From assembly GCF_035594765.1 (NCBI RefSeq), contig NC_085842.1:48212782-48276781 (forward strand): DNA of 64,000 nt, read 5' to 3'. Shown piece by piece: positions 1 through 64,000 of the stretch (position 1 is its first letter; each line of letters opens with the position of its first letter). Both the position numbers and the translations under genes were made by a program. The DNA is from Anolis carolinensis. Its lineage: Eukaryota. Below the pieces are notes generated by a model that worked only from the letters and a program-made list of their open reading frames with translations, was not told the origin of the DNA and searched no databases.

Positions 1-470
1 AGAGGGCCAACATGCCCAACAACAACACAAGTGAAGCCACGCTCCCAAAAAAGTGGCAAACTTGTAAAACATGATGTTTTGGTGCTTAATTTGTAAAATC
101 ATAACATAACGTGACATTTAATAGGCTTTTCCTTAATCCCTCCTTATTATCCAACATTTTTGCTTCTCCAACGTTCTGCTGGCCCGTTTATGTTGGATAA
201 GCGAGACTCTACTGTAGTACCAACTTGACTCATACCTAGTTTTAACTAGCTTTCTCAGAGTTATCCTCCCTAAATCCCAATTCTAATATGTAAAATATTT
301 TATATTTACACCACCTGATTAATTTAAATAAATACACTAAAATCGCTATGCAACTTAATGAAACCAGAATGGTACAGTGGTTTAAGTACTGTACTACAAC
401 TCTGGAGATCAGGGTTCAAATCCCCATTCAGCCATAGAAACTCACGAGGAGAGGTGGGTAACAAATAAAA

Positions 471-527
<57 letters not shown>
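471..527. repeat. (ATT)n microsatellite
   Basis: Direct reading. Confidence 0.97.
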
Positions 528-528
<1 letters not shown>

Positions 529-2299
529 CTCAATCTCAGAAGAAGCAATGGCAAACCCTTTTTGGACAAATATTCCATGATGCCAAGAACACCACTGTAA
601 TGGGGTAACACGTCAACACAGAAGAAGCTGAGAAAGTTTTCATGGACACATTTTCCTTATGTCTTGACAAGAACACACTGTGATAAGGTCACCTAAGGGC
701 TGCCATAAGTCAGAAATGACTTGAAGATACACAGCATCAACAAGACTTATTTCAAATATGACACTAGCCCAGGATTTGCTTGATATCATTGTTGCTCATT
801 TGACAGCCTGAATTTACTGTAGGGAAACAAATCATTATTTATTTTGTGCTGTCATTATGTCCTGGTTTATTCTCTGACATTCAGGAAAGGTATGAGACTT
901 TCCTCTGCTATATCATACCTCTAACCACTGTTATTGCCACTGATAAGATCTGCTATCACCACTGTTAAAATCTTCTGTCAATGTCTTTCTCCCACCATGC
1001 TCTTACTCCTGAGGCAAAGCTCCTTACAGAGTTCTTCATATTCTCTTCTGAAGAACAGATCTACAAACCTAGTCATTTTCTCTTCACACAAAACTCTGCA
1101 CTATTTATGATTAAGCAGAAAAGCACAAACTCCAGCATAAATCATGATGGAATCCCATTGCTTCTGTAATGGAAAAAGCTACATGGTTTATTTAACACTA
1201 TCCTTTTGCTTACTATTTTGCATCTTTCACATGTTTCTGCATCTTTTTTGTTTAGAGAGAGAAATGCATTTTTAAAGAGAAAGTTCACAGTATCCTAGAC
1301 AACCAATATGTTTATGAACTTTACAGTTAACAATCATTCTTCCTGCAAGCTTCCCTCCCTGTTTTTTTTAAAAGATATATTAGCTGAAACCAGAGACTGC
1401 AGCTGAATAGTTAGGCAATGCAAAGCATGAAAGTGGGGGAAATGCCTGGTTTTTATGGAGATTTGTAGGCATTCAATGATAAGTTGAAACAGAATATGCA
1501 CACGTGAAAGTTGTCCTGCAAAACCTCAGTTGACTTATACATGGGTCAATATACAGGCGTTCCAAGGGTTACAAATAAGACAGGTTCTGTAGGTTTGTTA
1601 TTGCTGAATTTGTAAGCCGGAAAGAGTAAGTGTTACGTGTAACTCCAACAAAATATCTTTTAGATTTAGATAGCATAGGAAAGGGTTAACACCTTTGTGG
1701 GGTTTGCTTTGCTCTCCGTGCCCCTGTTCAGAAGATTTTACCTCAATTTCTGTCCCTGTGATAATTAGATTTTGAAAAATTTGGCTTGTTGTAGAAACAA
1801 GGATGGGTAAGAAAGCTTCAGTAGAGAACCTTTTCCTCATAATAACTCTTTCAGAAGTGAATTTCCCTTTCTAGTGGTAGATTTCATCTCACTTCCTGTT
1901 GTCTCATCCCCATTTGTAACTAGGAGTCACATATAACTTGGATGTCTGTAACTCAGGGATTGCCTGCACCAGAATAGGGACCCAGTGCAAAGGTGAGGGG
2001 GAGGCGAGAAGTACTTCCACCTCATTGCTCTTCCCTTGCCCAACCTGGGGGAACACAGGCAGCCCTCCTTCCCTTCTGATCTTCTTTCTTGTTCTGCAAA
2101 AATGTTGGGGAGCTGTTTTGTGTGCTTGAGAAAGAGCAATGGGCAGTGCCCATTTAAATAAAGGATTAAGTGTTCACATGGCATCCCAATTTTAGGAGGT
2201 AGGGGCAGAGATGTAAACTTGAAAATAATCAAAACCACAAGTTTTGTGAGACCTATGAATGTGGAGAGCCAACTGTAATAATGATAATGATTAATAGTA

Positions 2300-2952
2300 A
2301 ACTACTCTGGGACTTCCGAATTAAGACTGACAAGAGTTTTGGAGCACAATACTCCTGACCTCTCAATCATGAAAAAAAACAAAGTATGGATCGTCAATGG
2401 ATCCCAGGCAACAGCAGAATTGAGGAGAAGCAACTGGAAAAGCTTACACAATATGAGGATTTAAAGATAGAACTGCAAAGACTCTGGCACAAGCCAGTAA
2501 CGGTGGTCCCAGTGGTGATTGGCACAGTGGGTGCAGTGCCTAAAGACCTTGGCCTGCACTTGGAAACAATTGGCGCTGACAAAATTACCATCTGTCAGCT
2601 ACTCGGATCTGCACGCATTATTCACCAATACATCACACAGTCCTAGACACTTGGGAAGTGACCAACATGTGATTGAATACAAAAGCCAGCATAGTGAACT
2701 TGTTTGCTGTGTACTATTTTTGTTGTGTATCAAATAATGATGATGATGATGATGATGATATATCAATTGGTGCTGACAAAATTACCATCTGTCAACTGCA
2801 AAAGGCCACCCTACTCAGATCTGCACGCATTATTCACCAATAAATCGCACAGTCGTAGACACGTGTGATTGAATGCAAACGCCAGCATAGTGATCTTCTT
2901 TGCTGTGTACTACTCTTGTTGTGTATCAAATAATAATAATAATAATAATAAT
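2300..2952 (+). mobile_element. R4/Dong-like non-LTR 3' end with restriction-like endonuclease remnant; 3' end present twice
   Basis: NTPDL...IPGNSRIEEKQLEKLTQYEDLKIELQRLW..VVPVVIGTVG resembles the RLE C-terminus; copies end in (TGA)n at ~2760 and (TAA)n at ~2952. Confidence 0.8.
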
Positions 2953-2989
2953 GCTGATATATCAATGATTTAAAAATATCCTTACATAC

Positions 2990-3141
2990 CTGAAGACATT
3001 TGAAAACTCCTGATTTCTGATTTCCAAAGCCATAGGTACAAGGAGAACACAAAGAGCTCTCTTTGTTCTCCTCATACAGAGTCTGCTCTATTTCCCAATC
3101 AAATTCTTCCTCTTCTTCTACGTCCTCATCATTTTCAGCAC
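2990..3141 (-). CDS. SHQ1: SHQ1 coding exon 4 (gene continues beyond the left edge of the window)
   Basis: (G)[50 protein letters not shown] contains the conserved [10 protein letters not shown] and YGFGN motifs; acceptor tttgattcag|, donor CAG|GTATGT. Confidence 0.93.
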
Positions 3142-3624
3142 CTGAATCAAAGACGGGCATTAAAAAAACAACTAGTCTTCCTACTAGAAAATTCTCTACA
3201 TTTAAGAGAACAATTCATGCAGGAAATCAAATTAAGCTTTCAATAAAAACCGTATGTAGATACCTAACAGCACATTGTAGTAGAAGAACTAGAATTATGC
3301 TGGTTCTACAGTTTCTGGATCATCTAACATCTGCACACATTAGAAGTCCTTCTGTAAACAGTTGGCCTATATCCACGGAGTCTGCATCCACTAATTCTAT
3401 TATCCATGGCTTGAAAATATATATTCCCAAGGAAGCAAACCCCAGCAGATACCAAAGGCCCACTGTGCAGGTGTATGAAAAAAGTATATGAATGAACATG
3501 ATACTTTTTAAAAAAAAATCTTAAGATTCTATAAAAGATATGGTTTTATAGAAAAATCAAGACAGAAACAAATACTGCATTGAATAATACTGGACAAAAG
3601 TCACCATTATTACACAGCCAATAC

Positions 3625-4310
3625 AGAATCATAGAAAGGCTGAGTTGGAAGGAACCACAAGGGCAATCTAGTCCAACCTCCTGCCATGTTGGAATAAACA
3701 ACTGAAGCACTCTTGAGAGTTGGCCATCCAATTTCTATTTAAAGACCTCCAAAGAAATACTGTTCAAGAAGGTCTTCATAATGTTTAGGTGGAATCTTTT
3801 TTCTTGTAGTTGGGATTCACTGGATTCTGTTGCAAGCTTCCTCCATCTCCTGTATTATATCCCTTCAGATATTTAAAAATGCTTTCTCCAAGCTAAACCC
3901 AGCTCCTTTAGTCTTTCTTGTAAGGCTGTTTCTAGACTTTTGATCACCTCGGTTGCCCTTCTCTGGACCTGCTGGGTCAGCTTGTTAATTAACAGCTTGT
4001 TAATACCCAAAACAGGGCTCAATGTTCTAGGTGAGGTCTGACCAAAGAAGAAATGAGTGACATAATACTTCTGTTGACTTCCCCTAAAATCAGAATGGCT
4101 TCTTTGTCCAATGCACCAGACAGCTGATTTATTTATTTTATACTCCACCTTTCTCCCAGGATGAAGATTGCCTGTGATCTACTAAGAATCCTAATCCTTT
4201 TCACATGTGCTGCTTTCATGACAATAGTCACTCATCCTATATTGGAGCATATCATTTCTGCTGGTTTAAATTTGGAACCATAAACTTATCCCTGTTGAAA
4301 TGAATGCTAT
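3625..4310 (-). mobile_element. CR1 LINE 3' fragment, degenerate
   Basis: agaatcataga tail signature and QVQRRAT..IKSLE..LKELG remnant. Confidence 0.75.
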
Positions 4311-4352
4311 ATGAAACTACAAAAACTGGTTTTTATTTAAAAGTGTACAAAC

Positions 4353-4475
4353 CCATCTCCTCTATTAAAGGTTTTGTTGAACTGGATTTCTTTGGTGCAA
4401 GTAGAGCCGTCAACATGTCTAACCCATCAAACTTCTCTCCAGGAGTCTCCTTGGGAAGCCGTATTGTAAATATCC
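4353..4475 (-). CDS. SHQ1: SHQ1 coding exon 3
   Basis: (G)[40 protein letters not shown]; acceptor tttttattcaag|, donor G|GTTTGT; 123 nt, phase 1/1. Confidence 0.93.
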
Positions 4476-5260
4476 CTTGAATAAAAAGAATTATTTTTAG
4501 TGAAGATATTTCATGATCTAAGGACAAGCCATTTTCATATTCTAGTAAGCTGTCAATGTTTCAAAAAGTAAGAGCAAGCCACACTATGTTAACAATCCAG
4601 GGGCAGGCATGCAAGTCAGATTTCCCCAAGCATTAATGCTTTCACAAAGAAATCAGCAAATCAAAACAGAGGGAATGCAAGCTCCTAAGTATCTGCTGTA
4701 ATGTGCAAAAGAAGAATTCATGTATCCCTCAAGTGGAAAGATGCAGAAGTCATTTCCACACACAGAGTTCATATATCTCATGAAGTTTTCCCTCCTAAAT
4801 ATAACAAAAGCATAAATTATTTATGCTTTTCTCTCTGCATTTCCCATATTGAGAGAAATCACCCTAACTTAAATACATCTTCCAAATAACTTACTGGATC
4901 AATCTTCCTCAAATATGCAGTTTGGAGGGGAAATGGCGTAGATTAGGAGGGATGTAATACAGAAGCATTCTTCTTAAATTCCTAATCTGTCAGACAACAT
5001 GTTCCAATAGATAAGACTGTGTTTTAAGCTATCTGAGTGAAACATGGGAACTATCCTCTTCCTCCGCCAAGTGAACATAAAGCATTTTAAGTATGTTTCA
5101 CATATCAGTGAAGAGAGATGTTTCAAAGCAAACTACATCTAACAGGAAGTATATCAAGCCATATTTAATGGGAGCTGAAGCAAATTTATACAGCCGCAGT
5201 ATGACACATCAGAATGGGGTGAACAGCACTGCAAAATACAGTTTTAAAAGCACATAAAAC

Positions 5261-5322
5261 CTGAGTCATCGTATGTTGCTTTCTCTCTTCCATCTTCGAT
5301 AATCCTTCCAGGAAGAACCAAT
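5261..5322 (-). CDS. SHQ1: SHQ1 coding exon 2
   Basis: Acceptor ttttttttgcag|; reads (R)LVLPGRIIEDGREKATYDDS(G), similar to human [22 protein letters not shown]; donor CAG|GTTTTA (weak); phases 2/1 fit the neighbouring exons. Confidence 0.88.
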
Positions 5323-5729
5323 CTGCAAAAAAAAAAGATAAATAGTTATTCTATCATCATGTATCTGGTAAAAACAAAAAAAACAAACCAAATTGCATAT
5401 ACAATATAATGGGAAAGGTTCCAAATTACCAAGTTGTGCAACTCGAGACGTGGCCAACACAGTAGGAATTAAAACAGAAATGGGCAGAGAATATGACATT
5501 AGATTACCCAGAGATAGTTTCCACAGCTGACTCAGGAACATCACAAACTGAAGACCCATCAACTATGAATTCCTGACCAGTTTTTCTTCCACTTTACCAG
5601 CAGTTAAGCAACACTAACTATCCATAAGACTTGCTAAGCATGAGTGCCAACAAAACCTGCTGTAATAATGAAAGCAGCATGCCAAAGGGCACCCAGTTAT
5701 ATTGTAGATACTAGTGTGCTGCTAGCTCT

Positions 5730-6545
5730 ACAACTTGTATAAGCTGCCCTTGAAGACGTCCCGGAAACTACAACTGGTCCAGCTTTCGGCAGCCAGATTA
5801 TTAACTGGAGAGAATTACAGGGAGCGGTCTACCCCTGTTCAAGGAGCTTCATTGGCTGCCATTTATTTTCCGAGCCCAGTTCAAGGTGCAGGTTATTACC
5901 TATAAAGCCCTAAACAGTTTGGAACTCACCTACCTTCGAGACCGCATTTCCCCCTATGAACCTGCACGGTTTCTTCGATCATCGGGGGAGGCCTTCCTCT
6001 TGCTCCCACCACCTTCAGAATCGCGGTTGGTGGGGACGAGGGAGAGGGCGTTCTCCATGGTGGCCCCCCAGCTCTAGAACTCACTCCCTAGGGAGATTAG
6101 GCAAGCCCCTATCCTTCTAATCTTTAGGAAGACCCTAAAAACTTGGTTCTTCCAACAGGCCTTTGGTGAATGATCCTCATCCTCATGTTAGGGCTCGCCC
6201 TGGTGATCATTAATATATCTGTTGCACTTTATTCTACTCCTTCAGTCAGAAATAGTTCCCATGCTTACCTCATCCCTGTGATAAGATTCACAGGTTATCT
6301 AATTCATTTTAGTTTACATTCCTCACTGTATGCACTTTATGGCTCAGTCATTTTTATGCACTTTCATGTTTTTACCCAATTCATGTTTATTTTTGGTATG
6401 TTTTTACTATGTTTCATTGATCTGTTTTTACTTCGATGTGTTTTATTACAATGACTGTAACTACTTGGGCTTGACCCTGTGTAAGCCGCCTCGAGTCCCT
6501 TTGGGGAGATGGAGGCGGGGTATAAAAATAAAGTTATTATTATTG
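5730..6545 (+). mobile_element. L2 LINE 3' fragment
   Basis: KLQLVQ..AARLLTG / LHWLP / FKVQVITYKAL...LRSS ORF2 C-terminus; 3' end tgtaagccgcctcgagtccc...(tat)n. Confidence 0.85.
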
Positions 6546-7502
6546 TATAATAGAGCTGAGTGAAAGCTGTACATAAACAAAGTATATTTTGTAATGACCA
6601 TCCACAGAAATTCCTAGCTGTCAACAGTAAGAAAACACTTGGTAAATTCAAACAAAATGAAGTACAACAGTGAATGTTGGGCTCATGTGTTCTTCTTTAA
6701 GTCTTCATGTACAAGAAGAAATCAGAAATGTCTATTTATGGCTGACAACAAATTACAGCTTCCAAATTGTTTTCAAATATGAGATAGTATTGTTTGTATA
6801 ATCCACAACATCAAACTCAAGGACCGCAGGCCAAATCTGGCCTGTCATTTCATTGCTAGATGCTGTACTACTACTTCTGTATTCCTCATCATTAGACCTC
6901 ACGACTAAAGCTAATGGGAGTTGTGATACAATAACATCTGGAAGGCTGCTTTTTGTTTTATTTGGTCAGGATAGTGGGGTTTGAATTTAGATACACGCCT
7001 CGTGAATAGGATGTCTGACTTAAAAAATGTCATTTTACCTTTTCCCAACCTCAGAGCCATAAGCGCTGTTGGGGTGAAGTTCCCATTATCCACAGTCTGT
7101 ATGGCAAGTAAGCAAAAGTGATGTGAGTTGTTGTTCAATAACATCTGGGGACTCGAACTGAGGTTTCCCTCTGTATCCATGGATTCTCCTTCCATAGATT
7201 TAATGGCTCTTTGAAGGCAACCATTAGGATGATGCGGCTCTCGATGAAAATGAGTTTGACACCGCTGGTACAACCCATACCTTTTTAATAAACCAGGGTT
7301 GATTTCCAATGCTTGCTGCATTTCATTCAAGTAAACACCACAGACCATTGTTACATCTGAGTTTAGTTCATGTGTGATGGAGTCTATCATTTATTATGGA
7401 TTTTCTGTCATGGATCTGCATGAAAAACTCATTCCTAGAAATGCATATTAATGTACCAGACAAGACAGTAAAAACTGAATTTGACCAAGTGATATTACAT
7501 AC

Positions 7503-7645
7503 CTGAGAAAGTAAGGTTTTGCATAAAATTTGAACTCTGTTCCTTCAAAATAGACATCAAACTCTGAAACTCGTGCATATGGTACTCTGATCATTATGGT
7601 AAGAAAATCAGGATCTTGACTCAGCTCAAATGCCGGTGTTATCAT
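7503..7645 (-). CDS. SHQ1: SHQ1 (H/ACA RNP assembly factor), first coding exon, CS domain N-terminus
   Basis: Translates [48 protein letters not shown], nearly identical to the SHQ1 N-terminus as recalled; ATG at 7645-7643; donor CAG|GTATGT after 7503 (143 nt, phase 2). Confidence 0.96.
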
Positions 7646-8442
7646 GTTGAATATTCTTGGAAAATCAGCAACACCTCTTGAAAAACTGTGTCATGGAAAT
7701 AAAAGATCATCTCAGAACATGTAAATAAGTATCAATGGCAATGAACATCTCAATGTGATAACAATGTTTGTCTAAGTAAAGCCTAAGATGATTAACTGGT
7801 GCCTCAGTTTGATCAGGAAATTTAATTTGAGGAGTTGAGATTAAAACCAGGATTTTTGAATTATTCCAAAGGTCAATTTGTTTCTGGAGCATTATTATCT
7901 TGGGATATTAATAAGGTATGCTATTATTCCACCTTTATTCTGCCATGGTATTCAAGGGAAGTTTTATTTCATCCAAGCTCTCAGAAATCATGAACAAAGA
8001 AACCCTCATCACAGCCTACAGTACCATCACCAACCTCACTGATCCAAACTCCCTCTTCTGCATAATTTGTTAATTCCCAGCAGGAAAAAAGAAATGAAGG
8101 GGAATGGCAAATACAGTAATATGCAGCAATGCTTCACCTGACCAAAATTTTATTGCTGAAACTTTATGGCATTGAATTTTTGCTGCAGTTTGGACAGGTT
8201 GCTTACCTGTAACCGTGTTTCTTCGAGTGTACTCTGTGAATTCACACTAATGGAGAGACTGCGCCTGTGCGGGCTCCAACGGAAACTCTTCCCAAGCTGA
8301 AGTTTTAAATTTTGGCGGTAGCCACGCCCCCCATCCCCGGAGGGCATATAAGGCAGCCCTGGGCATCCGCTCTCCAGTTCCTGCGCCGCCAAGGCAACGA
8401 GAAAGGAAGAGGGTTTGCCAGAGGGGAAGGAAGGGCGGGTTT

Positions 8443-8537
8443 GTGTGAATTCACAGAGTACACTCGAAGAAACACGGTTACAGGTAAGCAACCTGTCCTT
8501 TTTCTTCGTGTACTCTGTGAATGCACACTAATGGAGA
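8443..8537. repeat. DIRS internal complementary region (ICR)
   Basis: 8443-8498 is the exact reverse complement of 8192-8247; 8499-8537 is a variant copy complementary to the expected outer end of the left ITR. Confidence 0.93.
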
Positions 8538-8931
8538 CTAGCACGCTTAGGTCCCGGATGGTGGGACAAGGCAAACCTTGACAACAAGTTGATGTCCAAA
8601 CACATCTTTATTAATCACAAATAACATGGTCCGAAGGAACCATAGAAGTAAACACAAGCATAACGCCGAGAAGGAACTCGGTAGGTCATGGAATAAACAA
8701 TTTCAAATAAGAGTGAGCGAGTACAGAGCATCATTCCCGATGGGGAGAGAGGCAATAGTACATAAGGCACAATTGTTTGAGAGAAAAACAGTGCAAACGT
8801 GAACATAGAAGCAGCATAACGAGATGACCAAACATAGGGGCATCTACAGCGAAAAGACCCACGAGGAGGAGCCTCTAGGGGGTCGTGTGGAAGGTAAGTT
8901 CTGAGGGGTAAAAGTAAGGAGTCAGAGAACC

Positions 8932-11787
8932 TCAGGACAGACAGGATGATAAGACCGATCTAGCGAAGGCTGAGTCTTTCAAGGCTTTTTGGTCTATCTT
9001 GTAGTGAGACACGAAAGTAAGGGGGTTAGACCAAATTGCTGCCTTACAAATAGAGTCCAGGGGAATGCCCCTTAGAAAGGCAGTTGACGTGGAAAGGCCT
9101 CTCGTCGAACGCGGACGGACGGACGGACGGGGGAGGTGGACGCTTGGCCAGTTCGTAAGCCAGTTCAATAGCCTGTGCAATCCAATGAGACAACCTTTGC
9201 GAGGAAATAGGATTGCCCAGTTTATCTGGGGCATGGGCTATAAAGAGTCTCTGAGTCTTTCGAATGTCCTTCGTACGGTCACAATAGAAGAGAAGTGCCC
9301 TATGCACGTCGAGGAGATGTAGTCTCCGTTCAAGGGGAGACGAGGGGTTTGGAAAGAAAGCAGGAAGAACAATGTCCTGGTTGAGGTGGAAGGCTGAGAC
9401 CACCTTGGGAAGGAAGGTGATGTCCGGGCGGAGAATGGCTCGGTCATGGTGGAAACGGAGATAAGGTTCATCGACCCTAAGGGCCGCCAGTTCTGAGGGC
9501 CTGCGAGCCGAAGTTATAGCCACCAAGAAGGCTACTTTCCACGAGAGAAGACGTAGGTCGGTCGAGGCTAGAGGTTCGAAGGGAGAGGAAGTGAGCTGGG
9601 AAAGTACGAGCTCGAGGTTCCAGCCCGGCGTAGGCGGCTGGGACGCGGACAGATATTGTTGTATCCTTTCAAGAAGGTTTTGACAAGGTGATCAGAGAAT
9701 AAGGATGGTTTACCATGTTGCTGGAAACACCACGAAAGAGCGGCCAAGTAAGATTTCATAGAGGCAAGAGAAAGCTTTTGGTCTGCAAGAGTCATAAGAA
9801 AGTCCAACACTATCGGTATCGAGGTCAGGAAGGCAGCAATTCCTCGGGACCGAAGAAAGGCGCGGAAGCGGGAGATTTTATAAGTGTATGATCTGGTTGT
9901 AGCCGGCTTGTGAGCTGCGCGGAGAACCTCCTGAAGGTTTTGCGGGAGGGAGGTTAGGCGAGAATTCTCCATGCAGTGAGATGTAGAGAGGGGAGATCCG
10001 GGTGCAGGATCTGGCCGTTTTCTCTGGACAAGAGGTGTGGCAGAAGAGGCAGAGTGAAAAAGGTCCCTCTGGAGAGGTGAAGAAGGGCTGGGTACCAAGG
10101 CTGTCGAGGCCAGGCCGGGGCTATCAGGATCGCCGACGTCGATATCGACCGGAGTTTCTGCAGGACCTTCGGTATCAGAGGGAAAGGCGGGAAGAGGTAG
10201 ATCGGTTTCGATGACCAGTCTAGAAGAAAAGCGTCTCCCAGGCAGCCTGGAAAGGAGGCCGGAGGAAGTCTCGCCCCGTATCGAGGTAGTTGTGCGTTCT
10301 GGGGAGAGGCAAAGAGGTCCAGGGTGGGGTATCCCCATTTGTGGAAGAGAGAAAGAAGAGTTTCGGGATCGAGCATCCACTCGTGGCAGGAACTCGTCAT
10401 CCTGCTGAGGGCATCTGCCAAGCTGTTTTGGATCCCGGGAAGATGAACTGCCAGGAGCTGTATATTGTGGGCTATGCACCAGGCCCACAGCTGAGAGGAG
10501 AGAAGCATCAGCTTCCTCGAACCCGTGCCGCCTTGTTTGTTGATGTAGAAGACTGCCACTGTGTTGTCTGATTGAACGAGGACAGTTTTTTGGTAGATCA
10601 GGCGGGAGAAGGCTTTCAGAGCCTTGAAGATGGCGAGAAGTTCCAGAAAGTTTATGTGATTGGTCCTCTCGGAACGAGACCAAAGACCTTGTACGGTGAG
10701 ACCGTCCATGTGGGCTCCCCAGCCGTAGTTGGAGGAGTCCGTGGTTATGGTAATCGAGGGGGGAGTCGGATGGAACGGGAGGCCCTTGCAAACATTGGAG
10801 AGGGACTTCCACCAGCAAAGCGACTGACGAACATGGAGCGGGATGGAGAGGAACCTCGAATTGAGGTGGCGGGATGGCTTGAAAACGTCTATAAACCATC
10901 TCTGCAGGGTCCGAAGGTGGAGCCTGGCAAACGGGGTCGTTAGAACTGTAGAGGCCATGTGGCCCATGAGTACCTGGATGGACCGGGCTCGAACTCTCCG
11001 ATTGTTTTCGCAGAGAGTGATTTGTTGGCGAAGAGCGAGAAACCTATCGAGCGGGAGAGAGACAGTTTGAGAGATTGAGTCGAACAAGGCGCCGATGAAG
11101 CGGATTTTGTTCGACGGAAAGAGGTGAGATTTGTCGGGATTTAGCTGGAGACCGAGAGAGTCTAGAAGACTGAGGGTGGTGTCCACGTGACGTCGGAGGA
11201 GGACAGGGTCGGACCCGACCAGAAGCCAATCGTCCAGATATGGAAAAACTGTGATTCCCTGGAGCCTGAGGTGGGCAGCGACCACAGCGACGACCTTGGT
11301 GAAAACCCTTGGGGCCGTAACGAGGCCGAAGGGTAAAACGGTGAACTGGTAGGTTTGGTCGAGGACCTTGAAGCAAAGGAAGCGTCTGTGGGTTTTCCGG
11401 ATCGCTACGTGGAAATAAGCGTCTCGTAAGTCTATGGACACGAAATAGTCTCCACGCTGAAGCATAGGAAGGATGGAGGCGATGGACACCATCCTGAACT
11501 TGGTTGGGCGTATGAAGGTATTGAGCACACGCAAGTCTAAGATGGGGCGGAGCCTCCCTCCCCTCTTCGGGACCGTGAAGTATCTGGAGAAGAAGCTTTG
11601 AGGGTCCTGTACCGATGGAGAAGGCTGAATAGCCCCTTTGGCGAGGAGGATGTCGATTTCGGCGAGAATCTCCTGAGAAGGGTTGGAGAGAAGGATCTGA
11701 CCCGTGGGCGGGAGCTCTTCGAACTCTAAGGCATAGCCCTCCCGAACAATTCGGAGAACCCAAGCATCCGAAGTAATAGACTCCCAT
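8932..11787 (-). pseudogene. DIRS1 tyrosine recombinase ORF, disrupted
   Basis: One frame from ATG 11787, with TAG at 11046-11044, a 1-bp frameshift near 9645 and a 4-bp (CCGT) expansion near 9112-9130. Repaired it reads WNLELVL...PFEPL...AITSARRPSEL...RSTR...W...TFVSHY; the catalytic HxxR reads RSTR. Confidence 0.9.
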
Positions 11788-12215
11788 TGATGGAAGAAAG
11801 GAGCCAGGCGGTCTGAAAAGAGGCCATGAGGTTGATGTGGTAGAGGGGAGGGATGTAGAGGAATGAGTCCTGCATCGATACCGGAGAAAGAGTCTTGATA
11901 GAGAGAGGTGGCGTCAGGTACGCCGATGGGGCTGACCAGAGGTGGGAGTGGTTCGACCGCGTTGTTTTGGCGGATGGGCGGAGCGGCGAGGCTGTTGGCG
12001 GTTCTGGTTGTTTGAAACCGAGGGACGCCTGAAGGATTGGTGACGGTAAGACGGGGGCGGAAAGCGTCGGAAGCGCTGAGGAAACCATCTGGTGCGGTGC
12101 GTTTGAGGCTGGTCACCACACTTGGTAGCCAGAACCTTAAAATTATGGTTAGTTTTGAGTTTATCGTCGGTGCCAGAATTGAAAAGACCCAAAGCGTCGA
12201 AAGGAAGGTCTTCAA
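9954..12215 (-). CDS. DIRS1 pol: reverse transcriptase - RNase H - adenine-methyltransferase-like domain, intact frame
   Basis: RT motifs LRPILDLR, SIDLRDAYFH, LPFGL..APRVF, YLDD; RNase H TTDSS..GWG, HINFLELLA, SDN, NSLADALSR; MT-like LDLFAS...DAF..DW...YLFPPFPLI. The listed start is TTG, not ATG. Confidence 0.95.
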   Translation of the reverse strand: MKTFLSTLWVFSILAPTINSKLTIILRFWLPSVVTSLKRTAPDGFLSASDAFRPRLTVTNPSGVPRFQTTRTANSLAAPPIRQNNAVEPLPPLVSPIGVPDATSLYQDSFSGIDAGLIPLHPSPLPHQPHGLFSDRLAPFFHQWESITSDAWVLRIVREGYALEFEELPPTGQILLSNPSQEILAEIDILLAKGAIQPSPSVQDPQSFFSRYFTVPKRGGRLRPILDLRVLNTFIRPTKFRMVSIASILPMLQRGDYFVSIDLRDAYFHVAIRKTHRRFLCFKVLDQTYQFTVLPFGLVTAPRVFTKVVAVVAAHLRLQGITVFPYLDDWLLVGSDPVLLRRHVDTTLSLLDSLGLQLNPDKSHLFPSNKIRFIGALFDSISQTVSLPLDRFLALRQQITLCENNRRVRARSIQVLMGHMASTVLTTPFARLHLRTLQRWFIDVFKPSRHLNSRFLSIPLHVRQSLCWWKSLSNVCKGLPFHPTPPSITITTDSSNYGWGAHMDGLTVQGLWSRSERTNHINFLELLAIFKALKAFSRLIYQKTVLVQSDNTVAVFYINKQGGTGSRKLMLLSSQLWAWCIAHNIQLLAVHLPGIQNSLADALSRMTSSCHEWMLDPETLLSLFHKWGYPTLDLFASPQNAQLPRYGARLPPASFPGCLGDAFLLDWSSKPIYLFPPFPLIPKVLQKLRSISTSAILIAPAWPRQPWYPALLHLSRGTFFTLPLLPHLLSRENGQILHPDLPSLHLTAWRILA

Positions 12216-13992
12216 TAACTTGTCTGGAGGAAGAAGACAAACCCGACGACCTCAGCCAGGCGTGGCGACGAATGGCAATGGCATGGGCGATCATCTTACC
12301 GGCCGTGTCACCTGTATGTTTAGCCACCTGAATTTGATGATGGGATAACGAGTCGGCTTCTTGTTGAAGGGTGGACAGTACAGATCGGTCCTCGTCAGAC
12401 AACTTCGAGAAAAAAGTCTGTGCTTTCTCCCAAAGGATCTGCTGGTATGCACCCATACAGGCCCCATAGTTCGCCATTCTACAAAGTAGGAGGGCCCCAG
12501 AGTAGAGCTTTCGGCCCACCGCGTCAAACCTCTTGCCTTCTCTATCTGCAGGTGTATTTGATTCACGACCGGAGGTCTGTGAAGCTTTGACGACCATGGA
12601 ATTCGGGTCGGGATGGTGTTTAAGCCACTCCAAGGCATCGTCATCGGTACGGTACCAGGATTCGATTCTCTTTGAGGTAGGAGGAATCGAGGAAGGGGTC
12701 TTCCAGGATGCTTGGATGACATCCAGAAGGTAAGGCAGAAACGGCAACAGTGTGGCTGGAGGGGCTTGAGCTTGGACCCGTTTGAAAACCGGGTCAGAGA
12801 CCGCCTTAGAAGTTTGCTTGATCGCTAAACCCAGAGCATCGGCCATCCTCACCATCTGGTCCGAGAAGGCTCGAATATTGTCCGTAGGCGAGGGAGGATC
12901 CACCTCGTATGCGTCGTGAGGAGGAGAGAGATCGAGACCAAGGGATATCACCGAGGCCGAGAGAGCGGAGTCAGGACGATCAATATCAATCTCATCGTCC
13001 TCAGCCCCTTGAGGGGACTGAGGGGGAGATGACAGCACAGTCTCTGGTGGAGGCAAAGCCTCAAGAGCAGGAGCGATCTGTGGCCGAGTCTCTTTGGAGG
13101 CCGAGGCTTGGGCAGCCCGAGCCAAGCGGGTGGTTTGTCTACCCCGTTCCGGTGTCGAGGTCGGGGGAAAAAGCTGCTGGCGGGACGGACGATGCACGGC
13201 AGCAGGCCGAGGCGATGGCACCCTGACCACTGTTTGGGTGGAGTGGTGGGGTGAGTCCTGTAGTTCGCCATCGGAAAGTTGTCGAGGAGAGGGTTGTCGA
13301 GGCCGCTGGGCGGGAGCGATCGGAGAGGATCTTCTAGAAGATGTCGCCGAAGAGGAAGGGGCGTCTTTCTTAGAAGAGGCAGAAGAGGAAGAGCGTTGGG
13401 TCGCCCTCTTTTTAGCAAGCGGCTGTTTCGAAGGAACCCTCAGAGATTTTCCCAGCGTCGGAGGGACCATTGCTGAGTCGGATTGGGTCCAACGGGCTTC
13501 CTCGTGGGCCCTCTTAAAGGCGATTTTCATCGCGGAGGTCGACGGAGGAGACCCGAGATGGGATCGAATCGAGGACACGGAGGCCACAGAGCTCGACGTC
13601 GAGGAGGGACCCACTCTACCGGAACGAGTCGACATAGTGGCCGTGGTGAGCGTGCACGGCGGTTTGACGGGCTTAGCTGTTTTGGATGCCCTGGATGTCC
13701 TGGACGAGACTGAGGGAGCCTTAGCTGCCGGTGCCGACATCGCTCTCGGGTTCAGCGTCGACGTCGCGCCCGATGTCGACGGAGTGGGCTCGGGGGCGAG
13801 CGATTTCTCGTAGAGCGCTGCTCTGAGCCTCGCGGCCCTATTCTTCCTTGCCTGAGCCGTCAGGGCTAGACAGAAACGGCAGGTACCGACGACATGGGCC
13901 TCTCCGAGACAGAAGAGGCACTTGGCGTGGCCGTCAGAATCAGGGATTTTAGCGGCACACTGAGTGCAGCGTTTGAAGCGAGTAGCAGACAT
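11914..13992 (-). CDS. DIRS1 ORF1 gag-like protein, 692 aa, intact
   Basis: ATG start; N-terminal Cys/His finger CTQC...H..CLFC....H....CRFC, Ser/Pro-rich linker, helical C-terminal region of the kind related to the LAP2alpha domain (RRHAWLRSSG...EDLPFD..GLF). Confidence 0.88.
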   Translation of the reverse strand: MSATRFKRCTQCAAKIPDSDGHAKCLFCLGEAHVVGTCRFCLALTAQARKNRAARLRAALYEKSLAPEPTPSTSGATSTLNPRAMSAPAAKAPSVSSRTSRASKTAKPVKPPCTLTTATMSTRSGRVGPSSTSSSVASVSSIRSHLGSPPSTSAMKIAFKRAHEEARWTQSDSAMVPPTLGKSLRVPSKQPLAKKRATQRSSSSASSKKDAPSSSATSSRRSSPIAPAQRPRQPSPRQLSDGELQDSPHHSTQTVVRVPSPRPAAVHRPSRQQLFPPTSTPERGRQTTRLARAAQASASKETRPQIAPALEALPPPETVLSSPPQSPQGAEDDEIDIDRPDSALSASVISLGLDLSPPHDAYEVDPPSPTDNIRAFSDQMVRMADALGLAIKQTSKAVSDPVFKRVQAQAPPATLLPFLPYLLDVIQASWKTPSSIPPTSKRIESWYRTDDDALEWLKHHPDPNSMVVKASQTSGRESNTPADREGKRFDAVGRKLYSGALLLCRMANYGACMGAYQQILWEKAQTFFSKLSDEDRSVLSTLQQEADSLSHHQIQVAKHTGDTAGKMIAHAIAIRRHAWLRSSGLSSSSRQVIEDLPFDALGLFNSGTDDKLKTNHNFKVLATKCGDQPQTHRTRWFPQRFRRFPPPSYRHQSFRRPSVSNNQNRQQPRRSAHPPKQRGRTTPTSGQPHRRT

Positions 13993-14026
13993 GAGAATCC
14001 GAAGTGAACCTTGCGGCGGAAAAAAA

Positions 14027-14080
14027 GGAACTGGAGAGCGGACGCCCAGGGCTGCCTTATATGCCCTCCGGGGATGGGGG
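14027..14080 (-). promoter_or_regulatory. DIRS left-ITR Pol II core promoter (mirrored on + in the right ITR, ~8320-8381)
   Basis: CCACGCCCC GC box, CATATAAG TATA-like box and Inr-like CCAGTT about 29 nt downstream, immediately before gag. Confidence 0.6.
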
Positions 14081-14164
14081 GCGTGGCTACCGCCAAAATT
14101 TAAAACTTCAGCTTGGGAAGAGTTTCCGTTGGAGCCCGCGCAGGCGCAGTCTCTCCAAAGGGGT

Positions 14165-14776
14165 CCCCAAAGGGGACTCAGGGCAGCTTACATGGGGCCA
14201 AGCCCGAATAAAAACAATAGCAATATAAAACACAACAATAGACAAAAAACATGCACAATTATAAAATTTAAACATTAGCCAGTAAAAACAAATGACAAGA
14301 GCTAATAAAAACATGGATTAAAATGGAGAGGTTATAAAAGTAGACTGGGTAAGGTGCACCATATAAATATTGTAAACACGAGGTGACTGATAAAGTGCTG
14401 CAAATTCTTGGAAGTGCAAATTGGGATGGGAATAGACCCTGTGTCTTTATCAAGTTGACATATGTAAAAAGTGTAAACCGGTACAGAAATGGTCACAGAT
14501 ACAGACTGCTATGGGGATGAGCAATCTTTAACTAAAGGCCTGAGTAAACAGCCAGGTTTTCAAGCTCTTTCTGAATGCTACCAGCGTGGGGGCTTGCCTG
14601 ATTTCCCTGGGGAGCGAGTTCCAGAGCCGGGAGGCCACCACGGAGAAGACCCTCTCTCTCGTCCCCACCAACCGCGCTTGTGACGGAGGTGGGAGCGAGA
14701 GGAGGGCCTCCCCGACGAACGAAGAGATCGTGCAGGTTCGTAGGGGGAGAGGCGAGCACTAAGGTAGGAGGGTCCC
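14165..14776 (-). mobile_element. L2 LINE 3' fragment lacking its tail, abutting the DIRS left ITR
   Basis: Similar to 5950-6510 on the opposite strand (VGTRERVFSVVASRLWNSLP); stops after gagtcccctttgggga. Confidence 0.85.
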
Positions 14777-14799
14777 TGATTTACATTCTATTGCTATTA

Positions 14800-15354
14800 C
14801 AGTAGAGTCTCACCTATCGAACTTAAACGGGCCGGCAGGATGTTGGATAAGCAAAAATGTTGGATAATAAGGAGGGATTAAGGAAATGCCTATTAAACAT
14901 CAAATTACATTACAATTTTACAAATTAAGCACCAAAACATCATGTTTTACAACAAATCAACAGAAAAAGCAGTTCAATACCCGATAAAGTTATGTAGTAA
15001 TTACTGTAGTTACAAATTTAGCACCAAAACATCGCAGTGTATTGAAAACATTGACTAGAATCATAGAGTTGGAAGAGACCTCAGGGGCCATCTAGTCCAA
15101 CCGCCTGCCAAGAAGCAGGAAATCGCATTTAAAGCACCCTCAACTACAAAAACGTTGATTACTAACAAATTGACTGCAAATAGATAGAATTGCATAAAAT
15201 GAACTTACAGTAACAACAATGTTGGAAATTAAATCCATAAAAAGTTCAGCCCTTGCTGCCTAGAGAAACAGCTGTGGATCCGGGCAGGAGGCAGACTGTA
15301 TTGAATAATCCAGAACGTTGGATAAACGAATGTTGGATAAGTGAGACTCTACTG
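14800..15354. mobile_element. Tc1/pogo-type MITE (TIR CAGTAGAGTCTCAC, TA TSD); other copies at 1-214, 18764-19071 and ~40186-40524
   Basis: ta|cagtagagtctcac ... gtgagactctactg|ta; carries a nested CR1 tail at ~15057-15140. Confidence 0.88.
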
Positions 15355-16642
15355 TATATGTCAATTCTGTATCTGTGTTTGGTACAAGTTTTTTATACAT
15401 GTTTTGTGTTTTTATCTATGTGATGTATTGTATTTTTATTGTCATATGTTTGTTATTCCTCCCGCCTTGAGCCATCAAGAAAGACTGGTAATAAATAAAA
15501 TGTATTACATTGTTATTATTATATTAAACTATGTAACACAATTTGTTCCTGGTTTATAAATGTTATTTTCTAATTGGTTCTATCATGAAAACATGGAAAA
15601 AGTTTATTAAACTGCAAAAACTTTGTTTTTGCAGGAAGGCTTGCAACACATTTTGCTATAGTTTTTCAATGAATATCTCATAGAGTCTCAATCAATTCAA
15701 CATAGTTTGTATCAGCCATAAAAACAAAGTTTCTGGAATGTAACAACTACTTTCAAAGTATGTACTACACAACTAAATGGGAAATAACACTTTCAAACCA
15801 GGAACATAATGTTTTTCAAATTATGTTACATAGTGATCTGAATTCAAATCACACAAGCAAAGGCTGCTGGTAAACTTAATGATGCGTGGCATTCTCTCAA
15901 TGCTCAACATAGTATTCACTGTTATTTCTTCAATTTCAAGATGCATTTTACCCCCATATAAACATCTCTAAAAATGGGATGCATAGTCCCAGACCTACAA
16001 GTCAATTCTAAATAACATGGTGTCAGTGCTCAACATTTCATTTACTATATTCCTTCAATTCTAAGATGCACTTCCCTTCAGATAAGCATCTCTAAAAACA
16101 GGGTACACCTTAGAATTGTTGGTGCTTTTTATATATAAAGCTTATTTTCATGATGGTGGTACTGAGATTAATGTGCATTTTACGATCGATGGTGCCATAG
16201 AATCTAAGGCTCCTTCTATACTGCCATAAAAATCCAGATTATCTGCTTTGAACTGGATTATATGACAGTTGAGACTCATATAATCCAGTTCAAAGCAGAT
16301 AATCTGGAATTATTTACTTTGATAAACTGGATTATATGGCAGTGTAGAAGGGGCCTCCTCTAGTAATTTGTTAATCTATGATTCTGTTTGCTTACTGTTT
16401 TGTACATATGTTCTGGTATGCATCTTATTTTGCTCTATGTTTCCTGAGAAGTTGTGGGGGGTGGGGCAGCAGACCACATGATCTGATCTGAGACTGCTCA
16501 GACCTCAGACTCTATTTTAGATTCTTCTTAGGGCCCTTCAGCATAGCCATATAACCGAGAATATCAAGGCAGAAAATCCCATAATATCTCCTTTGAACTG
16601 GGTTATCGGAGTCCACATTGCCATATATTCCAGTCCAAAGCA

Positions 16643-16821
16643 ACAACAACAACAATTCTTTATTGATTAGTCACTTTTGACCATATCAAAACATGTAAAA
16701 CATACAATACGCACACACTTACGCATACATACAATAAAACCATGTAAAGATACAAAACATCCTGACCTGCGGCCTAATAACCCACTCCTAGACAAATACA
16801 GAGTAAAAAGGTTAAAATTAG
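16643..16821 (-). mobile_element. 3' end of a non-LTR retroelement with AATAAA and (TTG)n tail, fused to the U6 fragment
   Basis: Minus strand ends ...tcaataaagaattgttgttgttgttg; the whole insert is flanked by cagtccaaagca / cagttcaaagca. Family not identified. Confidence 0.65.
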
Positions 16822-16823
16822 TC

Positions 16824-16861
<38 letters not shown>
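16822..16861 (+). pseudogene. U6 snRNA 5' fragment (about nt 5-44), retrocopy
   Basis: TCGCTTCGGCAGCACATATACTAAAATTGGAACGATACAG matches U6 exactly; it stops inside the ACAGAGA box and has no PSE/TATA or terminator. Confidence 0.93.
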
Positions 16862-18004
16862 TTCAAAGCAGATAATGTGGGATTTTATTCAGTTGTGTAG
16901 CAGGGGCCTTAGACTTTGGACAGCTAAGACAAACGCTTGTTTGATGTTTTTAAGAAAGATGCCCTGTGACATCTGCACAGAGAAACTATCTCAGACATAT
17001 CTGTAACTGGACAGATAAGTTATGTACCTGTACTATGCTGAACACATGAAGATTGTGAGTAAATCAAATATGTTATTTTGCCAAAGCCTACTTCATTTTT
17101 GTCTCTTGAGTGCATGACATAAAAGTAGTTGTTTTATGGGAGAGTATATATATATATATTTGGGCACTGAAAAATACTTCTGAAACTCTGCTATTTTGTG
17201 CACTGGCATATTCCCTGTTCCTAACAGATCAGAGACAATAGGTTAAATCTAACAACTGGAAACATTGCCTTGCATATTGCATTTGGTTGTATACCATATG
17301 AGAAGATTCTACTCAAACAAACAGGTTGTTGGCTCTTCTCTGGAAGATCAAACTTTTCCAAATGGTTATGAATAGCATTTTCTAAAAGAAATACAGCAGT
17401 ATTTGCTTCAAACTTTGCAGTTTAGAAACACAACATGGTTTAATCTACCGAAAAGAGAAATTAAATGTCACCATAGCTCATTACTGTTATCAGAACCAGC
17501 ATGCTTCTGAGGATAAAAGTTTAGGAAACTTCTCCTGGCCTACAGCTACAGCTTCACTTTCCAATTAGTCCCATTCTTACAAGTTAGTTCTAATTGGCTG
17601 TCAGCATTCAAATACTTAAGGCAGTAATCCCAAAGGCTGTTCAGCCTACAAACTAAACTAAACCAGGCAGGGGCAAACTTGGGCCCTCCAGATGTTTTAG
17701 ACTTCAACTCTCACAATTCCTAACAGCCAAATTGTAGCAACTAAAGTCCAAAACACCCGGAAGGTCCAAGTTTGTCCAGGCCTGATCTATACTACAGATT
17801 GAATGCAGCTTAACACTGCTTTGATTGCTTGAATCTGAAGACGCCAAACCCATGCATATGGAGGGCTGACTGTAATGTGAAGAGGCCTGGAGAGATTGAG
17901 GGTGCATTTCTACACTGAATAATCAATCTAGTTTGACATGGCTTTAACTGCTATGGAGTCATGGGAGTTGTAGTTTAACAGGGTCTTGGGAGTGGTAGTT
18001 TAAC

Positions 18005-19205
18005 AAGGGACCACCAAATGCAGCATTGCCCAAACACGAATCAAGGAACATGAAAGGCACCGCAGACTAACTCAACCAGAGAAGCCAGCCATAGCAGTGC
18101 ATTTGATGAACCAACCTGAGCACAGGATATTTTTTGAGAAGACAGAAATGCTAGACCACGCTAACAACCACAATGCCAGACTATACAGAGAATCAACTGA
18201 AATCCACAAGCATGTGGACAATTTCAACAAAAAGGAGGAAACCACGAAATCAACAAAATCTGGCTACCAATATTAAAAAAAAACCTCTAAAATCATGACA
18301 GTAAATAAAGAACAACACTCAGAAAACAGAGGAATTCCAGATGAGAAACAATCAGGGCCAGCTAACGCCTCCCAATAAAGGATTCCCCCAGGCAGGAAGA
18401 AGCCAGGCTTTGAAGCAGCAAGGCTATTCAATGCTACTCAAGGTGGCCAATTGCACCATTCACACTTGCCTCAAGCAGACAAGAGTACAAAGGCTTTGAA
18501 AAAATGATCCTGGGATATTTATTTTAGCATAGAGAAGCAGATTTACAAATGGAAGAAAATTAATCCGGGGGGAAGATTCCTCCCCGGATGCAACCTGGTA
18601 TAGATATGGATAGAAGTCAAACAATTTTTACTTTTTTTCTACTTTTTTTTCTCCTGCTTACCCTCTCCCCCCTTGAATTTCCTACTTTTCTATAACCATA
18701 AATGTTCCCCCACTTTTATTGTTATCCTTTGAAATTTTAAATAAAATATCAAGAAAATAAATACAGTAGAGTCTCACTTATCCAACATAAACGGGTCGGC
18801 AGAATGTTGGGTAAGCAAATATGTTGGCTAATAAGGAGGGATTAAGGAAAAGCCTATTAAACATCAAATTAGGTTATGATTTTACAAATTAAGGACCAAA
18901 AATCATGTTATACAACAAATTTGACAGAAATAGTAGTTCAATACGCTGTAACGCTATGCAGTAATTACTGTATTTACAAATTTAGCACCAAAATGTCATG
19001 ATGTATTGAAAACATTGACTACAAAAATGCATTGGATAATCCAGAACGTTGGATTAAGTGAGACTCTACTGTATATCAACCCCACTGGCCCAGTTTCCAA
19101 AAAAACTCACAACCTCTAAGGATGTTGCCATAGATGTGGGCGAAATATCATGAGATAATGCTTCTGTAACATGGCCATATAGCCTAGAAAACTCACAGCA
19201 ACCTA
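18005..19205 (+). mobile_element. Penelope-like element remnant (GIY-YIG C-terminus plus pLTR), interrupted by later insertions
   Basis: Reads QTRIKEHERHRRLTQPEKPAIAVHLMNQPEHRIFFEKTEMLDHANNHNARLYRESTEIHKHVDNFNKKEE from ~18030; the pLTR tail resumes at 19072-19205. Confidence 0.85.
18764..19071. mobile_element. Tc1/pogo-type MITE nested in the Penelope remnant
   Basis: Same TIRs and TA duplication. Confidence 0.88.
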
Positions 19206-19313
19206 GGTCTATTGTTGTTGTTGTTCTTATGTTTTTTTTATACTCGCTTACTCTCTCTACAAAACAGACTCGGGAGGGGCTTACAGTAAAACCACATGCA
19301 ACACAATTTTAAA

Positions 19314-19315
<2 letters not shown>

Positions 19316-19359
<44 letters not shown>

Positions 19360-19395
19360 CATACATACATACACATACATACATATATATGTATA
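19316..19395. repeat. (TA)n/(TACA)n microsatellite
   Basis: Direct reading. Confidence 0.95.
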
Positions 19396-19425
19396 CAAAC
19401 ATCAAAAACAGAATTAAAACGTACA

Positions 19426-19625
19426 GGGTTGTTATGTGTTTTCCGGGCTGTATGGCTATGTTCCAGAAGCATTCTCGCCTGACGTTTCGCCCACATCTAT
19501 GGCATGCATCCTCAGAGGTTGTGAGGTATATTGGAAAAGCTAAGCAAGGGAGGCTTATATATCTGCGGAAGGTCCAGAGTGGGAGAAAGAACTCTCTCAC
19601 CCGGGACCTTCTACAGATATATAAA
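19426..19625 (-). mobile_element. Penelope pLTR fragment, inverted relative to 19072-19205
   Basis: Reverse-complement similarity to 19105-19205; contains the hammerhead motif. Confidence 0.8.
19478..19518 (-). ncRNA. Minimal type I hammerhead ribozyme motif (Penelope-associated)
   Basis: CCU-CUGAGGA-U-GCAUGC-CAUAGAU-GUGGGC-GAAAC-GUC-AGG: core boxes intact, stem I CCU/AGG, palindromic ACGU stem III, stem II with one A.G mismatch. Confidence 0.75.
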
Positions 19626-19703
19626 CACCGCTGGAAACGTCTTTAGAGAGAGGAAAAAAAACACCATAACTACAAAGCACCAAAACACAACCCTCCGCCT
19701 TAC

Positions 19704-20030
19704 CCACCACTGAGGCAACTGAGCCAGCAACTCCACGCGCTGCTTCACGCGCTTCGGGCTCCTTGACTCCGCCCCGCAGCTGTAGGTCCGGCCCTCCTCG
19801 GCGATGCGCGCATTCCTATTGGCTGCGACAACTGACAACTCGAGCATTCTCCTCCTGTGTCTAACTAGGAATCAAAATCATTGGCGAATCTCATCCAATC
19901 ATGAGTCAGATAGAGAATGACAGTAGGAGGGGAAGAGGTTGGCGGAAAAAGGGAGAACGTGAGTGATACGACTGAAGGGAGGGGGAGTGAGGAACTACGT
20001 CATTGTATTTCTGCGCATGCGCACATCCAC
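19704..20030 (-). promoter_or_regulatory. SHQ1: Probable SHQ1 promoter and non-coding first exon (small CpG island)
   Basis: Non-repeat CpG cluster upstream of the SHQ1 ATG; perfect NRF1 palindrome TGCGCATGCGCA at 20012-20023, CCAAT/ATTGG boxes, GC box; minus-strand donor TGG|GTAAGG at 19704/19703; the ATG exon has candidate acceptors (ttttccaag|, tttttcaag|) and no CpG island of its own. Confidence 0.7.
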
Positions 20031-21119
20031 TCCATTCGCCTGACTAAAGAGATTCATTTTGGGTCTACCTTGAAGAATGAAGGCAGTCTGGCTCCACTTT
20101 ATCTGCTTGCTTCAATGCTATGCTGTCATTACAAGGTTTCTAGCCATCTCTGGATCTATCCACACAACCATATAACCCAGAATAACAAGGCAAAATATCC
20201 CACAATATCTGCTTTGAACTGGAATATATGGCACTCAAATAACCCTGTTCAAAGAAGACATTGTGGGATTTTCTGCCTTGATATTCTGGGTTATATGGCC
20301 TTCTGTTTCATACTCCAAACTACAAATTCCATGATTCCACTGAACTGTTCCAAGCAGTTAAAGTGGTGTCAAACTGCATCAGTTCTACAGTGTAGATGCG
20401 CACATGGCCGAGGGGGATTCGAAGATACCTTGCAAGTGTCTTCACCTGTTATTATATTTAATCTTTAAAGTGTGTTCATGTGTTCCTTCTTTTTTGATAA
20501 ATAAGGGTTACCAATAATTCAAAAATTCTGTATAGATTTTCTGTTTTATAGTAGATAGCTCCTTTCTACTCAGGCATTTAAAGAAGAGTATTTTAAAGCT
20601 GGCCCAGGAGGTGCTGAGTAGTGTATTATGTGTTTTAATAGGTTTTTAATGGTTTTAATGGCTTTCACTATTTTTAATAGTCCTGTGTTTAATTCTATTT
20701 TAGTGGTTATATGTCTTAGGTTTTAAATTGCACATTAGTCTCGTTTTTAGTATTCTTAGCTAGCTGCAATCAACCATCAAGAAAACCATTAATACTTATC
20801 AGTGCTGTGTGGTTTGTGTAATCACCATCCAGGCCTCAAACTGGTTCCAGGATTTCCTATGTAATAATCTGAACTGTGAAACTTTCTTCCAATACCGGTT
20901 TGAAACTACATTGAATGGTCAGTATATGAATTATTCCCCTCTTCTCACTCTCAGTCTCCTCTTCTTTTCATTCTCCATCTCTTCTTCTCTGTCTCCTCCT
21001 CCTATTCTTCCTTCTCCTCCTCCTCCTCTCCTTCTCCATCTTCTCTTTTTCTTCTCATTCTCCATCTCCTCCTCATCCTTCTCCTCCTCCTACTCTTCCT
21101 TCTCTTCTTCATCACATCC

Positions 21120-21340
21120 TAGAATCATAGAGTTGGAAGAGACTTCATGGGCCATCCAGTCCAACCCCCTGCCAAAAAGCAAGAAAATTGCATTCAAAGT
21201 ACCCCAACAGATGGCCATCCAGCCTCTGTTTAAAAGCCTCCAAAGAAGGAAGCCTCCACCACACTCCGGGGCAGAGAGTTCCACTGCTGAAAACTCTCAC
21301 AATTAGGAAGTTCTTCCTAGTGTTCAGGTGGAATCTGAAC
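21120..21340 (-). mobile_element. CR1 3' end inserted in a CT-rich tract
   Basis: tagaatcatagagttggaagagac... same family as 33891-34157 and 15057-15140. Confidence 0.85.
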
Positions 21341-23069
21341 ATCCTCTACTCCGCTATTTCCTCCTCCCTTTCTCTTCCTTCTCTTTGTCTTCATCATCTC
21401 CTCCTTCTCCTCTTCCTCCTCCTCCTCCTTCTCTTCATCTTGTCTCCTTCTCTTTCTCCATCTCCTACTCCTCTTCTCCATCTCCTCTTTCTCTTATTGA
21501 AAATTCAGATCCCCTCCTGAAAGATAAACTCAACGCAAGCTCAGTATAATTAAACATGAACTTTTGCTTTTACTTTATATTATCATACAATTTTGAAATA
21601 GTGTTCCCTCACTACTTTGTGGTTCACTTTTCGCGGTTTTTCAATAAACTCTAAAAGACTACTATAAATCATAAAAAATACAATTTACAGCCTAAGGAAG
21701 GGAGGAAGGAGAAGCCAAAGGGAGAGAAAAGGAGCCCAAATGGCAACGGGAGGAGAAGGAGGCGATTTATCAACACACGATTGGTTGATAAAGACATAAA
21801 ATAGTGTATAACTACTAAAATAATGTATAAATATTAAAATAAATATAACGTCCCTATTTCGCAGATTTTCACTTATTGTGGGTGGTCCTGGAACCTCACC
21901 CCAGCGATAAGTGAGGGCAAACTGTACCAGGAAGGCAATACCTCTCCATCCTGCCCTTTCCTCTATGTTCATTGACCCTGCTTTGGAAGGCTGGCTGACT
22001 GCACATCCCAGAAACATTAACATGTCCCCTTGTGGATGAGAAGATTGTCTCAGGGAAATGCCTCACAGGAAATACTTGTATGCTTCCCAGCCCCCAGACA
22101 TTTTCCCTATATGTGTAAAAAGACATTTAAAGGGGCTTTTCACCGCTCCTGAGAATGCCTGTGTAGTCTTTTGAGATTCATTCATAAACCCTATACAACT
22201 TAATTCTTTATTCTGGCATGGTCATATGTTCATTGATAAAAGTATAACTGTGTGCTGCTGTTGTGTATGGAGATATGTGCTCATATGATTCAGCACATTA
22301 ATAAGTCCTGGAAAACCTGTTGAATAATTGAACATGCCTGCTTGTGTACCTGAGGCACTCCTGGCTTCCCACCCATTGTGAAGATACCCTCATGTAAGGT
22401 TTTCCGGCTTATTGATAAAATCTGGAGGTAATTGCTCCTGGAGATAAGCACATGGCTTACCAGTGTATACTATTTCTTGAACTGTTACATCAGCGTAATT
22501 ACCCGTTGTGTTTTACCAGACTTCTTCCTTTGTATTAACTGGACTGAGCAATTAATCCCATCATAGACCATTTTCCATATTTCCACAGCGCTTTCTGGAG
22601 GTCTGCAACTCTTGATCCATGCTTGAAACCAACAAATAACAGCTTCTCGAATTTCCCACCATCGAGCAAATCAATCACTGAAGCCACTGCATGGAGCTCA
22701 CGACCAACAAGAGCCTAAATCCTAGCCAGCTCCAATTTCCTCCAATCAGAGGCTAGAGAGGTCATTCTAAATTGCTGTCAAAGTAAGTAAGTAAGTGAGC
22801 AACCAATAAGTAATTATTGGTGTAGCATAGCACACCGAGCTCTGAATCCATGGTCTTTGCGGATAGCTGAAATCACTTGACATTCTTCTTCTTCCCTTTT
22901 TCCTCCTCCTCTCCTTTTCCTTCTCTTTTTCTCCTCTTCTCTTTCTCCTTCTGTTCCTCGTCCTCTTTTTCTTCCTTTCTTCTTCTTCTTCCTCCTCCTC
23001 CTCCTCCTCCCTCTTTGCTTTATAACTTGTCCACCACACTACGATAAAATGTAATTTGATGTGTTTCAC

Positions 23070-23305
23070 ATTTATTTATTTATTTATTTATTTACAGCAT
23101 TTATATTCCGCCCTTCTCACCCCGAAGGGGACTCAGGACGGATCACATTACACATATAGGCAAACATTCAATGCCTTTTAACATAGAACAAAGACAAGAC
23201 AAACACAGGCTCCTAGCGGGCCTCGAACTCATGACCTCCTGGTCAGAATGATTCATTGCAGCTGGTTGAAGCTGGCGTGCTCTCCAGCCTGCGCCACAGC
23301 CCGGG
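23070..23305 (-). mobile_element. tRNA-derived SINE with L2-like 3' end (longer copy at 40622-41070)
   Basis: A box TGGCGCAGGCTGG, B box GAGTTCGAGGCC, tail ctgagtccccttcgggg...(taaa)n. Confidence 0.75.
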
Positions 23306-25249
23306 CAAAGAGTTTTGGTGTTTTTATACTTTTTGGATAGCTTGGTTGGAGTCAAGAACCATCTATACATTTTCTTTAAGCCTCAAGATCAAAACTGGTA
23401 GTTGGCCACATTATTGACCAACATGTCACCATGCTCTTGTTGCAGAAAGCTGTGAATATCTTTCTGGGTGCAAATCAAAATGCTGGTTATAACCTATGAA
23501 GCCCTGCACAGCTTGGGTCCAGACTTTCTGAAACACTTGTATTGAGAACATTAAGGAAGGCACTGATGCTAGTCCTGCTCCACTAAGGATGCATCTACGC
23601 TGTAGAAATAATGCAGTTCAGCACCGCTTGAGCTACCATGGCTCATTGCTTTGGAATTGTGGGAATTGTAGTTTGGTGAGGCACCAGCACTCTTTGGCAG
23701 AGACAGCAAAAAAAATCTTGTAAAACTACAACTCCAGTGATTTCTTACATTGAACCATGGCAATTAAAGTGATGCCAATCTGCATTCATTCAACAGTGTG
23801 CACATGCAAGTAGGTTTTACAAAAGTACCTTTATCATTAAAAATGTTATTTGAGGTGTGTTTGGAGAATCAAATGATAGAATGTCTCTGTATCGGGGGGG
23901 GGGGGGGGCGGCTGTGATACAGAAAAGTAATGAATACCCCCCTTAAAAATGTAGGCACCACATGCTTTACTTATTACAAACCAGAATGTGTGAATTTGTG
24001 TGTTTTAGTGGGCGCCTCTTCTCTCGTATGCCCTGAGGGATGCCACACTAATCTAATGTTCCTTAATATGATCTTGTTTTCCAGGTCATTGATTTAATTT
24101 CACAGAACTGTAGAGGCTATAGTCGTTTCATTCACTGTAGTGTTATGAGCATCAAGTGATATTTTTCTAGCTGTTAAAATTTTCAGGGCTCACTCAGTCT
24201 TTATCTAAATCCCTTGCTTAATCTCTGCGGATACAATAAGGAAAGTTGAATTGCTCATCTCTGTGTTAATTTTTAGAAGGAAGTATAATTCATTTTACAT
24301 CCAGTATATTAGGCATACAGCGTTCAAATCTGCGCCTTATATTTACTTTCATCTCTGCTGTTATCTATGAGCATTTCCAGATGGGGCTAAGGTGTCAAGA
24401 AGTTTCAGTTTTCAGCATCTTTAAAAAGATTTAAACATTTGAACACTTTATGAATGTAATTTGACATCACTATAACTGCCATTGCTTACTGCTATGGAAG
24501 CATTGGAGTTGTAGTTTGGTGGGGCACCAGCATTTTTGGGCAGAGAAGGCTAAAGTCATTAGTGATTCCATAGCATTGAGGCAATGCATTAATCCTACAA
24601 TGTAGATGCACACTCATACTACTCTCTGGAACCCCCTGTACGAGTGCAGCACTTTATTCCCATTCTCAAGTGCACTTCTTTTTAAATCTGATACATATCT
24701 CCTCTTTTTGTCTCTTCTTTTGTTATGGACAAGATCCCCTATCATCAGAAATAGGGACAATAGGGCTTATTAAAGTTCCCCGTACAAAGCTCAATTTGGT
24801 AGTACCTGACAAAGTGAAAAGGAGCAACAGCTCTAACACAAAAGTTATCCAAGTCTGATATTGGTTCCAATGTATATAGGCTTCAGGGATACATAATCAA
24901 TGAAAATATCTTGTAAACAAAGTAAACAGACGATTGATCATGTTGCTGTATACTGGAATGAAGAAAATAATGATGGAGCACCGCTCTCAAGAAAGTCTTC
25001 GCAAGTAAAGTCCAAATACAGCCCCAAGACTACAGGGGTTCCCGGATATTTTTGTACCCTTCTTTCAGGGAGAAAATCCCCTTCTTCAAGAGTTGGTATA
25101 CTCAGCAACAATGAACTTATATCTAAAACAAAACATAGAGTAACAAGTATTTTACCAGCAGTATTAACAGAAGTAAAGGTAACCCATATAACTGTTATAT
25201 ACTTACATAGTGCCTAATTGCTTACAAGGAGTGACTCTGCTTGTGGTGA

Positions 25250-25612
25250 TTTCAACTGTGGTGTTGGAGAAAAATTCTGAGAGTGCCTCGGACTGCCAGA
25301 AGATCCATCCAGTCCATACTCCAGGAAATAATGACCGGCTGCTCACCGGACGGGATATTGGAGGAAAAAATGAAGTACTTTGGCCACATCATGAGAAGAC
25401 AGGAAAGCTTGGAGAACGTAATGATGCTGGGGAAAATGGAAGGAAAAAGGAAGATGGGCCGACCTAGGGCAAGATGGATGGATAGTACCCTTGAAGGGAC
25501 TGGCTTGACCTTGAAGGAGCTGGGGGTGGTGATTGTCAACAGGGAGTTCTGTCATGGGCTGGTCCATGAGGTCACAAAAAGTCGGAAGTGACTGAACGAA
25601 TAAACACAAAAT
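25250..25612 (+). mobile_element. RTE/BovB LINE 3' end
   Basis: TARRSIQSILQEI...KMKYFGHIMRRQESLE..MMLGKMEGKRK.GRPRARWMD. Confidence 0.88.
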
Positions 25613-25814
25613 GAAGGGTTTTTTTTCAATGTGGAAAGATCACAGGACCACACGAGCAAACTGCTCCCTCATTTAAAAACGGTCCCAGAAATCAGCACAA
25701 ATAGCCAAGCCCACACAAAACAAACAAATGCAGAGGCAAGCTAGGCAGTTATACAGTGAGAACTCATGCTTCTTTAAATGGATCTTTAAGCACCTGTGTC
25801 AGCCCCTTAAAATA

Positions 25815-26100
25815 GAAGCCCCCGGTGGCACAGTGGGTCAAATCCTTGTGCCTGCAAGACTGATGACTTGAAAGTTGGATTGCTGGCCTGAAGGTTACTG
25901 GTTTGAATCTAACCTAGGGAGAGCACGGATGAGCTCCCTCTATCAGGTCCAGCTCCATGCAGGGATATGAGACAAGCCTCCCAAAGGATGGTAAAAACAT
26001 CAAAACATCCGGGTGTCCCCTGGCCAGCGTACTTATAGATGGCCAATTCTCTCACACCAGAAGCAACTTGCAGTTTCTCAAGTCGCTCCTGATATGAAAA
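25815..26100 (+). mobile_element. Sauria SINE fragment
   Basis: tRNA-derived head gcccccggtggcacagtgggt and gagctccc core. Confidence 0.7.
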
Positions 26101-26460
26101 ATAACCTTAAAATAAAAGAACAGGAGAGACGGGGGGAGGAGGGGGAGGAGGAGGAGGAAGCGGAGCGGCAGTCGTTGCCGCTACCGCCACTGTCCTGGTT
26201 ATTGTCTCTAAACTAAAGCGTATATACAACACAGTTTGATGGATGTTTGTTTATTCAAGATGTTTAGCCACATTATCCTAGGATAAAGAAGATAATACAT
26301 TACAACTCTAGCTCAGAGCCAGTATGGTTTAGTGTTTTGAGCATTTGCCTATGACTCTGAAGTTTAGGATTCAATTCCTTGCTCAGATATAGAAACCCAC
26401 TGGGGGCAAATCTATACTAAATTGATTCCTAACTGGCATTCTAGATGCTGGATGGGGTAT

Positions 26461-26950
26461 TGAGGCGGGAGGTTAAAGAACCCCAGGAAATACCATATAT
26501 GGGCAGAGATGGCGACGGCTAGCGACCCGGGTGCATAAACTCACAGAAACATGTGAGTTCTGGGAAATCATGTGTTTCTGAAGAAATGAAAGCTAAAGAT
26601 AAACAAACAGCGCATGCGTACGCAGGCGCTCTGAATGATTGTGAACACGGCACAGAAAGAGTGCGGCCGGACCGCTGGTCAGCGCTGATTGGGTCCAAGT
26701 CAAGCAGCGTCACAACTCTAAGCCAATGAATTTGCTTGTGGGCGGGCATAACCCGAACCCTGTAGTGTGTATAAATATTTACTCAGCCCGCCACTGGGGG
26801 TTCTCCCTGGGAAAAGCACTTATTTTGTGCGAGGGGGAACCCTAGTGGCCACTAGCCAAATAAAACTGCTTTCTTGGAATTATTCCAGTTGTCCGTCTCC
26901 AATCCCTCCACAGCGCTCAACAAGGACCGTAGCACAAAGGTTCCGCTACA
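26461..26950 (+). mobile_element. Solo LTR (ERV1- or Gypsy-like), 490 bp
   Basis: TG...CA termini (tgaggcgg...ccgctaca), 4-bp TSD GTAT at 26457-26460 and 26951-26954, CCAAT boxes, GC box, TATAAATA at 26770, AATAAA at 26859. Confidence 0.85.
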
Positions 26951-29900
26951 GTATGAGAAGTGGCCACACAGGAACTCACACCACCCAACAGCTTTGAACC
27001 CTTTGGCCATAAGATGCCTGGAGTGGGAGCTGCAGTTGCTTTGAAGCAACTCAAGGGTTTGAAATTCATAAAAAAGGACTGGTTTGGGTTTTTGTTTTTC
27101 AATTTTGCTTGAAACTGATATCCTCCAGCATTTCACAGATGAAAATCAGGACATGTGTGTGGCTAAAAAAAATTGGAGGATGGCAAAATGTATTGATTAA
27201 GGAGACAGGACCAGTTAGACGAGCCTGTTCAAGTTTGCTTTGTCCCAAACTTAATGAGGCTCCTTCCACACTGCCCCTATATCCCAGGATCTGATCCCAG
27301 ATTATCTTCTTATCCCAGATTATCTATGGTACCTTCCACACAGCTGAATAAAATCTCACAATATCTGCTTTGAACTGGGATATATGGCAGTGTGGACTCA
27401 GATATTCCTGTTCAAAGCAGATATTGTGGGTTAGTCTGCCTTGGTATTCTGGGTTATATGGCTGCGTGGAAGGGCCCTAGCAGTGAAGACTCATATAATC
27501 CAGTTTAAAGCAGATAATCTGAAATCGGATCCTGGCATATAGGGCAGTGTAGATGGGGACTGAGAAAGGCAAGTTTCTCTTGTCTCCTCTCCTGACTGCT
27601 AAATTAACAGTGCAAACATAAGTTTGCAATAATCTAATTGAGCTGAGAAGAAAGGGAGGAAGCAGGAGGAGGAGAGAGAAAATGAGGCATTTTGAAAGCA
27701 GCTGAAAAATTAAGATGACAGAGGAATAATTGGGATTGTCCCACTCCCCACACATCAGATCGTTGTGTGAAACAAATATAAAGCCTCGTAAGGGCCACAA
27801 AAATAGCCAGAGTGGTGTATTGGTTACTTGCTTATTTATTTGACTTATGTGCTCCCTTTCTCCTGGATTTGGATCCAAGGAGGCTCACAACAGGCATGTT
27901 TGGGTGGTCTGAATATTGGATTAGAACTGCAGTAGACCAGAGCACTCTGTTGTGAAAACCCATTGGATGACTTTGAGCAAGCCACACATTCTCAGCCTCA
28001 GAGAAAGGCAGTGGCAAAGATCCTCTGAATAAACATTATTTTAAAAAAAGTGTCCCCATAACTCAAAGTCAACATGAAGTTGCTTAACAACAACAGGCTA
28101 CCAGCCAAACATTTGCTTGGCTCATTATCTGCCCAGGCAATGCTGAGCCAATGTCCTCATTTTTATTTATTCTTGCATATTCTTGCCTAAAGATCATGAC
28201 ATTTACCATTCATTACACTCTGGGAGTTATAAACACCAAAATCTGAGGATGCTCAAGTCCCATTAAATACAATATTTATTTAAATGGCATCTCTTCTATA
28301 AAAGGGCAAAATCAAGGTTTCCTTTTTGGATATTTTTGAAATTTTTTCTCAAGTTGTGGATAGTTAAATTTGTGGGTGCAGAACCTGTGGATATGTAGGA
28401 CCAGTTGAACAGACAGTCATAAGGTCAGTTTATGACAAGATTTCTACTCAGTGTTACAGGGCTGCAAAGAGGTAGAGCTAGACACATGGTTGCCCGTTTT
28501 GCTGGCACTCTCAAATTTAGTGCCATGTCTTGATTGACCCACATTGTTACAGCAACATGAAAAAGTCATCCACTTCTCATTTATGTCTTTGTGGAAAGAG
28601 ACTAACAACTTAATAATGAGATTAATCATCTTTATCAGCTACTTTTAAAAATGATGTCTTGTAATGCTTTTCACGCTGGACTGATTCCCATGTTAAGGAC
28701 TTTTTCATCCTGTTTCTGATGATGATAAGATCATTACTGTCAATTCATAACAATGGCAACATTACATCATTATGGCTGTTTTATGTTACTGGATGTGGTC
28801 CAGAAAGCAACTAAGTTAGATTAGTTTGCCTTAAAACAATGTGTTCTAAAATTTGCAGATGGGTTCTTTCTGTAGACTTTTGGACTATTTCTAACAGCCA
28901 AATTCAGAAACATTAGGAGCTCCATGCCATTATAAGCTTCAACCTCTGGTGCAGATCAAATGGCTATTAAAGGCACAGAAGCAGACCAAAGCTAATTTCT
29001 TTATGATCAACTGGCCATCATAACTATATGAAAAGTCAGCCCTCCATATCCACATACTCTGCATCCATGGATTCAACTATCCATGGGTTTAAAATATTTT
29101 TTTTTAAAAAAAACACAAAAAGCAAGCCTTCATTTTGCTATTTTATACAAGGGACACCATTTTAAATAATGGGACTTGACCATCTGGGGATTTTGGTATC
29201 TTATAGGGCTTCCTGGACCAAACCCTAGTAAATACCAAGGGCCCACTGTAGTGACACCAGAACTATTTAACATACATATTGTTAACACACACTGTTTGTT
29301 CACATATGTGCAAAAAAAAACCCTACCAATATATGCAACCTGTGTCCTAAGATGTGATACATAAACCAACCTCTGTACTAAAAAAGCATAGAGTAAGAGT
29401 GCATCTACACTACAGAATTAATGCAGTTTGATACTGACTGCCATGGCTCGATGCTGGAGTCTGGTGAGACATCAGCACCTTTCGGCAGAGACTAAAGACC
29501 TTATGAGTCCAGAGCATTGAATCATGGCCTTTTAACTAGTGTCGAACTGCATTAAGTCTACAGTGTAGATGCACGAAGTTCAGCCCTGGATTTAGTTCAC
29601 CCCTGTTCTACACAATTGCAGGGCTATGATTCCACTTTAAGTCCCCTGCTTGCATCATATAGAATCCTAGGATTTGAACAAAGTTGGTTTCCACTCTGGG
29701 AGAAAGGTGGCATTATAAATTAAATTTGATGAGGCACTAAACTCCTCTGACTGAGAATTCTCAATGCTTCTTCCTCAACTCTACTTAAAGTGGCAGTTAA
29801 AGTGGAACCATAGTACTCTAATTGTATAGTGTGAAAGAATCCCTGGGCTCATCAACAGTCGTTTTCCCAGCTTTAAAAGGCATATTCACCTTATCTGATT

Positions 29901-31189
29901 CTTTAATGAGTCCAATTATTTCACAGTATAAACATGCGTGTCTAGACATAACTTTCAAATGTTACCAATTACTGTATCTAAGATCATTTTTAAGTTCCAG
30001 ATTTAAAATACATGTTACGCTCTTAATTTGCTTCTGTGTCTGCCATTACCCTTGCAATGTTTTGCTTGTTCTATTGTGCATTGATGTTATGGACTATTGT
30101 TGCAATCTTCCTGAGACTAATCTTACCGGACTCAAAAATAATTGTAAGGTACTGTACCTTCAGGCTCAAGCAAACATACATTTGTTCAGAACTGGAGCTT
30201 GGAAACAACAAAATAGAAATTACAATGTTCCTTTTTGGGGCTGGGGGGAGAATGGGACTAGAATAAAATTAATGTACACCTGGCTATCTCAAAATCTTTT
30301 ACAGCACTGAGATGACAATAGTGCTTGGAAACACATTTGCACACATAATGATATGAAGCCTTGAACTGGCTATATAAATATAGAACAGCTGTATAAGTGT
30401 GTCTCTGAGTTCTTTCCGGATTTTTCATTCTGAAGTACACAGTCCTTTTTGATGCAGTTGTGACTAAATGGTCATGCATGGCTGCAGTTGGTGCCATTAA
30501 TCATTTCTCAGTACTTTTCATTCCGACTCCCTGCAATTTCCCCTCTCCTTCCAAGCAAACAATATGTTGGCAATCAGTCGGCAACCTTTTCATATTTTCT
30601 TCCTGGATCCCAACGCGGCAACCTTTTAATATTTTATTCCTGGATCTTCCTGGTGAAACTCTCATCAAGTCTTACCAAAAGGCAACAGCTCTGCAACAGG
30701 GCATCCCAAACTTTACATATGCAATTAGACATCATAAATGCTTGGCGCAAGAATATATTGGAAAGCTGCGTTCTGTCTTCAAATCCTAGGTGTATGTATG
30801 ATACAGTAAAGAAGTAAATTAAGAGCCAGCATGATGTCCTGGAATCAGTGTTGGATGAAAGACTTTATTGCGCAAACCACTACTCCATTGAAGTTGCACT
30901 ATCATTAATTTTAATCCTTGTTCTGTGTATTTTAATATATATATTTGTAGAAATTTTACATAATGTTTATGATGATTGTGTGTTATAGCTATGTTTTAAT
31001 CTTCCTCTCTTGGAAATAGCAACCTCCCAAGCCTTTCACTATTTATTTGTTAATGTATATATTTGCTAATCTGTATTTTGTGTGTATGTTGAGTTGCCAG
31101 TTTGATTGTATGTTTTTGGAGTAGGAGGGGTTATAGACATGTGATTGTACTGAGGATGTTCAGACTCAGGACTCAATTTTGTAGTCTCT

Positions 31190-31310
31190 CAGTGGAGGTG
31201 GATGTCTGTCTGCTTTACACCTCAGCCGAGGTGGATGCCTTTTTACTCAGCACCTTAGCTGTGGTGGATGCCTGTTTGCTTCACACTTCTGTGGAGGTGG
31301 ATGCATGTTG
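31190..31310. repeat. 33-bp minisatellite, about 3.5 degenerate units
   Basis: ggtggatg recurs every 33 nt. Confidence 0.85.
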
Positions 31311-33890
31311 CTGTTTGAACTTGAGTAGAGAAGTATGACTTACGCGCCTCAGTGAGTACAACTACAATGTTCCCTCACTTATTGTGGAGGTTCCGTTCCA
31401 GGACCAACCGCAATAAGTGAAAAAGGGAAACTTGCACCTTTTGTGCATGCACACCACTCAGAAAAAAAATGCGAAGCAGTGAGGGAGCGAAAAGTGAACC
31501 GCAAAGTAGTGAGGGAATACTGTATACCTAAAAGACTATGGACTATTGATTAAGAATTATACCTTGTGTACTTAATACACAGTGAAATTACATCCTATTC
31601 CTATCTATAACTGAAATTAAATAAGAAATGTGCCTGTATGTTGAATGAATAGAAGATGTTTGTTAGTAAACAAGATATGTTATTTTTCAAAGAAGACTTT
31701 ATTTTTATCTTTGCATATTTTAAACTAAGAGGTTTAAAGGGAGTGTATATTTTTGGGCAATTACAATTACAATTACAACTACAATTTCAACTTCAAAGAA
31801 ACAACCATCCCCTGCTAATCAAATATATTTTTGTAGTGGCATGTCTTTGTCCTTGGCAGTTCAAAGACATGGTTCTTCAGTTTAACAGCTGAGTTACCTG
31901 TGTGCCATTATATGAATGCTTATAAATATCACTTGTTCAAAGGGCTGACTTCTAACAAGGTCATGCTTTTCTTATGATTTTCAAAAGATGGTCTTCACAT
32001 GTTCACAGAGATTCACATTTGCCAAACAAATATGATAATCATTTTCCCTTTTCAATAAGGTTATGATTGCCATTTATTTCCAAAGCGATCTGTGCCCAGA
32101 GACTGGGTGCAGTTATTTCCAATTGCCTCGAGCTGCAAAGAGAGGTGGGTAAGAAATAAAATTGAGCATATTCAATATTGCACCTCTCCTTAAATGTACA
32201 ATTTTCTTGATTCAACAATTTGTTGCTCCACATACTTCTCACACTATTCTCATTATTTCTATCCCGCCCTTCTCACCCGAAGGGACTCAGGGCGGCTCAC
32301 AATCTGGCAAAATTCAATGCCAATATACAATACAAAAAGATAAAACATAAGCAATTAAAACAATTGGGTAATTTAACAAAATACAATAAATAGATTTAAA
32401 ACCATACATTATAAAATACTTGAGCCATTCGTCCACAAGACCTTATACATAAACCTTAATCCGGACCGAGTCGAGACAACATATCCTAACTGACAGCGAA
32501 CGCTGACACCACTTTTGGTAGAAAGAGTTTTCTGGCTTTTAAACTATGTTGTCCTAACGAAAGGAAGACAAGGTTGATTCACTCTGATGGGGAACAGTTC
32601 CTCCCACTCTTTTGGCAGATGTAATAACCACTAAAATTGTCTTCCAAGTTCATAATTGTCTTCTACTGTTCATAATTCCCACACTACTGCTCTTCTGTAA
32701 TTGTTTATTTTTATTTAAGAGCATTTGAAAAAAAACCGGTAAATATAACTATAAGTTTAAAGAAATGGAAGCAGGACAGCTTTGAAATAATAAAGGAGGA
32801 GGATTCTGCCCCCTGATGCTACTTTCCTGCCAGTATGGCAGCACAGAAGCACTAAGTTAAGTGATGGAAACATTGCAGGATTGTGAACTATTAACAGGTT
32901 TTACCTCTTGATAGTAAGGGATTGGATCATCATGGGGAGGAGACAGATTGGTAGCAAGATGCACAGTGTTGTGTAATAGGGACCATCACAAAATGTCTAG
33001 CTGCAATATTGGTATTCCTGAAATAAAGTCTTAAAGCTCTCTTGATCACAGAAACTTGGTGAGGTTGGGCAAGTCATACTCTTCCAGGCTCAGATAGAGA
33101 TAACAGCAAGCTGCCTTTGACAATTCTCACCAAGGAAACCCCATTACAGCTTTGCCTTAGGGTTTTGAAGGGACACAACAACAAAAAAAGGTGATTACAA
33201 AATGATAATGGTATGTTGCTGCATTACGATAAGAAAACTGGCATGTGTAATCATAATACACCATGCAAAATATTCCATATAAATAATGTTATGTTTATGC
33301 TGGGAATGAATTTTATTTCCTTTGTTTACAAAGAAGAAAGCATCTGGATTTAGTTAGGTTTCCAGCCAACACTTACCATGCATTCTTCAATCCACATAAA
33401 AACAAAAAGATGCAACTAATGTTATGCTCATTTGATGTGTGTTTCACAAGAAGATGTTGGTTCACTTAGTTTTTATAGAATTGATTACTATTAAACTAAG
33501 TCCCTTTCACTTAATAAATATTACCATTTGGATAATTTTATGTCACTTCTGAGGGAATAATAGGACCTGATATATTGAAATCAGAGATGAGGAACCTGGC
33601 CAGATGCTAAAATCCCTATCATCCTAATATTTGGATTGGAGCTAATGGAGACCATTGCTCAACCACATTTGGAAAGCTAGCAGTTCCCTATATCTAAATT
33701 TGGAACAGATTTGCAAAGATGTACTTGGGAGTCCATGGATTTCCCCTACATTCAGGATGATGATTAAATCCTTGAATTTTGCATATTACGTGGTCTTGCT
33801 TGAGTCCCTTTTAGGAAATGATAGGGGGAAAACAGGGAAGAAGAACTCTTAAATAACATCAATATTCAGAACGTTACAAGTATTTTAATA

Positions 33891-34157
33891 GGACACGGAA
33901 CAATGGCTTCAAACTACAGGAAAGGAGATTCCACCTGAACATCAGGAAGAACTTCCTGACTGTGAGAGCTGTTCGGCAGTGGAACTCTCTGCCCCGGACT
34001 GTGGTGGAGGCTCCTTCTTTGGAGGCTTTTAAGCAGAGGCTGGATGGCCATCTGTCGGGGGTGCTTTGAATGCGATTTCCTGCTTCTTGGCAGGGGGTTG
34101 GACTGGATGGCCCATGAGGTCTCTTCCAACTCTACTATTCTATGATTCTATGATTCT
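33891..34157 (+). mobile_element. CR1 3' end, young
   Basis: [23 protein letters not shown]...FKQRLDGHL followed by an (attctatg)n tail. Confidence 0.9.
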
Positions 34158-36496
34158 AGGAGTTCATATACAATCTAATGTGCTAGTAGCTCCAAAGGAG
34201 ATATTAATGGAAGCCTGCTGTTTGCAGTATGTCTGCTTATTCACAGGAAAATTCTCCTAAAGCTTACACAGACAAACATGCATTCTACTATACTGAAGAA
34301 TTTAGTTCTTGTGCAAATCGCTTCTCATGTCACCAGCCTCTTAATGTTTTATTAAGTAGTCTCCCCCTCCCCCCATGGTGCATGTATTGCTGCATGTTGA
34401 CAGAACTTTTAAATATAGAGCTTCAAATGAGACACATAGAGAATAATAAAGTTAAAGAATAATAAAGTTAAAACCCTAACCCTTACCCCTTCCTGCCTTC
34501 TTGCCTCAGTTTCCTATATATTCCTGATCCCCTTCTGAAGCTGATGCTTCACCCACCTCTCTTGGTTATTACTCCTATAGACAAACATTTTAGCATTCCC
34601 CCACTAATTCCTTCTGGGTCTTACTTGGCAAGTGGCTTCCCAGTATCAGTGTATCCATTCATCTCAGATAGTGGATGTGCCACATCCCTGTGCAGGTGAG
34701 AGAAGGTTAGTGGCCGTAGCACCTGGTGGCATTTATGTCAATGGGATTGTAAATTTCCTCTAGGGTGGGGGTGGGCAACTGTGGATGGCTAGGGGCAAAA
34801 ATGGCTTGGGGCCTGCACACAGGCCACACTTTGAACACCCCTGCTTTAGGTCAGTGATGCATAACCTGTGGCCCTCCAGATGTTTTGAATTTCAGTCCCT
34901 AGAATTCCTGACCATTGACAAGTTGGCTAGGGCTCTTAGGAGTTGGAGTTCCAAACACCTGGAGGGCTATAGGTTGTGTACCACTGCTCTAGTCACTGCT
35001 TCCTAAACTGTGAGTCCTGACCCTAAATGTGGTCCCCTTAGCTGAATGTTGGGGTCACAAAAATGGAAACAGTAAAAGGTTTCTGAATGCCACCCTGTTC
35101 ATTAGATATGCTTTATTGAGCTTCTAGGAGATGAAGTCCAAAACATCTGGAGGAACAAAGGTTGAGAATCACTGCTCTGGGTTTTGGTAGTACTCTAGAA
35201 GAGCTATCAAAGGAAGCATCTTTTGAGATGGTAGAATGGATGCAGTTTGACACCATTATAATTGCCATGGCTCAATGCTATGGGAGTTAAAGTTTGGTGA
35301 GGTACCAGCTCCATCTGGCAGAGAAAGTGAAAGACCTTATAAAATTACAACTCCAATGGTTCCATAGCACTGAACCATGACAGTGAAAGTGGTATCAAAG
35401 TGCATTAATTCTACAGAGTGAATGCACCCCAAGGTATCGAGTCCTATTCCCCAAATTGGTTTAGCATTTCAGGATAATTTCTGGAACAGATTCATTACTC
35501 TATTAAACTTGTAATCCCCAGCCCTCTTTCTGAATTGGTGGACCTCCCACTGGTGACATGTGCTACTCACATTCGTCTCATGACTCCATCCCATTCCTGC
35601 TTTTTCATTGACAAATCTTTGCTAGTTGAACAACTTCACCTTCATTGTGTTCCTATGATTTCTCCTTGGCAGGTTTGGCAAACAAATCTTTCATGCAGAA
35701 CTTGGAACAGATACTTTTTGGATTCTAACTTGCAGAATCCTTCAACCAGCTCAATTATTGGCAATGATCCTTGTGGGATTCTGGGAATTTAAAAAAAAGA
35801 AAAGAAATGGTTGTTGTACATCCAATATTCCACCAGATGTTTTCTCCGGTCTTAAGTTTTCAACCAAACAATGCAGTCCTGAATTTGTCCACTGGAAGAT
35901 ATATGCCTCACTGAGTTCAATGGCTAATCCTCCCAGGCAAATTTATATATGATTGTGGCCTTAAGTGGAAGCAACAAGGGTTTTGTTGCACTTCATTCAT
36001 ATCTTTCATCTATCATAAATGTGCCAATTATATTCATTTTCCAAAAGTGCTTCAAATCCAAAATGAAAAGTTAATTGATTTTTTTCCAGCATAAGCTTTC
36101 AATGCCAGTATGCAGAAGCATACTTATACTCCTATCCTGAGTACTTTAACTTGGCATTAAATCTCAATTATCGCAGTAGAGCTTGCTTCTATGTAAGTGT
36201 GCTTTGGCTCCCAGCCTTCCATTGAGGTAAATTACATTTAACTCGATGGGACTTTTAATACAGGGTGAAATCAATTACTTAGCTTGTGGTCTTTACTTTA
36301 ACATGTTCCATTTGGCAAGTCTCATGATAAGAAGAATCATGGCCTGATTTGCTCTATTTCATTAAAGCAGCCTCCTTGGATTCGATTGTACTGCAATTTC
36401 CATCACCCCTCAACACCCACTGTTCTAACTAAAGCTGATGGGAGTTGCAGTTCAACAACATCTGGGGGTCCATAATTACCTGTCATTGCTTTAGAA

Positions 36497-36877
36497 CAAG
36501 GGTCCCCAAACTTTTTAAGGAGAGGACCGGTCCACAATCCTTCAGACTGTTGAGGAGCTGAATTATCATTTGAAAAAAAATACGAACAAATTCCTTTGCA
36601 GACTGTACATGTCTTATTTATAGTGCAAAAAAACTAACAACAACAATTTTAAAATAACAACAATTTTAACCAACATAAATTTATCAGGATTTCAATGAGA
36701 AGTGTGGGCCTGCTTCTGGCCAATGAGATAGTCAAGTTAATTAGGATTGTTGTTGTTGTGTGCCTTCAAGTCATTTCAGACTTTGGGTGAGCCTAAGTCT
36801 AAAACTGAGGGCGGGGGCCAGTAAAATGACTTTGGAGGGCCACATCCGGCCCATGGGCCTTAGTTTTGGGACCCCTG
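36497..36877. mobile_element. Non-autonomous hAT transposon
   Basis: TIR caagggtccccaaact / agttttgggacccctg; 8-bp TSD ctttagaa on both sides. Confidence 0.9.
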
Positions 36878-37550
36878 CTTTAGAACATAAGAAAGAGACA
36901 GCAGGCTGCTCATTCCTTCATTCCTATTGTCCACTGCCCTTCTATCCCTGTAGCCTTGAGCAGGATACAATCTGTGAGTAACAAGAAGTGAATAGGGCTG
37001 TATGAACAATGCAGAATTATAGTAGTGTGGCACATCATTAACTGCTATGGCTCAAACCTATGAGATGTTTAGTTAGGTGAGATATTTGCCCTTAACTGTT
37101 AAAGTGCTCTGTTGCTTTAATAGAACAATAAATCCCAGTATTCTATAGGATGGTGTTATGGCAGCGTGGATGGTCATTAGAAAAGTGAACAATGGCATAA
37201 CAGGGATGGGAATCATGCAACCTACAAATGTTGCAACTCCCGGTATTCCTCAGCACTGGCCCTGCTGGCAAGTACTGTTGCCATCAAATTTGATCTGGAG
37301 GGACATATGATTCTGCAGGACTGAAGAGAAGCTCTGCAGTTATGGTAGCTTCCACTTAATCAGTTGTTTATACAGAGCAGGGTGAACCTACCACATATGA
37401 TGAACTAGTCATCTTTGAGCTCTAGATGGGTGAGACTCCTATGTAGAAGTACCAACACTCAAAGAGGTGAAATAATATAGGGCAAGGATAAGCAACGGTG
37501 GCCCTCCATATATTGTTGGATTTTAGCTCCCAGAAGTCCTAGCCAGCATA

Positions 37551-37873
37551 AAAGGTAAAGGTAAAGGTTTCCCCTGACGTTAAGTCCAGTCATGTCTGAC
37601 TCTGGGGGCTGGTGCTCATCTACATTTCTAAGCCGAAGAGCTGGCGTTGTCCGTAGACACCTCCAAGGTCATGTGGCCAGCATCACTGCATGGAGCGCCA
37701 TTACCTTCCTTACCTATTGATCTACTCACATTGGCATGTTTTCAAACTGCTAGGTTGGCAGAAGCTGGAGCTAATAGCTGGTGCTCACTCCGCTCCCGGG
37801 ATTTGAACCTGCGACCTTTTGGTCTGCTAGTTCAGCAGCTCAGTGCTTTAACACACTTAACCACCGGGGCGCC
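37551..37873 (-). mobile_element. Sauria SINE
   Basis: (ACCTTT)n tail read as aaaggtaaaggtaaagg on +; head with B box ggttcaaatcc on the minus strand. Confidence 0.85.
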
Positions 37874-40621
37874 TAACCAGCATAGACAATGGTAATACAA
37901 GGTTTCCTCACTACTTCGCTATTCACTTTTTGCTCCCTCGCTGTTTCGTGGGTTTTTTGTGGTGCAAAGCACTCTCAGAATGCCTTGGACCTTAATGCTA
38001 TCCAGTCAAAAGTGGTATCTATCTATCAAACTAACCAATTAAACAACACAAAGCAACTCACTAGGCCACGGCGGTGCCTGCCTTTGCTTCACTGGCTCCC
38101 CGGGAATCCTGGGAGTTGCAGGTTTACAGCCTTCTCTGCCAAATTGCTGCCTGCCTCACCAAACTAAAACTACAGTCCAAAACGGGCTTGCGAAGGAGAG
38201 AAAAGCCACCTAACTACTAAAATAAGATATAAATATTAAAATAAATATAATGTCCCTACTTCACGGATGTTCACTTATTGTGGGTGGTCCTGGAACGTAA
38301 CCCCCGCAATAAGTGAGGGAACACTGTAAATCGCAGAAGCTGTCGACCAAAGAAATCTGTTAAGTCTACAGTTGCCCATCTGAGAAGCATAGATGCTTCA
38401 AGTGACAAACATTAGATCAGCATGGGTAAGGTGTGGGCCCTCAGATGAAGTTGGGCTGAAAAGGATTGGAGTCCCTAAGATCTGGAAAAAAAATATGCTT
38501 CTTATTATCTTGAGGAAAGACAGGACTGGCAGATAGGACAGTGCTTGAGGCCATAAATCTGTTTTAAATGTGGAGAATATAATTTAAATGGCTAAGAACT
38601 GGAGGAGAAGTAATGGGTAGGTGATAGCATGGAAACGTTCTCTTTCTGAACTACCAGAAATAGGAGTGGAAAAGCAAGATACTTTCCCACCATCAGGTTG
38701 CTAATCTGCTTTCTCCATGGGTTCATCTACACTGCAGAATGAATTCAGTTTGACCCCACTTGAACTGTCATGGCTCAATGCTATGGAATCTGGGGGATTG
38801 TAGTTTTACAAGGTCTTTTGCCTTCTTTGTCAAAAATTCCTAGTGCCTTACCAAACAACAGCTATCAGGATTGAGCATTGAGCCATGGCAGTTAAAGTGG
38901 TTTAAAAATGTAATAATTCTGCATTGTAAATCAGATTAGCAGTCAAAAGGGAGAGGGGGGGAAGTATCTTACTTTTTCACTCCTGTGTTTGGTGACCGTT
39001 TCGGGTAGTTGAGAAATATAATTTTCCCAAGCAAACACCTACCTATTACTTCTCCAGTTTTTGCCACCCATTTAAAATTTTATCCCTCTTCATGTTTAAA
39101 ACAGGCTCCCCAGGGGCTCAGCCTTTCCCAGTATGCATATACAGATGAAACGCTTCTAAATGATAAATATATTATATAAAGGGAACAGAGTGGAAGAAAT
39201 CTGCTTTCTACTCTCTTTTCTGGAAAGTTGAAGCCAAATGCATCCAAACTAGATGGAATTTTTCTTCTTGGTTCATTGCAACTCACTGTTCATGTCATCT
39301 TCTTCTCATATTTCTTCCAGGAAGGATAAACGAAGCTTCTTTAACTAAGCACCCAAGGCCTTCGGGAACCAGAAAATCATACATTCAGTTCTGAGTGATG
39401 CAATGAGTCACTGGACTGAGTTCAAACAAGCTGATTCTCTGAATCTCATTTAGCCACTAGGCCAAGCGCGAAACTGGACGGGATATAGCTCTTTGATCCA
39501 AATATGTACGAGCCCAAGTTATGATTCTGGTAAATGCCAAAATGCCTTTCTCTCGCACGGTGTCCAAATCTTCCAGATGTTTTCAAGAATCAGATTTCAG
39601 GAGCGTCTTTAATAAAACAAAAAAAAAGGATGGCAGAAATGTTATTTTGCAAATGTTAACAATGCATTAACTACTATTGCCTTTCTCCCTATTAAGTCAA
39701 AGGCATTAAATTAAACAATGAACTACAGATATAGTCTTATCTTCTGTATAAGTATGAGACACATTGTAGTTAATATTTTTAACATGTATAGAAGTCTTGG
39801 CTTTATAAAGCATGTCTATGAGCTAAGTTATCTCTCAGTGTCAGCAATTTATTTTACAACCACCAAATAAAGATATCTTACTAACAAAAGATCTGTTTTT
39901 CATACAGAGCCTAACATTTTGTAATACTTTTTTCTCGATATTTTGAAAAGTTTGATAGTTGACACTCAGCCATATTTCCAGATATTTTGGACTCCATCTC
40001 CCAGAATTCCTGACTGTTGGTCAAGCTGGACAGGGCTTCTGGGGGTTGAAGTACAAAACTGCTGGCGGACCAAACTTTGGGAACTATTGTCCTAGAGCAG
40101 TGGTTCTCAATCCATGGGTCTCCATATGTTTTGGCCTTCAACTCCCAGAAATCCTAACAGCTGGTAAACTGGCTGGGATTTCTGACAATGTTGTTCCTGT
40201 AAGTTCATTTTATGCAATTCTATCTTTATTTGTAGTCAATTTTTTGGTACTTTAGTCAATTTTTAGTAGTCAATGTTTTCAATACATTGCGATGTTTTGG
40301 TGCTAAATTCATAAATACAGTAATTACTACATAACGTTACTGTGTATTGAACTGCTTTTTCTGTCGATTTGTTGTAAAACATGATGTTTTGATGCTGAAT
40401 TTGTAAAACCATAACGTGATTTGATGTTTAATAGGCTTTCCCTTAATCCCTCTTTATTATCCAACATTTTCGCTTATCCAACATTCTGATGGCCCATTTA
40501 TGTTGGATAAGTGAGATTCTACTGTACTCTGTGTATATGTGTGTGTATGGCTGGAGTTTTACACTTAAAAACTGTACCTGTTCCAACTTACAAATTCAAC
40601 TTGAGAAAAAACCTACAGAAT

Positions 40622-41070
40622 TTATCTTTATTTATTTATTTACAGTATTTATATTCCGCCCTTCTCACCCTGAAGGGGACTCAGGGCAGATCACATTATA
40701 TACATATAGGGCAAACATTCAATGCCCATATACACATAGAACCGAGACAGAGAAAGACACAGGCAATTTAACCTTCTCCTGAGGGGATGTTCGATTCTGG
40801 CCACAGGGGGGAGCAGCTGCTTCATCATCCACTATGACGGCACTTCCTCATTCCAAAGACGTAAATTAGTTAAATTTGCCTCCCCACTTTATAAGTGGTA
40901 CCTTATTTCCTACTTGATAGATGCAACTATCTTTTGGGTTGCTAGGTCAGCAATGAGCAGGGGCTATTTTTTATTTTTTAAATAAAAATAACGGGCTGGC
41001 CTCGAACTCATGACCTCATGGTTAGAGTGATTTATTGCAGCAGGCTGCCCACCAGCCTGTGCCACAGCCT
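40622..41070 (-). mobile_element. tRNA-derived SINE with L2-like 3' end
   Basis: Same head and tail as 23070-23305 with an extra internal segment. Confidence 0.75.
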
Positions 41071-41394
41071 GTTATCTTGTCCATAACATGGGGAATTGCC
41101 TGTACAGTGTCACGAAATGATGAGTGTCTACCAAATGGTTGTGTCACCAACATGAAATTGTGGTGCACCATATAGAAATGACTTAGGCGTGAGCAAACTT
41201 GGGCCCTCCAGGTGTTTTGAAGTCCAAAACACCTGGAGGGCCCAAGTTTGCCCATTCCTGGGGGACTACCTGGCTGAATGGGATGTGTAGTTATTGGGCT
41301 GAGACTTTGCAATATTACAACTCAAATGACTCCATAGCATGGAGTCATGGCAACTTGAAGAGGTGTCAAACTGTATTCATCCTACACTGTGTAG

Positions 41395-42000
41395 AAAGGG
41401 CGGGGAAAGAGGGCGGTGCCTGGTCCTTGGAGAGGGCAAGAGGGGGGTCCTTGGCTTCAGGTTGCTCTGAACTTTGCCTCGGAGGCTCCTCCTCCAACTC
41501 CTTCCATGCCAAGGCTGGGCTTCACTTGCCATCCCGCGGCCGGGAGGATGAGGGGAAGGAGGCGGAGGCGTGGGAGTGGGAGTGGGCGCAGGACCGCGCG
41601 GGCGTCGCCTCCTCTCCCTCCCCGGCGTCCCCTCTGAGCCTGCCTGCCTCCTTTCCTGCCTGCCTTCCTCCTCCTCCGCCCGCCACCATGAAACTCTACT
41701 GCAAGGCGGTGGCGCTGGCGCTGGGCTTGGCGGGGCTGCTCCTGCTCTACCTCTTCGTGGGCAACGCGGCGGGCGACCGGGAGGGGGACGAGCCGCCTTT
41801 GGAAACGGCCGAGAAGGAGCCCCGGGTCCCTTCGGGGGCCAGGAAGGGGGGCAGGCTCCCCCCTGCCGCCCCCTTTTACCACCAGACCGAAAGGGCGGCT
41901 GCTGCCGCCGCTGCTGCTCAAGTTTCCAAGCAGGAGCCACGTCTCCGCCTCAGGAAAGCGGCCGCCGGCAGAGGGAAGAAGTTGGCGCCCCCGAGGTAAA
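41395..42000 (+). promoter_or_regulatory. GXYLT2 CpG island / promoter
   Basis: High GC and CpG density, GGGGCGGGG boxes around 41398-41416, 5' UTR leading to the Kozak ATG. Confidence 0.8.
41688..41995 (+). CDS. GXYLT2: GXYLT2 (glucoside xylosyltransferase 2) exon 1
   Basis: Perfect Kozak GCCACCATG; MKLYCKAVALALGLAGLLLLYLFV type II signal-anchor resembling human MKLRSKAAALLLL; Pro/Ala/Arg-rich stem ending ...PR at phase-2 donor AG|GTAAAG; divergent to SHQ1 as in human. Catalytic exons are not in the window, so the name rests on the N-terminus plus synteny. Confidence 0.85.
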
Positions 42001-42009
42001 GAGAAAAGC

Positions 42010-42678
42010 CCTCCTCTTCTTCCTCCTCCTCCTCTTCTTCTTAATCTTCTTCTTCATCCTCCTCTTCCTCTTGTTCCTTCCCTTCTTCTTCCTCTCCCTC
42101 TCCTTTCTTCCTTTTCTTTTCCTTTTCTCCTCCTTCCTCTTCCTCTTCTTCTCCTTGTTCCTCTTCCTTTCCTTCCTTTTCTTTTCCTTCTCTTCTCCTT
42201 CTCTCCTCCTACTTCCTCTTTTTCTCCTTGTTCCTCCTCTTCCTCTCCTCTTCTTCCTTTTCTTTTCCTTCTCTCCTCTTTCTCTCCTTCTTCATGTTCC
42301 TCCCCCTCCTCTTCATCTCCTCTTCTTTCTTTTCCTTCTCTCCTCCTCCTCTCCTCCTCCTTCCTCTTCCTCTTCTTCTCCTTGTTCCTCCCCTCCTCTT
42401 CCTCTTCCTCTCTTCTTCCTTTTCTTTTCCTTCTCTCCTCCTTCTTCCTCTTCTTCTCCTTGTTCCTCCTCTTCCTCTTCCTCTTCTTCCTTTTCTTTTC
42501 CTTCTCTCCTCCTTCCTCTTCCTCTTCTTCTCCTTGTTCCTCCCCCTCCCCTTCCTCTCATCTTCTTCCTGTTCTTTTCTTTCTCTCCTCCTTCCTCTTC
42601 TTCTCCTTGTTCCTCCCCCTCCTCTTCCTCGCCTCTTCCTTTTCTTTTCCTTCCGCTCATCCTCTTCTTCCTTCTTCC
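42010..42678. repeat. Polypyrimidine (CTT/CCT)n low-complexity tract
   Basis: About 670 nt of almost pure C/T with recurring cttctccttgttcctc units. Confidence 0.95.
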
Positions 42679-42799
42679 AAGACTGCATCATTCTACACCA
42701 GGCATGGGCAAACTTGTACCCTCCAGTTGTTTTTGTAGGCTGTTAGGAATGGTGGGCGTTGAAGTCCAAAACCCCTGGAGGGCCCAAGTTTGCCCAGGC

Positions 42800-44050
42800 C
42801 TGGTCTACACTGTGGGGCCCCTTCCATGCAGCTGAATAAAATCCCACATTTTCTGCTTTGAACTGGAATACATGGCAGTGTGGATTCAGATAACCCAGTA
42901 CAAAGCAGATATTGTGGCATTTTCTGCCTTTATACCCATATGGCTATGTGGAAGGGCCCTGGGATGAATGCAATTTGATGTGCACCCCCCCCCCCCCCCC
43001 CCCGAACTGCCTTGGCTCAGTGCTCTGGAAGCATTGAAGTTGTAGTCTTACAAGTTTTTTAGTCTTCTCTGCCCAAGACTAGTGGTGCCTCTGCAAGTTT
43101 ACAGCTCCCAGGGCCCCTTCCACACAAATGAGTAAAATTTCACATTATCTGCTTTGAACTGGGATATATGGAAGTGTGGACTCAGGGCTCGTCCACACAG
43201 CCCTATATCCCTGAACATCAAGGCAGAAAATCCCACATTATCTGCTTTGAACTGGGTTATCTGAGTCCACACTGCCACATATATATTCCAGTTCAAAGCA
43301 GACATTGTGGGATTTACTGCCTTGATATTCTGGGATATAGGGCTGTGTGGAAGGTCCCATAGATCCAGATATTGTGGGTTATCCTGCCTTGATATTCTGG
43401 CAGCCCTTTCACACAGTCCATTAACCCAGAATATTAAATCAGGAAATCCCACAATATCTGCTCTGAACTGGAATATATCGCCGTATGGATTCAAATAACC
43501 CAGTTCAAAGCAGATATTGTGGGATTTCCTGCTGAGTTATATGGCTGTGTGGAAGGGCCCAAGGTTCTCCTAGCATTGAGCCACGACAGTGGAAGTGGTG
43601 TCAATCAGCATCCATTCTACAGTGTAGATGCACTCACAGGCTGCGAAGGGTTTTGGGATAGCAAGCTTGCAAAGAAGTGGTCTCAATGGGTGCATCTGCA
43701 CTGTAGAATTAATGTGGTTTTTATAGCCCTTTTAACTGACATGGCTCAAAGCTATAGAATTGTAGTTTGGGGCTCTTCCATACATCCATATAACCCAGAA
43801 TATCAAGGCAGGAAATCCCACATCTTCTTTGAACTGGGATATCTGAGTGCACACTACCATATATCCCAATTCAAAGCAGATATTGCGGGATTTTATTAAG
43901 TTGTGTTGAAGGGGCCATAGTGAGGCACTACTAGCACTCTAGCAGAGGAAGCTAAAGGCTTTGTGAAGCTACAACATTCCTGATGCCTTAGCATTGAGCC
44001 ATAGCAATTAAAGTGGTACCAAACTACATTAATTCTACAGATGTACCCAA
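42800..44050. repeat. Cluster of nested palindromic MITEs (ggcccttccacacag...ctgtgtggaagggcc and catctacactgtag families)
   Basis: Multiple nested copies; the same families occur at 16207-16355, 16531-16910, 20160-20400 and 27257-27560. Confidence 0.75.
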
Positions 44051-45282
44051 AGATAACATTCACTTCCTTGCTTGACTGCATGTGCCACAAGTACAAATGG
44101 CTGTTTTCATTTCTATTGGCTTTTTTACATTCACCGGTTTTGTCACAAATTGGGGTGTTCTGGCATCGAAAGAGGTTACTGCGCTGGGTGACAGCAACCC
44201 AAGTTATATCACTGGGCTCTGATGCATGATCCTGATCCTCGATTCAGGTATGGTTCTAGTATTTAGCTGTGCCAGGGCTCAGAGGATTGAATCCTTCCCA
44301 GGGCTTTGTGATTAGCAGGAACAGTTGCATTATCTGCCATCTCTTTTGCAGTCCCCTGAGTATTCTGATTGTTGTAATGCCTGATATAGCTGGAAGAAAA
44401 ACTGTTTTTCTCAATAGAATTGCATTGTTGTGAGTCTTCTCCATTTAAAACAAAGGTGTTTTGGAGCAGACTGGTTTTGACTAGACAAGAGCTATTAGCT
44501 GTACAAAAGACCTGCTACTGCTGATAAAAATCAGGTTTTATTTTGTTTTAAAAACTATTGAGCAACAGAGCTGTTTGTACTTTTGGATTCTTCTTAGAGG
44601 TGTACCTGTAGGCCTTGACCCTTCAAAATCTATCACCCCACCATTGTTTAATTCTGAAAACACATTTGCAGGTTATCGGGATCAGCATTATAATATTGAA
44701 CCACATTCCCAAAACATGAATTCAGTGTAAGTTTCCTTCATTGCAAGGAGAATGACTTTGAAGAAGGGTGAGCATTTCCAGCCTCAGGGCTTCTTCATTG
44801 ACTGTGCCTAATGGACCTCACAACATGTGGAAAAAATAAATATGCATCTCAGTTTTGCCCACCTGGTAGGTAACTACAGAAGTAAAGCTGTTTTGTTCCA
44901 CGAGAACAACCCAAGTTACAAAACCTACAGGTTGGCAGTAACTTTCTTGAGAACCGACTAAAATTACCCAAGTGTGCGCAAGCTTTTTGAGTTTAGAAAT
45001 CCAGAAGCCTTTGTTGTTGTGTGCCTTCAAGTTGTTTACAACTTATGGCAACCAAAAGATGAATCTATCATGGGGTTTTCATGGCAAGATTTGTTAGAAG
45101 ATGTTTGTTGTTGCTTTCTTTTAGGGGAGTGTGTATGGGTTTCTATGATTGAGCAGGGATTTGAACCCTGGTCTCTAATAGTCTAACCGTACTCTTGGGC
45201 CCCTTCACCATGCTCTCTTTCAGCAGGGTAGACCATATAAAATTCTGAAGTAGAGAGGACAAGATGAAAAACAGAAGACCAA

Positions 45283-45419
45283 GTATTTGGTGGAATGCTG
45301 TAGTTTAACTCAGCAGACATATATGCACTGTATGTATACATTTATGGGTCGAGTGTATTTGGTGGAATGCTGTAGTTTAACTCAGCAGACATATGTGCAC
45401 TGTATGTATACATTTATGG
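45283..45419. repeat. 72-bp tandem duplication
   Basis: gtatttggtggaatgctgtagtttaactcagcagac... starts at 45283 and again at 45355. Confidence 0.92.
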
Positions 45420-48400
45420 ATCCAGTTGTTTGCAACTGTAGAAGAAAATGTGTGTTTCATGTGTACAGCAGAATCTTTATAATACAGTACCTGCTTATTT
45501 TGTCATGACTTCAGGGCCATTTGCCATTTTGCCCTGGGTTTGGATAGCCCGAGTACCAATACTTATCTGCATTTTGGCATCAGCTCTAAAAGATGTGAAA
45601 TATTTTTAAGAATAGGTGCCAAGATGCTTACTGTTTATCCTTTTGTTTGGCCAGAAATCACAGCCATATGCGATTCACACAACTGCCTCAAGGCAATTTG
45701 TACTGTGGGATTGTACCTAAGTATGAACTGTCAAGTGAGAAACAACCATGAGAGCTCAGTACTTAGTCTACAGCTTAAAAAAACCTGACGCGGGTGATAG
45801 CTATAATCTGTTGCTTCATCCTATAATATGAAAAGCATGTACCTGGACATTGTGGCTCAAGGCCGAGTCCAGAAAAGAATCCAAACTGAAAATCTGTGTC
45901 TTCAAGGAGGGTGTAACCTGATCTAGCATAGTCTTTAAGTACCTGTTCCCTGATTTGTCTTTTGGCTGATCATGAGTCTTGTCTGGATTAAGCTTCTTTG
46001 TTCACTTTCAATCAGTCCATTATTGGCTTAGTACAGTGATGGGTTGAAGTAGAACAGAATTATAGGGCTTTGTGCCAAGCACATATTGATGGTTCGAGAT
46101 CCCAAAATCATCTCAGTGGTTTCATTTATATAGCAGGGAGAACATTACTAAGCCTACGGGATCTCACAGGCCAATGATCAAGCTGCACCACTTTAATGGT
46201 TTGTAAAAAATGCATCCAAAACCCACTCCTGCAATGCTTTCAGAAGGATACTGTGGTTACACTTTCCTTGTGCAGCTTCCAGCATATCCCTAAGGCAACA
46301 AAAGCTGTCTCTGTCCTATAGCCTGGACTGAAATTAAATTAAAATGGATCTAATTAATTCATTTCATTCCAAAACTTCCAGATCAGACTATCCATTCTCT
46401 GTTTATCTTCAATTGTGAAATGTTAGCACCTTATCCTTCCCAGCGTTGTTTGAAACTTGACTGTTTTGCTACATACAGATAAATAAGTAAAGTGCCCTAT
46501 TCATTGTGTTGAGAAGTGTATGCTATCTTCCTGGACCATATGTTTGGCTGAAATAAGTTCTGACAAGGCATTTCACAACTGTTAAAGCTTGGAACGATTT
46601 GTTTGGGGAGATTTGTTGTATGCCTTTCGACTTACGGTGACCCTATCATAGGATTTCTTGGAAAGATTTGTTCAGAAGGTTTTGCCATAGTCATCTTTTG
46701 AGACTGAGGGTGCATCTACACAGTAGAATGAATGTAGTTTGACAGCAGTTTAACTGTCAATGCTATGAAATCCTGGGAGTTGTAGTTTTATAAGGACTTA
46801 CATTTTTCTGCCAAAGGGTGATAGCACTTCACTTAACTACAATTCCCAGGAGCATTGAGCCATGGCAGTTGAAGTTGTGTAAAACCACATTCATTCTACA
46901 GTAGTATAGATATACCCTGGGAACCTGACTTGCTCAAAGTCACATTAGGGGCAAGAGTTCCCAAAATATTCTAGCCAGTGCTATATGATCAAAAGAGTAA
47001 CTTTTCCCAGCTCTGTAGGAAATATCCATGTTTTGTAATGTCATGTATTGAGTGATGGACCTTTCATTTCCAGGACGATTTCTTCCTGAGACCAGTCAGA
47101 AGTTCAGACCATCCCTTCCCCTGAAGAAAAAAAGTCTCTAGCGTGATAATGTAGAAGTATAGTAAAATCTCTAGGGTGATAATGTAGAAGTATAGAAAAT
47201 TTCCCATTTCAGTGTCTTACCCTTGATATTATGGGTTCCCATATTCACGTCTTTCTCTTTTTTTGCTCGTGAGCCTAGTGAGTGAGTGAGTTGATAGCTC
47301 TTTAAAGATAAGCTTCAGGCAGAATTTTAAAGAGACTTTTTTCATAAAAAATCTCCTTGACTGACTTTTCTTTTTAAACAGTCATGGCTACGTTTATATT
47401 AATAGTAGCACAAGAACATCCTGAACTCTAAAGATGTTTAAGATTTTTCATCTGGCCTGTTTCACTGCAAAGGCTTCAAAACTTACTTTGCAATAATAAA
47501 ATATAATTAAAATGAAATAAAGCTGTCATGTCTGGCTCACAGTTGAAAGGCTTGCATGTGACAGTGGAGCTTCCCTATTTTAGGATCCTTGCAGTCTGAA
47601 ATAAATGTGACATTGAAAATCCCTGTTCTTGATGGCTCCATCTCTTTCTCTCTCTTGAAGACCAATGATTTGGATCAGGACTAAAGCTCTTGAATCCCCC
47701 AGCTAGCAATGCTTGTAGATACTGCAATCCAAAATTTCCCAGATCTGGTTCTAACAGGAAGGAGCAAATCACACCTATTTCTTTAATTACCTCATCACAT
47801 TGAGATGGGAAAGCATGAGTGACCATCCTTTTAGCATAGAGAGTAGCCCTTCTTATATCAACAGCAGTTCTGTTTCAAGTTCTGCCTCCTCATCACACTC
47901 AAACGTGGAAACTCAAGAGCTGGCAATACATTCATCTCACATGCATCACATGGTCAGTATTGGGTTTTTTTAATCAGGAGAAACAGCAATATCAGAAAGC
48001 CAAGCAATCCCTTACCCTGTCCAACACCCTTACATTAAAAGAGACTGACACCAGTTTAAAACCACTTTTTTCCATGGGGTAAAATTGGTCTGCCCCAAAC
48101 CACATATTATACAAGAGATGGTGTTCCAGGTTAAAACCATTTCTTTCCATGGGATATTATTGTTCTGCACCAAACCCTATATGCTACAAGAGGCTGCTGA
48201 CAGCTGTGTTCAAAGTTCCTTCCTTTCAAGACATTTCTGCCTCTTTTTAGCCCTGGAACATGTGATAAGCTCCATGGCTCTCCATGCTTGAAAAGATGCT
48301 GAAGTGTCCTATGACAAGGGGGAGATTTCTCAATGTGATGAGGTCAGATTCCCCCCTTTCAGGACACTTCTGCCTCTTTTCAACCAAGGAGGGCTGTGCA

Positions 48401-48586
48401 TGATGGCCAGAAGCAGTTTAAATAATGTGATGAGATCAGTGCATCTCCGTGCTTGAAAAGAGGCTGAAGTGTCCTATGACTGGGAAATTTCTCAGTATGA
48501 TAAGGTGGTAAGTTAGGGTCTGTCTACACCAGGCATGGGCAAAATGGAAAAAAAAGAAGGGAATGGAGGGAGGAAAGGGAAAAAGA

Positions 48587-48716
48587 NNNNNNNNNNNNNN
48601 NNNNNNNNNNNNNNNNNNNNNNNNNNNNNNNNNNNNNNNNNNNNNNNNNNNNNNNNNNNNNNNNNNNNNNNNNNNNNNNNNNNNNNNNNNNNNNNNNNNN
48701 NNNNNNNNNNNNNNNN
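48587..48716. other. Assembly gap (N run)
   Basis: 130 Ns flanked by purine-rich sequence. Confidence 0.99.
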
Positions 48717-49253
48717 GTGGTGAGAGAGAGGAGGGCTTGAGAAAAGAGGGGATGCATCCAGCCCCTGGGCCTGGGCTTTACCTATATCTGATCTACACTG
48801 TAGAATTAATGCTGTTTGACACCAGTTTAACTGCCATGGCTCAATGCTATGCAATTGTAGGAGTTGTAGTTTCACAAAGTGTTTATTTCTCTCTGCCAAA
48901 GAGTGTTGGTGCCTCACCAAACTACAACTCCCTGAATTCTATAGCATTGAACTATGGCAATTAAAGAGGTGTCAAACTTCATTGATTCTACAATGTAGAG
49001 GCACTGAAAGTCTTGGTTTTATTGTGGAAAATTTATTGGCACCCAGTCTAATGTGGGACTCCAGTTTTCTCACACAGATAAAAGATGTGTGGTAGAACCT
49101 ATCTTTTTTCAAAGAGAAACCAGACTGAAAAAACAGATCTTGAATTTATTTATTCTAAGTGGTGCTCCTGTTTAGATTACTGTGGCGATTTAGAATAGAT
49201 CTGTCAACACTGAAAAGCTAATTTGTTTTGTCTTTTCTTCCTCCCAGCTCCAC

Positions 49254-49255
<2 letters not shown>

Positions 49256-49292
<37 letters not shown>
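49256..49292. repeat. (CA)n microsatellite
   Basis: Direct reading. Confidence 0.95.
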
Positions 49293-49294
<2 letters not shown>

Positions 49295-50617
49295 GTATCC
49301 AAATTAAAACAAAATGTCATGACAGGTGTGTGTGGCTTCATTAAGTAACATGGAGCCGGGTAATTAACTGAGCAGTCAACATGCCTTTAATGTAGACATT
49401 AATTAGAGCTTTTGATATAATTGCAATTAGAAAAACATACTGCAATTTGTGCCTGTTATGATCTTTCAAAAATAGGGTGAAGCTGAAATGCTAGAAAATA
49501 ATAGGCTTTTAATTCAGGCAAGTATAGATAATTGCTAGGTGGTTTCTCTGGGCTGGAAATCCGCTCTCCCATCCCCTTTCCAGCTCAGTGTGACCTCATC
49601 TATCAAACCAACCCTGTGTGTCTTTGATTCATGATTTCACAGAGATGTTCTGAATGAAAGACTGCCCCATTCTCCAAGATCTTATTCTTTACCCCATTAA
49701 AGCGGCTGGTTTTTTGCCGGCATTGTATCTGATTGAGACCAGGGGATGTTTACTGTGACCAGGAAGTGGATCATGGACTGAATTCTAATGGGTGTATTAA
49801 GGCAGGATTATTTTCCATTAGCAACTGTACCTCCTGGAGCCGTTTTTCTTCATAGCATATCTCTTAGATTATCATGGACGTTTGAGGCAGGACTAAATAA
49901 ATGAGGAGTTATTTGTGGTAGAAGCTCCCCTGGAAAGTGTAAATGAGAGCACAAACCTCTCATTTTATCTACACAGGCTTTAGCAATAGCAAAATACCTG
50001 CTGTGTAGGTGGCATTTTAGATTCTTCCCTACCATGTGGCATCTAGCAATGCCACTTGGTAATACGTTGCAGTTGTCAGACATGTTGTCGCTCAAAGGAA
50101 AGGGCAAGATGGTTTTCCACTCCCAATTCCATGAACTGGAATTTGCTGATGGGACAAAATCTCCCATTGTGATGTTTCTCAGCTGTTTGCTTTCTAAGTG
50201 TTTGGACTTCATCTTCTAGAGGTCCCTGCCAGCTTGGGTAATAGCCAGGGATTAACAACAACAACAACTTTATTTTTGTACCCCACCTCCATCTCCCCGA
50301 AGGGACTCGGGGCGGCTAACATGGGGTCAAGCCCAAACAATTAAAATACAACAAAATAAAATGCATACAAAGCTAACATAGTAAAACAGTAAATAGTAAC
50401 AAGAGCATAATAAAACATAATATAAAAACAGTACAATAAACTGGGTGTTCAAGTCCAAAACATTGAGAGGGCCAAAGTTGGAAAACCACCACTTTGAGAT
50501 CAGTAGACTAGGTGATGGTAAAGCCCTTGCTGGTGATACATCAGTGTACCTCCTTCATCAGCACAACTCACTCAGCATACCTGATAAAATGTGGATACAT
50601 ATGTAGGAGAGGGGAGG

Positions 50618-51323
50618 TGTCAGACCCCTGGCAGCTGGGCACCAAGAACCATACACGGAGGCCAGTCTCTATCTAATATCTTTATTAAGGAAATATATAA
50701 AAGCAATAAAAACAAGTGAAGAATATAGTTCAGAAGCAGACCTTTCAAATGAGGTCAAATATAGTCCAAAATGTATAGTCCAATAAATGATATTAGAGTT
50801 CAAAGTTCTTTATCCAATATCGAAACACACACTATTGCCAAGCAATAGCGTGCGGAAATGTCAGAATCTTAAGAGTCCAAGGTAGCTTGACAACAAGGCT
50901 GGAACAAGGCTGGATATAACTTGGTTCTTTAACAAGGTCCGTGACTAGGTACAAAGGTAACCCGTGAATCCTGGAACAAGGTCCGTGGTTGAAAGCAAAG
51001 CGATGCAAAACTTGAATACTTGATCCGGGAGGCAAGGAACTGGGTTACGAAGTCCACACACGATCTCACTCCTGAAGCTGATCTGTTGACTCCGCAAAGA
51101 ATCTCCCGCGCCAAACACCTATATTGGGTCTCGTTTTCCCGCCAACAATCTCTTTCCCTAGAGAACGAGAAGCGAAACCCAACTCTGTCCAGATGCAAGA
51201 CTCCTTAGAATTTCCCAAGGGAAGCAGGCCTAATCAGCCTGTTGTTTGGCAGCGATCCGTAAACTCCTCCGACTTGCTTCTCTGACTCCTCTGTCTCTAG
51301 AGTAAGATTCCCTCCTGGGAAAC
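50618..51323 (-). mobile_element. LTR fragment (Gypsy/BEL-like), 5'-truncated next to a SINE
   Basis: Minus strand ends ...ggggtctgaca; AATAAA near 50681-50686, TATA-like motif near 51120, short internal repeats (aacaaggtccgtg), CpG retained. Confidence 0.6.
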
Positions 51324-51478
51324 GGATGTTTTTACCATCCTCTTGGAGGCTTCCCCTCATGGGAAGCTAGAGCTGACAGATGAGAGCTCCCCCCGCTCCC
51401 CAAATTCGAACTGCCGACCTTTCGATATGCAGTACTGCCGGCACAAGGGTTTAACCCATTGTACCACAAGAGGCTCCA
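51324..51478 (-). mobile_element. Sauria SINE 5' fragment
   Basis: Reverse complement resembles 25815-26010. Confidence 0.7.
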
Positions 51479-54400
51479 ATGCAGAAATGAGGGGAGTTGA
51501 CTTTAAATTTGGGCCATCCCTATGCTCTCTATAGGTCCTGTAGATGCTGTCTACTTTTTTGTGTTACATTAAAAAAAAATCCGTAGTTATGAGCAATGCA
51601 AGAATTCAAACTCTGTGTGCAGGGATGCCTATCCTTTTTTGTTTCTGTTATCTTATTTTTCATGTAGTAACGTAATGAAAATTTCAGTGGTACCAATATA
51701 TCTGGTAGGTTGTATGTTGTGAGATAGGATGGGATGGGATGAAATTGTGCCCCCATTTTGGCATTTGTGGGGTGGCCCCTCCATGTCCAGCTAACACAAA
51801 GCTTCTATGCAATTTCATTATATCTTCTCTACATTTCCCCCAAAACTTTGCCATATCAGAGACTGGATGTCCATCTGTCAGGAGTGCTTTGCTTGTGTGT
51901 TCCTGTATGGCAGAATGGGGTTGGACTGGATGGCCCTTGGGGTATCTTCCAATTCCATCATTCTATCATCATCTCTATGACATCACTGTACTCTGATGTG
52001 TTGTCAGGATCCACCTTTGGGTATTTTTGGAGCAGTATTTTTCCTCTTTCTGTTCGAATCCCTAAACTGAGATATCAATATGCCCAGTCTGGCCTATAAA
52101 CATCATGTGCCTGGCACACTGCAGTGCCGGAATGAGTCTCCCACTGATATGACTCCAAATAATCTGATGTCCTAAAGTTTTGACGTATCTGGTTTCTATT
52201 TATTTGCAGAAGCTTCAAGTACATCTTCATGTTGACAGGCATTGTTCATCAGCAGAGAATGCTTCAGAATAAAGATGCAGAAGTAGAGAGTTTATCTTCT
52301 TATGCTTTCATAGTCGTTGTCGTCCTCTTTTTAAAAGTCCATATGGAATAACAGTTTGGTTTGCCCAAAGTTACACTGATTTAACTATAAATAATGCTAG
52401 TGAGAAAGAACATATCCTTACATTTTATCAGATAATGTTTCAACACTGAAAGATAGAGATATTGGTTTTTAATGGAAGTCATACTTTTAGCAGAATTGAA
52501 TGCTAAACTTCTATGTTATCACAACGATTCAGACAAGCATTAGAAACTCGCATACTGAAAGATAGCATTTTGGGGAGGAGGGGTAGAGGGTGGTAACAAA
52601 TGGGCACAGTGACTGGTTTGGGTAGATATAGTGAACTCCTGTTATGTATCCCCCCCCCCCCCCCCGACACCAAATCTGTGGATGCTCAAGTCTCATGATA
52701 TACAGTGGTATAGCATGGTATCCCTGATATAAAATGGCAAACAACTGAAACAAGTGCTAGAGAGAGTGAAATGGCATAAGATTATATAAGGGTATGCCAG
52801 CATATCAGCCTAATGCTCGGCATGCAGCAATATCAACCTTTGTTTTTAGGATTTTTATTCTGAATATTTTTGAATCATGGTCGTTAAATCTGTGGATATA
52901 GTCCTTACGGATACAGAAGACAGACTGTATTTCCTTAGAACTGATAGCTCATTTGTCTCTCTGCAACCAGTACAATTATCCTATAATAAGGATCATGTGA
53001 AATGCGAGAACTGAAATTTTCAATTTTTTTTGTTTAGAAATATTTGGAGAGTGTGATCTGTCAGTCTTTTTTCCACTGGGCACATATATTTGAATATTCA
53101 TGTATAGCATCTTATTAAGAATGGGACATTGATCCAAATTGGGACATACATACACACACTCAGTAAATTTGAGGGGTCAAAGGCAGAGCACTTGTTTTGC
53201 ATTAAGAGGATTAAGGTCTTTAGCCCTTAGTATCTTTAGCAATAGCTTGTAAACCATTTTTTGAAGCTTTGGAAAGTTGCTGGTACTGACTGTTGACAGG
53301 ACTCTATTAGATGGAATAATGGTCTGATATGGTAAAAGATCACTTCTTAGATTCCTTTGAGTATGTCAGTCTAAAAAGCACACATGAAAAATAGAGCGTG
53401 GGACTCGGAAATTTTAAAAAAGGTACATGAAATAAGATTAGAAGATATAGAATTGTGGTATACTGTACTTTGGTGAAATAAATTAGTCAAGATCGAGGTT
53501 CCTAAGGATTTTGTATTGAAATCTTGACTAATCTCTAATGACTGTGGCATTCTGGTAGACCAAAAGAGTAATATTTCCATTTGCTGTTGCTTCTAGTTTG
53601 TAAATTACCTTTTCCCGCAAAGAGCTGGTTATTGACAGAATGACAGCAATAATAACAGCTGGAAAGAAGCTGAGACCACCTGGCTGACCTCAAGTAATTG
53701 CAGTGGAGTAGTATTACTAGAGAAATAATACTCTGTCTCTGTTATCACTGCATTAATGTTGTGTCATTCAGATTTCTTTTTCTTTAGAATTGAAGATCTT
53801 ACAAGGCCTGAGTTGTCTGTGAGTAACTACTTGATGGCTCACTCTGATATGCAGTTGTGTAGTGGAGCCAAGATTCCCCAGGTCAAATCTGAGATTTTCT
53901 GAATAGCAGGGAGTATGATTTCATTTGGCATTCTCTCTGACTTTCCTGTTCTCTCTGGTTTAACTGTAGTGTCTGCAGCAACAGGAGGGGAAATTGACAT
54001 TGCTAGAAACAATTAATTGGATTGAGCTGTTCCTATTGTAATTCAAAGTACATTTTGGAATATCTTGGGGTTCATCTACACCAGTGTTTTTCAAACTGTG
54101 CTCCCCAGGTGTTTTGGATTTCGGCTCCCAGAAATCCCAGCCAACTTACCAGCTGTTAGGAATTGTGGGAGCTGAAGTCTAAAACATGTGGAGGGGGACA
54201 TTTTGAGAAACTCTGATCTACACAAACCACTTAATCTGGTGTGTTCTGAGACAGACCATAGGGGTGTTTACACTGCCTATCTCTATCTTATAGCAGTGAT
54301 TGGATGGATTCCAGACCATTCAGCCAGGCCAATCTACCCAGCCCCTTCTTTCTCCTTGGTTGCTCAGGTACCTTTTCCTTATGTAGGCAAAGTGCCCAGT

Positions 54401-57400
54401 AATGGCCAGGAGCTCCACAGAGCTCCATGCTGCTCTTCCACAGCAATGGGCACTTTGATTCATCCGGTTTGCCCTGCAATGTGGCACACAGGAAAAAGGG
54501 GGTTGTGGTGCCTGACTGTGTGGGCAGTGGACCAGTTCGAATTAGAGCTGCTATAGCTGTCCTCACTAACCCCATGAAACTCCAGAGCATTCCCAATCTT
54601 CTCCTGCCATGGATTAAAATGGGTTCACTGGTTTTACCTTACATTACAAACTAGAAGTCTCTTGATGTCATGTGGATATCCAGGAGTGATTTAGTGGATA
54701 TCCAGTAGTGCTGATTTTTATGGACCTTATATGTTTGTTTAGATAATTATGTTATTCAATTATTAATGTTATTTTCTTGTTTAATAATTTATGAGCTTAT
54801 AATGATGTTACTTTGTACTGTTTTTTTGGTTGTGTTTGCTCATTGAATAGTTGCCTTTTTTTCTTGGAAGCCACCCTGAGTTCCCTAGGGGAGATAGGGT
54901 GGCCTATAAATAAATAATTATTATATTAGTATTATTTCTGGATCAATGCTTGGTGTAGAGTTAATGAACAAGACCTGCCATCATTGAGAAGATCTCTTAG
55001 TACTACAAAAATCCCAATCCTGATGAAGATAAAAAGTGGTAAAAATGCATTCAAAGAAATAGATCAACCCACCTATCTAAATTTTTGGATTCTACATCAT
55101 GATGTGAGGATTTACAACTACATCACCACTGATGTGTTTGCAAGGCCCTTAAAAATCACATCTGCTCTTAATTGCACTCCACACTTGGTTGCATAACAAT
55201 TTCCAGGAGGCCTCCAAAACTTTGTTTAGTTGTTGCATGCTTAGGGTGTGGACACAGTTCTTTCAACTGTTTACTTGGTGATCTAGACTCTTGCCCATTC
55301 TTGGTTAACTGTTGCTTGCCAGGTCAATTATTATCAGTGCTGTGAGTCAGTGGTTTTTTAAAGAAGTAGAGCAGGTGGCTTGTAGATCCATGATATCCTA
55401 TATTGGAGTTTTCCTTATGGAATTCTTTCCCAGGGAATTGTGTTCGGGGAATTCTTTGCATGTGTTTGTAAATGGAGTGAAGAATTTGCACATATTTCCT
55501 GTGCAGGCTGCAAATGTGTGAATAACTCCACTGAAAAAAAATGAGTAAAGATGAGTAGGATCATGCTGTGTGTGCTCATAAGACTGTGGGTTATTGTTGC
55601 ATTTAGATTTAACAAGGTGTGTATTGTAAAGCCTGAATTATGCCACATTTAATTCTAAGAATACATAACTGACATACATGGTTGACAGCAGGGTGTAAAA
55701 TTTCTAGGGCTGTCTCTTGACAGATAAGCACTGTTTTGTCTAGATCTGGAATTGCTCAAGAGTGATGGGATTTAAGCTGTGTAAGGATCAAGTGAAGTTT
55801 ATCTAGTCTTCCTGGCAAACCAAAGCATTGCATCATGCTTGGTGTTTGGCCACAAAGTGTATGCTAGCTCAGATTAAGATGCTAAAAGATGTGAGCTCAT
55901 TTGGGACTTGAAACCACTGGTGCTTCCCTTGCTGTTACACATTTGGTGGCGTGTATTGAGTGATATTCTTAGCAAGTACTCTTTTAGGGCTTTTGTGTCA
56001 TGTTTTTTGAAGTGTTCAGTACAGTGTGCTGCTTAGGCAAGCTGCCAATTTGTGCTTAGGAGATAGCGTGTAATAAAGAGATTCCTCAAAGTCCCTCTGC
56101 TGTGCTTAATTCTTGTCCACAGCCATTCAGCGCTCCCTCACCCCCAAATGTGTATGGCTCTTCTCTGTTCCAGCCTGCTCCTCCCTCCTGGATAGATTCT
56201 GTTTATGGATTTCAAGTCAAAAGAGTTGAAGATATCAGAAACCATGTGTTCTAGTTTATATAATCACGCCAAGTTTGGGTTTCAAGGCTGTTTTTTGCAA
56301 GCAATTTCAACCAGCATTCCAAAGGAGAGCAGCAGTTTCATCCTATGTTTATTCACTGAGGCTGATGCCACCTGCACTTATCTTCCCCTCCTAGGCACAC
56401 AACAAGGTGATTGCAAATTTGGACATTTATATCACAGGTGATGGTCAGAATCAGAGCTTAGAAAATCTACTTTTGGGGACTAGAACTGCCCGTCCGTAGC
56501 TGATCATGCTGTCTAAGGCATTTTGGGAGTTGTAGTACAGATATGCCTCAGTTAGCAAAGTAGACGTGTTCTTTCTTTAACATAATTTGGTATGAGAGGC
56601 AGAAATAACATGGGAAGAATAGGGATATGATCCTGGTACCACAAAAAAAGAAGACACAATATATTTCAACCAACTTTTCATTCAGAACTTAACAATACAG
56701 TATCCACATTTGATATCAAACTATCAAGTTATGTAAGCCTTGCATAGATAAAGAAAAATATTTTGAACCTTTCAAAGACTTCTTGAAGACCTCTTCCAAA
56801 ATATATCCCATGATTACTTTCTTTCACCAGCCTCCACTTTTTTATGATTTTTATTTTGGTGGCCAAGCATACAGATCTATGTATTTCACATGTTAGGAGT
56901 ACTTTACAAGGCAAATACTCTTTTTCCGCTTTCCCTAACTGTTGTTTATCTTTTATTTTGTAGGCAGACACATATGGTTACAGTAGGATCAGCTAGAAAC
57001 CTATTCTTTTTCACCTCTATCTTAATTTATTTATTTACACTAGAGGTACTGCTGTAACCCAACACCAAACATCTTGTATTTCTCCAGCTCTCCTCCAAAG
57101 GTTGATGTAGCTAAAAATTATCTAGCTGAACAGAGGATGAAGAATAACAAGGGAAACATGCTGGATGTAAAAAAAAAAAAAGACCCTTTTGAAAAGGAGC
57201 TTTTTTCTCAGAAACGTTGTCAACTGAGGTTAACTTTACAACAATTAACCTTTTAGGTTCTCGTCAAAATGACAAAAAAGCCTCTAGAAAGCCTCGGGGT
57301 GGAATTTTTGAGAAATTAGGGCATCCTGGTATTACATGATATGAGGAAAAATGCTGAATTTTTAAAAAGTAGGTCACCAGATTGTTTAAAAAAATTTGAT

Positions 57401-58339
57401 GCACTTTCAAAAAAGGGCAGCCTTGTTGATTCATCTCCATTTTCCATTAAAGGCAAACTACTATTGTTATTCCAGAAGCAGCACCATTTTCAGAAATCTG
57501 TGCTATCACCTGAAACATGCATGGTTGCCCATTCCTATCTCTTTTTGTACCAGTGATGTCCACATTTTTAGTTTTTCTCTATATTCTGATCACTTTTTTA
57601 ATTATTTTCTCCTTACTAGCTTTGCTTTTGGTTAGGTGTAAATCTCAGCTCAATATAAGTTGTAGAAATGTGCAGGATTGCGCTGCTAGGCTTTATACGA
57701 GAAGCTGTCTCATACTTATAAATCTGTAGTGTTTTGTAGTGTTTAGAATCTGCGATTTAGGAGAATGAAATACCTTTTGGGCCAATCATGTTTTCTGTCT
57801 ACCTCTTTTAGCTTGACCTACCTTTTGGAGTGTTGTGAAGGTAAAGTAGGGAAGAAGAGAGCCATGTATGCTGCCTCTAATTTGATGGAGGAAATGCAGG
57901 ATAGAAAAATAATTGGTCAATTAATAGACAATATGTACATAATAACAATAGCAACATGCATACCTACATCATAAAGCATCATTAAATACATTTTTCTCAT
58001 TCCAATTTTCATTCTACAGCAGTACATGGATATGGAGAGAAATATTATTAATATTTGGGAATTAACTGTTTTATGTATTTTCTGCATGTTATATGTTAAG
58101 TTAATCAAGCAGCAAATCTATAATAATTGTTTTCTCATCTGTATGTATCGAATTCGTCACCATGAAGATGTGAGTCAGGTAATGGAAAAAACCAAATACT
58201 AAATATAGAATTTCTCATTAATTCAGAGGAAGTCCAATTTAAAAAGCTTAAAAACCCAGATGTTAGTACCTCCAGGTATCTATTGACCTGGCTTCAGTTT
58301 GTAAAAAGCCATATGGAAGAAAACGAGTTGCAACTATTA

Positions 58340-59390
58340 CACGGTGAAATAACAGTATGCCTCAGAAAAACAGTTTTCTCAAAGAAATTGGCGTAATACA
58401 CATTGACATAAAAAGGGTCCTGAGAGTCAATCATGGGAGAAAAGTAGGATATAGACCACAATTGGGTTGCAGCCGTGGTCCTTGGACCTTGGTGTACAGG
58501 AGCTCAGTGATGAGGCCAAGTCGATAGGAGTGTATCTGTTGGGTCAAACCGCTCCAGCCCTGGAGAGTCATTTGGGAGACTTTGTTGGGTTAAAGCTGTT
58601 ATTTCTGTTGGGGCAAGGCTATATGTTTGTTTATGTGAGTTGAATGGAGGCTTTTTTGCTTGCATGTTTATTAGGGCTCTATTGTTCTGGTGTGTAGCCC
58701 CAGTCCTCTACCTGATCCCCTGGTCTCAGGAGGTCAGGGAATCAAAGATTTGGTTGGAGGAGTTGTTAGCCACCACTACCTCTCTGTATAGTTGCACTCT
58801 AGTCCCTGGAGCATTCGTTGTTGAAAAGGTGCTGAACAAATGCAGAGCTTTGAGATGCTCAAGGATTATTTTAATTCATTTCTTGAATGATCATTTGGAT
58901 ATTCCACCAGAAAACTTATGTGCAACATGTGAGGAACAGGGAGAGCATTTCCATCAAGATGTTAAGGAGATAGAAGAGATACCAAGGCTGGTGCAACACA
59001 TTGAGGCTTATTGCTGGATGCTTCGTTGTGAAAATTGGGAAGTAGGGCATAAAAGAAAAAGCAACAGATGCAATTTCACTGGCAAAAGAAAAATGGGATT
59101 ACTAAGCCCTTTGAATAAGTTACAGATGTACATAACCAAGTTTTATAGCTTCTGTAAATAAATACTGTATATTCAAAACTGGTCACAAAATGGGTTTCAT
59201 GTGGTAATTTTTAATGACTAATTCCATTCAGTCACATATTACAACATAAAAATGTCAAAGCAAGTTACGCAAAAAAACAAGTTGTGATAGTGCAAATCTG
59301 AGATCATTTTTAGATTTGGAAGGCTAAATCCTATAAAACCAGCATACATTTTAAAAAGGTTTTATGACCTTCATTTTTGTAGGCCTTAAT
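58340..59390 (+). mobile_element. Chapaev (CMC)-like DNA transposon remnant
   Basis: IHFLNDHLDIPPENLCATCEEQGEHFHQDVKEIE...YCWML resembles the Chapaev3 transposase C-terminus as recalled; CAC-starting 5' end at 58340. Confidence 0.65.
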
Positions 59391-59429
59391 TGGAGAACAC
59401 CCCAACGTCCCAATGGCTTTGGTTCCAAC

Positions 59430-60125
59430 TGAAGGGAGGTCTTAAGTGGAGTGCTTTAAATTCTATCCTGGGCTCTTACTCATCAACATTTTTATCACTG
59501 ACTTAGATGGCAAGGATAGAGGGGATCTTTATGAAGTTTGTAGAAGACACAAAACTGAGAGGGGAAGCTAACTCATTGTACAATAGGAACAGAATAGGAA
59601 AGGATCCTATTACATAAATTGAGCCAAGTTAAAGAAAAAGAAATTCAATGGAGACAAATGTACATTTCTACATTGAGGCCACAAAAACCAAATGCCACAG
59701 GCATAGGATGATGGATACTTCCCTGAGCAGTATTACACATTAAAAAGATCTTGTGTTGTTTGTTTATCATAAATTGAACATAAGCCAGCAGTGTGATGTT
59801 GCAGCAAAGAATGTGAATGCTGTTTTAGCCTACGTTAATAGAAGCATAGTTTCTAAGTCAAGGAAAGCAATTGTTCCAACATATTATGCATTGATAAGGC
59901 TTCATCTCAAGTACTTAATTGACTTCTGGGTGACTTGGTTTAAGAAGGATGTAAACAAGTTTTAGGAGGTTCAGAAAAGAGTAACAAGGATGATAAATGG
60001 TATGGTAAAAAAATATGAGGAATAGCTGAAGGAGCTAGGCTTGTACAGCTTGGTGAAGAGAAGACAGGAGCCACATAATCGCATTCTTTAAATACCTCTA
60101 GGGCTGCTATAAAGGCAAGGGGGGC
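59430..60125 (+). mobile_element. Old CR1 RT fragment
   Basis: KLNISQQCDVAAK...NRSIVSKSR..IVP.Y.AL.R.HL.Y remnant. Confidence 0.8.
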
Positions 60126-62016
60126 AGGTTTTTTCTCAGAGGATTCTTTGCCTATGATAACAAGAAAACATTCATGAGGTTGCCATAAATTGACAGGCAA
60201 TTTGAAGCAATACACGTGCATACAGTAGAGGGGTGTTTTTAAGTTTTACTGTTCATTGCATGCTTTTGTGCCCAACTACAGGCTATATTAATTCTACTTT
60301 GAAATAGGTTTATTTAGCAAACTCATTTTAATTTTGGGAAAAGGTAGCTATGGGGCTAAGGATTTTCTATTTGTGTGTGAATGGATGTTCTGGTTTACAA
60401 CATCAGTTGGCTATAGATATGGTTGGTGTGTGTTGATTTCACTGTCTCAGCAAATAATTCCTGGAAGTTTCCTCACAGTTACAGCCATTCTTCTGTTTGT
60501 TGTTGTTGTTATGTGCCTTCAAATCATTTCCAACTTACGACGATCCTACGGTGAATCTGTCATGGAGTTTTCTTGGCAAGATTTCTTACGAGGAGTTTGC
60601 TTTTGTCTTCTTCTGAGGCTGAGAGAGTGCTATTTGCCCACGGTCACCCAATGCGTTTTTGTGTGGGAGTTTGAACCCTGATCTTATAGAGTCATCATTT
60701 GACACTCAAAGCGTTATAACATGCTTAATACATAGATGGAAAAGCAATAGTTAAGATACAGACCAAGGATTGCTGGTGTATCTGTCTGTGTTGCTGACTG
60801 GACAGATACTGTCTGACAATCTGTTTTTTCAATGTGCTGTTGGGATTTTCCTGGGCCTACGATGTTCAACTTACAAAAATAATTGGGGTGAAGGAATGCT
60901 CATTATGCACTTGTGTCTGAAATCCTTTGCGTTCTAGGGAATCCCCCTCCAGCCCACTCAACCTTGACAGGAGCAACGTTAAGTGCCAAGAAAGACAGCT
61001 TTGTTGGTGCTGACAATGGCAGCTTTGTGGAGTAATTCAGAGCTGGGGAAAACAGCGTTGTCTTTTCTTCTGTTTTCCTTTTATCCTTCCAGAGCATCAT
61101 CATTCTACCCCCATCTACCCTTCCTTTGTCCCATACGGGTTGTTTTTCTCTCTAGGATTCATGTTATTCCATCCTTCTCTGTATATCAGCCACCCGTCAG
61201 CATCCCTCACTGCTTTAATGCCTTCCTTCCTCTTTTAAAAACCTGGATCCCTTCACACTACACAATTATAGTGTTATTATTCCGCTTTTACTGCTGTGGA
61301 ATCCTGGGATTTGCAGTTCAGGAAGAGTACTAGTTCCTCACCAAACTAAATATCTCAGGATTACATTGTCTTCCCATATCTGTCAAAGCAATAATTTTCT
61401 AGTGTGAAAGGGCCTGGGGACTTTTGCATACCCTTTCCCCCGTGTTTGACCTACACATTCATTCTTGCACTATGAACCAACTACACTCCCAACCCTTTAG
61501 CAAATCATCTAAGCATCCAGCCTCTGCAATCCTTTGATGCTGAAGTCGTCTCTTATGCCAGTTCTATAACACCAGAGATTCTCTGCACAAATTCTCAGTA
61601 TGTACCTAACATGCAAAGGCTACCAGGGTAGAGTGGGGAAGTCACCTCAGGATGCAGATATGGGGTGGCGTGAGAGGGCAGCTCATTATTAGCTATTTAA
61701 CACATCCCTATTTACCTCAAGGGTTGGGGAGCAGCATTTAAGACATTTTCTTCCTATTGTGCTGGAAAAACTTGGTTGGTTTTAGGTGCTATATACCTTG
61801 ACTTGGATAGGAAGAGAGTGCCACTTACTGCTCTACCTCAGGCAAAACATCTTGAATTCCCCTCTCCAATTCAAGTCAGATAGAGCTGGCCAGAGGATTG
61901 GCGGGACCTAAGTCAGATGCGATATTGGGGGTGCTGCCACTGCTACCTTTTAAAAAGGAACTGGTCCAATTTGGAGCTTCAGTTCACCAGGCGTGGTCTT
62001 TTAACTTCTCCTAGAG

Positions 62017-62151
62017 CAACGGTTCTCAACCTGTGGGTCCCCAGGTGTTTTGGCCTACAAATCCCAGAAATCCCAGGCAGTTTACCAGCTGTTAGAATTT
62101 CTGAGTGTTGAAGGCCAAAACATCTTAGGACCCACAGGTTGAGAACCACTG
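62017..62151. mobile_element. Small hAT MITE
   Basis: TIR ca.ggttctcaacctgtgggtcc; 8-bp TSD tcctagag. Confidence 0.9.
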
Positions 62152-63699
62152 TCCTAGAGTTACACGTAAAGGAAAGTTCCCCTTAACTACTTAATACACT
62201 GATCTTCCAACAGTTAAGTATTTGTCATTGTTGATACAATCGAGAGGTGGATATGTGTTTAATAAAATGTAATGTCAAACCCTACCATCTGGCGGTTATA
62301 CTTTACTACATTATATTTTACTAAATACATAACCATTAATGTTTCCATTGTGCCACTGAAAATTACAGTAAAATACTGCCTCGTTCTCTCCTCATCTCTG
62401 AGGTGTACCGAGGATCACCCACTCCTTCTCTAAACTGTCCCTCATAGCTCACACCAATCCAGTACAAGTATACACCTATGCTGATGTTTGGAGCAACCAG
62501 CCTGATAATCCCTTAGTAGCCTAGATCACTGCTTTTAGAACTGTGGGCCCCGACTCCAAATTGCTCAATGTTGGGGTCCCAAAGCATCTGACAACAACAG
62601 AAGTTTTCTGAATATCACCTGATGATGATGATGATGATGATGCTTTATTTGTATCCTGCCTCCTCTCTCAAAAGGAACTCGGGGCTACTTACAACAAAAA
62701 TACAATATACATAGTAATAATCAGCAACCAAAGCATGTATGTATTCACATAAAATACATATATGTGCATTTTTAGAACCATGATTCAAAACCTCATATAA
62801 GAAAGATTTTCCATTTAAAAAGATATAACTGTGGTAGAAAACGTTAGGCCTTGATATGATAAACAGCTGCCATTCTAATCTTCTTTATGGAAGAAGCATG
62901 GACAAAGAGCATTATTGAAACATTCATCTTGATTTAGAAGTACAATTAAGGGCAGGCATAGAAGAAGCGTGCAAAAAATCAGAGCTGTAAGCAACGTGAA
63001 AGAACATTACCAATCCAATCCAAGTAACCAGCCAATTGTGCATTTTAATAATTCAGTAATTTTGCACTTAATTGGCTGGAAAGTAAATAATATTTGCATA
63101 ACTGTAGTGTGCCATTATTTATCTACTGCAGAAACAGGGGTTTAATTAAGACAAAAGTCCATGGACATTTAAGCAATTAATGAAATATATTGCCTTGCTG
63201 AAACCAGTCAGGTACTGAAAGTTAGCATCCCTTAAGGCACAAGTAGATTTATGCTGTAATATAAAATAGCAGCTATTAAAGACTATATTTTAGTTTCAGG
63301 GGGTAGAGAAGCCTTTTTTTGCCAAGGAAGCAAAGATTTCTGAGCCAAAATAATTTATTCAGATTAATGGGTTTCATTTGCATAAACAATCTCTATATGC
63401 ATCTAGTCTAAGAATTTCTGGAAAATGCTGAGTTTGTTAGTGTATTAGATAACATGTATGGTAGGACTGAAATATCAGCCCTAAAGTATCCTTTGAGGTG
63501 GAGCACGAAGTTTGGATGAGCTCTGAAACAGAGCAGGAAGGCAAAAAGAAAATAAACAATACCTTTGGCCAAATACAATACCAAGTACTGTACTAACAGC
63601 ACTGACCCAGATAGAGTTTATTTAAAAAAATCCGTATTTTAAAGGATTTTAGAGCTACAAAAAAGAAGACAATGTGAACATGAACAATAGCTAACATAT

Positions 63700-64000
63700 A
63701 CATAGTTCCCTTCAAGAAGGAAAAAAGAGGATTTAAACAATTACAGTCCAGTCATCCTGACATCAATACCAGGAAAGATTCTGGAGCAGATCATTAAGGA
63801 GGCAGTCTGCAGTCACTTAGAAAGGAATGCTGTGATTACTAAAAGTCAGCATGGATTTCTCAAAAACAAATCATGCCAGACTAATCTTATCTCTTTTTTC
63901 AATAGTTACAAGCTTGGTAGATGCAGGGAATGCTGTGAATGTAGCATATTTTGATTTCAGTAAGGCCTTCAACAAAGTCCCCATGACCTTCTTGCAAACA
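63700..64000 (+). mobile_element. CR1 RT fragment running off the window
   Basis: LTSIPGKILEQIIKEAVCSHLERNAVITKSQHGFLKNKSCQTNLISFF...DFSKAFNKVPHD. Confidence 0.9.

Follow-up and report, generated by a model that had tools for sequence, protein, structure and literature searches.

The A. carolinensis genome contains about 775 DIRS1-like copies, which fall into 42 families (Piednoel et al. 2011, PMC3266345). Such elements have been sources of host sequence. The LAP2alpha domain was derived from a DIRS1-like gag ORF, and in LAP2alpha (TMPO) and ZNF451-L2a the gag became a large alternative 3' exon by exonization (Abascal et al. 2015, PMC4495291), which is in frame with the upstream coding exons, expressed as protein, fixed and under purifying selection. 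More generally, intronic transposons in 5' UTRs can undergo cryptic exonization (reviewed in PMC4495291), and both inverted terminal repeats (ITRs) of DIRS-1 in Dictyostelium have promoter activity (PMC4482531).

Here, we analyzed a DIRS1-like copy in the first intron of SHQ1, within a 64-kb stretch of A. carolinensis DNA (the window, to which all coordinates refer). An earlier note had proposed that the SHQ1 promoter could drive a Gag mRNA from this element and that the element could supply alternative SHQ1 5' exons, as an early stage of domestication. Our results indicate that this is probably an ordinary, decaying intronic copy, whose apparent splice sites would be structural sequence of the family and not an adaptation of the locus.

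The copy resembles the described A. carolinensis DIRS1-like elements (PMC3266345) in its ITRs, internal complementary regions (ICR) and right extension, in its ORF order (gag, then overlapping recombinase and pol with RT and RNase H) and in its length of about 6 kb. No target-site duplication was seen at its flanks, as in those elements, and its gag shares 92% identity with an annotated A. carolinensis LOC protein. It differs from them by the loss of a 33-nt left extension and by a broken recombinase, and is otherwise not distinctive.

The precedent on which the proposal drew, co-option of DIRS1 gag by splicing, is well founded for LAP2alpha (PMC4495291). Like LAP2alpha and ZNF451-L2a, the SHQ1 locus has a sense DIRS gag ORF in a host gene, with an acceptor-like site before it and a poly(A) signal after it, and its gag resembles PF11560-bearing clusters, although this likeness is a lead only. 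In contrast to LAP2alpha, no in-frame fusion from the upstream exon is found here, as known from sequence and annotation, and the whole element is still there, decaying, instead of gag alone. The locus also resembles 5'-UTR transposon exonization in that a 5' UTR intron holds sense transposon sequence bearing look-alikes of splice sites, but compared with those cases it shows potential only.

SHQ1 exons and promoter

The following host features were located in the window:

7503-7685, minus strand: SHQ1 exon 2, containing the canonical ATG (7645), with a donor after 7503 and the acceptor taken from annotated proteins
19708-19847, minus strand: SHQ1 exon 1 as delimited by its annotated ATG and donor, by protein match
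19698-19707, minus strand: tandem donors of exon 1, GTG/GTGGGT at 19708/19707 (annotated) and TGG/GTAAGG at 19704/19703 (from the earlier note)
19685-20152, minus strand: SHQ1 promoter block, formed by a small CpG island that contains three CCAAT boxes, one GC box and an NRF1-like GCGCATGCGC

The exon holding the SHQ1 start codon was identified via PDB 4pbd (SHQ1 CS domain, E 5.7e-25), and its annotated acceptor is the AG at 7687-7686, with 7685 as first exon base. To place the join between exons 1 and 2, database proteins were aligned exon by exon; reading frames were derived from coordinates alone. We found that 19847-19710 encodes residues 1-46 of XP_062825779.1 and XP_003217839.2 with an exact match. 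Annotated isoforms X1 and X3 run directly from 19708 to 7685 and skip the DIRS element, a result that covers the annotated isoforms with a readable N-terminus. Isoform X1 starts at ATG 19847, hence exon 1, previously described as non-coding, is partly coding in this isoform. Isoform X2 (610 aa) begins at the canonical ATG.

The two tandem donors scored 7.9 (19708/19707) and 8.0 (19704/19703) with a rough splice-site PWM, and all scores given here are approximate. Of the pair, only donor 19708 lets translation from the exon-1 ATG continue in the SHQ1 frame. Thus, the donor proposed earlier at 19704 exists as a tandem site, but the annotated one lies 4 nt upstream.

The promoter block has a CpG o/e of 0.8-1.0 vs 0.35 for the whole window. 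It matches the CpG island upstream of SHQ1 in another iguanian lizard (GCA_020142125.1) at 63% identity over 505 nt (E 6e-26), and its motifs are invariant between the two. The conserved promoter block and the 46 encoded N-terminal residues confirm that the upstream exon is real. Coordinates and annotated proteins also agree that the element is sense to SHQ1 and lies between this exon and the ATG exon. Contigs from four sequencing runs over 4250-9249 cross exons and introns unbroken, indicating that these runs are DNA. One of these contigs may represent an allele that lacks the element.

Structure and decay of the DIRS1-like copy

The first intron of SHQ1, about 12 kb long, hosts the whole element, which is organized as follows:

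8192-14157, minus strand: copy of a DIRS1-like tyrosine-recombinase retrotransposon (5,966 nt), in sense orientation to SHQ1 and entirely within intron 1
14026-14157, minus strand: left ITR, identical to the right ITR at 130 of 132 positions
8251-8382, plus strand: right ITR, whose copy of the TATA/Inr is directed inward on the plus strand, antisense to gag and SHQ1
8192-8250, minus strand: right extension, containing the donor-like CAG/GTAAGC at 8207/8206
8440-8537, minus strand: ICR, of which 8440-8498 pairs with the right extension
14027-14061, minus strand: TATA/Inr-like sequence of the left ITR, with TATAAGG at 14061-14055 and Inr-like CCAGTTCC at 14034-14027, spaced by 29 nt
8607-8612, minus strand: AATAAA upstream of the ICR, conserved in 4 of 4 copies
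11914-13992, minus strand: gag ORF, 692 aa, open
9954-12215, minus strand: pol ORF (RT and RNase H), 753 codons open, with no ATG at its head
9044-10899, minus strand: tyrosine-recombinase region, broken frame

The ends at 8192 and 14157 were reproduced exactly by alignment of three other copies (L001, L002 and L003), all of which carry the 33 nt missing here before TGGAGAG. The ICR segment 8440-8498 is complementary to the right extension 8192-8250 at 58 of 59 positions, and 8499-8537 is an inverse match to the left terminus of L001 and L002. The TATA/Inr is conserved in 4 of 4 copies compared, the A. sagrei copy included, and is probably the element's own promoter; by symmetry, the right ITR may serve as an antisense promoter. 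A further AATAAA lies at 8154, in the flank of the element. No Rfam family matched within the 64-kb window.

Searches with gag returned nothing in Pfam (E up to 10), LAP2alpha PF11560 included, or in PDB (sequence and profile searches). Its language-model look-alikes (Atlas feature search) were chordate clusters, partly with PF11560 LAP2alpha, at 0.93-0.94, which we treat as a lead only. The AF2 model of gag was unusable (pLDDT 34). Exact-product look-ups of the window gag, the exon-2 ORF and one flank ORF gave no match. In pol, Pfam matched RVT_1 above the cut-off (E 5.7e-23) and RT_RNaseH just below it (E 8.7e-5); no general Pfam model matched a methyltransferase domain at the pol end.

The recombinase is split, with its SAM-like part in one frame (to 9568) and its catalytic part in another (9526-9044), and the recombinase frame holds a further stop upstream (11046-11044). 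Pfam matched Phage_int_SAM_4 alone (8.5e-5, below the cut-off). The same region of L001 is a single open stretch of 1,103 codons. The broken recombinase frame and the missing left extension indicate that the SHQ1 copy is decaying. CpG content was also considered as an age marker and dropped, with an o/e of 0.82-0.86 in 4 of 4 copies regardless of ITR divergence.

The acceptor-like site before gag

The splicing proposal depends at the left end of the element on one further feature:

14010-14030, minus strand: acceptor-like pyrimidine tract ending in AAG/G, 17 nt before the gag ATG

We found the AG at 14011-14010, the next base at 14009 and the gag ATG at 13992, with 17 nt between, exactly as described before. 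The site ranks 8 of 655 among the intron AGs (rough PWM), and to this extent can be called strong. However, it is of the AAG type, the rarest type of acceptor, and five of the seven better-scoring AGs also fall within the element, whose sense strand is C/T-rich. Moreover, 25 of 33 acceptor-like sites scoring at least 8 are on this strand, which makes 14010 one decoy among many. The real acceptor of SHQ1 exon 2 scores just 6.8. A CCAG sits 21 nt upstream of the AAG. Three A. carolinensis copies show no variation in the pyrimidine tract or the TATA/Inr; in the A. sagrei copy the tract is retained, but the site reads CACGG, with no AG. Copy L002 likewise lies sense within a host gene (FERM-domain).

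This site would be used by a minor SHQ1 isoform in which exon 1 is spliced to 14009 and the 3' end is set by the element's AATAAA (8612) or by the one in the flank (8154), a host-driven gag transcript resembling the first step of LAP2alpha. We consider this isoform unlikely. The rank of the acceptor-like site argues for it, and the AAG context, the CCAG upstream and the absence of the AG in A. sagrei argue against it. The gag ORF is open and is followed by a conserved AATAAA, but the exon-1 ATG is offset from the gag frame by 1 or 2 nt (donors 19708 and 19704), and its ORF stops after 19 or 47 codons, overlapping the gag ATG out of frame with both donors. No in-frame fusion of gag with upstream host coding sequence was found. 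The precedent is real (PMC4495291) and the gag resembles the PF11560 LAP2alpha clusters; nevertheless, X1 and X3 omit the element, which also has a TATA/Inr-like promoter of its own.

The donor-like site in the right extension

The consensus donor CAG/GTAAGC is present in the right extension as reported, with 8207 as the last base before the cut. It is the best-scoring donor of the intron (rank 1 of 656, score 11.7, rough PWM). It had been placed about 550 nt before the SHQ1 ATG exon; the site is in place, but the annotated exon start at 7685 is 521 nt below. In the 64 kb, CAGGTAAG was observed 2 times vs 2.26 expected, indicating that it is not enriched. Both occurrences are inside the element, in the right extension and in its ICR complement, and thus are simply element sequence. 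The A. sagrei right extension reads CAGGTATGT, and its ICR carries the matching change. Since the right extension must pair with the ICR and both change together in A. sagrei, the donor motif is structural. Judged from the four copies compared, with an A. sagrei variant at each site, both splice-site look-alikes are family-wide structural sequence.

The high score of this donor raises the question of a cassette between exons 1 and 2, which would most likely span 8380-8207 (174 nt, right ITR and extension) and could form the 5' structure of isoform X2. A CAG/G acceptor-like site at 8381 (score 8.0) is set at an exon-like spacing from the top donor, although the cassette is a candidate predicted from sequence and would bring three upstream ATGs. 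X2 begins at the canonical ATG, and therefore its 5' exons differ from those of X1, but the tandem donor at 19704, shifted by 4 nt, accounts for X2 and no extra exon is needed. We thus regard the cassette as improbable.

That the element acts as an alternative promoter, with a start at the left ITR, read-through and splicing from 8207 to SHQ1 exon 2, is suggested by the TATA/Inr-like sequence, the promoter activity of the Dictyostelium DIRS-1 ITRs (PMC4482531) and the strong donor, but is highly improbable, as its putative transcripts would need a first exon of 5.8 kb and would run through the conserved AATAAA (8612).

Discussion

In the ordinary-copy reading, a decaying DIRS1-like copy would have landed sense in SHQ1 intron 1 and would normally leave with the first intron on splicing. 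The pyrimidine tract and AAG would be conserved leader sequence downstream of the TATA/Inr-like promoter of the ITR, and CAGGTAAGC would be right-extension sequence, constrained by pairing with the ICR used in DIRS replication. The element is presumably silent as regards SHQ1 splicing. Against this reading we count the top-ranked intron donor at 8207, the 174-nt candidate cassette 8380-8207 with a plausible acceptor, and the open gag and pol together with ITRs that are 98.5% alike.

The proposal of early domestication, through a host-promoter-driven Gag or alternative 5' exons, found no support. X1 and X3 join exon 1 to exon 2, the look-alikes are structural, A. sagrei is without the AG, the frame set by the exon-1 ATG does not match that of gag and the copy is degenerating. 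Taken together, we conclude that the element is an intronic transposon with generic exonization potential, without sign of domestication.

It is doubtful that the right-extension donor and the leader tract with its AG let sense intronic DIRS copies use host promoters, and that a low-level SHQ1 isoform from exon 1 to 14009, ending at the element's poly(A) signal, already exists. If this were true, the SHQ1-gag isoform would show the first step toward LAP2alpha still in progress, and real chimeric SHQ1-gag transcripts would mean that the locus shows the earliest stage in the path from DIRS gag to the LAP2alpha domain. As the evidence stands, the copy is one among several hundred anole DIRS copies. 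The main value of this finding is caution: for structural reasons, a perfect 5' splice-site consensus and a strong pyrimidine tract are built into the termini of this family, so that any intronic copy in sense orientation will seem "positioned to splice".

Anatomy and state of the element

We characterized the element at 8192-14157, a GC-rich stretch (GC 0.50-0.57 vs ~0.39 in the surroundings) whose minus strand carries three large ORFs. Its ends, 14157 and 8192, are the exact alignment ends of two other copies in A. carolinensis (L001, L002) and one in A. sagrei (L003). With inverted terminal repeats (ITRs), internal complementary regions (ICRs) and a right extension, the element fits the published definition of DIRS1-like elements (PMC3266345). 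A. carolinensis has 775 DIRS1-like sequences in 42 families (PMC3266345).

Features of the DIRS element
14026-14157 and 8251-8382: ITRs, 130/132 identical
8192-8250: right extension, 59 nt, complementary to 8440-8498
ATG at 13992, minus strand: gag ORF, open, 692 aa
Minus strand: pol ORF, open over 753 codons (RVT_1, E 5.7e-23)
L001:5802-5834, L002:5174-5206, L003:6512-6542: left extension in the other copies, compared with window 14158-14215

The gag ORF has 92% identity to an Anolis carolinensis protein. The recombinase frame is disrupted, with the SAM-like and catalytic parts in different frames and a stop farther upstream; the same region of L001 is a single open stretch of 1,103 codons. 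In L001-L003, a left extension of 33 nt (TTTTCTTCG...CACACTAA) precedes TGGAGAG outside the left ITR; the window copy has none, and a SINE-like repeat occupies this position (14158-14215).

SHQ1 exons and promoter

SHQ1 proteins were reached in database sequences, first by searching representatives with the exon-2 peptide and then by word searches. The window exons match the A. carolinensis isoforms residue for residue and the A. sagrei protein more poorly, and the exon whose ATG lies at 7645 codes for the SHQ1 CS domain (PDB 4pbd, E 5.7e-25). Isoforms X1 and X3 (XP_062825779.1, XP_062825781.1) and the older XP_003217839.2 start with MLELSVVAANRN..., with residues 1-46 encoded by 19847-19710, followed by a Cys codon split TG|T (19709-19708, then 7685). 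Thus, annotated intron 1 runs from 19707 to 7686 and contains the entire element in sense orientation, as the earlier note had proposed, and these annotated isoforms skip it. The upstream exon of that note was also recovered, but the annotated donor is 19708 and not 19704. The latter (19704|19703) forms a tandem pair with it, 4 nt farther downstream, and puts the exon-1 ATG out of frame with SHQ1; use of this second donor may be what sets isoform X2 (610 aa) apart.

The proposed SHQ1 promoter upstream of the element is supported by a small CpG island and by a 505-nt block conserved upstream of SHQ1 in another iguanian assembly (63% identity, E 6e-26), within which NRF1-like, CCAAT and GC-box motifs are invariant. 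In that assembly (L004:1681-5658, GCA_020142125.1), the promoter homologue and the SHQ1 ATG exon face opposite ways. Since the inverted block sits in a 4-kb piece flanked by two 100-N gaps, this piece is probably a mis-oriented contig. At 19702-19847, isoform X1 is annotated with 60 additional N-terminal residues, and their start ATG lies among CCAAT and GC boxes. The SHQ1 proteins of other squamates (608-626 aa) are without this extension, which may therefore be an artefact of annotation resembling a uORF.

A second, strong CpG island (41500-42800, GC 0.71) contains a plus-strand ORF for a signal-anchor-like MKLYCKAVALALGLAGLLLLYLF, probably exon 1 of the adjacent, divergently oriented gene (GXYLT2 by synteny). 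A long CT-rich low-complexity tract follows this island.

DNA contigs over the locus

Contigs of four sequencing runs (X1, X4, X13, X15, named separately from the isoforms) cross introns and exons alike, so these runs are DNA. An X15 contig extends from the flank 27 nt into the element. A 1,103-nt X1 contig on 7119-8192 continues past 8192 for 29 letters that do not match the element. It could represent an allele without the insertion, i.e., an insertion polymorphism, because a k=31 contig would break off ~30 nt into the other flank, a high-copy SINE-like repeat. At 7517, all four runs, from four studies, carry A where the window has T; this would make SHQ1 residue 43 (FYAKPYFL) Asn instead of the Lys found in every annotated Anolis protein and in the window. 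Summed contig depth is very high in all four runs at 5753-6086, 6421-6587 and 6922-7255, which identifies these parts of SHQ1 intron 2 as high-copy SINE-like repeats; the repeat at 6497-6544 has (ATT)n at its end.

Splice-like motifs as family sequence

Both quoted splice-like sequences are present: a pyrimidine tract ending in AAG|G, whose AG (14011-14010) is separated from the gag ATG by 17 nt, and CAG|GTAAGC, cut after 8207, in the 3' extension. Alignment of the 5' ends revealed a TATA box, TATAAGG (14061-14055), and an Inr-like CCAGTTCC (14034-14027) spaced by 29 nt, both kept in all four copies. The pyrimidine tract TTCCTTTTTTTCCGCCGCA after the Inr is invariant across the aligned copies and would form the leader of a transcript made by the element itself. 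The A. sagrei copy has CACGG at the acceptor-like position, so the conserved feature is not the AG. Promoter activity has been found in both ITRs of Dictyostelium DIRS-1 (PMC4482531).

At the 3' end, ACAGGTAAGCAACCTGTCC is invariant in A. carolinensis copies. Its A. sagrei counterpart is ACAGGTATGTAACCTACC, with the ICR altered to match, so complementarity between extension and ICR maintains the donor-like motif. CAGGTAAG occurs twice in 64 kb (2.26 expected), in the right extension and, on the opposite strand, in the ICR. The plus-strand ICR copy (8481-8488) is an identical, perfect CAGGTAAG, and the right ITR (8347-8376) carries a plus-strand TATA/Inr facing inward; hence, the element also has antisense promoter and donor look-alikes. 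L002 is a further sense copy within a host gene, a FERM-domain gene.

Splice-site scores and coding outcome

Splice sites were scored with a rough PWM, giving approximate values. Within the intron, donor 8207 ranked 1/656 and acceptor 14010 ranked 8/655, and the best exon-like site pair was 8380-8207 (174 nt). Of the 33 acceptor-like sites with a score of at least 8, 25 are on the C/T-rich sense strand of the element. The real exon-2 acceptor scored only 6.8, indicating that this score does not predict use.

Co-option of DIRS1 gag by splicing in vertebrates, which the earlier note invoked, is documented for LAP2alpha and ZNF451-L2a, in both of which an exon derived from gag forms an in-frame fusion with host exons (PMC4495291). 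By contrast, coordinates place the exon-1 ATG joined to 14009 out of frame with gag from both donors (19708, 19704), and the reading frame it opens, 19 or 47 codons long, overlaps the gag ATG. A SHQ1-gag fusion protein is therefore not possible at this locus. The gag gave no Pfam or PDB match by sequence or profile, and its AF2 model was unusable. In an Atlas feature search, gag residues 340-640 fell near chordate clusters (score 0.93-0.94), 14-22% of whose members carry PF11560, the LAP2alpha family; this is a lead in favour of the analogy, short of proof. In A. sagrei, the annotated model P0005 (L003:6001-6111 and ~6790) joins a flank exon upstream of the DIRS copy to gag, a predicted splice in a sister species that uses a weak AAAAG acceptor 8 codons into gag.

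Taken together, the anatomy and precedent behind the proposed early domestication hold, but what lies in the intron is an ordinary DIRS copy, in sense orientation and decaying. The annotated SHQ1 isoforms X1 and X3 skip it, and its splice-like motifs are structural and common to all full copies. Exonization is an unlikely and generic possibility.
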